Numbered from the stretch's first letter, positions 1 through 64,000 are shown. The stretch is 64,000 nucleotides of DNA from Gammaproteobacteria bacterium (GCA_027018875.1 JALUYA010000003.1:13665-77664), one strand, 5' to 3'. The notes: a model not told the origin generated them from the letters alone. Made by a program: numbers and translations.

Positions 1-3
1 GAC

Positions 4-2253
4 ATGACTATTCGCTTCCTGGCCGCCTGTGCCGCCGCCCTACTTCTCGCCTCTGCGGCGGCCGCCGCGCGCCCGGCAAGCGCGGTTCGGATCAGCGCGC
101 CTGCCGTCGTCACCATACCCGGGCTCGGCCCCTGGCTCTCGGTATCGGGGCGGCCCACCCGCGCGGCATGGAGCCACGCCGCACATTTTCGCCTTGATAA
201 CGAGGTTCAGCCCGGCCACAATCGTGCGGCCCCGATTCGGACGGACGTTTACGTGGGGTATGGCCCCCAAGCCTTGTGGCTGCGCTTCCTCGCCTTCGAT
301 CCCCGGCCGCGGGATGTGCGGATCCACTACCGGCGTCGCGATGGCATCTCCGGCACCGGCGATGATTTCGTCGGCCTGTTGTTCAGCCCCTTTAATGATA
401 CCCAGTGGGCCTACGAATTCCTATGCACCGCGGGCGGGGTGGAGGCCGATGCTTTTCGCCAGCAAAAACAGGAATATTTTTCCTTCAACACCATCTGGGG
501 TTGCTCGGCACACCCCACGCCCCGCGGCTACGAGGTGGTGATGCGGATCCCGTTCCGCTCGATCAAGCTGCCACAGAGCACTCATCCCCAGACCTGGCGA
601 CTCGGGTTATTCCGCAATTGGCCGCGCAATCTTCGCCGCGTGGTTGCGCAGTTCCGGATGAACTACAACAGCAACTGCCTGCTGTGCCAGACACAAGTCG
701 TACGGACGGCAACGCCTATCACGGCCAAGGAATTGAATGTTCAAATTATTCCGGCGCTGACCGTCTCCCGGGCGGACACGCGCCCCGCGACAGATACCGC
801 AGGCCCCATGCAGGGCACCTCCCAGGCTTCGGGCGGCCTCACCGCGCGCTGGATGATCCGCCCCGACCTGGAATGGGCGGCCACCCTGAATCCAAATTTC
901 TCGGAAGTCGAACCCACCCGGCTGCAACTGACCGTCAACCAGCCGTTCGCCCTGTTTTACCCGGAGAACCGCCCTTTTTTCGAACAGGGCGCCTGGGTGT
1001 TCAACACGCCGTTCGAACTGGTCGATACCCGCCAAATTACCAACCCCCACTGGGCGACCAAGCTCGTGGGGCAGATCGGTGTCAACGCCATGGACGCGCT
1101 GATCGCAACCGATACCATGACGAATATTTTGTTGCCCGGCCCCGAGGACTCGGCTCTGCAAATCTTCAATTTCTCAACCCGGGACGCGCTGTTACGCTAC
1201 CGCTACGACCTGAGCAACGACTCCGCGCTGGGCGTGCTGCTAACGAGCCGCCAAGGCGGCGGCTACCATAACCAGGTTCTTGCTTTCGATACAAGCTGGC
1301 AACTCGGCCCCAGCGACTCGATCACCGTGCAAGTAGGAAGATCGGCGACCGCCTACCCCGGAGAGGTGGCCGATGCCTTTGGCATCGCCGCCGGAAGCGT
1401 CAGCGGCAACGCCTGGACGGCCAGGTTCCGGCGCACGCGTAAAAATTACCTGATCAGCTTCGGCCTAAGCCGCCTGGGCAGCGGCTTTCGGGCCGACCTC
1501 GGTTACTTGCCGCAAGTCGGGTACCTGGCGACAACCTCACGGGGCGAATACAACTGGTACGGCCCCAATAACGCCTGGTACCAGAACCTCGGCCTCGGCG
1601 GCGCCGCCAGGTGGGTCCGCATGACGGGAACCGGCCCGATCCTCGAGCGCAGGGTTCAAGTGTACGCATTCGGCGACGGAGGCTACCAGAGTCATCTGTT
1701 TTTCTCCCTGTCTCATGAAGATCGGTATTTCGGTGGAACCTCCTTCACGCTCAATCAGATCCAGCTCTTTGCGAAAACTCAGCCAACAGACTGGTTCCGG
1801 GGCCGGGTCGGGATTACCGCGGGGGACGGTATCGACTACACCGGGATACGCAAGGGTAAACTGCTCTCGATTGCCCCCGCCGTCACGCTCTCCCCCAGAG
1901 CCCACTTCCAGTTATCGCTGGTTACCGACTTCGAACGGCTCAACATCACCGGCGGACGTCTTTTTACCGCAAATCTCTACGATTTTCGCCTCGCCTGGTA
2001 CTTCAACCCGCGCCTGTTCGTGCGCGCGACCATCCAGGAGCAGGACGTGCGCAATAATGTTGCGCTTTACCCCCCCGGCACGGCAAGCCGGACACGCAAT
2101 CTTGCCAGCCAGTGGTTACTCGGCTATGTCCTCAACCCCTGGACGGCCTTCTACGCCGGTTTTTCCAACGGCTACCTGGAAACCGGAAATTCCGGGCTAC
2201 TCCAGCAACAGCGGACTTATTTTTTAAAATTCAGCTACGACTTTCCGCTTTGA
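4..2253 (+). CDS. exported beta-rich protein of uncertain function (possibly DUF5916/CBM9-like family)
   Basis: 749-aa ORF with ATG at 4. N-terminal signal peptide (LLLASAAAAARPASA). Aromatic-rich C-terminus ...YFLKFSYDFPL. Family name from memory only. Confidence 0.6.
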   Translation: MTIRFLAACAAALLLASAAAAARPASAVRISAPAVVTIPGLGPWLSVSGRPTRAAWSHAAHFRLDNEVQPGHNRAAPIRTDVYVGYGPQALWLRFLAFDPRPRDVRIHYRRRDGISGTGDDFVGLLFSPFNDTQWAYEFLCTAGGVEADAFRQQKQEYFSFNTIWGCSAHPTPRGYEVVMRIPFRSIKLPQSTHPQTWRLGLFRNWPRNLRRVVAQFRMNYNSNCLLCQTQVVRTATPITAKELNVQIIPALTVSRADTRPATDTAGPMQGTSQASGGLTARWMIRPDLEWAATLNPNFSEVEPTRLQLTVNQPFALFYPENRPFFEQGAWVFNTPFELVDTRQITNPHWATKLVGQIGVNAMDALIATDTMTNILLPGPEDSALQIFNFSTRDALLRYRYDLSNDSALGVLLTSRQGGGYHNQVLAFDTSWQLGPSDSITVQVGRSATAYPGEVADAFGIAAGSVSGNAWTARFRRTRKNYLISFGLSRLGSGFRADLGYLPQVGYLATTSRGEYNWYGPNNAWYQNLGLGGAARWVRMTGTGPILERRVQVYAFGDGGYQSHLFFSLSHEDRYFGGTSFTLNQIQLFAKTQPTDWFRGRVGITAGDGIDYTGIRKGKLLSIAPAVTLSPRAHFQLSLVTDFERLNITGGRLFTANLYDFRLAWYFNPRLFVRATIQEQDVRNNVALYPPGTASRTRNLASQWLLGYVLNPWTAFYAGFSNGYLETGNSGLLQQQRTYFLKFSYDFPL

Positions 2254-2334
2254 GCCCCGCCAATACCGCCGCCCCCCGGTCAGCGTACGAAGACGGCACC
2301 GGCAAGTTTGAGGGAGGCCGGCCCAGAAATCCTT

Positions 2335-3135
2335 TCACCGCCGCAGTCGGGGAGCCAAAACGACACTCGCAAGATAGGCCGCGAAGGCCAGGCCAACGAT
2401 CCAGAAGCTGGTCGGATAACCGATAAACCAGGCCGCGAGAACCCCCCCGGTCGCCTCCACCATCCCCAGCACCACGGCCAAAACGATGCCGGTAACCACC
2501 CGGCCCGCCCACAGCCGGGCCGCGGCGGGAGGCCCAATCACCAGGGCAAAGACCAGTAGCGCTCCAATCGCGGGTATGGCAATCGCGATGGCCACCGCAA
2601 GTAACAACAAAAAGGCCATGTTCAGCGCCCACACCGGAACCCCGCGGGCCTGTGCCGCCTCGGGGCTCAGGGTTGCAAACAACAGCGGCCGGGCTATTGC
2701 CGCCAGCAGCCCGAGTTCGCCCAGTACGGCACCGATGCTCAGCCACATCCGGGTGCGGTCAATGCCAAGCATGTTGCCGAACAGGATCGAGAAGGCGGCG
2801 TTGGCATTGGCCATATACAGGTTCAGAAACAGCACTCCAACCCCGAGCGCCAACACCAGCACCATGCCGACACTCACGTCGCGTTCGTGCAGCCGTTCGC
2901 CCAGGAGAGCGATCGCCACGGCGCCGGCGAGCGCAAATGCAAACAGCCCGGCATAGGGGCTGAGTCCGACCAGGATCGCCCCCGCGGCACCGGGGAACCC
3001 GAGGTTGGCTATCGCGTGCGCGGCAAAGGACTGGCGCCGCTGCACCACGAACCAGCCGGTGACGGCGGCCGCCACCGCCACGGCATTGCCCACCAACAGG
3101 GCATTTTGCATGAAGCCATAGTCGAGCAGGTTCAT
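2335..3135 (-). CDS. metal (Zn/Mn-type) ABC transporter permease
   Basis: ORF 2335..3396 trimmed to the ATG at 3135 (MNLLDYGFMQNALL...). ATGA overlap with the stop of the upstream ATPase. Polytopic ZnuB/MntB-like sequence. Confidence 0.85.
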   Translation of the reverse strand: MNLLDYGFMQNALLVGNAVAVAAAVTGWFVVQRRQSFAAHAIANLGFPGAAGAILVGLSPYAGLFAFALAGAVAIALLGERLHERDVSVGMVLVLALGVGVLFLNLYMANANAAFSILFGNMLGIDRTRMWLSIGAVLGELGLLAAIARPLLFATLSPEAAQARGVPVWALNMAFLLLLAVAIAIAIPAIGALLVFALVIGPPAAARLWAGRVVTGIVLAVVLGMVEATGGVLAAWFIGYPTSFWIVGLAFAAYLASVVLAPRLRR

Positions 3136-3947
3136 TTCAGGCCGGACGGATGGTGGTGATGGGTATCGCGCTCGGGCATGAAGCCGTGCGCCGGAAACAC
3201 GAATATTCTCCCCGAATTTCTCACCACATGCATGGGGGACCCGTACAGGCTGCTCAACTTGTCGTCCCGTAACACCTCGTCGACCCTCCCCAGGCAGGCG
3301 CGCCCCGCGGCCATAAACAACACCCGATCCATGGCCGCGGTCAGCGGGTTGATGTCGTGAGCGGACAAGACGACGGTCAAGCCTTCCTGCCGGCATAGCC
3401 CGCGGACAAGTTCAATGAAATCCACCTGTGCCGCAGGGTCCAGGCTTGCTAATGGCTCGTCCAACAGGAGCAGCCGCGGGCGGTTGACCAGCGCCTGGGC
3501 TAAAAGAAACCGGTGACGCTGCCCTCCCGATAGCCGCTCGAGTGCCCGCTCGGCAAAGGCCGTGGCCCCGACCCGCTCGAGCGCTTCGTCGATCGCCGTG
3601 GCCGCCGCCGCGCGCCCGAGTGCGACTCCCCAGCGTTGCCCCCGCCAAGCCGCAGCGACAAAGGCACGTCCCGAAAGCGTGCCCTCAAGCGCGGCAGGGG
3701 CCTGTTGGGGCACATAGCCGACCCGGATCCGCCCCTGCCGTGGCGGCAACCCCAGCAGGCGGATCCGACCGGCCGAGGGCGGCAACAGCCCCAGCACCAC
3801 CCGGAATAAGGTGGTCTTTCCCGCGCCATTGGCGCCGAACAAGCCGACGAAACACCCGGTAGGAATCTCCAGGTTCAGGCTCTCAAGAACCGCGCCTCCC
3901 CCCAGGTGCACACTGAGATTTTCGGTACATAGAGCCGGGAGGGTCAT
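3132..3947 (-). CDS. metal ABC transporter ATP-binding protein
   Basis: Walker A GANGAGKTT, signature LSGGQRHR, Walker B LLLLDEP. 4-nt overlaps on both sides. Confidence 0.9.
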   Translation of the reverse strand: MTLPALCTENLSVHLGGGAVLESLNLEIPTGCFVGLFGANGAGKTTLFRVVLGLLPPSAGRIRLLGLPPRQGRIRVGYVPQQAPAALEGTLSGRAFVAAAWRGQRWGVALGRAAAATAIDEALERVGATAFAERALERLSGGQRHRFLLAQALVNRPRLLLLDEPLASLDPAAQVDFIELVRGLCRQEGLTVVLSAHDINPLTAAMDRVLFMAAGRACLGRVDEVLRDDKLSSLYGSPMHVVRNSGRIFVFPAHGFMPERDTHHHHPSGLK

Positions 3948-4837
3948 CGAGGGGAGGCCACGCCCCGGGCCAGGGCGGCGGCAAGACGCTCCAGCGTGGC
4001 GAGCTGCCAGGCCACATAGCCTTGCCCCGGTCGCGGCACCGGGCTTACGGGCACCCCGGGTACACCGGCCCCGCGGGCGATCTCCACCATTCGTTGCCCA
4101 AGGGGACCCAGGGCCGCCGGATTGTAGATCAACACCCGGAGCCGGCGCCGCCGCAAGGCGGTGACGAAGGCCGCGACGGTTTTAGGTGAAGGGCTGGAAT
4201 GGTTCATCAAGGCCAACCGAAAGGAGCGAAACGGCGCCTCAAAGCCAAGCAGTCGCAGCATATAGCCATACACCGGCACGGTGGCCGCCACCCGGGCACC
4301 CGGATAGCGCGCCGCGAGCGCCTGGATCCGCACCCAGACCGGGAGCAGCGCCTGTTCGAACTCGATGTAGCGCCGCTCGTACCCGGGACCATGGGCCGGG
4401 TCCACCCGGGTAAAGGCCCGCCGCAACGCCGCGGCGGCAATCAAGGCCGCACGCGGATCATAAAAAATATGCGGGTTGCGCTCCGCCGGCACCAACCCCC
4501 GGGCCAATTCACCCACCACGATGACTTGGCGCCGGGGATCGGGGCGGGTCGCCAGTATTTTCCCCAGCCAGGGGTCGAAGCCCAGGCCGTTACGGATGAT
4601 GACCTGCGCCTCCAGGGCCTCGCGGGCATCCCGTGGGTTGGGCATGAAATCATGCGGATCGACATTCGCATTGACGATAATACTCGTGACCTTGACCCGA
4701 GTGCCGCCGATGAACCGGGCGATGTCACCATAGCTGGACTCCGCGGCCAGCACCGCAACAGGCGCCGCTCGGGCCATCGTCCCATGAGCGGCAACCAGCA
4801 GAATCGCGCAGAGCATCAGTAAACGGGAAACACGCAT
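3944..4837 (-). CDS. metal ABC transporter substrate-binding protein (ZnuA/TroA-like)
   Basis: The ATG at 4837 gives signal peptide MRVSRLLMLCAILLVAAHGTMARA. Cluster-9 SBP-like sequence. First gene of a coupled three-gene operon. Confidence 0.8.
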   Translation of the reverse strand: MRVSRLLMLCAILLVAAHGTMARAAPVAVLAAESSYGDIARFIGGTRVKVTSIIVNANVDPHDFMPNPRDAREALEAQVIIRNGLGFDPWLGKILATRPDPRRQVIVVGELARGLVPAERNPHIFYDPRAALIAAAALRRAFTRVDPAHGPGYERRYIEFEQALLPVWVRIQALAARYPGARVAATVPVYGYMLRLLGFEAPFRSFRLALMNHSSPSPKTVAAFVTALRRRRLRVLIYNPAALGPLGQRMVEIARGAGVPGVPVSPVPRPGQGYVAWQLATLERLAAALARGVASPR

Positions 4838-4955
4838 CCGGGAACGCCTCCAGCAACAAGGATTGCTAAATATAACGGATGGGATCACCGACATATTCCC
4901 CGGCCGGAACCGCAGCTCGGAATCGCACCGACCGGCCTCATTTTAGCGCCCCGGG

Positions 4956-5738
4956 TCAACGCAGGATTCGCCGCCGGAAAAGCCATACGGCCACTCCCCC
5001 GGCGACCAGGAGGTAGGCGAGAATCACGCCGCCGTGCAGCCACGCCTGTTGCGGCACGGTGCCGGCCAGTAACGGGCGGATCAGCGCGATGGCATGCACC
5101 AGGGGGAAAAACTGCATCGTGAGTACCACCCCATGTGGCAACTCCGCGAGCGGAAAGAAAACCCCGGACAGCAGCAACAGCGGCGTCAAGACCAGGGTGA
5201 AATAGTACATGAAAAAATCGTAGCTGGGCGCAAAGGCCGTCACGATCATAGCCAGTGCGGCAAAGGCGAGACCGGTTGCCAGCGCCACCGGTAGCGCGAG
5301 AAGCGCCGTCCAGCCTCCGACCAACCCCAGTGCCGCGGCCACGATCAGGATCGCCGTGGTATTGATCAGGGCCTTCGAGCCGGCCCACAGAATCTCCCCG
5401 ATGACAACATCCTCGACCCCCAACGGGGTCGCCAGCATCGCCGCCCAGGTGTGCTGAACATTAAGCCGGGTGTAGGCCGAATACATCGCCTCGAACGAAG
5501 CCGCGGTCATGGCGCTCGAACACAGGATGCCACTGGCAAGGAACTCGATATAGCTGATCTGACCGACCCGCCCCACCATGCGCCCGAAGCCGTAACCCAG
5601 CGCCAGCAGATACAGTACCGGTTCACCGAAGTTGCCGAGCAGGGACGGCACCATGAGCTTGCGCCAAACATGGAAGTTACGCAACCACACCGGCCAGGCA
5701 TAGCGCCCCGGGATCGAATATCTTCCGCCCAATGGCAT
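4956..5738 (-). CDS. ABC-2 type exporter permease (NodJ-like)
   Basis: ORF trimmed to the ATG at 5738 (MPLGGRYSIPGRYAWPVWLRNF...). 1-nt overlap with the stop of the upstream ATPase. Six hydrophobic segments. Confidence 0.8.
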   Translation of the reverse strand: MPLGGRYSIPGRYAWPVWLRNFHVWRKLMVPSLLGNFGEPVLYLLALGYGFGRMVGRVGQISYIEFLASGILCSSAMTAASFEAMYSAYTRLNVQHTWAAMLATPLGVEDVVIGEILWAGSKALINTTAILIVAAALGLVGGWTALLALPVALATGLAFAALAMIVTAFAPSYDFFMYYFTLVLTPLLLLSGVFFPLAELPHGVVLTMQFFPLVHAIALIRPLLAGTVPQQAWLHGGVILAYLLVAGGVAVWLFRRRILR

Positions 5739-6706
5739 CAGCGGTCCCTCAGGTCGCGCCCGGTCAGGCGAAAAAACACGTCTTCCAGGTTCCCGGGGCG
5801 ATACCAGTATTGCTCGCCCGCGCACCCCGAAAGCCAGGCACGCACCGGCTCGGGCGAGCGGGCATAGACCAGCGTGGTCTCCCCGACGCGTTCGATATGC
5901 ACGCCCTCCAACCGCGCCAGGTCTGCGGCGCGGGAGACCAGATCCGGGGCGGTAAATTCAAATACATGCGCTTCGACATGTTCGCCGATCAGCGCGTGTG
6001 GACTGCCGATGGCCACCAGGCGACCGCCGTCGATAATTGCCACCCGGTCGCACAGGCGTTCCGCCTCCTCCATGTAGTGGGTAGTGAGAAACAGGGTGCG
6101 CCCGGACGCCAGCAGGCTGCGCAACCGCTGCCAGATCAACTGCCGTGCCTGCGGGTCAAGCCCCGTGGTGGGCTCGTCCAGCACCAGCAGCCGGGGGTCG
6201 TTCACCAGGGCCCGGGCCAAGGTGAGGCGGCGCTGCATCCCGCCCGACAGCTCATGAATGCGCGCGCCCTCCCGGCCCTCGAGGGCGGCGAATTCAAGCA
6301 GTGCACTCGTCCCCCGGCGCATCGCGCGGGGCTTGATGCCAAAATAGCGGGCATAGCTCAGCAGATTTTCCAATACGGTGAAATCCGGGTCGAGATTGTC
6401 TTCCTGGGCCACGACCCCGATCCGGGCCCGTGCCGCCCGCGCCTCGCCCGGCATCGAGTAGCCCAGCACCTCGATCCGCCCGGCCGAGGGTGGCGTATGC
6501 GCCAGCAACATCCGCAGCACCGTGGTCTTGCCGGCACCATTGGGTCCCAAAAGACCGAAGCACTCTCCCCGATCAATGGAAAACGAGATATCATCCACCA
6601 CCATCCGCCCCGCATAGCGTTTCTCCAGGCCCTCGACGATGACCGCCTTTGATGCGCCGGCAACCGCGGGAATCAACACACGAGCGAGACCTTGCGAACA
6701 CTCCAT
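5738..6706 (-). CDS. ABC exporter ATP-binding protein (NodI-like)
   Basis: GPNGAGKTT, LSGGMQRRLTLARAL, LLVLDEPTTGLD. Long-range resemblance to NodI as I remember it. Confidence 0.9.
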   Translation of the reverse strand: MECSQGLARVLIPAVAGASKAVIVEGLEKRYAGRMVVDDISFSIDRGECFGLLGPNGAGKTTVLRMLLAHTPPSAGRIEVLGYSMPGEARAARARIGVVAQEDNLDPDFTVLENLLSYARYFGIKPRAMRRGTSALLEFAALEGREGARIHELSGGMQRRLTLARALVNDPRLLVLDEPTTGLDPQARQLIWQRLRSLLASGRTLFLTTHYMEEAERLCDRVAIIDGGRLVAIGSPHALIGEHVEAHVFEFTAPDLVSRAADLARLEGVHIERVGETTLVYARSPEPVRAWLSGCAGEQYWYRPGNLEDVFFRLTGRDLRDR

Positions 6707-6871
6707 GGGTCATGCACTCTAACAAACGCGATCCGTTCACGGGAATGCGTGCGATACTTTCCCATCGGGAATGGTTTGCATCGGCGCCTCCCGAGCTGTA
6801 GCATTTTCCGCCTGCCGGAATCGAGGCCCCCCTCGAGCCCGACACCCATGCACCATGACAAGGAGTTTTAT

Positions 6872-7570
6872 ATGCCCAATCTGCCCAAACCGCTGCTTAT
6901 CGGTGCGGCTTTTCTTGGATTTATCTACCTGTATCCGGGCGCGGCTCACGCCCAGGATCCGGGTTCCTACTTCATTTCCGTCGATGCAGGGCGCAGCCAC
7001 CAGGGAACCGTGAACAATATAGGCAACAGCCTTGCCGTTCAGTTTTTACGGCAATTCAACCAGGGGCTGTTGAGCGCCTATGAGGTCAGCAGCGCCAATA
7101 CGGCGACCGGATTCGGCATCCATTTCGGCTACCGTCTCGATCGCCGGGTGGCGTTTACGCTCGGCTACGAGGATTTTGGCAGTGCCACCGGCGACTACTC
7201 GCTTACCGGGTCCAGCGGCGGCAAGGCGGGGGGCAGCTTCAGTATCCGGAACCGCGGAGTACTTCTAACCGTGCTTTCACACTATAACTTCACCCAAGAG
7301 TTCCGCGTCTATGGAAATCTCGGCCTGATCTACGCCAAAACCGATTTCGCGCGTAATTGCAACGGCCCGGCCAGCCTGTGCCAGCCCCTGGTCGGCTCGA
7401 ACAGCGTCCGCAAGTGGGCTCCCATGCTTGAGTTCGGCCTGGAATACCGGTTTATTCCACAATTGAGCGGCAGAATCGGCTACGGCTACTACTATCATCT
7501 TGGGGATGGCTCCATCGGCGGTAGGACAAATATCCGCTACCTCTCCCTGGGGCTCGTCTACGGCTTTTGA
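6872..7570 (+). CDS. outer-membrane beta-barrel protein (OmpA-like/porin family)
   Basis: AGGAG at 6861-6865 upstream of the ATG at 6872. Signal peptide ending AAHA. Alternating hydrophobic strands. C-terminal ...LSLGLVYGF. Confidence 0.75.
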   Translation: MPNLPKPLLIGAAFLGFIYLYPGAAHAQDPGSYFISVDAGRSHQGTVNNIGNSLAVQFLRQFNQGLLSAYEVSSANTATGFGIHFGYRLDRRVAFTLGYEDFGSATGDYSLTGSSGGKAGGSFSIRNRGVLLTVLSHYNFTQEFRVYGNLGLIYAKTDFARNCNGPASLCQPLVGSNSVRKWAPMLEFGLEYRFIPQLSGRIGYGYYYHLGDGSIGGRTNIRYLSLGLVYGF

Positions 7571-7652
7571 GGCCGGCGGTTCCACCCGCAGGATAGCCGC
7601 CCGGACGGTCACGGAGGATGGCCCCATGGCCGGGGATGCAAACGAGTACCGA

Positions 7653-8645
7653 TCAGCGCATGTATCGATATACGCCGTGCCGATCGCGGGGTCGTTCGAT
7701 TTCCCCCCGCCGCCACAGGTGGTTTAGATGCGCCACCGTCTCGCCCAGCGCAAAGGGCAGGCTCCCAGGGTCCAACTCATGCGGGAACAGCCGCAACAGC
7801 ATCTCGGCGGCACTGACCGAGCCGGCCGTGCCAATGGCCTCGCGCAACAAGTCCAGCCGCGCCGCGTGATGTGCCTGAATCGCCGCTATCCGTTCGTGGA
7901 TACCCCGATAGGGACTGCCGTGGGCAGGTAAAATCAACCCATCGGTCGGCAGATCCCGCCGCAGTCCATCCAGGGCCCGCAGGTAATCGCCCAGGGGATC
8001 GGCATCCGGATCCTCCGGCCAAACCGAAATGTTAGGGGTGATCCGGGGAAGCAAAATGTCGCCGGCGACAACGATCGGCGCCTGGTCCCGGGTCAGCAGG
8101 GCATGCGCGGGAGAATGTCCACCGGCAAAACGCACGGACCATTCCGGAGCAAAATCCAGTGCTCCTTTCAACAGGGCAAGGCTGCGCTCCGGCAATACCG
8201 GCACCATGTAGCGATACCCATTGCCACGCCCGAAACCGGGGGCGGAACCACTCAGGCCGTGGGCGATAAAAAACCGGCTCATGTGCAGCGTGAGTTCGTC
8301 CGCCCCAAGCGCATGGATCTGCCGAGCCTTGGCAATCTCGGGTGCGGGGACCAGGATCTTCGCACCCAGGCCTTCGAGAGCGGCCGCCTGGCCGATATGA
8401 TCCGGATGGAAATGGGTCACTACCACCTTGGAACAGGGTGCCCGGGACCACAGGGAATCCCAAAGTTCACGGGTTTCGCGGTTGCCCAACCCGGTGTCCA
8501 CCAGTATCGTGCCGCCCGAAGTCTCGATGCGATAGACGTTTACATGCCGCGGGGGAAAGCTCAGGGGCAGGCGAATCCACTCAACGCCCGCGGCCAGGGC
8601 CAGGGGGCTGGCAAAGCCCGGCTCTGAGCCAGGGTACTCAAGCAT
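7653..8645 (-). CDS. MBL-fold metallo-hydrolase
   Basis: HxHxDH motif (VVTHFHPDHIG). 330 aa. 8-nt overlap with the upstream oxidase gene. Confidence 0.85.
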   Translation of the reverse strand: MLEYPGSEPGFASPLALAAGVEWIRLPLSFPPRHVNVYRIETSGGTILVDTGLGNRETRELWDSLWSRAPCSKVVVTHFHPDHIGQAAALEGLGAKILVPAPEIAKARQIHALGADELTLHMSRFFIAHGLSGSAPGFGRGNGYRYMVPVLPERSLALLKGALDFAPEWSVRFAGGHSPAHALLTRDQAPIVVAGDILLPRITPNISVWPEDPDADPLGDYLRALDGLRRDLPTDGLILPAHGSPYRGIHERIAAIQAHHAARLDLLREAIGTAGSVSAAEMLLRLFPHELDPGSLPFALGETVAHLNHLWRRGEIERPRDRHGVYRYMR

Positions 8646-10047
8646 CGGCGTTCACCTCGGCCAAGGGCAATGTTTTACCACGATTCAATATTCCGTGAGG
8701 ATCAAAAACCTGTTTGATCCCGCGCATCAGATCCAGCACCGGCGGCGCGAGTTCCATGGCGATAAAGTCCCGCTTGGTCAGCCCCACGCCATGCTCTCCC
8801 GACAGGGTTCCCCCCAAATCGAGTACCGCCTGGAATACCTTGGGCAAAGCAACGGCGGCTTCCTCGCGCTCGCGTGGGTCATCGGGGTCGAACAAGAGGT
8901 TGACGTGCAGGTTGCCGTTACCGACATGGCCAAAGCTCACAATGGGGATAGCGGCCTCAGCGGCCAAGGATTCGAGCCGCGCAACCAATGCGGGAACCTG
9001 CGAAACCGGCACTACGACATCCTCGTTGATCTTGCCCTCGCGCAAGCAGCGCAGTGCCGGCGACAGCGACTTGCGGGCCCGCCGGAGTTCGCCCGCCTCC
9101 CGCTCATTGGCCGCGGCATCGACACCCAGGCACCCCGGGCCCGCGGCCGCGCGGGAAACATTGCCGACGGCCCGGTCAAGTGCCCCGTGGGCGCCCTCCA
9201 CCTCAATCAACAGCAAGGCCCCCGCCGCCTCGGGCAGCACGACACCTTGCCCCCGCACCAGGTCCAGGGCGGCGCGATCCATGAACTCCAGCACCCAGGG
9301 TAAATCGGGACGGGACATGATCCGGGTCACGGCAGCTGCGGCCGCCGAAACATTGGTATAGCAGGCCCGCAAGGTTATCACCGCCTCGGGCCAGGGCCAG
9401 AGCTTCAACGTGGCCCGGGTAATGATACCCAGGGTTCCTTCCGAACCCAATAACAGCCGGGTCAGGTCGTAGCCCACCACCCCCTTGGTGGTGTGCGTGC
9501 CGACCCGAATGATTTCACCGGTTCCGGTTACCGCGCTGAGCCCGAGGATGTTTTCCCGCGGTGTTCCATACTTGACCGCGTGCGGGCCCGCGGCGTTACA
9601 TCCCAGGTTTCCACCCAGGGTGGAATAGGCCGCGGAACTCGGATCGGGCGGCCAGAACAGTCCCTGTTCCCGCGCCGCGGCCTGAATCCCAGTATTGCTC
9701 ACTCCGGCCTCGGCAATAAGATAACGATCCGCCGCATGCACCGCTACGATCCGGTTCATGCGCTCGGTAGAGATCACCAGGGCGCCTTCGCTCGGCACGG
9801 TCGCCCCCACCGTGTTACTGCCCAGGCCACGCACGACCACCGGCCAGTACGCCGCGTGACAAATCCGCACGATGGCCGCCACCTCGGCTTCGGTTTGCGG
9901 GAAGGCCACCGCGCCCGCCTCCCCCCGCCGGCGGCTGTTGTCGTAGGCATAGGCCGTGCGTTCGGCCGCCTCGGTATGCAGCCGCCCGGCACCCAGCACC
10001 TTCCGGAGAGAGGCCGCAAGCGCCGTGGGGAAAGGAGCCGCTTTCAT
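8638..10047 (-). CDS. FAD-linked oxidase (GlcD / D-lactate dehydrogenase-like)
   Basis: FAD-binding PCMH-type N-terminal region and C-terminal GxGxxK-type region (GEHGVGLTKRDF). Start set at the in-frame ATG at 10047, just downstream of the diaA-like stop. Confidence 0.85.
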   Translation of the reverse strand: MKAAPFPTALAASLRKVLGAGRLHTEAAERTAYAYDNSRRRGEAGAVAFPQTEAEVAAIVRICHAAYWPVVVRGLGSNTVGATVPSEGALVISTERMNRIVAVHAADRYLIAEAGVSNTGIQAAAREQGLFWPPDPSSAAYSTLGGNLGCNAAGPHAVKYGTPRENILGLSAVTGTGEIIRVGTHTTKGVVGYDLTRLLLGSEGTLGIITRATLKLWPWPEAVITLRACYTNVSAAAAAVTRIMSRPDLPWVLEFMDRAALDLVRGQGVVLPEAAGALLLIEVEGAHGALDRAVGNVSRAAAGPGCLGVDAAANEREAGELRRARKSLSPALRCLREGKINEDVVVPVSQVPALVARLESLAAEAAIPIVSFGHVGNGNLHVNLLFDPDDPREREEAAVALPKVFQAVLDLGGTLSGEHGVGLTKRDFIAMELAPPVLDLMRGIKQVFDPHGILNRGKTLPLAEVNADA

Positions 10048-10054
10048 GAGCACA

Positions 10055-10642
10055 TCATTCAGGGTACAGGCGGGCATCGACCAGGTCACACAGGCAGTGC
10101 AAAATCAGGCCGTGTACCTCCTGGATATGTGCCGTGCGTGTGCCCGGAACCCGCAATTCCAGATCGCCCGCCAGCAACGCCCGGGCCATGGCGCCTCCCT
10201 CCCGTCCACTCAAGATCAACCCCCAGGCCCCGGCCTGGTGTGCCGCCTGCAGCGCCGCCAACACATTGGGCGAATCCCCGCTGGTGGAAATGCCGATCAG
10301 GACATCGCCCGGACGCGCCAACGCCGTTACCTGCTTGGAAAAAACTTGGTCGAAGCCATAATCGTTGCCGATCGCGGTCAGTGCCGAGGTATCGGTCGTC
10401 AACGCGATCGCAGCCAACGGGGACCGTTCACGCTCGAACCGACCGGTAAACTCGGCGGCCAAATGCTGGGCATCGGCCGCCGAACCCCCGTTGCCACAGG
10501 CAAGGATTTTACCGCCCGAGCCCAAGGTGTCGGCAAGCCGATCCGCGGCCTCACCGATGCGGGCGGCCAGCTGATCCCGCGCCCGCAACTGGGTTTCCGC
10601 GGCCGTGCGGAAATACTCACGAACCCGTTCAGTTGCATTCAT
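10055..10642 (-). CDS. diaA: SIS-domain protein (DnaA initiator-associating DiaA / phosphoheptose isomerase family)
   Basis: CGNGGSAADAQHLAAEF and ISTSGDS motifs. Synteny lpoA-yraN-diaA as in E. coli. ATGA overlap with yraN. Confidence 0.75.
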   Translation of the reverse strand: MNATERVREYFRTAAETQLRARDQLAARIGEAADRLADTLGSGGKILACGNGGSAADAQHLAAEFTGRFERERSPLAAIALTTDTSALTAIGNDYGFDQVFSKQVTALARPGDVLIGISTSGDSPNVLAALQAAHQAGAWGLILSGREGGAMARALLAGDLELRVPGTRTAHIQEVHGLILHCLCDLVDARLYPE

Positions 10643-11004
10643 ATCGTTTCCCCAAAAGCGTTCCGAATCCACTCGATATCCTCTTCCGGCCCTATCGCCA
10701 CTACATCGATCCGCAGCGCTCGTCCGTCGGCCCCCGGTGTCGCGGCGACGTAGAGCCGCACGGCTCGCTCGATCCGGGCGCGTTTCGCGGCATTAACGCT
10801 TTCCAGCGCCCCCCCGTAGTCCGATCGACTACGATACCGCACCTCTACGAATACGAGGGTATCTCCCTCGCGCATCACCAAGTCAATCTCGCCGTAACGG
10901 TATCTGACGTTGCGCGCCACGAACTTTAATCCACGTGCCTTGAGCCAAGCCAAGGCACGGGATTCCGCCTCTGCGCCCCGGCGCATCGCCGGGGTAACCC
11001 TCAT
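10639..11004 (-). CDS. yraN: YraN family (UPF0102) endonuclease-like protein
   Basis: 121 aa; GAEAESRALAWLKARGLKFVARNVRYRYGEIDLVM...VFVEVRYR. Conserved position after lpoA. Confidence 0.85.
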   Translation of the reverse strand: MRVTPAMRRGAEAESRALAWLKARGLKFVARNVRYRYGEIDLVMREGDTLVFVEVRYRSRSDYGGALESVNAAKRARIERAVRLYVAATPGADGRALRIDVVAIGPEEDIEWIRNAFGETI

Positions 11005-12737
11005 CGCCTCTGATCCAGGAGCGGAATCATGTTGCCACCGGCATCGTATTCAGCCCAATCGAGGCGCCGACCGATAATCCGCTCCGCTCCCAAACTCAAT
11101 ACCCCGGTCACCCCGCGCACGGGCTGAGCCAGCGGCCGCGGGTAGTTGGCCAACAGCGGAACCAGCCGCCATGAATCATAGCCAAGCGCATACAGCCGGG
11201 CCATTCGGCTCCAGGCCTCGGGAAACAGCGTCTGAAACCGTTGCCGCAGGGTGGCGACCGGACCGTCCATGGCCGCGAACCACGGCATAATGGGAAATAC
11301 CACCCCGGCAAGGTCGGGGTGGGGGCCGCCCGGGCGGTAAATATTGGCCAGAGAATACACCGGCAAGCCCAGACCCTGATAGTAGGCGACCTGGGGACCG
11401 ATCAGCCGCGCCGTGGCGAATGGTGCAGCAAAAAAAAGAAATTGGATATCCTGCCGCCGCCGGGGGGAAAACCCCAGGGTCATCCCCAGCACGGTGCTGA
11501 GGCGTTGCTCCCGGGCGGTGCTTGCATCCAGCCCGAACAATGCCGACAAGGGCTGAGCAAAGCGTTCCGCCCCGGGGCGAAAGCGGGCCGTCACCAACAC
11601 CTGGCCTCCCGCCCGCTCCAATGTTTGCGCAAAGGCATCCCGCATGCGCTGCCCCCAAGCATTGTCGGGAATCAGAACAGCGGCACGCCTCAATCCCCGG
11701 GCCAGGGCGCGACGGGCCACGGCCCGGGATTCGGCGGCGGGACTCAATCCGAACTGATAAAAGCGATCGGGCGGCAATACACCGCCAAGATAATTCAGCG
11801 CCAATACCGGCGGCCGGTCTTGCACCTGCGCCACCCCTCGCACCCCAGGTGCGGTCAACGGCCCGAGAATAAATCCGGCACCCGCCCGCCGAGCCTTGTC
11901 CAATGCGGCGACGGCTCCGCTTGCGCTACCTTCGGTGTCATACACCTGCAGGGCCGGATGCGCCTCCCCCCCCTGGAAATAGGCCGCAAGAATACCGGCT
12001 TCCACCGCCCGGGCCTGCGAAGCATGAGGCCCGCTCAAGGGCAGAAGCAGGGCGACCACGGAAGGATATTTCGTCCGCTTCCGGGCGGCGGCGAGGATCT
12101 CGGCGAGCAACCCGGAATTTGCGGGGTGGTTGGGGTAGCTCTTGCGCCATGCGGACAAAGACTTACTGAACTCGGCAGGAGTCTCCCAGGAGGCCCGAAA
12201 AATTTTCGCCAGGGCCACCCATCCTCGCTCCTCCGGGGACAACCCCTTGAGAGACGGTAATTGCGCCACGTTGCTGAGGCCGTTCCAGATCAACCGGTCA
12301 TTGGCCAAAATCCGGTCCGGCGCCTGTAATAACCGCCCTCGCGCCACCAAGGCATGCAGCGCCGCGCGCGCCGCATCAAGGGCGAATTGTGCCCGCCCCT
12401 CGAGGGCCAGGTAGCGGATCCGTCCGGCTTCATCCGCCGCGGCGGGAGCCGCGGCCAGGGCCGCCAAGGCCGCTCGGGGGCGATCCAGTTCGAGCGCCAG
12501 CCGCGCCTTGAACAGCGCCGCGACGAAACGGATGTCCACAGGCAGGCCATTGATCTTCACCGGGGCCAGAATTCGCCAGGCCGCGGCCGGCTTGCCTGCC
12601 CGGTCGGCGGCCCGGGCGGCCTGGAACCGGGCCGGGGCACTCGCACCCGGGGGAGGCACTGCCCGCATCGCACACCCGCCAGCCAGTGCGAGAACCACCG
12701 CCAGTGTGAATATCCTGAGTGAAGGCCCCGCTTGCAT
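11001..12737 (-). CDS. lpoA: penicillin-binding protein activator LpoA (lipoprotein)
   Basis: ORF 11001..13241 trimmed to the ATG at 12737, giving lipobox LALAGGC. The longer form would overlap rsmI on the other strand. TPR-like N-terminus and periplasmic-binding-like C-terminus. Confidence 0.8.
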   Translation of the reverse strand: MQAGPSLRIFTLAVVLALAGGCAMRAVPPPGASAPARFQAARAADRAGKPAAAWRILAPVKINGLPVDIRFVAALFKARLALELDRPRAALAALAAAPAAADEAGRIRYLALEGRAQFALDAARAALHALVARGRLLQAPDRILANDRLIWNGLSNVAQLPSLKGLSPEERGWVALAKIFRASWETPAEFSKSLSAWRKSYPNHPANSGLLAEILAAARKRTKYPSVVALLLPLSGPHASQARAVEAGILAAYFQGGEAHPALQVYDTEGSASGAVAALDKARRAGAGFILGPLTAPGVRGVAQVQDRPPVLALNYLGGVLPPDRFYQFGLSPAAESRAVARRALARGLRRAAVLIPDNAWGQRMRDAFAQTLERAGGQVLVTARFRPGAERFAQPLSALFGLDASTAREQRLSTVLGMTLGFSPRRRQDIQFLFFAAPFATARLIGPQVAYYQGLGLPVYSLANIYRPGGPHPDLAGVVFPIMPWFAAMDGPVATLRQRFQTLFPEAWSRMARLYALGYDSWRLVPLLANYPRPLAQPVRGVTGVLSLGAERIIGRRLDWAEYDAGGNMIPLLDQRR

Positions 12738-12795
12738 AAGTGGCTTCAAATGCAGAGGATAATCCCGAGTACTCCCATTGCGACGGACTGCAATC

Positions 12796-13656
12796 ATGTC
12801 AATTTCTCCCGGCACCCTGTACGTGGTGGCGACACCGATCGGCAACCTGGACGACTTCAGCCTCCGGGCCCGGCGGATCCTCTCCACCGTGGACTTCATT
12901 GCCGCCGAGGATACACGCCACAGTAGCATCTTGCTCAAGGCCTTCGACATTACCGGAAAAGAACGCATTTCGTTGCATGAACACAACGAGGCCGAGCATT
13001 CGCAGCGGATCGTCGCCCGGCTCCTTGCCGGCGAAACCGGGGCGCTGATTTCCGATGCGGGCACCCCGCTGGTGAGCGATCCGGGCTTCCGGCTGGTGCG
13101 CGCCGTGCAGGCGGAAAATCTTGCGCTGAGCCCAATTCCCGGGGCCTCGGCCGTGACTGCGGCCTTGTCGGTGGCCGGGATGGCAACCGATCGATTCGCC
13201 TTCGAAGGCTTTCTCCCCGCCCGTGCCACGGCTCGGCGCAAGCGCCTTGCGGCGCTCGCCGAGGAAGCCCGAACCCTGGTTTTTTACGAGGCCCCCCATC
13301 GCCTCGTCGCCCTGCTCAGCGACTGCGTGGAACTGTTTGGCGGCGATCGGGAAGCCGCACTGGCCCGGGAGCTGACCAAGATCCACGAATCGATCCGCCG
13401 CGCCCCGCTCGAGAAAATCCTGCATCGGCTCACCAGCGGCGAGGAACCGGCGCGGGGCGAGTGTGTGGTGCTGATCGCGGGCGCCCCCGAGCGCGCCTCC
13501 GGGTACAGCACCGAGCCCCTTTTGAAAGCACTCCTGGCCGAAGGGCTTTCCCCTTCGGTCTCGGCAGGCATCGCCAGGCGCTTGAGCCGGCAACCGCATC
13601 GGCGACTGTACCGCCGCGCGCTCGAGCTGTCCCGGGAACTCAGGCAAGGCGAGTAA
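12796..13656 (+). CDS. rsmI: 16S rRNA (cytidine1402-2'-O)-methyltransferase
   Basis: [20 protein letters not shown]...AAEDTRHS motif. Divergent from lpoA as in enterics. Confidence 0.9.
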
Positions 13657-14908
13657 AAACCCGCTCGGCGGCGGTGAGCGTCGCGTCGAGATCGGCCCCG
13701 GTGTGGGCGCCCGAGACGAAGGCCGCTTCAAAGGCCGAAGGCGCAAGATACACCCCCGCTTCCAGCATGGCGTGAAAGTAGCTCGCATAGCGTGCGGCGT
13801 CGGCCGCGACCACGTCGGCATGGCAGTGAACCGGATTGGCGGTGAAAAACACCGAGAACATGCCACAGACCTGGTTGATGGTGAGCGCCACCCCGGCCCG
13901 CTTCGCCGCCGCGGCCAGTCCCATAGCCAAACGCCGGGTCGCCGCTTCCAAGCGGGAATAGAACCCGGGTTCGGTCGTGAGCTCCAGGGCCGCCAACCCG
14001 GCGGCCATGGCCAGCGGGTTACCCGAGAGCGTACCCGCCTGGTAAACCGGCCCGGTGGGTGCCAGCAGATCCATCAACTCGGCCCGGCCGCCAAAGGCGG
14101 CGGCCGGCAGGCCCCCACCGATGATCTTGCCGAGGGTGGTCAGGTCCGGGCGCAACCCGAACAACCCCTGCGCCCCGCCCGGAGCAACCCGGAATCCGCT
14201 CATCACCTCGTCAAAGATCACCAGGGCGCCGGCCTGGTGCGCGGCCTCGAGCAGACCCTCCAGGAACCCGGGCAGCGCCGGCACACAACCCATGTTCCCC
14301 GCCACCGGCTCGACGATGATCCCGGCAATATCATCCCCCTGCGCGGCAAATACCCGGCGCACGGCATCCAGGTCGTTATACGGCAACGTCAACGTAAGCC
14401 GCGCCAGCTCGGCGGGCACCCCGGGGGAAGAGGGAACGCCGAAGGTAAGGGCACCGGAGCCGGCCGCGACCAAGAGCGAGTCGGAATGGCCGTGGTACCC
14501 ACCGGTGAACTTGATGATCCGCTCGCGCCCGGTCGCCGCACGGATCAACCGGATCGCGCTCATTGTCGCCTCGGTACCGGAATTGACGAAACGTAGGCGC
14601 TCGATCGCGGGAAACCGCTCGATTACCGCCTCGGCAAGCAACGTCTCGGCCTCGCAGGGAGCCCCAAAAGAGGTGCCCCGGGCCGCGGCTTCGCGGATCG
14701 CCTCGATGATACGGGGGTGGGCGTGGCCGGCGATCATCGGCCCCCAGGAACCCACGTAATCGATATAGCGCCGCCCCTCGATATCGTAGAGTCGGGCGCC
14801 CTCGGCGCGGGCGATGAATACCGGATCTCCACCCACCGCGCCGAAGGCGCGCACCGGAGAATCCACGCCTCCGGCAAGTACCCGCTTGGCCCGTTCGAAT
14901 GCAGACAT
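13640..14908 (-). CDS. hemL: glutamate-1-semialdehyde 2,1-aminomutase
   Basis: Start at the ATG at 14908 ([22 protein letters not shown]...). Near-colinear with E. coli HemL motifs ([25 protein letters not shown]). Confidence 0.95.
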
Positions 14909-14937
14909 TATTGGATCCCCTGCTGAATCTATAAAGT

Positions 14938-15582
14938 CTAACTCCCCGGCCCGGCATCGCGCCGGGGTGCGGCGCAAAGCCCTACCAGCGATCTGGCCGT
15001 GGCCTCGATATCGCCGGCGGAGAATAGGGCGGAGACCACGGCCGGCAAATCGACTCCCGCGGCCAGCACCGCGGAGATATTCTCCAGGCGAATGCCTCCG
15101 ATGGCGCAGATCGGCACCGCCAGCTCGCCCCGCGCCTGCCGAATCCGCTCCAGCGAGACACGCCGGGCATGGGGTTTGGTCGGGGAGGGGAACACGCTGC
15201 CGAAAGCGACATAATCGGCTCCCGCGGCGACCGCCGCGCGGGCCCGGGCCAGGCTGTCGTAGCAAGACACTCCAATCACCGCGGCCGCCCCCAGCAATTC
15301 CCGCGCCAGAGTCGGATCAAGATCTTCGCGCCCGAGATGAACCCCATCGGCTTCGACCGCGGCCGCAAGCCGGGCATCGTCGTTGATAAGCAGGAGTGCC
15401 CCGTAATTATGCACCAGGCGGCACAATCCGCGGGCTTCGGCTTCGCGCCGCCCCTGGCCGGCCCGCTTGTCGCGATATTGCACCAGCCGAACCCCTCCTC
15501 GCAGTGCGGCCTCGGTCGCGGCGAACAGTTCCCTGCCGCAACGGGCATCGGTAATTGCGTAGAGCCCGGCAAGCCGCCTCAT
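14938..15582 (-). CDS. thiE: thiamine-phosphate synthase
   Basis: ATG at 15582 ([12 protein letters not shown]...). ATGA overlap with thiD. TMP-TENI fold motifs. Confidence 0.9.
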
Positions 15583-16334
15583 CCCCAACGCCCCGGCAGG
15601 GCCTGGCCACGGCCGGGGGAAAAGGCCCGGGCAAGGCTTTGTTGAACGAAACGCTCGGCGACGGCGAGGGCCTCCTCGATCCCCATACCCAAGGCAAGCG
15701 CAGCGGCGATCGCGCTCGCCAGGGTGCACCCGGTGCCGTGAAACTGTCCCTCCCGGCGCGGTCCCACATCGATCTCGCGCCGCGAACCGGCGCCGCCGTA
15801 GAGCCACTGAACAACCCGATCTCCCGGCGCATCACCACCGGTCACTAGGCACCAACCAAGGCCCTGCTCCCGCCACCGTTCCAGTGCCGCCTCCCCTCCC
15901 AGTTGCTCGAATTCCTCACGATTGGGTGTCGCAACCAGGCTTCTCGGGATGAGTTTCTCCCGGTAGATCTGCACCAACCCCGCAGCAGTCAGCCGCCCGC
16001 CGCCCGTGGCGCCCAGCACCGGGTCGGTGATAAGAAGTAAATCCGCATGTCGCTCCAGAAACTCTACAACGGCACGGCCATTCTCGGCGCTGCCCAGTGC
16101 TCCCAGCTTGACCGCGGCAACCCGGCAATCGTTGAGCACGGCCTCGGCTTGATCCAGCAGCAACTCCGACCCGACCGGCTCCGCGCGCCACAGACGCCGG
16201 GTATCCTGAACCGTAATCAGGCTGAGTACCGGCGCCGGATGCGCACCGAGAGCGCTCAGCGTCTGAATATCAGCCGTAAGCCCGGCTCCCCCCGAGGGAT
16301 CCAGTCCGCCGATCACGAGTACGGTTGGGCGCAT
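15579..16334 (-). CDS. thiD: hydroxymethylpyrimidine/phosphomethylpyrimidine kinase
   Basis: [22 protein letters not shown]-terminus, [12 protein letters not shown] near the C-terminus. Confidence 0.9.
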
Positions 16335-16389
16335 CAGGCGGCGCTCATGCGAAAATGGTATCTTGCTTCATACACGGAGGATCACCTTA

Positions 16390-16560
16390 ATGGCCTATAA
16401 AAAGTATATCTGCGTCGTCTGTGGCTATATCTATGATGAAGCGAAAGGGGATCCCGAAGCCGGGCTGAGCGCGGGAACCCGCTGGAGTGAGGTGCCGCTC
16501 GCCTGGGTCTGCCCGGACTGTGGCGTTCCCAAGCAAGACTTTGAAATGATGGAATTTTAA
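16390..16560 (+). CDS. rubredoxin
   Basis: 56 aa from the ATG at 16390. Two CxxCG knuckles (CVVCG, CPDCG). GGAGGA RBS upstream. Confidence 0.9.
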
Positions 16561-16690
16561 CCCGAATTGCTTGACCAAACCGGCATGGCTCCAAATCGTG
16601 ATCCGCCCTAGAAGATCCGCCGGGGCAATTATTCGAATCTGGCCGCAATATATAACCCGATGATATTATTACCAATATCCATCTATACGG

Positions 16691-16696
16691 TATAAT
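16691..16696 (+). promoter_or_regulatory. candidate -10 element (TATAAT) about 275 nt upstream of the 16972 operon
   Basis: Perfect TATAAT in an AT-rich patch. No convincing -35, so weak support. Confidence 0.3.
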
Positions 16697-16971
16697 GCCA
16701 CTTGAGAATTAGCCCAAGAGGCATGCCGCCACATCCAGGTTCTGGAACGACGGCATCTTTCGGGTGACGAATCCGCTGATCCTGCCGAAGGCCTCGCCTA
16801 CGCTGGGCAATCCGGGTACGGCAATCGCTCCATTGCCGCTTTACGGGCTGGGAAAACACGGTTTGGTCACCACCGGACTCATCCGGCCACCAACGGTAAT
16901 CGTCGCCGAAAGGCGGTCTGGCATTCTGCACCGAATAAAGTAACGGATTTAAAATTTCTTGGGAGAACATA

Positions 16972-18792
16972 ATGGTCGTTTCAAAGCAAATCAGAAAGGT
17001 TGTCGTATTTGGCGGGGGCGGCCTGGTCGGCTACCAGATATGCCGCTTGATGGCCCGTGAGGTCAAACCGGATTTCATCGTGGTTTGCACCCTGCTGAAA
17101 AGCGAGGCCGAGGCAACAGTCGCCCGCCTCGAGGCGGAATTCGAAGGCTCCCGCACCCGGTTTATCGGCGAATACGGAAACCTGTTCGTTCGCGAAGAAT
17201 ATACTCATCTCTCCAAAAGAGATATCCAGGGCGACAGTCAAACCCTGGACACGATTTATGCCGATGTCTTCGGCCGGCTCACCGAGGAGCCGGAAAATAT
17301 CGCCACCCGTGGCCTGATGCCCAAGATAATCCTTACTTACAAGCCGGATGCAATCGTTGATTGTGTCAACACGGCGACCGCCATCAGTTACCAGGATGTT
17401 AAAAGCAGCTCCAAGGTCGTAAAGGAATTCCGCGATGCCCTGGCCGATATACTCGGCACGGACATCTCCGGTGTCATCGCCAAGGCCAAGGCCGGTGATC
17501 CTCAGGGCATTGCGCAGTTGTGCGATTTCGCCGCCAGAATAAACCATCTCAGCAAGGCGCCGATCGAGAGTTTTCCCTACCTGGATAACCTGAAAATGAT
17601 CGACCTGCTGCTCATTTCGCAGGCCGTACCGCAACTGGTACGCCACGTCACCCTGTTGTACCAGGCCATGCTTAAAGCAAAAACCCATATTTATATAAAA
17701 GTAGGTACTACCGGAACCGGCGGCATGGGCATAAATATTCCCTTTACCCACGGTGAGGACAAACCCAGTTTTACGCTGATGGCAAAATCCAGTGTCGGTT
17801 TCGCCCACACGGGATTGCTGTTTTTGCTGGCCCGTTCGCCGGGACCCATTATCAAGGAGATCAAGCCCGGCGCCATGATCGGATACAAGCGGATTGTTTA
17901 CAAGGATATCTCCAAGTTTCACACGCCGGTCATCCTGACCGAGCCAAAAAAGGAAACCCTGGGAACCCGCATCAGCGTGCGCGAGGATATCAGCCAATAC
18001 AGGCAGAATGGCCACCTTTCCCTGGTTGGTATCGATACCGGGGAAAACGGATTTTTTTCCCGCGGCGAGTACGAGGCCATTACCTACATGGGCTCCATGG
18101 AATTTGTCACCCCGGAAGAGATCGCCCGCAACGTTTTATTTGAAATCGCCGGTTCCAACACCGGTAAGGATATCATCGCCGCAATCGACGGGGCGATCAT
18201 GGACCCCAGTTACCGAGCCGGCCTTATCCGCCAGGCGGCCATTGATGAAATGCTGCAAAAAGAGAAAAAACACGGTATCCCCAGCATTGCCATCGGTGAG
18301 CTGGGACCACCTCAACTCTCCAAATTATTGTATGAAACCCATCTCTTGCAATCGGTATATCCCGATTTGAACGAATGGGCGGATGCGGCCAACACTCCCG
18401 AGCAGATGGCGGCGGCTTTGCTGAGAAAACTGGATGAATCTGCAATCAAGGCGGTAATCACCTCCCTGGGACTGGCTATCCTTTTGCCCGACGGGAAGAG
18501 CATCTACCGCGGCTCCACCCTGTTCATTCCGGAATCCAAGGTACACAAAATCGTTGATATACATGCCGGTGATGTGGACGCCTGGGCTCATCATGGCTGG
18601 ATCGATCTACGGCCATCCAACATGCGGGTATGGAAAGATCGCGCCGGCAAAATGCTGGCTTCCGGTCACCAAAAATATGCGGAAGGTTCCGCCGCCGTTG
18701 GGCCACAATATTATTCATCCAGTAATATTCGCACGGGAGAAGTAGTCGGCTGGATACTCAGTACCGAGTTCGAAGGCTCCCGCAGAAAATAA
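16972..18792 (+). CDS. hypothetical NAD(P)-binding (Rossmann-type) protein, family not recognised
   Basis: GGGAGA RBS then the ATG at 16972. VVVFGGGGLVGYQICRL dinucleotide-binding motif. Second Gly-rich block VGTTGTGGMGINIPFTHGE. No signal peptide, TM segment or Cys cluster. Confidence 0.8.
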   Translation: MVVSKQIRKVVVFGGGGLVGYQICRLMAREVKPDFIVVCTLLKSEAEATVARLEAEFEGSRTRFIGEYGNLFVREEYTHLSKRDIQGDSQTLDTIYADVFGRLTEEPENIATRGLMPKIILTYKPDAIVDCVNTATAISYQDVKSSSKVVKEFRDALADILGTDISGVIAKAKAGDPQGIAQLCDFAARINHLSKAPIESFPYLDNLKMIDLLLISQAVPQLVRHVTLLYQAMLKAKTHIYIKVGTTGTGGMGINIPFTHGEDKPSFTLMAKSSVGFAHTGLLFLLARSPGPIIKEIKPGAMIGYKRIVYKDISKFHTPVILTEPKKETLGTRISVREDISQYRQNGHLSLVGIDTGENGFFSRGEYEAITYMGSMEFVTPEEIARNVLFEIAGSNTGKDIIAAIDGAIMDPSYRAGLIRQAAIDEMLQKEKKHGIPSIAIGELGPPQLSKLLYETHLLQSVYPDLNEWADAANTPEQMAAALLRKLDESAIKAVITSLGLAILLPDGKSIYRGSTLFIPESKVHKIVDIHAGDVDAWAHHGWIDLRPSNMRVWKDRAGKMLASGHQKYAEGSAAVGPQYYSSSNIRTGEVVGWILSTEFEGSRRK

Positions 18793-18803
18793 ACGAGGTC
18801 ATC

Positions 18804-20465
18804 GTGAAAAAGAGCATTCTGTTATCGGGCAACGAAGCCTTGGCCCGTGCGGCCTGTGACGCGGGGGTAAAGGCCTTTTATGGCTATCCCGGAACGCCTT
18901 CCACCGAAGTTTTCGAAACGGGCGCACGCCATATCGCGAAACTGGATGATGGGCGGGCCGCCGAGTGGGCCGCCAACGAAAAGGTCGCCTATGAATTTGC
19001 CCTGGGTACCAGTTACACCGGCTACAGGGCCGTAGTCACCATGAAGCACGTTGGTCTGAATGTGGCAATGGACGCCTTTGTAAACTCGGCCCTCACCGGC
19101 ATACAAGGTGGGGTCGTAGTCGCCGTAGCCGATGACCCGGGCATGCATAGCAGCCAGAACGAGCAAGATACCCGTTTTTTGGCGGACTTTGCCAATATCC
19201 CCTTATTGGAGCCAAGCAGCCCGCAGGAAGTGTATGATTTCACCCGCGAAGCATTCGAACTTTCCGAGCGCGAACAACTGCCCGTGGTAATGCGCATGGT
19301 TACCCGCCTTTCCCACTCGCGAGGGCCGGTCCAGCCCGCGGCCACAACCCTGGCGCCTACCTCCATCGGGCTGCCGGGCGGCGAAGATAAAAACCACTGG
19401 ATGCTCATCCCCTCCTATGCCCGAAAGCGTTACCGCAGCCTGCGCGACAAACTCCCCGAGCTGGTCTCCAACGTGGGCAAACATAACCGGTTGACGCTGC
19501 ACCGCGGTTCCAGAACCGGGGTGGTAACGGCCGGGATGGGCCGCGCCTATTTTGAGCAGTATCTCCAAGACAATCGCATTCCCCCGGAAAAATATAACCG
19601 CTTGGAAATCAGCGGCTATCCTATCGATCCGCAACAGCTCGAAGCGTTGGTCCGCGCTTGTGAAACCATCTATATTTTCGAGGAAAACTACCCTTATCTC
19701 GAAGACAAGGCCATACCCTACGGCAAGGGAGTTTGCACCATTCATGGCCGCCGGGACCAGACCCTGGACATCGACGGTGAGCTGAGCATCGCCAAGCTGC
19801 GGGAAGCCCTGGAAGGGCGCACCGTGCGGGGCAAAGTTGATGCCACGATGATGGCCGAGATCTCCGGGTTAATCCAAGTTCGCCCGCCTAAACTATGCGT
19901 CGGCTGCGGGCACACCGATGCTTTCCGGGCCATCACCACCGCCCTGGAAAATCTCGGCATCGAGGACCATCGGATTTTTGGGGATATCGGTTGTTATTCC
20001 CTCGGGATTCTTCCTCCATTAAGCGGAATGAATACCGTGGTGGAAATGGGGGCCTCCCTATCCATGGCCCTTGGAGCAGCCATGGCCGGGATGAGTCCCA
20101 GCGTCGGTGTTATCGGTGATTCCACCTTTTTCCATTCCGGGATGACCACCCTGCTTTCGGCCGCTAAATCCCACTTGAATTTAAACCTGGTCATCCTGGA
20201 CAATTCCATCGTCGCCATGACCGGTCAGCAACTTCCCGTGGCCGCCGATATCGCCCCCGTGCTGGCCCGCGCGATCGGGTTCGGTCCGGATCAAATCCAT
20301 ACACTGGCACCACTGCCGAAACAAACAGCCGCCAATATCGAGAAACTGGAAAAGATCTTTTCCGAGGAAAGGCCCAGCCTGATCATCTTTAAACGCAAAT
20401 GCATCCAGGCTATCCGCCGCAAGGTTTACCCCGCCTCGAAAAAGCAGGAGATCCAGGATGCGTAG
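18804..20465 (+). CDS. indolepyruvate/2-oxoacid:ferredoxin oxidoreductase alpha subunit (IorA-like), lacking a ferredoxin domain
   Basis: GTG start 11 nt after the previous stop, with a GAGG RBS. POR N-terminal motif YGYPGTPSTE. ThDP region LCVGCGH...GDSTFFHSG. No CxxCxxCxxxCP motif present. Confidence 0.85.
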   Translation: MKKSILLSGNEALARAACDAGVKAFYGYPGTPSTEVFETGARHIAKLDDGRAAEWAANEKVAYEFALGTSYTGYRAVVTMKHVGLNVAMDAFVNSALTGIQGGVVVAVADDPGMHSSQNEQDTRFLADFANIPLLEPSSPQEVYDFTREAFELSEREQLPVVMRMVTRLSHSRGPVQPAATTLAPTSIGLPGGEDKNHWMLIPSYARKRYRSLRDKLPELVSNVGKHNRLTLHRGSRTGVVTAGMGRAYFEQYLQDNRIPPEKYNRLEISGYPIDPQQLEALVRACETIYIFEENYPYLEDKAIPYGKGVCTIHGRRDQTLDIDGELSIAKLREALEGRTVRGKVDATMMAEISGLIQVRPPKLCVGCGHTDAFRAITTALENLGIEDHRIFGDIGCYSLGILPPLSGMNTVVEMGASLSMALGAAMAGMSPSVGVIGDSTFFHSGMTTLLSAAKSHLNLNLVILDNSIVAMTGQQLPVAADIAPVLARAIGFGPDQIHTLAPLPKQTAANIEKLEKIFSEERPSLIIFKRKCIQAIRRKVYPASKKQEIQDA

Positions 20466-21042
20466 CCCCACTACCTTTGGTGTGATCGTGGCCGGCGTAG
20501 GAGGACAGGGCGCCATAACCATCGCCCAATTGATATTGGCCGCGGCCTGGATGGGCGGCCTGCACGCCATGCAATCCGAAGTGCATGGGATGAGCCAGCG
20601 CGGGGGGGAAGTAAACGCCCAGGTCCTTTTCAGTAACGCCGGGATCCGCTCGCCCATCATCGAAGCCGGCACCGCAGACTTGCTGATCGGCCTGGAACCA
20701 CTGGAAACCCTGCGCCATCTGCATTACCTGGGCCAGGCCGGCCATACCGTTACCGCATCGGAGCCACTGATCAATATGGACGCCTATCCCGAGCCGGAAA
20801 AATTGCTGGCCTTACTTCACAAGACGCCAAACGTAAAACTTATCGATACCAAAACGTTCGCCACTGAATTACACTTCACCCAGGCGGGAAATATGGTCCT
20901 GTTAGGCGCCGCCACTAATTTCATGCCTCTCGACGAGTCGGTCTGGACCAAGGCCATGCGAAAACGCTTCCACTCCAAGAGCGATAAGATCATCGAAAAA
21001 AACCTGGCCGCCTTGCGGCGCGGAAGAGAATTAACGGCCTGA
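20458..21042 (+). CDS. 2-oxoacid oxidoreductase beta subunit (IorB-like, POR gamma-type domain)
   Basis: 194 aa; GVGGQGAITIAQLI motif. 8-nt overlap upstream and TGATG overlap downstream. Confidence 0.85.
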   Translation: MRSPTTFGVIVAGVGGQGAITIAQLILAAAWMGGLHAMQSEVHGMSQRGGEVNAQVLFSNAGIRSPIIEAGTADLLIGLEPLETLRHLHYLGQAGHTVTASEPLINMDAYPEPEKLLALLHKTPNVKLIDTKTFATELHFTQAGNMVLLGAATNFMPLDESVWTKAMRKRFHSKSDKIIEKNLAALRRGRELTA

Positions 21043-23180
21043 TGCCTTCCTCCTTTATCAACGAAGCAGCCTGTTACGGTCTGTTGGAAAAATACGGTAT
21101 CAAAACACCGCGTTCCATTTTTCTAACCTCGGCCAACCCATCCACGGCTCCATTCAAGCCGGGTGAGGATATCGTGTTAAAAGCGGTGGTGGATGAGGTG
21201 TGGCATAAATCCGATATTGGGCTGCTGGAGTTTGCCACCTTTTCCGTGGAAAATATAGGCCGGATCTTCCGGCTATTCCGGGAACGGAACCCATACCCGG
21301 ATAACTGGCGGGGTATGCTGGTCTGTGAAAAGGTATCCTCGGCCTCCAGCTCCCTGCCCGCGGAAATCCTGCTATCCATCCGCCAAGATACCAGTTGCGG
21401 CCCGGTGGCCACGTTCGGCTTCGGCGGCATCCATACCGAACTTTGGGACAGGGAATTAAAACAGGGGGCATTAACCTTTCCAACCGCAATGACCGGGGTG
21501 CAGGATGCCCTGGATGCCATCTCCAAACATTTTCTGGGTAAAATTTTGCGGGGCACCCTGCGCCAGGGGAAGGCGCTGACCAGCACGGAGACATTGAGCA
21601 AGCTGCTGCGCGCCGTGTGGGACCTGGCCGCCCATTTCCGGGATGAAAAACTGTCCCTGTTGGAAATCAACCCACTGGTCGTGGACGTGACCGGAGATTT
21701 TATCGCCCTGGACGCCGTCGGCAAAAGGGCGGAAAAACCAACTACCTCCTCCGTCACCCCGCGGAAAAAGGCTCCCGCCTCCCTGCCCAACGAGGCCTTA
21801 TTCAGGCCCCGCACATTTATTATTGCCGGGGTTTCATCGCGCAAAAAAGCCTTCGGCAATTTAATCTTGGATAACCTCGGAAGATCGACTCTCCCTCGGG
21901 AAAATATCCGGGTGCTGAAACCGGGCGGCACCGAATTCGAAGGCTACGCAACCATCTCCTCGCTTGCCGAAATTGAAACGCCGGTAGATGTCCTCATCCT
22001 GGCCGTTCCGGCGGCGGCGGCCATCGGGCTCGTCGGGCAAGCCTGTAAAACCGCCGCGGCCCGCTTGGTCTATCTCGTCTCCGGCGGCATCGGCGACAGC
22101 GCGGACCATGAAGACTTAAAACGGCAACTGCAAAACCTGCTGGGCGCCTATCCACCGGGGCGCCGCCCCCGGCTGATCGGCCCCAACTCCCTGGGGATCA
22201 TCCTGGCGCCACAAAGGGTGAACACCTTGTTCATCCCCACGGATAAACTTCCGGTCGGTTTTCATCCCGATGGGACTATCGGCTTCATTTCCCAAAGCGG
22301 AGCTTTTTTTATCACCCGGATTTCACGCAATCCGTCTCTCGCCATTCGCTATGGTTTCTGTATTGGTAACCAGTTGGATATTTCCGCCACGGAAATCCTG
22401 CGCTCCATGGCGGAACAAGAGGGCCTGGAGGTCATCGGGATGTATCTCGAAGGCCCACCGCAAGGCGACGCGCTAGGCCTTGCCCAGGCGATCGCGAGCA
22501 TCGACACGGGCAAAAAAATCATCGTCTATCGCGGCGGACGGAGCCGTGCCGGAATGGCCGCGGCCGCCGGGCATACGGGAGCACTGGCTTCGGAATACGG
22601 CATCGAAAAAGAACTGCTGCAACACGCCGGAGCCGTGGTTTGCGAGAGCTTTACCCAGTTTGAGCACAGCCTGGGTTGGTACGGCGCCTACCCGGGATTC
22701 AGCAAGCCTCCCGGCGCAAAGGTTTTTATCATGACCAACGCCGGGTATGAATCCGTGGCCGGCGCCGATGGGCTGGGGCCTCGGCTCGCTCCCCTGTCGG
22801 CAAAACTCCGGCGGCAAATAAACACCACCCTCGGCTCCCATGGCTTGCATGGCATCGTGGCCGCGGCCAACCCGTTGGACTTGACCCCCATGGCTTCCGA
22901 TGACGCCTATTTCGCCTGCGCCGAGACGATCCTGCGCGCGGGAGAAATCGGCCTGCTGATCATCGGCATCGTCCCGCTTACGACCATGATCGAAACCGAT
23001 GACAGCACCCGGATCACGATGCATGCACAGCGGTTAAAACGGTTGATCGATAAAAGCGCCACACCCGTGGCCGTCGTGGTGGATGCCGGAAGCCTTTACT
23101 CGAAATTCAAACAGGCTTTCATGCGGGCCAATATTCCCGTTTTTGCCTCGGTACAGGAGGCATTCGGGCTGATCCGCTGA
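21042..23180 (+). CDS. ADP-forming acyl-CoA synthetase (acetate--CoA ligase family), ATP-grasp half first
   Basis: N-terminal ATP-grasp-like region (YGLLEKYGIKTP...VLKAV...HKSDIGLLEF). Then a CoA-binding region (FIIAGVSSRK...) and GPNSLGII plus the phosphohistidine motif AAGHTGALA. Confidence 0.85.
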   Translation: MPSSFINEAACYGLLEKYGIKTPRSIFLTSANPSTAPFKPGEDIVLKAVVDEVWHKSDIGLLEFATFSVENIGRIFRLFRERNPYPDNWRGMLVCEKVSSASSSLPAEILLSIRQDTSCGPVATFGFGGIHTELWDRELKQGALTFPTAMTGVQDALDAISKHFLGKILRGTLRQGKALTSTETLSKLLRAVWDLAAHFRDEKLSLLEINPLVVDVTGDFIALDAVGKRAEKPTTSSVTPRKKAPASLPNEALFRPRTFIIAGVSSRKKAFGNLILDNLGRSTLPRENIRVLKPGGTEFEGYATISSLAEIETPVDVLILAVPAAAAIGLVGQACKTAAARLVYLVSGGIGDSADHEDLKRQLQNLLGAYPPGRRPRLIGPNSLGIILAPQRVNTLFIPTDKLPVGFHPDGTIGFISQSGAFFITRISRNPSLAIRYGFCIGNQLDISATEILRSMAEQEGLEVIGMYLEGPPQGDALGLAQAIASIDTGKKIIVYRGGRSRAGMAAAAGHTGALASEYGIEKELLQHAGAVVCESFTQFEHSLGWYGAYPGFSKPPGAKVFIMTNAGYESVAGADGLGPRLAPLSAKLRRQINTTLGSHGLHGIVAAANPLDLTPMASDDAYFACAETILRAGEIGLLIIGIVPLTTMIETDDSTRITMHAQRLKRLIDKSATPVAVVVDAGSLYSKFKQAFMRANIPVFASVQEAFGLIR

Positions 23181-23505
23181 CGGCCGGCGCAAGCGCGGGG
23201 GGAGGTAGAACCGTTGATTTATCGCCACGCCCGGTCTGCCTCGACCTGCATGGCCGATTTTTACCTTGAGCCGCCACTCGATCATCCCCCGGAGCCGCTC
23301 AGCCGCATATGGCCGTGCAGGGCGCGGCTTGGCGATTCGGCGCTTCCCCCGGCCAAGGCGGAACAGACGGGGGGTGGCGGCCGGTGGTTATAACGGATGG
23401 ACCGCCCAAGCAGAAAATGCAGGCAGGGGATGGCCGGAGTTACACTGATCCGTATCAGACGGATCACAGCGTCATCACGTGAGGAGTCTTCCCGGGTATC
23501 CGCTT

Positions 23506-25026
23506 ATGAAACAGGATCGCGCACAGCGGCGGCTCGGCCTCGTCCTGCTGTTGTTCCTTGGCGTTCTCGCCGCCCGCGCCCCGGCTTCCGCCCGCCAGGC
23601 GCCGCCTTTCCCCTCCTCCCTGCCGTGGTACAACGTCACTCGGGCGCTCACCTGGCACGATCTACGCGGCCGAGCCGTGTTGCTCGATTTTTTCACTCCC
23701 GGATGTATCAACTGTATCCACATGTTGCCGGTGGAAGAACTCCTGCAGCGCCACTTCGGCAAACGGCTGGTCATCATTGCGGTAGATTCGCCCAAATTCA
23801 GCGCCTCGGCGTCCGCTCCCGGCCTGATCGCCTTCATCCGCCGCTATCGCCTCCAACACCCGGTGCTGTTGGATCCCCGGAACCGGCTCTGGGATGCCTA
23901 TCACATCTTCGCCTGGCCGACTTTTATCCTCATCGGCCCCCACGGCGAACTTCGTGCACGCCTGCTCGGGGAGCAATCCGCCGCGGCGCTCAGCGTACCG
24001 ATCGCCGCCGCCCTGGCCGGGACCCCTCCCATCTCCGCGTTGCAACCACTTCCCCGGCAGGGGGGCACGGCCGCCAACCTGGCGCTGGCGGCACCGGGCG
24101 GATTAGCGGTTTCCAGGCGCCGGGTCGCCATCGCCGACACCGGCCACAACCGCATCATCCTGGCCGATCACCAGGGCCGGGTCGAGGCCGTGATCGGAAC
24201 GGGCTGTGCCGGGACCGCCAACGGCGGCTATGCCCAGGCGGAATTCAGGCGCCCCCACGGGCTCGACTTCCATGCCGACAAGCTGTATGTGGCCGATACC
24301 GAAAACCAGTTGATCCGCATCATCCATCTCAATACTCGACGGGTCTCGACGCTTGCGGGAAACGGCAAGCGGGAATATATCGTCTCGGGAAAGTTCACGC
24401 CGCACGCGGTACCTCTCGATTCACCCTGGGACGTACAGTGGATCGGAAACCAGCTCTACATCGCCATGGCGGGCGACCATGAAATCTGGCGCTACAACCC
24501 CGTAACCGGGCGCCTGGGCCCGTGGGCCGGCTCGGGACGCGAGGGGCTTGCCGACGGCTCCCTGGCGCGGGCCAAATTCGCCCAGACCAGCGGCCTGAGC
24601 TCTCACGGAGATACCCTGTACGCGCTCGATCCGGAATCTTCGGGGATCCGCTCCATCAATCTCGCGGATCCCATCGTAAAAACCCGTATCGGGCAAGGTC
24701 TGTTTCGCTTCGGCGAACGCAACGGCGCCGCCGCCCAGGCTCTGTTGCAACATCCCGAGGCCCTGGCCTGGCTCAATGGATCCCTCTACATCGCCGATAC
24801 CTTCAATAACGCCTTGCGGCGCTTGAACCTGGCATCCGCTGAAGTCACCACCGTGACGCAAAACCTGGGCCAGCCACAAGCAATCGCCGTCCTGTCCCCA
24901 AGCACTCTCCTGGTTGCCGAATCCAGTGCCGGGCGGATCGCAGCCATACGCCTGCCCTCGGAAAAAACCGATCCCTGGCCTCTCTCCGGCCTACCCCCTT
25001 CCCACTGCAAAAAGGTCACACCATGA
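23506..25026 (+). CDS. secreted thioredoxin-like domain / NHL-repeat protein
   Basis: The ATG at 23506 gives a signal peptide. Thioredoxin-fold CxxC (FTPGCINCIH). Repeated NHL-like units (ADTGHNRIILAD, VADTENQLIRII, IADTFNNALRRL). Confidence 0.85.
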   Translation: MKQDRAQRRLGLVLLLFLGVLAARAPASARQAPPFPSSLPWYNVTRALTWHDLRGRAVLLDFFTPGCINCIHMLPVEELLQRHFGKRLVIIAVDSPKFSASASAPGLIAFIRRYRLQHPVLLDPRNRLWDAYHIFAWPTFILIGPHGELRARLLGEQSAAALSVPIAAALAGTPPISALQPLPRQGGTAANLALAAPGGLAVSRRRVAIADTGHNRIILADHQGRVEAVIGTGCAGTANGGYAQAEFRRPHGLDFHADKLYVADTENQLIRIIHLNTRRVSTLAGNGKREYIVSGKFTPHAVPLDSPWDVQWIGNQLYIAMAGDHEIWRYNPVTGRLGPWAGSGREGLADGSLARAKFAQTSGLSSHGDTLYALDPESSGIRSINLADPIVKTRIGQGLFRFGERNGAAAQALLQHPEALAWLNGSLYIADTFNNALRRLNLASAEVTTVTQNLGQPQAIAVLSPSTLLVAESSAGRIAAIRLPSEKTDPWPLSGLPPSHCKKVTP

Positions 25027-26645
25027 ACACGAACCCGACGCCGCTTGGCGAATTCGACTACATCATCGTCGGTGCCGGCTCCGCCGGCTGCGTACTCGCG
25101 GAACGCCTGAGCGCCGGCGGCAAGTATCGAGTCGCCGTGCTGGAGGCCGGGCCGGACTATCGCGCCTGGCCCGTGCGGGTCCCCATGGCACTGATGCTGC
25201 TGATGCGCTCACACCACTACAACTGGGCCTTCGAAACCGTGTCCCAACCGGCCCTCGACAACCGGCGTCTGTTCTGGCCCCGTGGCAAGGTCGTCGGAGG
25301 CAGTTCCTCGATCAATGCCATGTGCGCCGTGCGCGGTCCCGCAGCCGATTTTTCCCGTTGGGCCGAGGCGGGAGGCAGCGAGTGGGATTGGCCGGCATTG
25401 GCGCCGCTGGCGCAGGGTATTACCGCGGCCGCGTCGCGAGATAATCCCCGGGGTTTACCCTTTACCCCGCTGGCCTACCATCACCCGCTCTCCGAAGCCT
25501 TCATCAACGCCATGCTCGAAGCGGGCTTTCCCAAAAGCGGGGGATTCAACAGCGATCGGCCCGAGGGAGCGGGTTTCTACGAGGTCTACCAGCACCGGGG
25601 CGAACGCTATGAGAACGCCCGCGGCTTTTTCGAGCCGGCGCGGACCCGGCGCAATCTTGCCCTGTTTACTCACACCCACGCGCTGCGGGTGGAAATCGAC
25701 CGGGAGCGCCACGCGCGGGCGGTCATCGTGCTCCGGGGAAACAAGACCCAACGCCTGGAGGCGCGGCGCGAAATCATCCTTGCATCCGGCACGCTGGGCA
25801 GCCCCCAGTTGCTACTGCTCTCCGGCATCGGGCCCGCCCCGACGCTGCGGGCCTTTGGCATCGAGGTGCAACACGAACTGGCGGGGGTCGGGGAACACCT
25901 GGGCGATCATATCGACGTTGCCATGGTCTATACGGCCCGCGGGGGCGGCGGCCTGGCGGCGAGTCCGCGTGATCTGCCCCGCTTGCTTAACGCCCCGCTT
26001 GCCTACTTCGGATACCACTCCGGCCCGCTTACCAGCAATCTCGCCGAGGCCGGCGGTTTCATCCGCAGCACGCCGGACGCGCCCCGTCCCGACCTGCAAC
26101 TGCACTTTCTCCCCGGCATTCAGGAAGCCCATGGCCGCAAACTTCGCAACAGCCTGCTCCGGCCCGGGTGCACCCTGCACGTGTGCGTGCTCTATCCGCA
26201 GAGCCGTGGCCGGGTCTCGCTCGCAAGCGCCGACCCAATGGCCGATCCCTTGATAGATCCCAATTACCTGGAGGTTGACGATGACCTGGAAAAACTGGTT
26301 TCAGGCACTCGCCACCTGCTGCGAATCGTCGCGCAACCCGCGTTGCAGGCCTGGAGGCTGCGGCCTTTCCTTCCCCGGCGTACACCGGCCAACGACCGGG
26401 AGATCGAGGCACACATTCGGGCGCACGCCGAAACGATCTATCATCCGGTCGGAACCTGCCGCCTGGGCCGCGACGAGAAGGCCGTCGTCGATGCGCGCTT
26501 GCGTGTCCATGGCATCGCGGGCCTGCGCATCGCCGACGCCTCGGTCATGCCCTCCCTGATAGGAGGTAATACCAACTTCGCCGCCACGCTCATCGGCGAA
26601 CGAGCGGCCAGGTTCATCCTCGCCGAAAATCAGATATCGACGTAG
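25023..26645 (+). CDS. GMC family oxidoreductase (choline dehydrogenase-like)
   Basis: FDYIIVGAGSAGCVLAERLS FAD motif. GMC C-terminal HPVGTCRLG. ATGA overlap with the preceding gene. Confidence 0.9.
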   Translation: MNTNPTPLGEFDYIIVGAGSAGCVLAERLSAGGKYRVAVLEAGPDYRAWPVRVPMALMLLMRSHHYNWAFETVSQPALDNRRLFWPRGKVVGGSSSINAMCAVRGPAADFSRWAEAGGSEWDWPALAPLAQGITAAASRDNPRGLPFTPLAYHHPLSEAFINAMLEAGFPKSGGFNSDRPEGAGFYEVYQHRGERYENARGFFEPARTRRNLALFTHTHALRVEIDRERHARAVIVLRGNKTQRLEARREIILASGTLGSPQLLLLSGIGPAPTLRAFGIEVQHELAGVGEHLGDHIDVAMVYTARGGGGLAASPRDLPRLLNAPLAYFGYHSGPLTSNLAEAGGFIRSTPDAPRPDLQLHFLPGIQEAHGRKLRNSLLRPGCTLHVCVLYPQSRGRVSLASADPMADPLIDPNYLEVDDDLEKLVSGTRHLLRIVAQPALQAWRLRPFLPRRTPANDREIEAHIRAHAETIYHPVGTCRLGRDEKAVVDARLRVHGIAGLRIADASVMPSLIGGNTNFAATLIGERAARFILAENQIST

Positions 26646-26977
26646 ATTCGCCCGTTTTCCTCACTGACCGGGTAGATGCTCAAGGCCTTTTCCCGGCGCA
26701 CGATATTCAAGACCTGGATCCCCGGCGGAAAGTTGGCCCAGTCCACGACCTGCCCGCTGCGAATATCGAACCGGGCATGATGCAGCGGACACTGGACCAG
26801 TCGATCGTCCAGTATCTTGCCGCGCGCCAGGGGCCCCATCATGTGGGGGCAACGCGCCTGGGTGGCGTAATACCCGTCGCTCAGCCGGTATACCACCACG
26901 AAAGTCCCCGCCACGTTGTAGGCTTTCCCCTGCCCCGGTGCAATCTCGCCAACCGGGCCTATGTCATGCTTCGCCAT
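26630..26977 (-). CDS. Rieske [2Fe-2S] domain protein
   Basis: ORF trimmed to the ATG at 26977. CPH...CPLH Rieske motifs ([20 protein letters not shown]). Confidence 0.85.
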
Positions 26978-27254
26978 GCCTCGAACCCCACACACAGGTA
27001 ACCTGTCACGCATTGTATCGGGAACCACGCAGAACGGACATCCCAACGATTCCGCCAACGGCGTCCGGGTCCAGCCCGGATGCCTCCACCGGTTCCGCTC
27101 CAGCCACGGTGCAGCAGCTCCCTCGGATAGGATTGAAGCCGACCCTGCCAAAACCCGGCTCGATCGGTGGCCGCCGCTCTTCGCCGCCGCTATTATCCAA
27201 GCTCGAACGGAATCTGGCACAATCAGAATTACCGTCACAACAGGAACCCGCTCT

Positions 27255-29447
27255 ATGGAAGGTGCGCCCACCCAACCCGGCCTGGACGAAGCCCGTGAGA
27301 TTCTGCAACGCCGTTTCGGCTATCACGATTTCCGCCTGCACCAGGGCGATATTATCGGCGCACTGCTGGCCGGCCGGGATGTGCTCGCACTCATGCCAAC
27401 CGGCAGCGGTAAGTCCTTGTGCCATCAAATCCCCGCCCTGCTGCGCGAGGGGACAGGGGTGGTCATCTCGCCGCTCATCGCCCTGATGCAGGACCAGGTC
27501 GATGCCCTGCGCCAGATCGGAATCCGCGCCGCCTTCCTCAACTCCACCCAGGACGCCGCCACCCGGTGCGAAACCGAGGCGGCACTGCGCCGAGGCGAAC
27601 TGGATCTGTTGTATCTCGCCCCCGAACGGCTGCTGACCGAAGCGACCCTGGGCTTGCTGGACCTCTTGCCATTGGCCCTGTTCGCCATAGACGAGGCCCA
27701 TTGCGTCTCCCAGTGGGGGCACGACTTCCGCCCCGAGTACCGGCAACTTTCGATGCTGCATCAACGTTACCCCACCGTGCCGCGTATCGCGCTGACCGCC
27801 ACCGCCGATACCCGCACCCGGCGGGAGATCATCGCGCAACTCGAGCTACAGGATGCCGCCATCTTCATCAGCAGCTTCGACCGGCCCAATATCCGTTACC
27901 TCTTGAACGAAGGCCGGAATGCCCGCGAACAACTCTGGCGTTTCCTGGAAAGCGAGCACCGGGGCGACGCCGGTATTATCTACTGCCTGTCGCGCAAAAA
28001 GGTGGAGGCCATCGCCGCATGGTTGGGTGCCAGAAACCGTACCGCGCTGCCCTATCATGCTGGCTTGTCCACCGCCCTACGCCACCGGCACCAGCAACGC
28101 TTCCTGCGCGAGGAGGGGGTGATCATCGTTGCCACCATCGCCTTTGGCATGGGCATCGACAAACCCGACGTGCGCTTCGTTGCCCACCTCAACCTGCCCA
28201 AAAGTATCGAGGCCTATTACCAGGAGACCGGCCGCGCCGGGCGTGACGGCGCACCGGCCAACGCCTGGTTGGCCTACGGCCTGCAGGACGTCATCGCCCT
28301 GCGGCAAATGCTCCAAGCCTCCGATGCCGATCAAAAATACAAGCAGATCACCCAGCACAAGCTAGAAGCCATGCTTGGCCTGTGCGAACTGACTACCTGC
28401 CGCCGCCAGGCCCTGCTGGCCTACTTCGGCGAGATCCGGACCGAGCCCTGCGGCAACTGTGATAATTGCCTGCAACCACCGCAGACCTGGGATGCTACCG
28501 AAGCCGCGCAAAAAGCCCTGTCCTGTGTCTACCGTACCGGGCAACGCTTTGGCGTCAACTATCTCATCGACATCCTCAGCGGCAAGGAAAACGACGAGCG
28601 CATCCGCCGCCTCGGCCATGACCAGCTCAGCACTTACGCCATCGGGAAGGAATTGTCCCCCACCGAATGGCGCGGCGTATTCCGCCAGATCATCGCCCGG
28701 GGTTACCTGAGCGTAGACATGGAAGGCCATGGGGCACTGCACCTGACCGGCGCCAGCCGCCCTCTGCTGCGTGGTGAAATTCCACTGGAACTGCGTAAAT
28801 TGCGCCGGCCGGAGAGGCGAAAATCCCGTACCGGGCGCCGCATCGGCACAGTACAATTCGTGGATGCCCCCCTGTTCGAGGCCCTGCGCGGGCTACGCGC
28901 CCGCCTCGCCCGGGAACAGGGTGTACCGCCCTATGTCATCTTCCACGACATCACCCTGCAGGCCATGGCCCGCACCCGCCCTACCAGGGCAGCCGAATTG
29001 CTGGAACTAACCGGCGTGGGTGAACAAAAATTGCGGCGCTACGGCGGGGCCTTCCTCGACGAGATTGCTGCCCACCCCCGCCCCGCCCCGCCGAACAACA
29101 GCCTCAGCGACACCGCCGACAAAACCCTCCGGCTTCACCTGCAGGGCAAGAAGGATGCCGCCGCCATCGCCATCGAGCGCAACCTCAAGGCCGCCACCAT
29201 CTACACCCACTTCGCCGAAATCATCACCGCCGGCCTGCTCGAATCCCGCGACGTACTACCACTCAGCGACAAGGAATACGCCGAAATTGTCAATGCCCTG
29301 AAATTATTGGCCATCGATAACACCAGCCCGTTACAACCTGCCTATGAATTGCTTAAAGGAAAATACGACTACGACATCCTGCGATGTGTACAGGCGGGAA
29401 GGCGGATCCCGGGACAGGGGAGAAACACCAAGTCCGAAAAAATCTGA
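27255..29447 (+). CDS. recQ: ATP-dependent DNA helicase RecQ with a C-terminal extension
   Basis: ATG at 27255. [43 protein letters not shown], Zn-binding CRRQ...CGNCDNC, HRDC region, then about 120 extra residues. Confidence 0.92.
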
Positions 29448-29572
29448 AATAGATCAATACGCGCCGTCGGCCCATGCTGCATCGTATTGAACCCAGGCGC
29501 ATCGGCGGTTACAGTGAAGCCAAACCTCCCGCAGGCAACCGCAGCCGAATCGCCACCACCGGGGCAAACCCC

Positions 29573-30457
29573 ATGAACCTGGCTCCCAGCACCAAACAGG
29601 CCATTAAACGAACCCTGCTTCGGGTTGCCGGCCCGGCCCTGTTCGAGACCATCATGATGTGGCACTACCTGGGCTACCGTCCGCACCTGCGCCGCCCGCG
29701 AAGCTTCAGCGAAAAGATCGCCCACCGCAAGCTCTATCACTGGCGCGAGATCGATCCCGCGCTCGTCGATAAATACGCGGTCCGGCGTTACGTCGAGGAG
29801 CGAATCGGGGCGCAGTATCTCAACCAGATCTATGGCCTGTATGCGGACCCGCGGGACCTGGACTTCGACGCCCTGCCCCCGGCTTTCGTCATTCGCGCCA
29901 CCCATGGCTCGCAGATGAATGTAATCGTCAAGGATCGCGGTGGCTTCAACCCGGGGGCGATCCGTCGCCGCTGCCGCCGATTCCTGGACACCACCTACGG
30001 TAAAATCACCAACGAGCCCTGGTACGCCGGGATTCCGCCGCGGCTGCTCGTCGAGCGCTACATCACTAGCCGCGATCACGCCACCCTCCCCGATTACAAG
30101 TTTTACGTCTTCGATGGCCGGGTGCGTTTCATCGTGATGGACCTCGACCGGTTCGATAACCACGTGGAATCGTATTACGACCGGGACTGGCGGCTCCAGG
30201 ATTTTACGATCCACTTTCCCCGGGGGCCACGGCTGGATGCGCCGCGCCAACTCGGGAAAATGCTGCGGATTGCCGAAACGCTTGCCGCCGAATTCGACTT
30301 CCTGCGGGTCGATCTTTACGCCCCGGACGATGAGCACATCCTGTTCGGAGAGCTCACCTTCTCGCCGGGTGCCGGGCGCTATCGCTTCCGCCCGGATGCC
30401 GCCGACTTCATGATGGGTGCCTACTGGCGGCCCCGCTGCCGGGCGGGCGAGAAATAG
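29573..30457 (+). CDS. ATP-grasp fold amidoligase family protein (TupA-like)
   Basis: ATG at 29573. RSFSEKIAHRKL, DKYAVRRYV, FVIRATHGS, DYKFYVFDGRVRF, LRVDLY...FGELTF motifs typical of the TupA-like ATP-grasp family (from memory). Confidence 0.75.
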   Translation: MNLAPSTKQAIKRTLLRVAGPALFETIMMWHYLGYRPHLRRPRSFSEKIAHRKLYHWREIDPALVDKYAVRRYVEERIGAQYLNQIYGLYADPRDLDFDALPPAFVIRATHGSQMNVIVKDRGGFNPGAIRRRCRRFLDTTYGKITNEPWYAGIPPRLLVERYITSRDHATLPDYKFYVFDGRVRFIVMDLDRFDNHVESYYDRDWRLQDFTIHFPRGPRLDAPRQLGKMLRIAETLAAEFDFLRVDLYAPDDEHILFGELTFSPGAGRYRFRPDAADFMMGAYWRPRCRAGEK

Positions 30458-30498
30458 TGGTTACAATTTTGCAAGGTAAAAATCGGGGGAGAGTCACC

Positions 30499-31653
30499 AT
30501 GTTTTTTCGCGCCTTCCCGGCCTGCCTGGTAGCCGCCGGACTGATCCTGCCGGCAAGCGCCGCCGGTAACGCGGTGCAGAGCCGGCCGTTAACTCCTGTT
30601 TATAGAGCCTCCCCCAGGTTCCCGTATAACAAATCGCTGATCCGCCGGCAGGGCTGCGTCGGTATGGTTTTTTCCGTATCCCGAACCGGCCGTGTCGCAA
30701 ATATCCGGGTACTGTCCGCGTACCCGAGATGGGGGTTCGTGAAGCCATCGCGCGACGCAATCGCCCAGTGGCGGTTCCTGCCCCCGCTAATCGATGGCAA
30801 GCCCGTACCCACGCCGCGGGTGAGACAAATTTTTATTTTTCAAGTGCATGCGAACCCGAACATTCTCGGCTCTCACCTGCACGCCAACTCTCGGGAAATT
30901 GAGAAGCAAGTTCACGACACCTTGAGCTGGATGTGTGCCCAACCCCTGTTCCTGGTTCGGCCCATCCCGATTCTGGCCGCCCACCCGGCAAGCCGAGCCG
31001 CCCCCCGCCCGCCCGCGCCCAGCACCGCGCCGGCGATCCTAACTTACCTTCCCGCCGCGAGTATAAACCCGGCGGTCATCCTTGCCCGACGGCTTCTACC
31101 CGAACCACAATCCACCACGGTTACAGCGAGGTTTTGTATCGACCCCAAGGGGCGGTTGGCCAACGTAGTGCTACGCGGCGCGCGATCCACCGCCCGGGCG
31201 GCGAGCGCGCTCGCGGCACTCGATGCCCTGGATTTTTCCGCCCGCACTATCGATAAGATTCCCGTCTGGACCTGCGGCCTCACTACCCGGATGCGTTTTT
31301 TCGCGCCCCCCCGGCATGGGCGCATCGGCGCCATCGAACGCACCCGGTTCACCGTCTTATCCGGCACGCCACCGACGCCACCGCTACGCGCTGCGAAGCC
31401 CCCGCGGATCGCCCTTTCGATTCCCCCACGGCTTCTCGGCCACCTGCCACCCGTCGCCCGGATCGAAGTCGAGTTCTGTATTCGACCCGATGGCACGGTG
31501 ACAAGCGCCCACGTGGTTCACGCCGAGCCGGCACAAATTTTCAACCGGGCGGCGCTGGAAACGGTGCGCGGCTGGCGTTTCGCCGCGCCCGGGGTCGAGA
31601 TGTGCAACATCTATCAAAGCGTCGCGTTCAAGATCCCCAAGGTTCGCACCTGA
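30499..31653 (+). CDS. secreted protein with three TonB C-terminal-like domains
   Basis: The ATG at 30499 gives signal peptide MFFRAFPACLVAAGLILPASAAG. Three segments resemble TonB_C. A Pro/Ala-rich linker lies between them. No N-terminal membrane anchor. Confidence 0.65.
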   Translation: MFFRAFPACLVAAGLILPASAAGNAVQSRPLTPVYRASPRFPYNKSLIRRQGCVGMVFSVSRTGRVANIRVLSAYPRWGFVKPSRDAIAQWRFLPPLIDGKPVPTPRVRQIFIFQVHANPNILGSHLHANSREIEKQVHDTLSWMCAQPLFLVRPIPILAAHPASRAAPRPPAPSTAPAILTYLPAASINPAVILARRLLPEPQSTTVTARFCIDPKGRLANVVLRGARSTARAASALAALDALDFSARTIDKIPVWTCGLTTRMRFFAPPRHGRIGAIERTRFTVLSGTPPTPPLRAAKPPRIALSIPPRLLGHLPPVARIEVEFCIRPDGTVTSAHVVHAEPAQIFNRAALETVRGWRFAAPGVEMCNIYQSVAFKIPKVRT

Positions 31654-31896
31654 TCCCGGCCGTACCGGAACAGCCCCGGCCTCGGGTAGATCGGGAGCAC
31701 AGCCTCCACCGGGACGTGGCGCACGGTACGGTTCGTTGCCCCATGTACCGTCTCCTTGAATCATGTTGCATGGGGACGCACTGGTCTGGAGGAGCTACCG
31801 AAAAAACAGCGGGTTAACCACCCCGCCGATACAGTAAGCGGGTATGCCCAATAGCCGGGAAACCGCAACCCGCACCGGAAATCGACCTTCGCCACG

Positions 31897-31940
31897 AAAA
31901 GCCACCGCCGCCCCGCACTTGCGCGCGGGGCGGCGGTGGC
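31897..31940 (-). terminator. rho-independent terminator downstream of the 31947 gene
   Basis: Perfect 16-bp GC-rich stem (31901-31916 pairs with 31925-31940), 8-nt loop. Followed on the minus strand by TTTTCG. Confidence 0.7.
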
Positions 31941-31946
31941 GGCCTC

Positions 31947-32369
31947 TTAGTCGACGTGGATCGTGATATCAATCCCGGCCTTGGCGTAAAGATCCTTCGC
32001 CAACCAGCCGGTACCGAAAAACTCGATCACTCCCTCATGGTCTTCACAAACCGCGGCACTGCGCCGATCGGACTCTCCTTGCCGCTCGGTGCGACCGATC
32101 TGCTCGCAAACATATTTGCCGCCCTGGGTTCGGTACAAGATCAGCTCGGCCCAGCGGCCCCGCATGCCACAACGACCCGCGGGTCGATCTGCCCGCCGAC
32201 GGCAACAGCGGTGCCCGTGAGGTGGTCCCATATCTCCTCCTTCCCGGGTTTTATCGTTTCCCCCGGGGGCGGACTCGCCGAGATCGGGTTTACTGGATAC
32301 TCCGGCAATCCGTTCGCCGGTAAATTGCAAGTCCCTGTCATTGTCGCGCCTAATGATATAGGTTTCCAT
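31947..32369 (-). CDS. small hypothetical protein, EXLDI-family-like with an internal insertion
   Basis: 140 aa. RWAELILYRTQGGKYV...GTGWLAKDLYAKAGIDITIHVD resembles my recollection of EXLDI proteins. Own promoter-like element and terminator. Confidence 0.6.
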   Translation of the reverse strand: METYIIRRDNDRDLQFTGERIAGVSSKPDLGESAPGGNDKTREGGDMGPPHGHRCCRRRADRPAGRCGMRGRWAELILYRTQGGKYVCEQIGRTERQGESDRRSAAVCEDHEGVIEFFGTGWLAKDLYAKAGIDITIHVD

Positions 32370-32435
32370 ATTGACACTCCGTCTGCCCGGGAAACGTGGC
32401 CGGGTTCCACCGTGGCTCGTCGGCCACGAGAGAGA

Positions 32436-32463
32436 ATTATACCCGCAATCGTTCGAGATGGAA
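32436..32463 (-). promoter_or_regulatory. candidate sigma70 promoter for the 31947..32369 gene
   Basis: Minus strand reads TTCCAT-16 nt-TATAAT. The -10 element lies 67 nt upstream of the ATG. Confidence 0.4.
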
Positions 32464-32582
32464 CCGGGAGTATTTATGTTGCACGGGCATAATTCCGGGA
32501 AGGAACTTGAATACTCGCCTGCTTGGGTATAGCGGGATCTCTAATCGATCCCCTCCTAATCTCCCCATACAAGTGACGGCAT

Positions 32583-34007
32583 TCAGCGGGGCAGGCGCAG
32601 CTCCGCCTCAAGCCCTCCCTCGGGACAATTGCGCAGACGAATATCCCCCCCGTGCCCCCGGGCGATGTTACGGGCAATTCCCAGGCCCAGGCCGGTTCCC
32701 CCGGTGTCGGCCGCCCGCGAGGATTCCAGCCGGGAAAAAGGCTCGAACATCTCGTCCATTGCCGTTTCGGGGATTCCCGGACCCTCGTCACTAATGGTAA
32801 TCACCAACTGCTCCGCGCTGTCCGCTATGCGGACATGGGCCTCGCCGCCATAACGCACGGCGTTATCGATCAGGTTACCCAGGCAACGTTTGAGCGCCAG
32901 CGGCCGGCCCGGAAACGGGGCCAGCGCCAGGCCCTCCAGCTCCACCCTGGATCCCGATTCGACGGCATCCTCCCGCAGGCTCTCCAGCAAGGCCAGCATA
33001 TCGATCGGCTGCGCCTTTTCCTGGTCGGTGGAGCCGCGCATAAAATCCAGCGTGGCGGTTACCATGCTCTCCATTTCATCCAGATCGCGTTGGAACTTCT
33101 CCTTGGGTTCCTCCTCGCCCAGCAGTTCACTGCGCAGGCGCAACCGGGTGATCGGCGTCTTCAGGTCATGGGAGATCGCGGCCAGGATCCGGGTACGATC
33201 ATTGAGGTAGCGAGCAAGCCTTTTCTGCATGCAGTTAAAAGCCCGGGCCGCCTCGCTAACCTCCGAGGGGCCCGCTTCCGACAGCGGCGCCCGGTTGATG
33301 TCCCGGCCCAGCTCATCGGCGGCACGCGACAGTGTGCGCAGCGGCCGGGTAATCCGGCGCACGGTGAAGAACGAGATCAGTAAAACACCGAGTAATAAGA
33401 TCGCAAGGATCAATAGCAACCGGTCGGGCCAGCCGGTCAATCGTTCCGGGATCGGACGGATCAACGCAAGCCAGCTCCCATCCTTGAGCCGGACTTCGAT
33501 CTGAACGGCCTCGACCATCGTGGCACCGTGGGAACCGGAGGCCATCATGGATCGCATGGCGGAATCCATCCCTCCCCGCCCCGCCATCATCGAACGGTGT
33601 ACCCCCGGAGACAACACATGCATCCGGGCCTTCTCGACTACGACTCGGATCGAGGGGGTCTCAGCCAATTGTTGCTTCAGTTGCCGGGCGATCGTCTTGC
33701 CGATTATCACCCCCATCATCGACTCGCTGTTGATCGCCGGCGCAATGGAAGACTGCGGACGCAGATAGACGCGCAGCTCGGGGGAATTCAGGGCGGTAAT
33801 CAATTTTTTTCTCTGCCCGGGGGCTGCCGAGTTGAGCAAGCGCACAATGGCCGTAACCCGATTGGCAATATTGCCCCGAATGCCCTGCAAAATAACATCG
33901 CCCCGGTCCTGAAGCAAAATGCCCATGGTGACCGCCTGGGTAAACAACAGCCCGCCGAACAAGAGTAATACCAGTTGCCCGAACAGGGATTTCGGCAAGA
34001 GCCTCAT
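32583..34007 (-). CDS. sensor histidine kinase (EnvZ/CpxA-like; HAMP-HisKA-HATPase)
   Basis: Two TM segments flank a periplasmic domain of about 150 aa. H-box ISHDLKTPITRL, then N/G boxes (NLIDNAVRYG, DEGPGI, GTGLGLGIA). ATGA overlap with the regulator gene. Confidence 0.9.
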   Translation of the reverse strand: MRLLPKSLFGQLVLLLFGGLLFTQAVTMGILLQDRGDVILQGIRGNIANRVTAIVRLLNSAAPGQRKKLITALNSPELRVYLRPQSSIAPAINSESMMGVIIGKTIARQLKQQLAETPSIRVVVEKARMHVLSPGVHRSMMAGRGGMDSAMRSMMASGSHGATMVEAVQIEVRLKDGSWLALIRPIPERLTGWPDRLLLILAILLLGVLLISFFTVRRITRPLRTLSRAADELGRDINRAPLSEAGPSEVSEAARAFNCMQKRLARYLNDRTRILAAISHDLKTPITRLRLRSELLGEEEPKEKFQRDLDEMESMVTATLDFMRGSTDQEKAQPIDMLALLESLREDAVESGSRVELEGLALAPFPGRPLALKRCLGNLIDNAVRYGGEAHVRIADSAEQLVITISDEGPGIPETAMDEMFEPFSRLESSRAADTGGTGLGLGIARNIARGHGGDIRLRNCPEGGLEAELRLPR

Positions 34008-34726
34008 GCCGTTACCGTAACCTGACCGACCAGCATGTACCCCTCGCCACGCACCGTCTTGATCAAGGTCGGCAGCCGGGCGTCCTCGCTCAAATGCCGT
34101 CGCAAGCGTCCAATCTGGACATCGATACTCCGATCGAAAGGCCCGGCCCCCCGGCCGTAAAGCCGATCCATCAACTGGTCGCGGCTCAATACCCGGTTGG
34201 CATTGTCCAGCAACACCTTCAATAAGCGGTACTCGGAATTGCCGAGAGAAACGACGACCCCGTCGGGAGACACCAGGTGGCGGCGAAGCGTATCCAGGGT
34301 CCAGTTCGAAAAGTGCAGCTTGGTGCCCTCAAGCTTAGAACCGGATTTCTGCGCCGGGGCGACCCGTAACAAAACCGCCTTGATCCGCGCCAGCAGTTCC
34401 CGCGGATTAAAGGGCTTAGGCAGATAGTCGTCCGCCCCCATCTCCAGGCCTACGATCCGATCCATTTCATCGCCGCGGGCGGTAAGCATGATGACCGGGA
34501 TCGATGAGTTCGCTCGCAGATTACGGCACAGGGTCAGGCCATCATCACCGGGTAACATCAGGTCCAGGATAACCAGATCGATCGAATACTGATCCAGCGC
34601 CCGCCACATGCCCGCACCATCGGCTACCGTGCTGACCCGCATTCCATTACGCTCCAGGTAGATATGCAACAGGCTACGGATATCGGGATCATCATCGACA
34701 ACAAGAATATGGTTACGGCTGCTCAT
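34004..34726 (-). CDS. OmpR-family response regulator (CpxR-like)
   Basis: Receiver ILVVDDD...DLVILDLMLPG...KPF. Winged-helix C-terminus (TVRGEGYML). Confidence 0.9.
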   Translation of the reverse strand: MSSRNHILVVDDDPDIRSLLHIYLERNGMRVSTVADGAGMWRALDQYSIDLVILDLMLPGDDGLTLCRNLRANSSIPVIMLTARGDEMDRIVGLEMGADDYLPKPFNPRELLARIKAVLLRVAPAQKSGSKLEGTKLHFSNWTLDTLRRHLVSPDGVVVSLGNSEYRLLKVLLDNANRVLSRDQLMDRLYGRGAGPFDRSIDVQIGRLRRHLSEDARLPTLIKTVRGEGYMLVGQVTVTA

Positions 34727-34801
34727 GGCTGGTTCAATCGGGTATTCTTTGATTATTACTATAGGGAAAATCTACCGGTGAGAGTAACCCGAGGCTGATC
34801 G

Positions 34802-34822
34802 GTTACAAAAAGTTACAAAAAA
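34802..34822 (-). promoter_or_regulatory. tandem direct repeat resembling a CpxR box (GTAAC-N5-GTAAC on the minus strand)
   Basis: GTTACAAAAA GTTACAAAAAA in the divergent intergenic region between the regulator and the CpxP-like gene. The E. coli CpxR consensus is GTAAA-N5-GTAAA. Confidence 0.45.
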
Positions 34823-34913
34823 GGGGCCTGCATGACACACACTGATTACATTTCAGTGGTCTTATAGCACCGAAGCCAAAAGGCTTTATTCCCCACGCAA
34901 CAGGAGCAAGATC

Positions 34914-35513
34914 ATGAAACACTCAAGCAAGACATTACTAGGTATTTCCGCGGCCCTTGCAATTGCAATTGCCACCGGATCCACCGTGTACGCGCAAGGC
35001 ACGAACCAGCAGGCAACCCAAGGGACCATGATGGGTAACACGACCTCCATGATGCACGGACAAAACGCAAATATGGGAGACCGCTCCTCCCGGATGGGCG
35101 GACAAAACGGCATGATGGGCGGTCATGGAAACATGATGCAGATGATGAACATGATGATGGGTGGCCGCGGTTATCTGGTGGGCAGGATGGGCATGATGGG
35201 AAATTCCAAGGCTTACATAGATAAACGCCTGGCAAACACCAAGAAGATCCTGGGCATCACCCGGAACCAGCTGCCGGCCTGGAATGCCTATACCAAGGCC
35301 ATACAATCCCAGGCGGATTTCATGATCACGCGCATGCAACGGATGCGGAACGGTCAATTCCCCAACGTGGACCGGCGGGCTGCCATGATGGATTCCTGGG
35401 CCGGACAAATGCAGAAAACGGCGGCGGCGGCTAAAAATCTTTATAAAAAGCTCACCCCGGCACAGCGAATCAAGGCCAACCGCTGGTTACCCATCCCGGG
35501 TAGCCATTATTGA
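34914..35513 (+). CDS. periplasmic Spy/CpxP-family protein with a Met/Gly-rich N-terminal region
   Basis: AGGAG RBS, signal peptide ending VYA. 18 Met in about 62 residues (MMGNTTSMMHG...NMMQMMNMMMGG). LTxxQ-type motif LTPAQRIKA. Confidence 0.8.
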   Translation: MKHSSKTLLGISAALAIAIATGSTVYAQGTNQQATQGTMMGNTTSMMHGQNANMGDRSSRMGGQNGMMGGHGNMMQMMNMMMGGRGYLVGRMGMMGNSKAYIDKRLANTKKILGITRNQLPAWNAYTKAIQSQADFMITRMQRMRNGQFPNVDRRAAMMDSWAGQMQKTAAAAKNLYKKLTPAQRIKANRWLPIPGSHY

Positions 35514-35529
35514 GCCCGGTATCCCACTT

Positions 35530-35560
35530 CCGGCCCGGTTTAAACCGGGCCGGATTTCTC
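35530..35560 (+). terminator. rho-independent terminator after the CpxP-like gene
   Basis: CCGGCCCGG-TTTAAA-CCGGGCCGG perfect 9-bp stem, followed by ATTTCTC. Confidence 0.7.
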
Positions 35561-35718
35561 CTGACGGATTAACGTTCGCATGCTACGATATTCGTAACTA
35601 TGCCCGCGGAATCTTCATGTCGACCACGCCGATTCGTCAAAAAGTATGATTCATCCACGAATTCAGGTTACCTGAAACTCAAATAGACCGATAGCGCTGT
35701 CCCCCAGGAGAACTCCGG

Positions 35719-36906
35719 ATGGAAAAGAAAAAAATCACGGTAGTCGGCAATGGATTCGCCTCTCTGTTTTTTATCCAATACCTTCTGCCAATACCCGTTT
35801 TCCCCTTTTTCGCCTCGTTCTTGCGCAGGATCTATTCGAAATACGAAATCACACTTATCGGCAACGGGAAATTCATATATTTCCCGGCCATCCCGGAATT
35901 TATTATCGGCAAGAAATGCAAGGAAGATATTACGCTCGATATTCGGCCTTTCCTGAAGCGGCGTAACATCACTTTTGTCGAGGACGAGGTAATTGATATA
36001 CGCGATGGCGGCAGAACCGTCATCGCCCGCAAGGGAACCTACCACAACGATGCCCTGTTCCTGGGCATAGGCCCCGCCTTCATGAAGGATGCCATTCCGG
36101 GAACGCGGGAATACACGCTCTCGCCTTGCAGCGGCCCGGATGAGATGGAGCTTTTTATCAAGAAGCTCGAATCGTTGGATCGTGGAATTATTTACCTGGG
36201 ATTCAAGATCAACAAGGAAGATGAATTCGTTGCCGGACGGGCGGGGCAAATGTATGAATGTGCCTGTCTCTTGGATTATTCCCTAAAAAAAACAGGTACC
36301 AGGGGAAATTTTGAAATTCATTTCTTCTCCTCTCACCTGGATCCGGATGCCAAGGGAGCGATCACGGATCGGATGCGTGAGCGGGGGATCATCCTGGATT
36401 ACGGTTATGAGCCCGTTGAATTCGTAGACGGCGGGATGCTCGATGCCGACGGGACTTTGCGCAAGGCCGATCTCGTGCTTTTTTCATCGGGAATAACCGC
36501 ACCCAAGCTGGCGCAGGATTCCTGCTTGCCGGTTTCACAAGGAGGCCACATCGACGTGGATCGATATGGCCGGGTAAAACATCTGTCTCATGTTTTTGCG
36601 GCGGGTGACTGCGCCAATCATGAATCCCCGCCTAAATGGGTTCCGCACCAGGCTCACATGGCTCAACTCAGGGCACAAGCAGCGGCAAAAAACATGAATG
36701 AAGTATTGCGTGGGAAATCCCCAACGCACACCTATCGGCATGAACTTTCCTGCATTCTTAACATGGGAAATGATGCCATGTGGCTCCATGCCTCCAGCGA
36801 TAACAAACCCCCATTCCGAAACATTTTTCCTCGCCGCTCAAGGAAACTGATTCACGTGAAGAATCTATTTGAAAAAATGTATCTTCTTTACCTGCGCTAT
36901 CTATAA
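35719..36906 (+). CDS. FAD-dependent pyridine nucleotide-disulfide oxidoreductase (SQR/NDH-2-like), atypical N-terminus
   Basis: ITVVGNGFAS dinucleotide motif, followed by a hydrophobic insertion. FAAGDCAN second FAD motif. Lower-GC gene. Confidence 0.8.
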   Translation: MEKKKITVVGNGFASLFFIQYLLPIPVFPFFASFLRRIYSKYEITLIGNGKFIYFPAIPEFIIGKKCKEDITLDIRPFLKRRNITFVEDEVIDIRDGGRTVIARKGTYHNDALFLGIGPAFMKDAIPGTREYTLSPCSGPDEMELFIKKLESLDRGIIYLGFKINKEDEFVAGRAGQMYECACLLDYSLKKTGTRGNFEIHFFSSHLDPDAKGAITDRMRERGIILDYGYEPVEFVDGGMLDADGTLRKADLVLFSSGITAPKLAQDSCLPVSQGGHIDVDRYGRVKHLSHVFAAGDCANHESPPKWVPHQAHMAQLRAQAAAKNMNEVLRGKSPTHTYRHELSCILNMGNDAMWLHASSDNKPPFRNIFPRRSRKLIHVKNLFEKMYLLYLRYL

Positions 36907-37036
36907 TACCTGCCGGTTCCGGCGACGGAGCAATACTCGGGCGCCGATCCCCAGCGCGCCTTTTTGATTAAATCGAAGCGGGTGGTGATAAAATGGAATT
37001 CGGGTAAGCTGCCGGCTGGAGGGATTTCGCGCGCCA

Positions 37037-37315
37037 ATGACTGAGATAATCTCCGGTTGGCAATGCATCGGGTGCGGCAAAATTGAGGTTCCTCAATCCT
37101 GCATCGGTGTCTGCCAAGACCGCAAGGTACGGCTGGTATATGCGGATGAGCATGAAAAGATCGCGCAAGAATTGAATGCGGCCCGGCGGAAACTGAAGCA
37201 AATGGAAACGCTGGTGAAACAAATCGTCCGAACGACCCCGCACGACGGGGCATGGGAACGATCCTACCGAGCGTTTCAGGCCCAGGCGAAGAAAATCCTG
37301 ATATCCCGTCAATAA
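37037..37315 (+). CDS. small hypothetical protein with a CxxC...CxxxC motif
   Basis: 92 aa; WQCIGCGKIEVPQSCIGVCQ followed by a predicted helical, charged tail. No family recognised. Confidence 0.55.
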   Translation: MTEIISGWQCIGCGKIEVPQSCIGVCQDRKVRLVYADEHEKIAQELNAARRKLKQMETLVKQIVRTTPHDGAWERSYRAFQAQAKKILISRQ

Positions 37316-37406
37316 AGTCCGCCTTCCGGCGGCGATAAAAACGCAAGCTCGCTAAAGCACGAACCGGGCTTCCCTGTAACCTATCGCCCCCGCTCCCGTG
37401 ACCGAA

Positions 37407-39164
37407 TCAAAGCAGCCGACGCCCCAGGAGTCGCCCCGCCAGGCGCATTTTTTCAGTAACAGGTAACCTCCCCATGAAGGTTTGTACGACCCCGGCGGTG
37501 AAGGATGTCCGGTGACGGTAGTCGATGGAAACATCCACCAGTACCGGGCCCTCCTTCAGGGAATCCCGCGTGGCGCCGAGAACTTCATCCAGTTCCGCCT
37601 CTCCGCAGACCCGGTAAAAAGCCACCCCGAGCGCCCGGGCCAACGCAGCCGGGTCGAGACGGGGAAGCACCGTGGCGGTTGCCGTCCCGGTAAGTGCCCG
37701 CTGGAACGCCGATATCTGCCCGAGTTCCCCGTCATTGAGCAGGAACACGGCGACAGGCAGGGCATACTCGACCGCGGTCAGCAGTTCCAGACCGGTCATC
37801 AAGAAGGCCCCATCGCCGGGCAGGGCCACGACACATCGCTTCCGATCGGCGAATGCCGCGCCAATGGCGGCGGGAACGCTATACCCCATGCAGGAGAAGT
37901 CCGTCGGCGCCAGAAAGCAACGGGGATGGCGCAACCGCAGGTGCTCCATGGCATAAAAGGTTCCCTGCCCCGAGTCGGTGGTATACACCGTATCCTCCGG
38001 CCACTGTCGCTGGATCCCCTCAAGTAGGGAACGGGGGGAAACACGATTCCGGCTGCGCCCTTTTTCCTGTTCCCTCCTTACGGCGACATGGGCATCGGCC
38101 AGGCGCGAGCAAAGCGCATTATTGTCCCGTTCCGGTACCTCATTCACCACCTCGAGCAAGGCCTCGAGAAATTCCTCGCAGTCCGCGTGAACGGCTACTT
38201 CGACCGGAAAGTTGGCTCCCGCGACCGCCGGATCGATATCGACCTGAGCGGTTCGGGACGGAAGCTCAAGGCCATAGGAGCCGGTCGGCACCTCACCCAG
38301 GCGAGCACCCAAGACGAGAGCGGCATCGCATTCGGCGACAATGGCCCGAAGGGGTTGGGGGCAAATACGGCCGATACCGGGCCATAGCCACTGGGGATGG
38401 TCCTCGGCGATGACACCCTTGCCGCTGAACGTACTGCTGGCGATGGCACCTATATGTTCCACCAGTTGTCGCACCAGGGGCGCCGCACCGGCCGCACCGA
38501 GACCGACATGGACCAACGGCTGGCGCGCCCGGAGCAATAACTCGGCCACGGTCCGCACCACGGCGGGATCGGGTGCGGGCGCATGCGGAGGAACCCATCT
38601 CCGCTTCCACCTGGCGTACTCCTGCGGGTCGAAGGCATGTCGAGCCAGGTAAAGATTTGCCGGAATTTCCACGGCACTTGGGCCCGGACAGGTTGCCCGG
38701 GCAATCGCCGCCGCTTCCAAGATGGCATAGGGCAAATCACGGCCCTCCTCGACCAGGCGCACCTGCTTGCACACTGGGCGCAACATGGCGAGTTGGTCTA
38801 TGTCGTGCAACTGGAAACGTTTTTCGCTATCGCGACGAATACCACAGGCCAGCACCAGCAGGGGGACATTATCCATCCACGCCTCCGCCGTTGCGGAAAG
38901 CATTTCGGTCACGCCGGCACCCGGCACCACATTGGCGCAACCCAGTGGGCCGCCACTGCGCGCCATCCCGTCGCAAATGAACCCGGCGCCCTTCTCGTCG
39001 GTTACCAGGATGGGCCGAACCGCCCCCTGGGCCAGGGCATCATACAGCTCGATATTATGCGTTCCTGGGATGCCGAATGCATGGGTAATCCCCGCCGATT
39101 CCAGGGCATGCGCCACCAGTACTCCACCGGGGAATTTTCCTTTACGCAGGGTATCCAGGCTCAT
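37407..39164 (-). CDS. thiamine diphosphate-dependent enzyme (acetolactate synthase-like fold)
   Basis: Trimmed to the ATG at 39164 (ATGA overlap with the GMC gene). GIPGTHNIELYDAL N-terminal ThDP-Pyr motif. GDGAFLMTGLELLTAV...NDG ThDP-binding motif. Confidence 0.85.
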   Translation of the reverse strand: MSLDTLRKGKFPGGVLVAHALESAGITHAFGIPGTHNIELYDALAQGAVRPILVTDEKGAGFICDGMARSGGPLGCANVVPGAGVTEMLSATAEAWMDNVPLLVLACGIRRDSEKRFQLHDIDQLAMLRPVCKQVRLVEEGRDLPYAILEAAAIARATCPGPSAVEIPANLYLARHAFDPQEYARWKRRWVPPHAPAPDPAVVRTVAELLLRARQPLVHVGLGAAGAAPLVRQLVEHIGAIASSTFSGKGVIAEDHPQWLWPGIGRICPQPLRAIVAECDAALVLGARLGEVPTGSYGLELPSRTAQVDIDPAVAGANFPVEVAVHADCEEFLEALLEVVNEVPERDNNALCSRLADAHVAVRREQEKGRSRNRVSPRSLLEGIQRQWPEDTVYTTDSGQGTFYAMEHLRLRHPRCFLAPTDFSCMGYSVPAAIGAAFADRKRCVVALPGDGAFLMTGLELLTAVEYALPVAVFLLNDGELGQISAFQRALTGTATATVLPRLDPAALARALGVAFYRVCGEAELDEVLGATRDSLKEGPVLVDVSIDYRHRTSFTAGVVQTFMGRLPVTEKMRLAGRLLGRRLL

Positions 39165-40651
39165 GCGTGCTCCTTGTCGAGAACGGCATCGGCCACCCGG
39201 TCGGCCAACGCCATAATGGTGAGATAGGGGTTGGCCTCCAGGGCCGTGGGGAAAAGAGAGGCATCGGCGACATGCAGCCAGGGATATCCATGCACCTGCC
39301 CATCGACATTGGTGACCGAATCGGTGGCGCTGCGCCCCATGCGGCATCCCCCCATGAGGTGCGCCGCGCTCACGCTGACCGTCCCTGGAAGAAAATACTC
39401 CGTACGAATACGCGTTTCGATCCGATCCCTGGCATCCGTCTCGAGGCAGGTCGGGCGGGCGCTGGGAGCATGGACTCGCAGGGCACCGGCAGCAAAAAAT
39501 ATTTTCGCCGCGGCCCGGGTTCCGCCCACGAGTGCCCGAATGGTTCTCGAATCGAGCCGATACCGTACCTGTGGATTTCCCCGCCGATCCAGAACGATAC
39601 GCTGATTCGGCAAGGCCTCGTCACAGGCCAGCACGAGGATCATTTGTAGATGATCGAAACGACGCAGGAACCGCTCATGATCCGGGCCAAACCCCGTCAT
39701 ATTTTTGGCGGTTATAAATGGTGGATACATGCAGGTTTCCAGAAAAAAGTGATCGCTTTCGATTCGTTCATCCCAGAGAAAACTTTTCGGATGCCCCAGC
39801 GCATTTTGTACGGGATGAGGATGTTCCGCAACCAGAATATGTGCGGGCTGACAGGTAAAGTAGCGTCCCACCGCCGGGAGCGTACGATCGAACCCGGAAC
39901 GCAACAGCAATGTGGTCGAACCCACCACGCCGCCGGCCAGGATTACCCGCCTCGCCCGTACCTCATAGTTTCCGGGCTCCCACTCGCCCGGCGAACCATC
40001 CGGGTTCAATCCCACCTCCACTTCCAGTCGCCGCTCTCTAAGACGCATTACGCGGGCCCGGGTTATCACCTCGACACCCCGGGACTCCGCCCGGGGCAAC
40101 TGCACGACATGGGTACCCTGCTTGGCATTGTTGGGACAACCCAGATTACATAATCCGGACCCCAGGCACCCCCGGGTATTGACGGCGAACTGCGTGGCAT
40201 TCCAGCCTAACTCGCGGCAACCCGCGACGAAGAGGCGGTTGTTCTCGTTGATCTGTGCTGCAGGCAATGCGTGTACCCCGTTATCCTGCGCGTAACACCG
40301 CGCCCGGCGCACCAGTTCATCCGGGCTCAAACCGGGCAGGTTCCAGCGTTCGATAATCCGCGCCGGCGGCTCCAGGCTGGTGCCGGTATAGACCACCGTC
40401 GAACCCCCATAACCCTCCACGAAGGCCAGCGAAACGGTGCCGTCGGCGACCATGAAGCCACCTCCTTCCCGGTACAGCATGCGGCTCATCTCAAGCTCAT
40501 GCCCATTGAACCGTCGATAATCGAATCGCGGGCCCTGCTCAAACAAGATCACCCGCTTACCCCGGGCCACCAGCGGTGCGAGCCGCGCCGCTACCGTGCC
40601 GCCCCCCGCTCCACTGCCGACGATGGCGATATCGGCCTCAACGATCCTCAT
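39161..40651 (-). CDS. GMC family oxidoreductase
   Basis: Trimmed to the ATG at 40651 (ATGA overlap with the upstream small ORF). ADIAIVGSGAGGGTVAARL FAD motif. GMC C-terminal region ...HLMGGCRMG...LHVADASLFP. Confidence 0.85.
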   Translation of the reverse strand: MRIVEADIAIVGSGAGGGTVAARLAPLVARGKRVILFEQGPRFDYRRFNGHELEMSRMLYREGGGFMVADGTVSLAFVEGYGGSTVVYTGTSLEPPARIIERWNLPGLSPDELVRRARCYAQDNGVHALPAAQINENNRLFVAGCRELGWNATQFAVNTRGCLGSGLCNLGCPNNAKQGTHVVQLPRAESRGVEVITRARVMRLRERRLEVEVGLNPDGSPGEWEPGNYEVRARRVILAGGVVGSTTLLLRSGFDRTLPAVGRYFTCQPAHILVAEHPHPVQNALGHPKSFLWDERIESDHFFLETCMYPPFITAKNMTGFGPDHERFLRRFDHLQMILVLACDEALPNQRIVLDRRGNPQVRYRLDSRTIRALVGGTRAAAKIFFAAGALRVHAPSARPTCLETDARDRIETRIRTEYFLPGTVSVSAAHLMGGCRMGRSATDSVTNVDGQVHGYPWLHVADASLFPTALEANPYLTIMALADRVADAVLDKEHA

Positions 40652-41136
40652 GGCGTGGTTTTCTCCCGGCAACCGCCCCATCCCCGTAACTGGGGTCGAT
40701 ACCCCAGCTCGGCTTTTTGGCGCTGCGGATCCCCGTAATACCCGGCCATCAGCAAGGTGCGAGTCGCCCACAGGGCCAAGCGGATATTCCTTGAGCGGGA
40801 GTTCTCGAGCCGCGCCAGCCGGGCCGCCACGCAACCGGCCTTCTGTCTGGAGACCGGGCCACAGCGCAGGCGAACCAGGGAGCGGATCAAATTCGCGGCC
40901 AGTATTGCCCGGTGCCGTATCGCAGCGGGGCGGTCGAGCAGAATGGCATCGGACAGACGCAACACCCTTTCCAACGCCTGCCGATCCAGTCCCCGGGCCG
41001 CCGGAACCATGGCTTCCAGCAAGGGCCGGAGCCATTTTTCCCGGCGTTCAAGAGGACCCGAAGATGGCACTTGCTGCTCCCGATAGCCTGGAAAATTTAT
41101 AGCATACCGCAGATACTCCGATACCAGGTAAAGCAC
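40648..41136 (-). CDS. small hypothetical protein coupled to the GMC oxidoreductase (possible accessory subunit)
   Basis: 162-aa ORF with a GTG start (start uncertain). Stop overlaps the GMC start. Vaguely like the small subunits that accompany GMC-type dehydrogenases, but no Tat signal seen. Confidence 0.5.
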   Translation of the reverse strand: MLYLVSEYLRYAINFPGYREQQVPSSGPLERREKWLRPLLEAMVPAARGLDRQALERVLRLSDAILLDRPAAIRHRAILAANLIRSLVRLRCGPVSRQKAGCVAARLARLENSRSRNIRLALWATRTLLMAGYYGDPQRQKAELGYRPQLRGWGGCREKTTP

Positions 41137-41253
41137 GATCGGGTCGTCGCCTGAGCATGTTTCCCGGAAAGAGTCGCCACATCCGTTCCGGGAATTCCCG
41201 GGATCGGCGCATGAGCACCATGTATTTTCCGTTCCTTCTCGGTTCCGATGCGC

Positions 41254-42489
41254 CTAGATGCCGAACGCGCTCGGGCGCAGCCCGGTGCGGCGACGCACCA
41301 AGATCCACAGCACCAGGTTCCAGATGATCAGACTGGTAGCGGTGGCAAGGGCCGCTCCCTCGATCCCGTAAAGGGGAATTAACGCCGCGTTGAGCGTAAT
41401 GTTGAGCGCGGCGCCCAGCCCTACGCCGAACGCAGTAAACTTTTCATTGCCGCTCATGTTGAGTATCAATCCCACCGATCCCACGCCGACATTGACCAAC
41501 TGCGCGGCGGCGAGTATGCGCAATGCCAGCGCACCTTCAACAAAGGCCCCACCGTAAAGAAGCCGTAGCAACCAGGGGGCGGCAATCAGCAACAATAGGG
41601 CCAACGGCGCCGAGGCCAGGAACACACGTCGCGCCGAGGCGACGACAAGCCGCTGGAGCAGTTCCCGTTCCCCGCCATGGTGATAGCGCGCGATCCGGGG
41701 CGCAATCACCAAGTTGGCCACACCGAGGAAAAATGGCACCAGCTCGGCGGCCCGGGCGGCCACGGCGTAGATACCCGCCGCATGCGCCCCCCTGAGGCTG
41801 CCAAGCATAATCAGGTCGATCCGGTTATTCACTAAAAACAGCACCCCGAGCCACATAAACGGAAGCGCCCCACGCAGCCGAACCGGGTGCGCGGCGGCAT
41901 CCCCGACAGCGCCCGCATGGCGTCGTAGCTGGTACTGCCCCACCATAAGAACAACTACCGCCGCCCCGGTGCTGGCGGCGATAACCTCGGACGGGGCAAC
42001 CGCCCCGCTGAATAGCCACAAGAGCCCGATCGGCGCGAGCACGAAGCCCGGCCCCAGGATGAGCAACGGCCACTGGCTGGTCGCCACGAGCCCCCGGGCG
42101 CGCAGCAGCGACTGGCGCACGTAGCCGAGAGCATTCAGAAGCGGCAGCGGTGCGGCAAGCACAAACAGGAACCGGGCGCCAGCCGCCTGGGGCACGAGCG
42201 CCGCGGAAAGCATGACCAGCGCCGCGGCCAGGCCGGCAAGCAACACCCAGCGGTCGGCCCAGTACCGTAGCGTCCACGCCGCCCGCGGGGGTTTTCCCCC
42301 CTCGCGAATCAGGTACTCGGGAATGCCGAGCGCCGCCGGCACAGTCAACAGGCCGGCCCAGGCAAATACGTAGGCATAAAGACCGTAGCCGTGGGGTCCG
42401 AGCGCCCGGGCATATATCAGGCTCGCGCCGAAGGCGATTACGGTGGAGCCGAACTTGAGTACGGCGGTCAGGCCCGCGGAACGCATCAT
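41254..42489 (-). CDS. polysaccharide/oligosaccharide flippase family membrane protein (Wzx-like)
   Basis: Polytopic. N-terminus MMRSAGLTAVLKFGSTVIAFGASLIYARALGPHGYGLY is typical of the family. The ORF track start at 42564 is TTG, so I prefer the ATG at 42489. Confidence 0.75.
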   Translation of the reverse strand: MMRSAGLTAVLKFGSTVIAFGASLIYARALGPHGYGLYAYVFAWAGLLTVPAALGIPEYLIREGGKPPRAAWTLRYWADRWVLLAGLAAALVMLSAALVPQAAGARFLFVLAAPLPLLNALGYVRQSLLRARGLVATSQWPLLILGPGFVLAPIGLLWLFSGAVAPSEVIAASTGAAVVVLMVGQYQLRRHAGAVGDAAAHPVRLRGALPFMWLGVLFLVNNRIDLIMLGSLRGAHAAGIYAVAARAAELVPFFLGVANLVIAPRIARYHHGGERELLQRLVVASARRVFLASAPLALLLLIAAPWLLRLLYGGAFVEGALALRILAAAQLVNVGVGSVGLILNMSGNEKFTAFGVGLGAALNITLNAALIPLYGIEGAALATATSLIIWNLVLWILVRRRTGLRPSAFGI

Positions 42490-42617
42490 CCGTCCACGCT
42501 CGGTACCACCGGCAAAATCCGCCTTGAATGTCTCGAACAGTCGGGCCGGGAACAAATGCAGCAACCAAGAGCTTGAAATAATCGTCCATGTTAGCGCCGG
42601 ATGTCTACAATATCCGC

Positions 42618-44228
42618 ATGGACTATGACTGCATCGTAATCGGCGCCGGGCACAATGGCCTGGTTTGCGCCTGCTACCTTGCCCGGGCCGGGATGAAGCC
42701 GCTGGTGCTCGAACGCCGGGAGATCGTCGGTGGCGCGGCGGTGACCGAGGAATTTTACCCCGGCTTCCGCAATTCCACCGCGAGCTATACGGTAAGCCTA
42801 TTGCACCCGAAAGTGATCCGCGAACTGCACCTGGCCGAACACGGGCTCAGAATCGTTGAACGCCCGCTGGCCAATTTCCTGCCCCTCCCCAATGGGGATT
42901 ACCTGCAGATCAGCCCGGATACGAGCGCTACGCAACGCGAGTTCGCCCGCTTCTCGCGCCGCGATGCCGAACGCTTGCCCGGATACGAGGCGATGCTGGA
43001 GCGCACGGCCGGGGCACTGCGGGCGCTTGCACTCCAGACTCCGCCAGCCACCGGTACCCGGCCCATCGACCTGTGGCGCATGGCCCGGGGCGGACGGGCA
43101 CTGGCCCGGTTGCCGCTCGCGGTGCAGCGCGACCTGTTGGCGCTTTTTACCCGCAGCGCCGCGGAGCTGCTCGATGCCTGGTTCGAGTCCGAGCCGGTCA
43201 AGGCGGTGTTCGGCTTCGATGCCGTAGTCGGTAACTACGCCAGCCCCTATGCCCCGGGCTCGGCCTACGTACTGTTACACCACGTCTTCGGCGAGGTAAA
43301 CGCCCGGCGCGGCGCCTGGGGTCACGCCATTGGCGGAATGGGTGCGATCACCCAGGCGATGGCCCGCGAAGCCGAACGCCTGGGCGTGCAGATCCGGGTC
43401 CGGGCGCCGATCGCCGAAATCATGGTACGCGACGGCCGCGCCCTCGGCGTGGTGCTGGAAAACGGAGAGCGCATCCACTCGCGGTGCATCGCCTCCAGCC
43501 TACACCCGAAGCTGCTGTTCACGCGCCTGATTTCCGCCGAACACCTGGATGAGGACTTGCGTTACCGCATCGGGCGGTATCGCTCCGGTTCGGGAACCCT
43601 GCGCATGAATGTCGCACTCACCGAACTGCCGGATTTCCTCGCCCTGCCCGGGCGCAAGGCCGCGCCCCACCACGGCGCGGGTATCATTCTCGCTCCCAGC
43701 CTCGAGTACATGGACCGGGCCTGGCGCGAGGCCCGGGAGTTCGGCTGGGCCCGCGAACCGGTGGTCGAGATGCTGATCCCGAGCACCATCGACAACACGC
43801 TCGCCCCTCCCGGGAACCACGTTGCCAGCCTGTTCTGCCAGCACTTCGCGCCGCGACTGCCCGGCGGGCGCCACTGGGACTCCGACGCGCGCGAGGCGGC
43901 GGCCGAGACCGTAATCGCCACCGTCGATCGGCACGCCCCCAACTTCCGCGCCGCCCTGCTCGGGCGAATGACGCTCACACCGCTCGATCTGGAACAGCGA
44001 TTCGGGCTCATCGACGGCGACATCTTCCACGGCGCGCTCACGCTCGACCAACTCGGCCCGGCGCGTCCGGTGCTGGGTCACGGCGATTACCGCGGCCCGC
44101 TCGCCGGGCTCTACCTGTGTGGTTCCGGTTCCCACCCGGGAGGCGGCGTCACCGGGCTTCCCGGGCACAACGCGGCCCGCGAGATTCTCCGCGACCGCCG
44201 GCCCTGGCACCGGTTGCACCGCCCCTGA
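42618..44228 (+). CDS. phytoene desaturase-family NAD(P)/FAD-dependent oxidoreductase (CrtI/PYROXD2-like)
   Basis: ATG at 42618. DCIVIGAGHNGLVCACYLARAG motif. Conserved C-terminal GLYLCGSGSHPGGGVTG. Confidence 0.85.
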   Translation: MDYDCIVIGAGHNGLVCACYLARAGMKPLVLERREIVGGAAVTEEFYPGFRNSTASYTVSLLHPKVIRELHLAEHGLRIVERPLANFLPLPNGDYLQISPDTSATQREFARFSRRDAERLPGYEAMLERTAGALRALALQTPPATGTRPIDLWRMARGGRALARLPLAVQRDLLALFTRSAAELLDAWFESEPVKAVFGFDAVVGNYASPYAPGSAYVLLHHVFGEVNARRGAWGHAIGGMGAITQAMAREAERLGVQIRVRAPIAEIMVRDGRALGVVLENGERIHSRCIASSLHPKLLFTRLISAEHLDEDLRYRIGRYRSGSGTLRMNVALTELPDFLALPGRKAAPHHGAGIILAPSLEYMDRAWREAREFGWAREPVVEMLIPSTIDNTLAPPGNHVASLFCQHFAPRLPGGRHWDSDAREAAAETVIATVDRHAPNFRAALLGRMTLTPLDLEQRFGLIDGDIFHGALTLDQLGPARPVLGHGDYRGPLAGLYLCGSGSHPGGGVTGLPGHNAAREILRDRRPWHRLHRP

Positions 44229-44303
44229 ACCCGCCGCGCCATTGAAATCAAATGCGCACACCCCCATGAAGAAACCATCTTCGGTGCACTTCAGGAGGTT
44301 CCC

Positions 44304-44744
44304 GTGCGTTACCTGCATACGATGATCCGGGTTGCGAACCTGGAACGAGCGCTGGCGTTTTTTTGCAACTTACTCGGTTTTGTCGAAATCGATCGCATGG
44401 AAAACGCCAAGGGCCGCTTTACCCTGATTTTTCTCGCCGCTCCCGCAGATGTCGAGGCCGCACGGCAGAACCAGGCTCCACTGCTCGAGCTGACTTACAA
44501 CTGGGACCCGGAAACGTATGCCGGGGGACGCAATTTCGGACACATCGCCTACGAGGTAGACGACATTTATGCCCTTTGCGCCCGCCTGATGGAGGCCGGC
44601 GTAACCATCAACCGCCCGCCACACGACGGCCACATGGCCTTTATCCGCACCCCGGATCATATTTCCATCGAGCTGCTCCAGCGCGGCAAGGCCTTGGCCC
44701 CCGCCGAACCCTGGGCCTCGATGCCCACCACCGGCTCCTGGTAA
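44304..44744 (+). CDS. gloA: VOC family protein / lactoylglutathione lyase-like
   Basis: AGGAGG RBS, GTG start. MRYLHTMIRVANLERALAFF...ELTYNW...GHIAY is colinear with E. coli GloA as I remember it. Confidence 0.7.
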   Translation: MRYLHTMIRVANLERALAFFCNLLGFVEIDRMENAKGRFTLIFLAAPADVEAARQNQAPLLELTYNWDPETYAGGRNFGHIAYEVDDIYALCARLMEAGVTINRPPHDGHMAFIRTPDHISIELLQRGKALAPAEPWASMPTTGSW

Positions 44745-44810
44745 CCCAGCGGGATCTTTTATAGAATCCCAGGTCATAAACTATATTGAACCCCACTTCA
44801 GGAATCCACC

Positions 44811-45596
44811 ATGAACCAGATACCCGGCAATGTTTCCCGGCTCCCGCATCCTGCAAGCTGGGTACTTTTCGCCTCCTCATTGCTCGCCCTCGCCACCCTC
44901 GGCGGTTGTGCCGCAACCGGCCCCGCCCCGGCCCAGGCCACCAATGGCGGGACCCAGGTCGGCAATGCCCGTATTGCCACCCGCATGAGTTCGACCATCT
45001 TTCTCCAGCCGGTGGCGCCCCGGAAGCGGGTGATATTCGTTGCCGGGCATAACACTTCGAGTGTCCGGAATCTGCAGTTACCGGCCTACCTCCGCGAGGC
45101 GCTCAGGCAGAAGGGCTACCATCTGACCACCAACCCCGACCAGGCCGAATACATCTTGCAGTACAACCTGCGCTATCTCGGCAGGGAGAACAAAAACCAT
45201 ACCATCCAGGGCGCGATTGCCGGCGGTTTCGGCGGTGCAATCCTGGAAAATGCCGTGGCCGGTGGCGGCTACGCAAGCGGCGGGCAGACGCTGCGCGCCG
45301 GGATCATCGGCGCCGGCATCGGGGCTCTGGTCGGTTACCTGGCAAATGAAACCCGCTACATGATGGTGGTGGATATCCAGGTCGAGCAGCGCAACCCCGG
45401 CGCCCGGACCAGAACCCATACCACGGCCCGAGAAGGATTGGGTAATTTCACCACTTCCAGCAGCGCAGGAGCGAAAGGCTGGCAAATTTATCGCACCCGT
45501 TTGGTCGGAGAGGCCGCGGGACACCGGTTGAATTTCAGTTATGTGCAACCCGCGCTCACCAGAACCATCGCCAACTCGATCGCCGGGATCTTTTGA
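44811..45596 (+). CDS. traT: TraT-like outer-membrane lipoprotein (complement resistance / surface exclusion family)
   Basis: Lipobox LATLGGC. Colinear with F-plasmid TraT motifs recalled from memory (SSTIFLQPV vs SETIWLEP; YMMVVDIQV vs YTMITDVQI; C-terminal TIANSIAGIF vs SIANIL). Confidence 0.8.
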   Translation: MNQIPGNVSRLPHPASWVLFASSLLALATLGGCAATGPAPAQATNGGTQVGNARIATRMSSTIFLQPVAPRKRVIFVAGHNTSSVRNLQLPAYLREALRQKGYHLTTNPDQAEYILQYNLRYLGRENKNHTIQGAIAGGFGGAILENAVAGGGYASGGQTLRAGIIGAGIGALVGYLANETRYMMVVDIQVEQRNPGARTRTHTTAREGLGNFTTSSSAGAKGWQIYRTRLVGEAAGHRLNFSYVQPALTRTIANSIAGIF

Positions 45597-46084
45597 ATCG
45601 GAGGCGATCCCTCGTGACCGCCGGGCGTAGATCCGCCTCCGATACCCCCGTTTCGTGTCCGGAGCCACCTTCCCCCTCCCTGGTGCGCTCCGGGCGCGAT
45701 CCCAAAGACGAACTTTTGCGCCCGGGCTGGCCCTGAAAAAAGCCGGCTCCCAATCCGGCACCCACGCACACGACATTGCCGAACAGGGAACCCACGCCCG
45801 CGACCCGAAACAGGTGGAACGGGGATCCGGCGCCCGGAACCAGGACGGCCAACCCCCAGAACCGCGCCCCTGTGCCTTGCCAGGGTTTCAGTCCCGTACA
45901 AACTTAACTCAAGATGAGACAGAGGGTCGCGAATGCACCCCGCCGGGGCGGCTTACCCCGGCCAATTCGCCGGGCCATAGCGCCACCGTCACTGATCATT
46001 AACAGTCGTTTATTTTTGTAAAAACAGGGCCTTCGGTACTTCTCGTCCTGCTACAATTTCTTCCATACCCGAAGGATCTTTCCC

Positions 46085-46648
46085 ATGCCCGGCGCCGACG
46101 CTTCTCCTGGATTCAGCCCTACGATTCGCCGCCTGCATCTGCTGGTGGCCCTGCTGGTGACTCTACAAATTTTGCTTGGGCTGGTCATGAACCGCGATAC
46201 GCCACGATTGTTCCTGGGCCACCAGTACCTGGGGCTGGCCATTGTCACGCTGGTACTCATCCACTGGTTGTGGTTGGTTACCCGCGAGCGTACCCAACTC
46301 GCCCACCTGTTCCCCCTGGAGAGCAAATACCGGCAGGCCGTTTTACGGGACCTTGCCGGGCTCAGGCATGGGCGGGAACCGGAGACCGGCCCACGCCCGG
46401 GGCTTCCCGCACTGATACACGGCCTCGGGCTGCTGGCCTTAACCTTGGTGGCTGCTCTCGGGGCGGCAATTTTTGTTCTGATCCAGCGAGGTACCGTCCG
46501 CTCGCCCGCCGGTGAGGCGATCACCGACCTGCATATATTTTTTGCCTGGGTACTGATCATTTACTGGGTGGGACACGTTCTTCTCGCCGGCATCCACGAG
46601 CTTCGCGGCGAGCGGGTCATCGCCCGCATGTTCTCGCCCCGACGGTAA
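46085..46648 (+). CDS. cytochrome b561-family membrane protein
   Basis: 187 aa, four hydrophobic helices with conserved His positions (RRLHLLVALL, LIHWLWL, LIHGLG, VGHVLLAGIHE). Confidence 0.7.
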   Translation: MPGADASPGFSPTIRRLHLLVALLVTLQILLGLVMNRDTPRLFLGHQYLGLAIVTLVLIHWLWLVTRERTQLAHLFPLESKYRQAVLRDLAGLRHGREPETGPRPGLPALIHGLGLLALTLVAALGAAIFVLIQRGTVRSPAGEAITDLHIFFAWVLIIYWVGHVLLAGIHELRGERVIARMFSPRR

Positions 46649-46684
46649 CCCGCACGCAAACGGTTCCAGGCGTCCCGGAACATT

Positions 46685-47299
46685 TCAGGGGTTCAAATAA
46701 AGATACTCCCATTCGCCCCCGGCATTGCGCCGATACAATTCACGGCGGTTGAGCCGCCCCTGCCCCGGCATCCAAAACTCGATCGCCTCGGCAACCAGCC
46801 GGTACCCTCCCCAATGCGCCGGGCGAGGTATGGAGCTTGAGGCAAAGACCCTTTCCGCCTGGGCATCCAGTTCGGTGACGCGTTGCTCCAGCTCCTCGGG
46901 CGACTCAAGCGGCTGGGATTGCTTCGACGCCCAGGCACCGAGTTGCGCGAGGCGCTCGCGACCGGCAAAATAGGCATCGGAGTCCGCCTCCGGCAAACGT
47001 TCGACCCGTCCTTCGACCCGCACCTGGCAGCGCAACCGGGGCCAGAAAAAGCACAAGGCTGCATACGGATTGGCGGCCAGTTCCCGGCCCTTGCGGCTCT
47101 CATAGTTGGTATAGAACACAAACCCTGCGGCCCCGGCCTGCTTCAGCAGTACCACCCGGGCCGAAACCCGCCCGTCGAGCGTTGCCGTGGCAAGAGTCAT
47201 GGCATCGGGCTCCCAGGTGTCCCCGGCTCGAGCCTCGTTCCAGTATGCGCTAAAACGTGCCATTGCCTCAGCGAACCGATCGGGCGAAGACTCATCCAT
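46685..47299 (-). CDS. pdxH: pyridoxamine 5'-phosphate oxidase
   Basis: ATG at 47299 preferred over the TTG at 47311. RVVLLK, FYTNYESRKG, QVRVEG, HWGGYRL, RLNRRELY motifs. Confidence 0.9.
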   Translation of the reverse strand: MDESSPDRFAEAMARFSAYWNEARAGDTWEPDAMTLATATLDGRVSARVVLLKQAGAAGFVFYTNYESRKGRELAANPYAALCFFWPRLRCQVRVEGRVERLPEADSDAYFAGRERLAQLGAWASKQSQPLESPEELEQRVTELDAQAERVFASSSIPRPAHWGGYRLVAEAIEFWMPGQGRLNRRELYRRNAGGEWEYLYLNP

Positions 47300-47310
47300 A
47301 GCGCAGGCCA

Positions 47311-47332
47311 ATGAAGAAATATATGAAGAAAT
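47311..47332. repeat. direct repeat ATGAAGAAAT x2 (12-bp register) in the pdxH/permease divergent region
   Basis: Copies at 47311-47320 and 47323-47332, read directly. AT-rich patch in otherwise GC-rich DNA. Confidence 0.5.
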
Positions 47333-47526
47333 TATATCGGCATGATAAGGGTAGTTGCTTTTTATGCTAAAAAACCGGACAGTGCCTTAATCCACTCGGG
47401 GAATTTTCACCCTGTGGAACGGAAAACCAGGGGGATATGCGCCCGGCAAATCGGGGAGCCTGCCCGGGCGGTAGAATCTATCCGAGCCTGCCGGCTCACG
47501 GGATCAACAGAGACGGGGAGAAAATC

Positions 47527-49155
47527 ATGGCGGGACCTGCACGACTACGACGCAATGCCGGGGTTATCGGCCTGCTCTATGCCAGCCTGGGAAGCATCAT
47601 CGGCTCGGGGTGGCTGTTCGGCCCTCTGCACGCGGCACTCGAGGCAGGGCCGCTCAGCGTCTTTTCCTGGATTATTGGTGCCACGGCGGTCCTGCTGCTT
47701 GCCTTCGTATTCGCCGAACTCTCGACCATGTTTCCCAATTCTGGAGCCCTAGTCCACATGACCCACGTCAGCCACGGCGACCTGGTCGGTAAAATCTGGA
47801 CCTGGATTCTATTTCTCGCCTTCGTTTCCGTACCCCCGGTAGAGGTCAGCGCGGTACTTACCTACGCCAACAATTACCTTCCGGGACTGATTCATCCGAC
47901 GACGGGACTCCTGACTCATATCGGTATCGGTGCCGCCATCCTGCTTCTCGGCGTGGTCATACTGCTGAACTTTCTCGCGATTCGCTGGGTGATGGCGATC
48001 AACAGCGTCGCCACCTGGTGGAAACTGATCATCCCGCTGGCCACCATCGGCGTTCTGATGCTCTATTCCTACCACCCCGAAAACATGACCGCGCACATCG
48101 CCAGCGTACCGATCAGCGGCATCTTCACCGCGGTAGCGACCGCCGGCGTCATCTTCAGCTTCTTCGGATTTCAACAGGCCATCGCGCTCGCCGGTGAAAC
48201 CCGCAACCCCGGGCTCTACATTCCGATCGCGCTGATCGGCTCGGTTCTGATCGCGGTGATCGTTTATGTCGGACTGCAAATTTCGTTCATCATCGCACTC
48301 AAGCCGACCGACATCGCCGCCGGCTGGACTCACCTGCGCTTCGGCGGCATGTTCGGACCGCTCGCGGCCATTGCCGTCTCGGTCGGCGCCTTCTGGTGGG
48401 CGATTTTGCTCTACGTGGATGCCATCATCTCCCCGCTGGGCACCGGCTTCATCTATGCCACCGCGAGTCCACGCATTATCATGGCCGCCGGTGAAATGGG
48501 GAATGCGCCGAAAAAAGTCACCGAACTCAGCCGCCAGGGCGTCCCATGGATCGGTCTCATCGTGACCTACCTCATCGGGCTGGTGTTTTTCTTTCCCTTC
48601 CCCTCATGGCAAAAGCTGGTCTCGGCGGTGGTCCTGATTACGGTGCTCTCCTACAGCATCGGACCGATCATCCTGCTACATCTGCGCCGGACCATGCCGG
48701 CCGCGGAACGGCCGTTCCGCCTGCGCGCCGCCTGGCCGATCTCCATCCTCGCCTTCATCGCCTCGAACTGGATCATCTACTGGACCGGCTATGACGTGGT
48801 GATGTATCTGTTCGCCTTCGTCGCAATCTACGCAACCGTCTATCTCGCTTGGTACTTCCTGGTGCGCCGGGCCCCGGCGGCCAAACTCGGGTGGCAACAG
48901 GCATGGTGGCTGATCCCGTACTTCGGCGGGCTGTGGGCGGTGAGCTATCTCGGCCCGAAAAGCATAGGCGGACAGGGTTTGTTCGGTTTTTTTACCGGCA
49001 TGTGGATTCTCGCCGGCTTCAGTGTCGTGATCCTGTTTCTGGCGCTCAAAACCGGACTGCCCGCGAAAGTTTCCTTTGCCACCGCGATGCGGGTGCGGGA
49101 ACTCGGATCGCGCGGAGTCGATGCCGTGGGCACCGCGGAGGAGACGGCCCCCTGA
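47527..49155 (+). CDS. APC superfamily amino acid/polyamine permease
   Basis: ATG at 47527. GVIGLLYASLGSIIGSGWLF N-terminal motif. About 12 hydrophobic segments. Confidence 0.85.
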   Translation: MAGPARLRRNAGVIGLLYASLGSIIGSGWLFGPLHAALEAGPLSVFSWIIGATAVLLLAFVFAELSTMFPNSGALVHMTHVSHGDLVGKIWTWILFLAFVSVPPVEVSAVLTYANNYLPGLIHPTTGLLTHIGIGAAILLLGVVILLNFLAIRWVMAINSVATWWKLIIPLATIGVLMLYSYHPENMTAHIASVPISGIFTAVATAGVIFSFFGFQQAIALAGETRNPGLYIPIALIGSVLIAVIVYVGLQISFIIALKPTDIAAGWTHLRFGGMFGPLAAIAVSVGAFWWAILLYVDAIISPLGTGFIYATASPRIIMAAGEMGNAPKKVTELSRQGVPWIGLIVTYLIGLVFFFPFPSWQKLVSAVVLITVLSYSIGPIILLHLRRTMPAAERPFRLRAAWPISILAFIASNWIIYWTGYDVVMYLFAFVAIYATVYLAWYFLVRRAPAAKLGWQQAWWLIPYFGGLWAVSYLGPKSIGGQGLFGFFTGMWILAGFSVVILFLALKTGLPAKVSFATAMRVRELGSRGVDAVGTAEETAP

Positions 49156-49409
49156 GCCCGGCCGCGCTCGCCAATCCCCTCGGGCTCGCCGGAACGGGAG
49201 CCATCCTGTTTGCCTATCTGCTGCTGCAGCTCGGCCGCCTCGGCCGCGGGGATCGCAGCTTTCTCACCCTCAACCTGTTCGGTTCGGCGGCCCTGCTCTA
49301 TTCCCTGGTCTTTCACTTCAACCTCGCGGCGACCCTGATCGAGGCCGCCTGGTTCGCCATCAGCTTCTATGGGCTCGTGCGGCGATACCCGGCAGGCCCC
49401 CGATGCTGA
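49152..49409 (+). CDS. small 3-TM membrane protein, paralogue 1 (start unresolved)
   Basis: Clear paralogue of the next gene (LNLFGS...FNLAATLIEAAW). No ATG, GTG or TTG near the expected start. The frame opens at a CTG overlapping the permease TGA. Confidence 0.5.
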   Translation: MSPAALANPLGLAGTGAILFAYLLLQLGRLGRGDRSFLTLNLFGSAALLYSLVFHFNLAATLIEAAWFAISFYGLVRRYPAGPRC

Positions 49410-49657
49410 TTCCCGAACTGCTCGGCATCCTCGGGGTGGTGATGGTCCTGGGCGGTTATTTTTTAATTGTCTCCTCACGGCTGGAGGAAACCGACAGCCG
49501 CTATCTGGGTCTCAATATCCTAGGCTCGGTGCTGATCCTGGTCTCGCTCGCATACCGCTTCAACCTCGCCGCCACGGTACTCCAGGCGGCCTGGACCGGA
49601 ATCACCCTGCTGGGTATCCTGCGTCGGCGGTGGAGTCGGGGGTTGACAAACAGGTAG
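49403..49657 (+). CDS. small 3-TM membrane protein, paralogue 2
   Basis: The ATG at 49403 overlaps the paralogue-1 stop by 7 nt. MLIPELLGILGVVMVLGGYF...FNLAATVLQAAW. Confidence 0.7.
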   Translation: MLIPELLGILGVVMVLGGYFLIVSSRLEETDSRYLGLNILGSVLILVSLAYRFNLAATVLQAAWTGITLLGILRRRWSRGLTNR

Positions 49658-49696
49658 TTTGGTGTATTATTTACCTAAATCACTTGGAGTCTGCCT

Positions 49697-50407
49697 GTGA
49701 CTGTATCGGAACCCACCCGCGAAGGCTCGGCCATCACCCAGATAATCAATTTATTCGTTGCCCCGGGCGAGGCGTTCGATTATGCCCGCAAGCACCCGAA
49801 GATGTGGATCCTGCCGCTGGGGCTGACCCTTGCCTTCGGAATTGCAGTCGGCGTCTGGTTCGCGCTCGGCGTGAACATCGAGGCCTGGCGCGGCGAGATG
49901 CTACGCCTGGCGGTGGCGAAAAATCCCCAGGCCGCAAGCCGGGTCAGCGAAACTTTCAAACACTTCGGCCGGGGATATCTCTTGTGGACCTTTACCGGCA
50001 GCGTTTTTATCGGCACGATCGTCATCGAGCTGTTCTACGCCCTGTACCTGCTTCTCGCCGACAAGATATTCTCCGCCGAAAACCGCAGCTACGGTACCTG
50101 GTTCTCCTTCGTCTCCTGGAGTTGGCTACCAACGATCATTGCCAGCATCGTCACAATGATCCTTTTCGCAATCTCCGGTGTCGGGTTGGCCGCGACCCGG
50201 GCCACCACACTGAATGCGCTGTTCTTCCACCTCGGCCCCACCACCCCCCACTACGGCGCCGCCCAGTTTTCGATCCTATACTTCTGGGTCATCGCCCTGA
50301 TGACCTACGGCCTGAAGCGCTGGGCGGGGCACTCCACGCTCAAGGCCCTCGTCATTGCCGCGGCCCCCTTCGTGGTGATCTACGCCATCCTGTTCTTCGT
50401 CTCCTAG
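49697..50407 (+). CDS. Yip1-domain membrane protein
   Basis: GTG start with GGAG upstream. Soluble N-terminal segment then five hydrophobic helices. Family from memory. Confidence 0.65.
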   Translation: MTVSEPTREGSAITQIINLFVAPGEAFDYARKHPKMWILPLGLTLAFGIAVGVWFALGVNIEAWRGEMLRLAVAKNPQAASRVSETFKHFGRGYLLWTFTGSVFIGTIVIELFYALYLLLADKIFSAENRSYGTWFSFVSWSWLPTIIASIVTMILFAISGVGLAATRATTLNALFFHLGPTTPHYGAAQFSILYFWVIALMTYGLKRWAGHSTLKALVIAAAPFVVIYAILFFVS

Positions 50408-50418
50408 GATAAATTCTC

Positions 50419-51621
50419 ATGAAACGCAAATGGTTGATAACCGGCGCCATTGTCGGGCTCCTGATCCTGGTGGTCGTAGCCGCGACCCTGCGCCGTGGTG
50501 AAACCGCCCTGGTCGTCACCGTGACCCAGGTTGCACCGCGCAGTATTCGCAGTTCGGTACTGGCCTCGGGCCAGTTCGAGTACAAGGAGCAGGTGGAGCT
50601 GCGCCCGCAGGTGGGCGGCCAAATCGTCGCGCTGCCGGTCGTCGCCGGTCAGCGCGTCAAAAAAGGGCAGGTCGTGCTGCGAATCGACCCCAAGACCTAC
50701 CAGGCAACGGTGGATCAGCAGCGGGCCAATGTTGCCTTGCAGCGGTTCTCGATCCGCCAGGCCGAACTGCGCCTCGCCAACCTCAAACTCGAATGGCAGC
50801 GCAAGACCCAACTCTTCAAACGCGGGCTGCTCGATGCGAACAGCTACGACCAGCTCACCAACCAGTACCAACTCGCCCAGGTGGCCCTCCAGTCCACTCG
50901 GGAATCGCTGTCGGCGGCTGCGGCACAATTGCAGTATGCCGAGGAACAACTGGCGAAGACGATTATCCGTTCGCCGATCGACGGCATCGTCACCCTGCTC
51001 AATCTCAAGGTGGGCGAGTCGGTCATCCCCGGTACCGTCAACATTCCCGGTTCCTCGTTGATGCAGATCGGAGACCCCTCGGAACTTCTGGCCAAGGTCT
51101 ACGTGGACGAGGCCGATATCGCCCATATTTCGGTGGGCGAAAAGGCCCAGGTCACCTCCACCGCCTACCCCAACCAGAATCTCTCCGGACGGGTTCGCTT
51201 CGTCGCCCCCGCCGCAATCACCATGCCCGGTCAGCAAGGACAGGGGTTCGAGGTCAAGATCCAGATACGGAACACTCCCAAACTTGCCATCCGCCCGCAG
51301 ATGACCTGCCGCGCGGAAATCTTCACCCGAAGTTTGGAACACACGCTCGCGGTACCCGTCAGCGCGGTATTGTTCAGCCAGAGAAGCAAGAAGCAGAAAA
51401 GCCTGTTCAGCGACCGTAACGCCTATGTCTATATCGACCAGGCGGGGCGGGCCGTAAAGCGCAAGGTGACCCTCGGCATTTCAAACGATACCTGGCAGGA
51501 GATCAAGTCCGGGCTCAAGACCGGCGAACGGGTGATCACCGGCCCCTACGAGACCCTGCACACGCTGGCGCCGGACGTCCGGGTAAAGACGCGCGCCGCC
51601 ACTCGGGAAGCCCGCCGGTGA
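50419..51621 (+). CDS. efflux periplasmic adaptor subunit (HlyD/MacA-like)
   Basis: N-terminal anchor, coiled-coil hairpin region, lipoyl-like IRSPIDGIV, beta-barrel C-terminus. Confidence 0.85.
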
Positions 51622-52331
51622 GTGAACCCATCCTCCGCCTCGAGGGAGTCGCCAAGGACTACCGCATGGGCGAGAACCTGGTGCGAGTGCTCGATCGGAT
51701 CGAGCTGCGGATCGCCCCCGGTGAATATGTTGCAATCATCGGCCCATCGGGATCGGGCAAGTCCACCCTGATGAACATCATCGGTTGCCTGGACCGCCCA
51801 AGCGCCGGCAACTACTACCTCAACGGTGCCGAAGTCGAGGCGCTCGGCGACGATCAACTCGCCGTGGTGCGCAATCGCGAAATCGGCTTCGTATTCCAGA
51901 GCTTCAACCTGCTCACCCGTCACGACGCCCTGCATAACGTGATGCAGCCACTGGTCTATCGGGGGCTGCGCCTCGGCGCCCGGCGCCGACGTGCCGAAGC
52001 CGCGCTGGCGAGCGTGGGGCTTGGCGACCGCCTGCATCATCGCCCGAACCAGCTTTCCGGCGGCCAGTGCCAGCGGGTCGCAATCGCCCGCGCCCTGGTC
52101 GGAGAACCCGGACTGGTGCTTGCGGATGAACCCACGGGCAACCTCGACTCGCGCACCAGTACCGAGATCATGCGCCTGTTCGATGAGCTGAATACCCGCG
52201 GGCATACCATCGTTCTGGTCACGCACGAGGCGGACATCGCCGAACATACCCGGCGCATCGTGCGCCTGCGCGACGGGCGGATCGAAGACGATGCCCCAGT
52301 GGAGAATCGACGTCATGCTGAGCCTGCTTGA
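51618..52331 (+). CDS. ABC transporter ATP-binding protein (MacB/LolD family)
   Basis: [41 protein letters not shown]. 4-nt overlap with the adaptor gene. Confidence 0.9.
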
Positions 52332-53538
52332 ATCCTTTCGCGCGGCCCTGGCCGCGATCCGCGCCCACCTGTTGCGCAGTATCCTCACCGCCCTCGGCAT
52401 CATTATCGCCGTGGCCGCGGTTATTGCCGTAGTTTCGGTCATCCAGGGCTTCGGCAACTTCATAGGCGGTCTGTTTCAGGGCCTCGGCGCCAACAGCGTG
52501 GTGATCTACCCCCATCTGAGCCGCAAGGAACGCCTCGCCGGGCGCACGGCACGGGTGTCCGAATCCGATCTGCTGGCCATCCAGCATAACGTGGCCGGTA
52601 TCCGCGACATTTCGCCGCGGCTCTACGTGGCGCAATTCGGCGGTCGGGTCGCCTGGCATGGGACCATCGTCAACACGCAGGTATTCGGGACCACGAGCGG
52701 CTATGCCAAGGGCCAGATCTACCCGGTGCTGGGACGCTTCATCACCCCGATCGACAACCTGCAACACCGCCGCGTCTGCGTCATCGGCCACACGGTAATC
52801 AAAAATCTCGGCCTCCCGGCCGATCCCCTGGGCCGATATCTCCAGGTCGCCGGCCAGTGGTGCCGGGTCATCGGTGTGCTGAAGCCGCAAGGAGAAATCT
52901 TTGGGCAGGATCTCGACAACCAGGTCATCATTCCCTACACCACCGCCCGCAGCATCCTGGGTTCGGCGCGCAAACCCAATCTCGTAATCCAGTTGACAGT
53001 GACCAAGGCCTCGCAACTGAAGGCCACCGTCGCCCGCATCAAGCAGGTCATCGCCCGCAATCATCGGCTCCACGGCTTGCCGACCAAGGACTTCCGGGTG
53101 CAAACGGCACAACAAGTCACCCAGCAATTCACCTCGATCCTCAATACCATCACCTTCATTCTCGGCGGTATCGTCGGCATTTCGCTGCTTGTCGGAGGCA
53201 TCGGCATCATGAACATCATGCTGGTATCGGTTACCGAGCGGACCCGTGAAATCGGCATCCTCAAAAGTCTCGGTGCCCGGCGCCGGGACATCCTGACCCA
53301 GTTCCTGATCGAAGCAGTGTTACTGTCGTTGATCGGCGGCATCATCGGGCTGATACTTGGCTGGATCCTCGGGCTGATTGCCACCAACCTGATCCCGGGA
53401 CTCAAGGCGGCCTATGTTCCCGGCTGGGCGGTGGCACTCGCGTTCGGATTCTCCGTCGGCACCGGGACCATTTTCGGTATCCTGCCCGCGGCCAAGGCCG
53501 CCGCCCTCAACCCCATTGAAGCCCTGCGCTACGAATAG
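52315..53538 (+). CDS. ABC transporter permease (MacB/FtsX-like)
   Basis: ATG at 52315 after GGAGA. TM1, a large periplasmic domain, then a three-TM FtsX-type C-terminus ([13 protein letters not shown]). Confidence 0.85.
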
Positions 53539-53567
53539 CCCGGTGGCTTCCGGCAGGGATTCAGGTC

Positions 53568-54317
53568 ATGCCGGGTAGAAGCACTCCACGGAAAATCACC
53601 GCAAACCGGCTCGTAGCGCACCGCGGCGATGCCGCGCGTTACCCTGAAAACACCCTGGCCGCCTTTCAAAGTGCGGCGCTGCTCGGCCTCGCCCTGGTCG
53701 AACTCGACGTCCAGGTAACCGCCGACGCCGTTCCCGTGGTGCTGCATGACGCCGATCTTATCCGCACCCATGGGTTGTCACTCCCGGTCAGTACCTCGAC
53801 TTACGGCCGACTTGCCCGCGCCGGTGTCCTGGCGGGCGGTAATAAACCGCCGTCCATACCAATCCTGGCCGAATTCACCCACTGGATGCGGTTGCATCCC
53901 ACGATCCATGCCTGTGTCGAAATCAAGCGGGACAGCATGGCCACGCACGGCCGCCACCCGGTTCTGAAGGCTGTCGCCCAGGCGCTTGTCCCCATCCGCG
54001 AGCGGATTACACTCATCTCCTATGATGCCCGGGTACTGGCAATGGCTAGTGCCCGCGGCTGGGAAACCGGCTACGTACTAGCCCGACTCGATTCCCGCCA
54101 CCGGGGGATCGCCGAACGACTGAAACCGCGATACCTGTTCGCCCAATGGGCACCGCTGCTGCGCCTTTCACCGCTCTGGTCAGGCGCCTGGCGCTGGGTG
54201 GCCTTCGAAGTCGCCGACCCGGCGACCGCCCGAGCCCTTGCCGCCCGCGGCATCGACTATCTCGAAACCATGAATCCGCTCGCCCTCCTCGGCAATCAAG
54301 TCGGGGAAGACTCCTGA
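53568..54317 (+). CDS. glycerophosphodiester phosphodiesterase family protein
   Basis: HRGDAARYPENTLAAF...VELDVQVTADAVPVVLHD GDPD motifs. Confidence 0.85.
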   Translation: MPGRSTPRKITANRLVAHRGDAARYPENTLAAFQSAALLGLALVELDVQVTADAVPVVLHDADLIRTHGLSLPVSTSTYGRLARAGVLAGGNKPPSIPILAEFTHWMRLHPTIHACVEIKRDSMATHGRHPVLKAVAQALVPIRERITLISYDARVLAMASARGWETGYVLARLDSRHRGIAERLKPRYLFAQWAPLLRLSPLWSGAWRWVAFEVADPATARALAARGIDYLETMNPLALLGNQVGEDS

Positions 54318-54476
54318 TCGATACTCCCGCCACCCCGGGCCAGGCGTAAAACCCGGCTCCGTTCACGCCCTTCTCCCGCTGATCCATCCCGCCGATGGCA
54401 AGCGCCGGGCGAGCATGGGCCGCTACCCGGATCGCCTCCCGAACCCAGTGGGAACTTTTAGCGATTACGCCCTTCG

Positions 54477-54824
54477 TTACCCACCCAGGTACGCGGCCAG
54501 CACCGCCGCATTGTTACGAGTCGGATCCCTGGCGGCAAACAACAAGGTGGCTCGTGAATGCACCTCGAGCGCCCGCCGTAGCTCCCGAACCGCCTCGGGA
54601 TTGGCATCCAGTTCGGTGCGGTAACGGCGCTGAAACCCCTCCCAGCGTTGCGGGTCATGGCCGAACCAGCGGCGCAGCTCGTCACTGGGGGCAATCGACT
54701 TTAGCCACTGGTCTATGCGCGCGGCCTCCTTGCCCAGCCCCCGCGGCCACAGCCGATCGACCAGGATCCGGTAGCCGTCGTCATCCGCGGCGGCGAGATA
54801 GACCCGCTTGATGGTAACGCTCAT
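54477..54824 (-). CDS. DUF488 family protein
   Basis: ATG at 54824. IKRVY...DGYRILVDRLWPRG...WLKSIAPS..LRRWF is typical of DUF488. Confidence 0.8.
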   Translation of the reverse strand: MSVTIKRVYLAAADDDGYRILVDRLWPRGLGKEAARIDQWLKSIAPSDELRRWFGHDPQRWEGFQRRYRTELDANPEAVRELRRALEVHSRATLLFAARDPTRNNAAVLAAYLGG

Positions 54825-54828
54825 TGAC

Positions 54829-55371
54829 CTATTCATCCTCCTGCCCCGTGATCGGGTCTGGCGCCCGCGCTTGGATCGGGCCGGAAACAAGGCGGGCAAC
54901 ATCCGTCGCCGCCAGCGCCTCGCTCAGCCGCCGAACGGCCACACTCGACATCCGCCGCCGACAGACCGGCAACAGATCCATTTCCTCGCGTTCATGGTGA
55001 TGTTCCGCAAGATGTTTCAGCGGCATCTCGCGTTCCAGCAGCTCGAGGATACGTACCGGATCGACCGACTCTCCGGAAATCGCGCCGACGGGATCCGTCA
55101 AGGCATCCGCAAGCCGCTCCACCTTGCGGTGCTCTGCCAGGTAGACCCATGGAGCCCAGCGGGCACTTTTGTCCAGCCACGGCAGCAAAAAGGTTTCCTC
55201 AAGCCGAATATGGCGGGCCAGCGCGATACGCCAGGCATCAAAACACTCGCCCGCCAGGGTTCCCTTGCGTTCGACCAGTGCGACCCGGTGGCGCAGCAAA
55301 AGTGCGGCAAGACGGCGATGTGCTCGCTCGAACTCATCCAGCGGATCCGCCCCCGGGCCCGGAGTTTTCAT
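54829..55371 (-). CDS. hemerythrin-like domain protein
   Basis: Trimmed to the ATG at 55371 (ATGA overlap with the upstream gene). H/E-rich helices (FERAHRR, HIRLEE, LAEHHHEREEMDLL). Confidence 0.65.
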   Translation of the reverse strand: MKTPGPGADPLDEFERAHRRLAALLLRHRVALVERKGTLAGECFDAWRIALARHIRLEETFLLPWLDKSARWAPWVYLAEHRKVERLADALTDPVGAISGESVDPVRILELLEREMPLKHLAEHHHEREEMDLLPVCRRRMSSVAVRRLSEALAATDVARLVSGPIQARAPDPITGQEDE

Positions 55372-55829
55372 CCACCAAGCCCGCGGGCGCCGACCACGGC
55401 GGCGCCTATGACAAACAATCCCACCGCCACCAGCACCAGATGCACCCGCAAGACCCGGCGTTGAAAGCGCCCGGCATCCCGGTTGGCGCCAAGCACCCGG
55501 CTCATCAATCCCAGCGGTTCGACCACAAACAGCAGCAAGGCAAAGCCGAGCCAATAGGCGACCATCAGATCCAACCACCAGAATCCCCCCCGGGAGAACC
55601 AGGACCAGGCATCGAGCCACCACAACATATAGAGTCCGGTGGCGCCGACGAGTAGTACCGCAATGCGAGCCTGGGGAGCAAAGCGCCGCTCGACCCGGGC
55701 AAACACCTGCCCCGGCTCGGCCTCCACGGCCAAGCCGGGGATGATCACCGCGGTCACGAAGGACAGGCCGCCGATCCACCACACGACACCGATCAGATGC
55801 AAGCCGAGAGCAATGGCAAACCCGATCAT
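55368..55829 (-). CDS. integral membrane protein (4 TM), function unknown
   Basis: 153 aa, four hydrophobic helices, Trp-rich loops. Coupled to the hemerythrin-like gene. Confidence 0.65.
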   Translation of the reverse strand: MIGFAIALGLHLIGVVWWIGGLSFVTAVIIPGLAVEAEPGQVFARVERRFAPQARIAVLLVGATGLYMLWWLDAWSWFSRGGFWWLDLMVAYWLGFALLLFVVEPLGLMSRVLGANRDAGRFQRRVLRVHLVLVAVGLFVIGAAVVGARGLGG

Positions 55830-56115
55830 CTTCCGCTTTTCCTACAACCGCCCGCCACGAGGATAGATCCGCTCACCTCGTTCCTTGGCCACCAAGGCAA
55901 CATTTCCTTTACCACCTGGGAAATTCCAATTTGAACCCAAGTTATTTTGCCCGGATCGGCACTACGTTTCCTTGACCGGAATCAAGGTAGGGGCGGACAA
56001 CAATCCCGGCCGCAGGCTTGCCGGTGAGCCGTGAATACGGATCATGGAAAGAGCGCATTTCACGGCCCGGCGGGTTGCTTGGCCTCAACCGCAAACCGGC
56101 AGCACCCGGAATGCA

Positions 56116-56490
56116 TCAGGGGTTCATTTCAATTGGCCGGATATGGCTTAATTCCTCTTCGGTAAGAAGCCGTGATACGGCGATGAATCGCAGACCAAGC
56201 GGAATTCCCAATGAAAAGCTCGATCCTCTTCCTTCGGTAACATCGACGGTTATGTGCATATTTTGGTAATAGGAAAATTGATCCGGCGCCATATAAAAGC
56301 TGCACCCATGAATTTCACCCAGGCACACATCCCGGGAACCGATTAAAAATTCGCCCTTGGCAAAACACATGGGGGAAGATCCATCACAACATCCCCCACT
56401 TTGATGAAATATCAATTCCCCGTTCTTTTCCCGTAATTTATCTATAACCGCCTTGGCTTTTGCAGTCGCAGACACCCGTTCTTGATACAT
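56116..56490 (-). CDS. DUF779 domain protein
   Basis: HQSGGCCDGSSPMC motif. Typical partner immediately downstream of aldehyde dehydrogenases. Confidence 0.85.
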   Translation of the reverse strand: MYQERVSATAKAKAVIDKLREKNGELIFHQSGGCCDGSSPMCFAKGEFLIGSRDVCLGEIHGCSFYMAPDQFSYYQNMHITVDVTEGRGSSFSLGIPLGLRFIAVSRLLTEEELSHIRPIEMNP

Positions 56491-56549
56491 AGAAACTCCG
56501 GTAAAAGAAATGGGCGATTTTTTACAAACCGCCCACGACCTGGTGATGT

Positions 56550-58046
56550 TTAGAAAAACCCCAGCGGGTTTTTATCGTAAGAGATTAATACATTTTTGGT
56601 ATGACGATATTGATTAAGCATCATTTTATGGGTCTCCCGCCCGATACCGGATTTCTTATATCCGCCAAATGATGCCCCCGCGGGATAGGCATGATAACAA
56701 TTACACCAAACACGACCCGCTTCGATCCCCCGGGAAAATGTTTGCATCTGGTGTAGATCGCGAGTCCATACACCGGCACCAAGGCCATACAAGGTGTCAT
56801 TGGCGATTGCCAGCGCTTCGGCGTCATCCTTGAATGTGGTAACACTCAGGACCGGCCCGAATATTTCCTCCTGGAAAATACGCATCTTGTTATCGCCCCT
56901 GAATACGGTCGGCTTAATGTAATATCCATCCGGGTAAGTTTCATTCCTATAGGCTTCACCGCCGATCAAGAGTTCCGCCCCTTCCTGTTTACCGATATCA
57001 ATGTAATTCAGTATTTTTTCATACTGATCCCTCGATGCTTGAGCACCCATCATAGTGCTTGAATCAAGCGGATTATCCATGGTGATTGACGCAATTCGCT
57101 TCAGACATCGCTCCATGAACTGATCATAAATACTTTCCTGGACTAAGGCGCGAGATGGGCAAGTGCAGACCTCGCCCTGATTAAAGGCAAACAAAACGAG
57201 CCCTTCAATGGCCTTGTCAAGGAAGTGATCATCCCTTGCCATCACACTATCGAAGAAAATATTAGGCGATTTACCACCCAGTTCCAAGGTTACGGGAATG
57301 ATATTTTCAGAAGCATACTGCATGATTAGACGACCGGTTGTCGTCTCACCGGTAAAAGCAACTTTTTTAATACCCGGATGCGATGCCAAGGGCTTGCCGG
57401 CCTCCGGGCCGAAACCATTGACGATATTCAACACCCCGGCCGGCAGCAGATCGGCAATTGCATCAATCACGAACAAAATGGAAACCGGTGTTTGTTCCGC
57501 CGGCTTAAGCACGACACAATTGCCGGCCGCCAATGCCGGGGCCATTTTCCACGCCGCCATAAGAATAGGAAAGTTCCAGGGAATGATCTGGCCGACAACC
57601 CCCAACGGTTCATGGATTTCCATGGAAACGGTATTTACGTCAAGGTCGGATACCTCCCCTGCTTCGGCACGAATAACACTACCAAAATAACGGAAGTGAT
57701 CGACTGCCAGGGGAATGTCCGCCGCCAGGGTTTCTCTAACGGCCTTGCCATTATCCCAGGTTTCCACCAGGGCCAGATTTTCGAGGTTCTCCTCAATACG
57801 GTCGGCTATTTTGAACAAGAGATTGCTGCGTTCGGCAACCGATATGCTCTCCCAGTCCTTGGCCGCTTTCCACGCGGCTTGAACGGCAAGGTCGATATCT
57901 TTACCGTTGGATCTGGGCACCTTGGCGATAACCGTCCCATCAACAGGCGAAATATTATCGAAATATTCACCGTCAACGGGGGCTACCCATTCTCCCCCTA
58001 TGTAATTTTCGTACTGTTTTTTGAATGCAGGCTTTTGATATAACAT
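56550..58046 (-). CDS. NAD(P)-dependent aldehyde dehydrogenase
   Basis: 498 aa. [15 protein letters not shown] and the catalytic Cys region [11 protein letters not shown]. Confidence 0.92.
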
Positions 58047-58128
58047 GATGAGCTCCTATTCCAATTTACCATCTGTATCATTAACGCCGGGTTTCCGGCG
58101 ATGGCTTGGAGAAACCCGGCTCCCTGAA

Positions 58129-58851
58129 TCAGGGTGGCATTTTCGTGTTCACTGTGTGAATCGGATGCGCCTTCGCTCGATACTCCGTAATCCGCGCCTC
58201 GATCTCATCCAGGCTACCGACGGTCAGGGTGGGATCGATCTCCCAAGGATCAAAGACAACCTCATTGGAACGCCGAACCCAGACGGCTTTCATTCCTGCG
58301 GAAATTGCCCCGATGACATCGAATGGATTGCTGGAGACCAGCCATGCAGTAAGGCCGGATGCTCCCGACCGGCTCAAAAAATAGGCATAAACACCAGGAT
58401 CCGGTTTAAATGTTCGCAGGTCATCGACACTGACGATCCCCCGAAACAAGTCCCTGATTCCTCCCCGGATCAGTAGCGTCTCGACCGCATCGGCGCGGCC
58501 GTTGGAAAATGCATACAACTGGAAATCAGCGGCCCGCAACCGGGTTAAACTTTCTTTGACATCGGCAAAAAGGGGCAGGGTACGATAGCCGTCAAGCAGT
58601 TCCTTTTTTTGCCCCTTGGTAAGCGACACCTTGTAGTGCATACAGGTGTAATCGAGCGCATTGCCGGTACAGACGGCAAAGTTTTCGTAATTCCGCATCA
58701 ACCCCCGGCGAAAAGAGTATTCCAGTTGCTTATCGCGCCAGGTTTGTGCAAATTTTCCAGCCTTGTCGCCAACAATTTCCGATAAAGCCGCAACGACTCC
58801 CCGGGTATCGATCAATGTGCCATACACATCAAATGCCAGAGTGATGGACAT
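58129..58851 (-). CDS. haloacid dehalogenase, type II (L-2-haloacid dehalogenase-like)
   Basis: ATG at 58851. AFDVYGTLID, WRDKQLEYSFRRGLM, FSNG, FKPDPGVY, VSSNPFDVIGA, colinear with L-DEX motifs recalled from memory. Confidence 0.85.
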   Translation of the reverse strand: MSITLAFDVYGTLIDTRGVVAALSEIVGDKAGKFAQTWRDKQLEYSFRRGLMRNYENFAVCTGNALDYTCMHYKVSLTKGQKKELLDGYRTLPLFADVKESLTRLRAADFQLYAFSNGRADAVETLLIRGGIRDLFRGIVSVDDLRTFKPDPGVYAYFLSRSGASGLTAWLVSSNPFDVIGAISAGMKAVWVRRSNEVVFDPWEIDPTLTVGSLDEIEARITEYRAKAHPIHTVNTKMPP

Positions 58852-59238
58852 TCTCATTCTCCTGCATCCCGGAAATTTATCGGGTCCGGAGCCGGTTCCC
58901 GCACAATTAGACACATCATGCCGGCCATCGTTCAGGCCCAGCCGCAAACTCAAGTGTATAGCAATCGGACCCGCCATGATATCCGCCGCTATAGGCCATT
59001 GATACACAACAATATTTACCAGATCCTGTGCCATGTGACCAAGGGTTTCGGGGCAAATCCGGCCCCCCGTTTTTCCCGGATCTTCCCCCATCCACGATTC
59101 CCTCCGACAGCAACTCCGGAAAAAACGGCAACCCCGTATCGAACCGGCGTTATCCCCCACAAACCGATCTTAATCTACCGGCAAGTATAAAATTGTTTAT
59201 ATTGTCATCATTCGCAAAACAGGGGAGTTAAAAACCCA

Positions 59239-61131
59239 ATGGGTACGAACCCACCCCAACCCGACCCGAACCTGGAGTCCATTGCCCGGCGGCTCCAGGA
59301 TCACCGGGTTCCCAGCCCCTCCGGCGTGGCGCTTTCGCTTATCCGCCTGGCGGGGCGCAACGACGTGGAAATCAACGAGGCCGCCGCCGTACTCAAACGC
59401 GATCCCTCCCTGACCGCAAAAATCATTCAACTGTCCAACTCGCCGCTCTATATCGGTCGGCGACCGATATTGGCCGTTGAAGATGCAATTGTCAGGGTGG
59501 GTTTGAACGTCCTGTCCCAGTTGGCCGTCGGCATCTCGCTGCTCTCTTCGCGCCACCAGCCCTGCACCGGATTCGATTTGAAACACTTCTGGACCCGATC
59601 CCTAGCCATGGCGCTCTCGGCCCAGACCATCGCCCGGCGCGCGGGCGGATTCTCGCCGGCCGAGATGTTCACCCTGGGTCTGCTGCTCGAATTCGGTCGC
59701 CTGGCCATGGCCTGTGCCTACCCCGACCTGTATCAAGATGTAATGGCAAAAACCGCGGGCAAAGGCAATGCCGCGCTACTGGCGGAAGAGCGCCGGGTTT
59801 TCGATTTCGACCATCACCTGGCCAGTGCGGCCCTGCTGAGAGAATGGGGTTTTCCCCAGCCTTTTATTCTGGCCATCACTTCCACCGAAAAGGGGGGCGA
59901 ACTGCTCAGCAGCCACCGCCTGGCGCGGCTGTCGCAGTTGACCGATCTGAGCCGCCGAATCGGGGACCTTGCCGACGATCAGAACTCTCCGCAGGTCTTG
60001 GCCGAAGCCCTGGATCTAATTCCCCGGTTGGATCTCGATGCAGATGCGTTCCAGGAGATCCTTGAGGAAGTCTCTACGCAATGGCCCAGTTGGTGCCATT
60101 TGCTGGGATTGGAGATCGACCAGGGCAAGCCCGCGCGGGAACTGGAAAAACTGCGCGAACACATCATGAACCCCACGCCGAGTGCCGACCCCCCCCTGAA
60201 CGTCCTGTTGCTGACCACGGATACCAACCTGACCGCTATCGTTCGCAAGGCTTTGGCCGCAGAATCCTGCAAACTGATTCAAGTCACCACGATCGAATCG
60301 ATCATTGCCCCGGGCGCCGACCTGGATCCGGCGGTCGTCATCATCGACCCTCCCACGGCCTCCCTGGAAGAGATCATTTCAATAATTCGGTCGCTGCGCA
60401 TCGCCCTGGGTGCCCGCGTTTATCTCATTCTCCTCGACGGCAAGGAATCTATTGAAGTACAAGCGCTTCGAGAAGGCGTGGACAGCGTCCTGCAGACCCC
60501 GTTGCAGCCGGCCTTGCTGGTATCGCGGGTCCAGGCCGCAGCCCGCGTTGCCGGCCAGATGCGGCGCCTGGAACAAAACCGCTTGCGCAGCGAACAGACC
60601 CGCCGACAACTCACCGCGCTGAGCCGGGAGTTGGAACACGAGGCGATGACCGATGTGCTGACCGGACTTCCCAACCGCCGCTATGCCAACGAGTTCATCA
60701 ATAATATCTGGGGGGGCGCCGAACGCCATGGCACCGCCCTGTCATGCATGATCGTCGACCTGGATCACTTCAAAAAAATCAACGATACACAAGGGCACGA
60801 CATAGGCGACCAGATCCTGCGACTTACCGCCGACCTGCTGCGAACCAAGACCCGCCCCGGCGATGCGGTCTGCCGCTATGGTGGAGATGAATTTCTCATC
60901 ATCTGCCCGCAGACCGACCTGGTAGCCAGCACCGGGCTCGCGGTGCGCCTGCGCGATACCTTCGAAAACCATGTCGGCGACCACCCGGCGGTCACAATCA
61001 GCGTGGGAATCGCGGAACGCAATGCAGCCCTCATGTCCAAGCCGGACGATCTGATTCATGCCGCCGATCGTGCCCTGTTGCGGGCGAAACACTCGGGCCA
61101 CAACCGCGTTGCGGTCGATGATCACGAGTAA
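59239..61131 (+). CDS. HDOD domain / degenerate receiver / GGDEF diguanylate cyclase
   Basis: N-terminal HDOD-like region, a central receiver-like segment lacking the acidic pocket and Lys, and a C-terminal GGDEF (RYGGDEFLI) with an upstream RxxD-type site. Confidence 0.85.
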   Translation: MGTNPPQPDPNLESIARRLQDHRVPSPSGVALSLIRLAGRNDVEINEAAAVLKRDPSLTAKIIQLSNSPLYIGRRPILAVEDAIVRVGLNVLSQLAVGISLLSSRHQPCTGFDLKHFWTRSLAMALSAQTIARRAGGFSPAEMFTLGLLLEFGRLAMACAYPDLYQDVMAKTAGKGNAALLAEERRVFDFDHHLASAALLREWGFPQPFILAITSTEKGGELLSSHRLARLSQLTDLSRRIGDLADDQNSPQVLAEALDLIPRLDLDADAFQEILEEVSTQWPSWCHLLGLEIDQGKPARELEKLREHIMNPTPSADPPLNVLLLTTDTNLTAIVRKALAAESCKLIQVTTIESIIAPGADLDPAVVIIDPPTASLEEIISIIRSLRIALGARVYLILLDGKESIEVQALREGVDSVLQTPLQPALLVSRVQAAARVAGQMRRLEQNRLRSEQTRRQLTALSRELEHEAMTDVLTGLPNRRYANEFINNIWGGAERHGTALSCMIVDLDHFKKINDTQGHDIGDQILRLTADLLRTKTRPGDAVCRYGGDEFLIICPQTDLVASTGLAVRLRDTFENHVGDHPAVTISVGIAERNAALMSKPDDLIHAADRALLRAKHSGHNRVAVDDHE

Positions 61132-61171
61132 CGACGGCCGAATGACCTTCCTGCCCGGTTCCTGAGTCCGC

Positions 61172-61912
61172 ATGCCGCGGCAGACACCTGTTTTGATCGT
61201 CGATTTCGACAGTACCTGGGTTGCGGTCGAATCACTGGAAGTACTGGGGACGATCGCCCTTGCCGAAAATCCGCAGCGCCGGCGGGTGCTGGCCGAAATC
61301 GCCCGGCTGACCACGGCGGCCATGAACCACCGGCTGGATCTACACGAAGCGCTGTGCCGCCGCCTCACCCTGCTGCGGGCCGAACGATCCCATCTTCCAC
61401 TGCTGATCAGGCGGCTCCGGCACAATATCTCCGCCTCATTCCGCCGCAATCGGGAACCGATACGGGCCATGGCCGACCGACTGTATGTGCTCAGCGCCGG
61501 ATTTCACGAATTCATCGACCCGATCGTAGCGGACTTCGGCATTCCACCCGAACGGGTGTTTGCCAACCGCATGCGCTTCGCGGGAAACCGCATTATCGGG
61601 CTGGAAGAAGACAACCCGCTTGCCGCCAATGGCGGCAAGGTCAGCGTGGTACGCCGGCTGGGTCTGGATGGACCCGCCTATGCCCTGGGCGACGCCATGA
61701 CCGACCTCGAGTTGGAGCTGAGTGGCGTCGTCCTGCGCTGCTTCATCTCGACCGAAAATGTCCGCCGGGAAGCCGTGCTGAACGCCGGAGGATGGCCGGT
61801 CGCGGGACTCGACGAGGTACTCGCCACCCTCCGATCGCTGCACCCGGAATCCGGCACAGGCTCGCGCGGGAACACCCCCGGAAAAATAGCCAGCCCCATC
61901 CGCGGCGGGTGA
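61172..61912 (+). CDS. HAD-IB family hydrolase (phosphoserine phosphatase-like)
   Basis: DFDST nucleophile motif, SAGF, GDAMTD. Confidence 0.75.
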   Translation: MPRQTPVLIVDFDSTWVAVESLEVLGTIALAENPQRRRVLAEIARLTTAAMNHRLDLHEALCRRLTLLRAERSHLPLLIRRLRHNISASFRRNREPIRAMADRLYVLSAGFHEFIDPIVADFGIPPERVFANRMRFAGNRIIGLEEDNPLAANGGKVSVVRRLGLDGPAYALGDAMTDLELELSGVVLRCFISTENVRREAVLNAGGWPVAGLDEVLATLRSLHPESGTGSRGNTPGKIASPIRGG

Positions 61913-61917
61913 TGAAT

Positions 61918-63084
61918 TCAGAACCAGCCGAGCACCGTATCCCGCAACCACGGCCACAGCCCTCCCCGGGGGACCGCCTTGAGCGCAACGAGAGATGCCG
62001 CGGCAAGTGTTTTTCCGCCGTAGGATACCGTCACCTTGCCCAGTGGCTGTCCCTGCCGGATCGGGGCCGGTGGACGCGATTCGATGTTACTCTTGATACT
62101 CAGCCCCCGGAACCGCCCCACGGCCACGGTCACGTAGAGCGGCTTGACCAAGCCCGCCGCGACGAATTTTCCGGCGCCCTTCCAAACCCGAGCGTGCGCC
62201 AGCGGCGCCTCCGCCCGATACAAAAGGTGGGTCCGATAAAAGCGGAACCCGTAATCGAGCAGCGAATCATTCACCTGAGCCAAGTGGCGATAATTTTCCA
62301 TCAGCCGCGTCCGGGATACCTTCGCCACCCCCATCACTACGGCAATCCGGCGCTGATCACCCCGCTTGGCCGATGCCACCAGGCAATACCCCGCATTTTG
62401 CGTGTAGCCCGTCTTGAGGCCATCGACCGTGGGATCGAGCCACAAGAGCTTGTTCCAGTTGGTTTGATGAATTCCATTCCAGGTAAAGTTTTTCTCGGAG
62501 AAATAGTGGTAATAGCGGGGAAACCGGCGAATGATCGCCCGCGCCAGAACCGCCAGATCCCGCGCCGAGGTGTAATGGCCGGCCTGTGGCAGCCCGGTGG
62601 GATTCCGATAATGGGTATTGGTCATTCCCAGTGCCTTGGCGTCGCTGTTCATCATGCTGACAAATCCCACCTCGGTGCCGGCGACACATTGGGCCAGTGC
62701 CATGGCGGCATCATTTCCGGAAGGCACCAGCAAGCCCTGAAGCAGATTGTTTACGCTGACTCGTTTGCCCGGATTCAGAAACATCCGCGAACCGATCTGC
62801 CGCCAGGCCTTGCGACTGACCCGGCAGCGGGTCTGGAGGCTGATCCGCCCCGCGGCGAGATCCTGAAACACGACATAGGCGGTCATGAGCTTGGTCGTGC
62901 TCGCCGGCGCCCGATGCTGATTCGGCGATTTTTCAGCCAAAATACGCCCGGTTTGGGCATCCATAAGCACGTAGGCCGCGGCGGCGATCGCCGGTGGAGG
63001 CGGCACCGGGACGCCCAGGGCAAACGCATGGGTTCCCAGCAACAACACCCAGAGTAAAACAAACCAACGCTTCATGGACAACAT
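61918..63084 (-). CDS. serine-type D-Ala-D-Ala carboxypeptidase (PBP5/6 family)
   Basis: Signal peptide, STTKLMT (SxxK), SGND, KTGYT. Confidence 0.9.
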   Translation of the reverse strand: MLSMKRWFVLLWVLLLGTHAFALGVPVPPPPAIAAAAYVLMDAQTGRILAEKSPNQHRAPASTTKLMTAYVVFQDLAAGRISLQTRCRVSRKAWRQIGSRMFLNPGKRVSVNNLLQGLLVPSGNDAAMALAQCVAGTEVGFVSMMNSDAKALGMTNTHYRNPTGLPQAGHYTSARDLAVLARAIIRRFPRYYHYFSEKNFTWNGIHQTNWNKLLWLDPTVDGLKTGYTQNAGYCLVASAKRGDQRRIAVVMGVAKVSRTRLMENYRHLAQVNDSLLDYGFRFYRTHLLYRAEAPLAHARVWKGAGKFVAAGLVKPLYVTVAVGRFRGLSIKSNIESRPPAPIRQGQPLGKVTVSYGGKTLAAASLVALKAVPRGGLWPWLRDTVLGWF

Positions 63085-63692
63085 CCTGTCTTCTTAATCG
63101 GCGTATTGTACCGACCATTTTCCTTGCCCGGGGCTTGCCCCAAGCCGGGACACCTACACAAGGCCTGTTCCTGCGATTCAGACACGGCGAAAACCAAGGG
63201 GGAGACCCGCCCAAGCCCCTGCACTGGATGATCTCCCCACTCATTTTTCACCCTTGATCGCGCTCGGCTGGCCGCTCCGCCCGGTTCCATGGGCACAAAA
63301 ACCGCCCACGATATCGGCACTCGCTCGGTTGAGGTTGCGCCTTTCCCGGCGTTTGGCCGGCCCCGTGCCACCCCCATCGCCCGACCCGCTTTACCACCAG
63401 CCCGAGATATGCCGCCGGCCAGGGGGGCTTTAAGATAACAGGCGACTCAGGGAAAGCAGCCGATCAATTGTCTTCCCGACGCGCATCAGCCGCATTCACC
63501 ACCAACTGGTGCGGCGAGGGGCGGCGACCCTGGATCGGGCCCGCCATGCACGCGGCGCCGGGCGCATCTGACCCATTTCCGGGTACCGTTGCCCGCTGGC
63601 GCATGAAGCACATCATCCTGCCGGACCCGGTCTTTCCGCCTGCGGCGGCCATCCCACCGGAACCGCGAACCAACCGCGGATGACGGAACCGA

Positions 63693-64000
63693 CTAACCGA
63701 AGCGCCCGGTGATGTAATCCTCGGTTTCCTTCACCGCCGGGTTGGTGAATATCGTATCGGTATCGTTGAACTCGACCAATCTGCCAAGATACATAAAAGC
63801 GGTGTAATCCGACACCCGCGCCGCCTGCTGCATATTGTGTGTCACGATCACGATGGTGTAGTCCTCGCGCAATTCGTGTACCAGCTCCTCGATTTTGAGT
63901 GTTGAGATCGGATCCAATGACGAAGCGGGTTCATCCAGTAATATGACCTCGGGCTTGACCGCTATGGCCCGGGCAATACACAACCGCTGCTGCTGACCAC
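63693..64000 (-). CDS. pstB: phosphate ABC transporter ATP-binding protein PstB (3' part; gene runs off the window)
   Basis: Walker B/D-loop [12 protein letters not shown] and the characteristic C-terminus ...EDYITGRFG. The frame stays open to the window edge. Confidence 0.9.

Follow-up and report, generated by a model that had tools for sequence, protein, structure and literature searches.

The window analysed here, a 64-kb stretch of DNA from an uncultured gammaproteobacterium, contains a tightly packed operon in which the genes for a predicted 2-oxoacid oxidoreductase and acyl-CoA synthetase follow one for an unrecognised protein, g1, and which lies downstream of a rubredoxin gene on the same strand. 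This arrangement raises the questions of what pathway the operon encodes, what its lead protein contributes, whether the genes are foreign to the chromosome and whether the rubredoxin belongs with them. The original prediction was that of a horizontally acquired islet comprising rubredoxin and a module for the conversion of 2-oxoacids to acyl-CoA and ATP.

The oxidoreductase-synthetase pair

ORF calls on the sequence delineate four plus-strand genes at 16972-23180, namely g1 (606 aa, 16972-18792), an iorA-like gene (553 aa, GTG start, 18804-20465), an iorB-like gene (194 aa, 20458-21042) and acd (712 aa, 21042-23180). The junctions, read directly off the sequence, are an 11-nt gap between g1 and iorA (TAA acgaggtcatc GTG), an 8-nt overlap between iorA and iorB (ATGCGTAG) and a TGATG overlap between iorB and acd, exactly as had been described. 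The domain assignments likewise agree with the prediction of an IOR-type oxidoreductase and an ADP-forming synthetase behind an unrecognised Rossmann protein. The alpha subunit of the 2-oxoacid:acceptor oxidoreductase contains the anticipated POR-type N-terminal and ThDP domains (POR_N, PF01855, E 8.4e-16; TPP_enzyme_C, PF02775, E 1.7e-13; motif GDSTFFHSG), and the IorB-like subunit contains a POR gamma-type domain (PF01558, E 6.7e-32) and matches the NF005324 IorB model (E 2.8e-58).

In the archaeal prototype, IorA ends in a ferredoxin-type domain that contains two CxxCxxCxxxCP motifs. The window IorA, in contrast, aligns with TIGR03336 (E 4.9e-131) only over model positions 4-538 of 595, and the gene models contain no ferredoxin-type domain; as originally noted, neither subunit has a CxxCxxCxxxCP motif, which is absent from every frame across the whole window. 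Thus, whatever accepts the electrons must be a protein distinct from the enzyme, which upholds the part of the original prediction that placed the electron partner outside the enzyme. Four cysteines (C365, C368, C397 and C533), enough for one cluster, and the ThDP motif (G438-D439...N467) do not vary among 29 homologues; as in other OFORs, these cysteines are predicted to hold a ThDP-proximal [4Fe-4S] cluster, making the enzyme a single-cluster type. Two-subunit OFORs of the Sulfolobus/Aeropyrum type similarly lack the dicluster ferredoxin domain and have one [4Fe-4S] cluster near ThDP and a free acceptor, but the window IorAB belongs to a different subfamily with a different domain arrangement. 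Sequence searches of the PDB returned no IOR structure and only partial sequence matches to OFOR subunits (E from 1e-13 to 2e-4). The ferredoxin-less architecture is not peculiar to this operon but typical of a large clade of bacteria: the best 120 of at least 8000 IorA homologues (E <= 0.001) are 532-565 aa long and contain only POR_N and TPP_enzyme_C, with no Fer4 Pfam domain in any of them.

The acyl-CoA synthetase contains, in order, ATP-grasp_5 (PF13549, 6-225), CoA_binding_2 (PF13380, 257-386) and Succ_CoA_lig (PF13607, 411-540) domains, i.e., a fused beta-alpha order. This ATP-grasp-first arrangement had been correctly noted but is not novel, given that it has already been solved in PDB 9y43, an ADP-forming 3-hydroxypropionate-CoA ligase (NF045492), with which the window protein is colinear (6-623 against 19-612, E 3.2e-41) and to whose SHTGS its phosphohistidine-loop GHTGA aligns. 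Colinearity extends to the NCBIfam models NF045492 and NF045494. Nevertheless, at 164 bits against a cut-off of 1300, the window ACD is not an orthologue of the 9y43 ligase, and substrate and direction probably differ. Across the equivalogs tested (acetate-, 3-hydroxypropionate- and 4-hydroxybutyrate-CoA ligase), its scores were 180, 164, 155 and 124 bits against cut-offs of 567, 1300, 1200 and 1300, respectively, and IorA (437.9 bits against 650.9) and IorB (197.1 against 222) also fall below their NCBIfam equivalog cut-offs. Given these scores of IorA and ACD, sequence by itself decides neither the substrate of the pair nor the direction of the ACD reaction.

The combination of IOR and ACD is a textbook archaeal route to ATP from amino-acid-derived 2-oxoacids. 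As in the IorAB plus ACS II systems of Pyrococcus and Thermococcus, the window operon couples a two-subunit enzyme of the IOR family to an NDP-forming acyl-CoA synthetase, with the same logic of 2-oxoacid to acyl-CoA to ATP; unlike those systems, it has a single beta-alpha ACD fusion in place of separate alpha and beta subunits, a single operon with an extra lead gene, and scores below the curated equivalog cut-offs. The same three genes in the same order, encoding a ferredoxin-less IorA of 539-553 aa and an ATP-grasp-first ACD of 712-713 aa, are present, and annotated, in Geothrix terrae (L172) and on a metagenome contig (L173); these trios lack the upstream g1 of the window and show identities to it of 52-56% for IorA, 45-56% for IorB and 38-39% for ACD. 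Thus, ACD order, ferredoxin-less IorA and the iorA-iorB-acd trio are all already known, and the g1-led cassette is a variant. We view the trio as a recurrent bacterial module to which g1 was added as an accessory in one subclade only.

By homology, IorAB, with ThDP and a single [4Fe-4S] cluster, would oxidatively decarboxylate a 2-oxoacid to acyl-CoA and transfer the electrons to a separately encoded acceptor, and the fused ACD would then convert acyl-CoA, ADP and Pi to the acid, CoA and ATP, presumably in this direction. A reverse route for salvage or assimilation has also been considered, in which an aryl or branched-chain acid is turned into its CoA ester by ACD at the cost of ATP, IorAB reductively carboxylates this ester and g1 converts the 2-oxoacid to an amino or hydroxy acid. 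The only solved ACD of the same domain order, that of PDB 9y43, is physiologically CoA-ester-forming, in the thaumarchaeal HP/HB cycle; methanogens employ IOR in aryl-acid assimilation; and the family name of g1 includes the word 'reductase'. However, such a route would depend on reduced ferredoxin of low potential, and a gene for one is found neither in the window nor next to any homologous operon. Moreover, at the L170 locus, g1-iorA-iorB directly follows a catabolic cluster of the leucine/isovalerate type (acyl-CoA dehydrogenase, carboxyltransferase, enoyl-CoA hydratase, biotin carboxylase and an HMG-CoA lyase whose score exceeds the curated cut-off) that lacks exactly two steps, from amino acid to 2-oxoacid and from 2-oxoacid to acyl-CoA. 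We therefore consider the reverse route improbable.

The lead protein g1

Searches of g1 against NCBIfam and a copy of Pfam-A without the PF27054 model yielded no family at E <= 0.01, and no SDR model, consistent with its description as unrecognised. A precomputed match to PF27054 ('Beta_methylindole_red_C') is, however, present in all 120 of its best homologues, the window protein included. In the AF2 model (pLDDT 85.7), the first ~300 residues give Foldseek matches to SDR proteins (best E ~5e-5; 74 matches at E <= 0.001, with the 50 listed all SDR-type Rossmann proteins). The N-terminal half shares with the SDR superfamily a Rossmann fold of SDR topology, a Gly-rich dinucleotide-binding motif GGxGxxG (GGGGLVG; G14, G15, G17 and G20 invariant), an invariant K272 and a PG motif after beta-6. 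It departs from that superfamily in its large helical insert, in the lack of an SDR Pfam match and in the canonical catalytic Tyr-x3-Lys: position 268, four residues before K272, is variable, and reading of the sequence revealed no invariant Tyr in 255-272. The ~310-residue C-terminal half (~296-606) resembles no known fold; when residues 296-606 were modelled on their own with AF2, the best Foldseek match in the PDB had an E of 0.59, and sequence and profile searches of the PDB returned nothing past the first ~60 Rossmann residues. A metagenome scan with a single protein query detected no relative, and its repetition with an alignment query detected distant relatives alone (<=47%).

The family comprises ~1000 clusters at 50% identity, and of the 173 loci that contain a g1 homologue, ~160 have neither iorAB nor acd nearby (flanks up to 10 kb), which indicates that the function of the family is not tied to IOR. 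The expected association with iorAB, with or without acd, holds for the closest relatives of g1 and solely for these; one further locus (L008) consists of g1-acd alone. We also assessed g1 as a redox partner of IOR and rejected this as the leading view, with no Fe-S motif or evidence of flavin in g1 and ~93% of the family loci devoid of a nearby OFOR. In addition to the L170 context, g1 homologues occur in the order pheS-g1-pheT in Blastocatellia and beside M17 or M20 peptidases in Bdellovibrionota, and together these neighborhoods point to amino acids. The characterised founder of PF27054 may be Ind2 of indolmycin biosynthesis. Ind2 is an NADH-dependent ketone reductase (PMC8246080). The family name suggests that some member reduces an indolepyruvate derivative, 3-methylindolepyruvate, whose chemistry resembles that of IOR substrates.

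With these contexts in view, that g1 supplies or consumes a 2-oxoacid, as originally proposed, appears plausible, and we infer that it probably supplies one. In the first step of the proposed pathway, g1 would act as an SDR-like enzyme that binds NAD(P) and has a C-terminal domain of a novel kind, converting an aromatic or branched-chain 2-amino or 2-hydroxy acid into the corresponding hydrophobic 2-oxoacid. The CoA-ester-related neighbors of some homologues (thiolase and 3-hydroxyacyl-CoA dehydrogenase), as well as the missing canonical Tyr and Pfam SDR match, count against this role.

Those neighbors could be accommodated if g1 acted after IOR as an oxidoreductase of CoA esters or aldehydes, such as an acyl-CoA reductase producing an aldehyde or alcohol as a reductive outlet parallel to ACD. 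All recurrent neighbors of g1 handle CoA esters, namely iorAB, acd, a thiolase encoded upstream in 19 loci and, in P0405, a 3-hydroxyacyl-CoA dehydrogenase joined to g1 by fusion or read-through, and the thioester-reductase R domain ranks 28th among the Foldseek matches. Yet hundreds of generic SDR matches accompany this one, the thiolase link appears to lie mostly within Chloroflexota, the pheS/pheT and peptidase neighborhoods are at odds with such a role, and by Pfam g1 has neither an NAD_binding_4 nor an aldehyde dehydrogenase signature. We regard such a downstream role as unlikely and retain the supply of a 2-oxoacid as the preferred function.

Rubredoxin, the insertion site and probable horizontal transfer

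The rubredoxin gene (16391-16560, plus strand; Pfam Rubredoxin, E 3.8e-22) likely starts at the ATG at 16391, which is preceded by GGAGGA, and not at 16363. It had been considered part of the acquired islet, but in relatives it is conserved with, and divergent from, thiD-thiE-hemL (L174; L175, ThiD 84%; L176, 63%), and tblastn searches found rubredoxin in none of 11 loci with homologous operons (flanks up to 10 kb). On this basis, rubredoxin is a resident backbone gene, unrelated to the cassette and outside it. Its low GC is intrinsic, being seen in the relatives as well.

The 411-nt spacer between rubredoxin and g1 is of host origin (16561-16961). Positions 16620-16891 are 72.5% identical to the DNA downstream of the L174 rubredoxin, and homology to the cassette of the unrelated host contig L167 starts at 16962, which places the left insertion junction within ~16892-16961. 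We found no conserved reading frame in the spacer and no terminator-like site on its plus strand; a promoter-like site is present at 16669-16696 (TTACCA-16-TATAAT, 10 of 12 positions matching). L167, L006 and L007 share a conserved element upstream of the cassette that is missing here, so that transcription could read through from the rubredoxin promoter.

These features bear on the idea that rubredoxin is the dedicated acceptor of the ferredoxin-less IOR and arrived in the same islet. Rubredoxin has been reported as an acceptor of Chlorobium PFOR, and its gene here shares the strand of the operon, from which it is separated by 411 nt devoid of terminator-like sites; read-through is conceivable in a cassette that lacks the conserved upstream element. 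Against it stand the retention of rubredoxin beside thiD in relatives, including L176, in which the syntenic site has no cassette (the L174 and L175 contigs end too early to be scored, that of L174 at the junction itself), its intrinsically low GC, and its absence near the 11 homologous operons. Thus, rubredoxin and IOR as an acquired pair are disfavoured, and with them the linked electron partner envisaged originally; we deem this explanation very unlikely.

The GC content of the operon (0.565) is lower than that of the remaining window (0.619) and, as had been estimated, lower than that of both the left flank (thiD to hemL, 0.674) and the right-flank genes (0.64-0.66); only 7.4% of windows of operon size are equally low. 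The deficit resides mostly in codon positions 1 and 2 (GC1 0.56-0.60 against 0.64-0.77), with just a small drop in GC3; in synonymous codon usage, the distance of g1, iorA and acd from host genes is z ~0. Hence the predicted compositional shift is present, but the host-like synonymous codon usage makes composition weak evidence for recent transfer. The operon is not the most deviant stretch of the window, being exceeded by two other islets, at 35-37 kb and 56.5-59 kb.

The case for transfer comes from the phyletic pattern and from DNA homology confined to the four genes. The order g1-iorA-iorB-acd is present in L001, L002, L006, L007, L167, L168 and L169, and identities drop in step over the four genes (82/79/70/66, 81/79/68/58, 71/69/54/52 and 66/59/52/41), which, together with the shared order, indicates that the four genes have been inherited and transferred together. 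The closest homologues (66-82%) are found in Calditrichota, a host with Por_Secre_tail (type IX secretion) flanking genes and other low-GC hosts (GC 0.33-0.45), whereas the nearest named relatives of ThiD are Gammaproteobacteria (54-57%). Comparison of the window DNA with L167 reveals homology only at 16962-23166 (71.5% identity), ending within ~10 nt of the cassette ends, and in L176 rubredoxin-thiD-thiE-hemL is present with no cassette at the syntenic site. Furthermore, in most hosts examined the GC of the cassette departs from that of the flanks, in either direction. These observations support the view that the cassette is foreign to its chromosomal site and has spread horizontally.

The genes neighboring the cassette include no mobility gene or integrase, the window search found no tRNA, and the repeat search detected only short, chance-level repeats around the cassette and no flanking repeats; along with host-like synonymous codons, these results count against transfer. 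An Rfam scan of the window gave zero matches at the gathering level and two sub-threshold matches near the operon. Vertical inheritance, with the GC dip reflecting the amino-acid composition of the proteins, would suit the codon usage, the shift in GC1 and GC2 and the lack of mobility genes, tRNA and repeats, but is quite improbable given the distant low-GC homologues, the gammaproteobacterial affinity of ThiD, the abrupt homology limits and the cassette-free site in L176.

A proposed catabolic cassette and its implications

Taken together, the evidence makes it moderately probable, in our assessment, that the operon is a catabolic cassette of four genes that lacks a promoter, spread by horizontal transfer and was inserted downstream of the resident rubredoxin, and that in it the 2-oxoacid to acyl-CoA to ATP route operates behind g1. 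A more speculative extension, which we offer only tentatively, is that PF27054 represents a new NAD(P)-dependent class, with a Tyr-less SDR-like core and a C-terminus of new fold, that makes hydrophobic 2-oxoacids from amino or hydroxy acids and has here been joined to a single-cluster IOR and ACD as a self-contained mobile 'amino acid to ATP' cassette of non-fermentative bacteria that would use a generic host acceptor.

A literature search returned nothing specific, that is, no characterised iorAB-acd operon or ferredoxin-less IOR and no biochemical study of the bacterial ferredoxin-less iorA-iorB-acd form. This form, which pairs a single-cluster IorA devoid of the ferredoxin domain with a beta-alpha ACD fusion, appears to be widespread, judging from the best 120 of the at least 8000 IorA homologues. 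The rubredoxin of this locus serves as an example of how gene adjacency can mislead. The cassette and the L170 locus, in turn, provide the most direct genomic handle on the predicted function of the g1 family.

Enzymes encoded by the operon

Four genes occupy the plus strand exactly where they had been placed by the original prediction: g1, the lead gene (16972-18792, 606 aa), iorA (18804-20465, 553 aa), iorB (20458-21042, 194 aa) and acd (21042-23180, 712 aa). Direct reading of the sequence puts g1 and iorA 11 nt apart, shows iorA and iorB to overlap by 8 nt (ATGCGTAG) and joins iorB to acd by a TGATG overlap. By homology, the roles assigned to IorAB and the ADP-forming acyl-CoA synthetase (ACD) are well supported. 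Gene 2 encodes POR_N and TPP_enzyme_C domains and matches the equivalog model for IorA of indolepyruvate:ferredoxin oxidoreductase (IOR) with E 4.9e-131, over model positions 4-538 of 595 only and under the curated cut-off, and gene 3 is identified as IorB by domain and family models. None of the reading frames across the 64-kb window contains a CxxCxxCxxxCP motif. Cys 365, 368, 397 and 533 of IorA are invariant, together with the ThDP motif, in an alignment of 29 homologues, a pattern that fits the single ThDP-proximal [4Fe-4S] cluster predicted by analogy with other 2-oxoacid:ferredoxin oxidoreductases (OFORs). The lack of the ferredoxin motif was thus read correctly, but the supposed uniqueness of this subunit was not: all of the best 120 IorA homologues, from Bdellovibrionota, Geothrix, Calditrichota, Lentisphaeria and others, are 532-565 aa long with POR_N and TPP_enzyme_C only, so that, judged from these proteins, a ferredoxin-less IorA is not peculiar to this locus. 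A sequence search of the PDB returned no IOR structure and only partial OFOR matches.

Gene 4 encodes an NDP-forming acyl-CoA synthetase with the domain order ATP-grasp_5, CoA_binding_2, Succ_CoA_lig and the GHTGA motif. That the ATP-grasp half comes first had been noted rightly; the order is not new, because the protein is colinear with the solved 3-hydroxypropionate-CoA ligase [ADP-forming] PDB 9y43 (6-623/19-612, E 3.2e-41), which shares the ATP-grasp-first arrangement, and likewise with two NCBIfam ligase models. Moreover, short iorA, iorB and ATP-grasp-first acd form a trio in the absence of g1 in Geothrix terrae and at one further locus (L172 and L173), indicating that the trio is a recurrent bacterial module; a literature search found no paper characterising it.

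Probable transfer of the cassette, and its resident neighbour

The predicted drop in GC content is apparent: the operon has a GC of 0.565 compared with 0.619 for the remainder of the window, lower than both flanks (0.674 on the thiD-hemL side and 0.64-0.66 in the right-flank genes), and the dip is real, given that only 7.4% of 6.2-kb windows are equally low. It resides mainly in codon positions 1 and 2, whereas the synonymous codon-usage distance from 27 host genes is unremarkable in three of the four genes (z ~0 for g1, iorA and acd; z = 1.5 for iorB). Two other low-GC islets deviate more than the operon. The one at 34914-36906 (GC 0.50-0.55, codon-usage z = 1.2) encodes a CpxP/Spy-like protein of the LTXXQ type and a protein of 395 aa that matches Pyr_redox_2 in part; the most deviant, at 56550-59160 on the minus strand (GC 0.49-0.54, z = 2.5-2.6), encodes a 498-aa aldehyde dehydrogenase together with a hydrolase of the HAD family, and looks more foreign than the four-gene operon.

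The proposal that the islet was acquired is supported by its boundaries, although not by its host-like synonymous codon usage. DNA homology to L167, a cassette-bearing locus of an unrelated host with a flank GC of 0.45, is confined to 16962-23166 (71.5% identity), and host-type homology to L174, a backbone relative, runs up to about 16891, which places the left junction within ~70 nt and limits the insert to the four genes alone. All four proteins share their nearest relatives, and the identities drop in step. Furthermore, the cassette is higher in GC than its surroundings in other hosts (in L006, 0.54 against flanks of 0.42 and 0.34) and lower in the window; contrast of either sign is what a cassette that moves among genomes, and is only partly ameliorated, should show. 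Searches around it revealed no integrase, no tRNA and no flanking repeats.

The rubredoxin gene immediately upstream (16391-16560, plus strand) had been taken for a linked partner, a view that the comparison with backbone relatives does not support. The named relatives in a ThiD search are Gammaproteobacteria MAGs (54-57%), which identifies the host as an uncultured gammaproteobacterium. Rubredoxin lies divergent from thiD-thiE-hemL in L174 (ThiD 84%; backbone DNA 85-88% identical to 9365-16572), L175 (ThiD 84%; DNA 86% identical to 14047-16572) and L176 (ThiD 63%), the last of which continues after rubredoxin with an M48 peptidase and has no cassette. In these relatives, too, the GC of the gene and of the spacer downstream of it is low (L174, 0.52 and 0.50 against 0.66; L176, 0.61 against 0.71), and no rubredoxin was found at 11 loci with homologous operons, in flanks of up to 10 kb. 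Thus, rubredoxin is a resident neighbour, and its adjacency is no evidence for a function as electron acceptor, which the data nevertheless allow.

An element of ~45 nt, located upstream of g1 (...TTCCAAA...ATTTCGTATATT...; CTTCCAAAC.GAAAAGGTATTTCGTATATTTA...), is conserved between the hosts L167 (6053-6100), L006 (9909-9955) and L007 (about 1210-1250) and may serve as the cassette's own promoter or operator. It is absent from the window, so that expression here must depend on host signals, for which the predicted candidates are a promoter-like TTACCA-16-TATAAT at 16669-16696, in the spacer between rubredoxin and g1, and read-through from rubredoxin, given that no terminator-like site separates the two genes. 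The noncoding segment 3' of rubredoxin (16620-16891) is 72.5% identical to L174, with no conserved reading frame and no Rfam match, and could act in regulation or encode a small RNA. Terminator-like hairpins are about twofold enriched in 16000-24000 (18 compared with 8.8 +/- 3.1 in shuffled sequence), mostly within coding regions and on the minus strand. A match to the Rfam Chlorobi-1 sRNA just 3' of the operon (23252-23333, minus strand; 18.8 bits compared with a gathering threshold of 50, E 0.23) is most likely due to chance.

The lead protein and its gene neighborhoods

As anticipated, g1 is an unrecognised protein, with no match in local Pfam-A, NCBIfam or PDB sequences. Almost all of its more than 6000 homologues are unnamed or labelled 'hypothetical protein', the best 120 all carry a precomputed match to PF27054 'Beta_methylindole_red_C', and 1036 clusters (E <= 1e-3) emerged when 1.84 billion representatives were searched with a profile. 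A confident AF2 model (pLDDT 85.7, pTM 0.80) gives Foldseek matches to SDR structures across roughly the first 300 residues (E about 5e-5); the C-terminal half modelled separately (pLDDT 78.8) has a best PDB match of E 0.59. Homologues share the dinucleotide motif and Lys272 without exception, but not the canonical Tyr four positions before that Lys; K243-VGTTGTGGMG, a second motif rich in Gly, hardly varies.

Across 173 g1 loci, gathered from genomes representing species, from metagenomes and by exact look-up, linkage to IOR and ACD exists only among close relatives. The complete g1-iorA-iorB-acd order is found in L001, L002, L006, L007, L167, L168 and L169 (g1 identity 66-82%); at 56% identity, L170 and L171 have g1-iorA-iorB, followed in L170 by a two-subunit CoA-transferase and cut short in L171 by the contig end within iorB, and L008 has g1-acd only. 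At ~160 loci (41-47%) both iorAB and acd are absent nearby, a weak partial TPP-enzyme match in L090 being the sole trace. The Calditrichota-type contigs L001 (11836-11961) and L002 (2753-2878) contain a 41-aa ORF (MEYWNAGVLENTISDNSPISSIHFGQGEMKCQFENDYKELY) between g1 and iorA, which is not rich in Cys and is unlikely to be a redox protein.

Some distant g1 genes, for the most part those of Chloroflexota, occur in the order thiolase-g1-unknown protein-pyruvate kinase. The unknown protein, conserved directly after g1 (median ~362 aa; L014:11795-13018 and 33 other loci), matched nothing in Pfam, NCBIfam or the PDB; often a thiolase comes before it, and pyruvate kinase, GDPD and a gene resembling DAG kinase come after it. 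In Blastocatellia, g1 is found as pheS-g1-pheT (L005/L018 8001-9728 and eight further loci; identity about 42-44%), where it unusually interrupts the operon for phenylalanyl-tRNA synthetase, and in Bdellovibrionota peptidases adjoin g1.

Proposed role of the cassette

We lean, by a modest degree, towards a catabolic cassette in which g1 would make a hydrophobic 2-oxoacid, the predicted single-cluster IorAB would convert it to acyl-CoA with transfer of electrons to a separate free acceptor, and ACD would conserve the thioester energy as ATP. The part played by g1, the substrates of IorAB and ACD, the acceptor and the flux direction are all inferred. The best contextual argument for 2-oxoacid formation comes from L170, where a leucine/isovalerate-type cluster, with an HMG-CoA lyase above its own curated cut-off, precedes g1-iorAB and lacks exactly the steps from amino acid through 2-oxoacid to acyl-CoA. 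The alternative that g1 acts on acyl-CoA stays alive through its CoA-ester gene contexts, namely the thiolase and a PaaH-like 3-hydroxyacyl-CoA dehydrogenase, whose C-terminal half forms one protein with a complete homologue of g1 in the cluster representative P0405 (924 aa), either as a true fusion or by read-through of adjacent genes.

The original prediction read the sequence itself correctly and went too far on three points, the rubredoxin link, a novel domain order and a unique ferredoxin-less IorA. The value of the locus is that it directs attention to an uncharacterised enzyme family, that of g1, and to an unstudied bacterial type of IOR.
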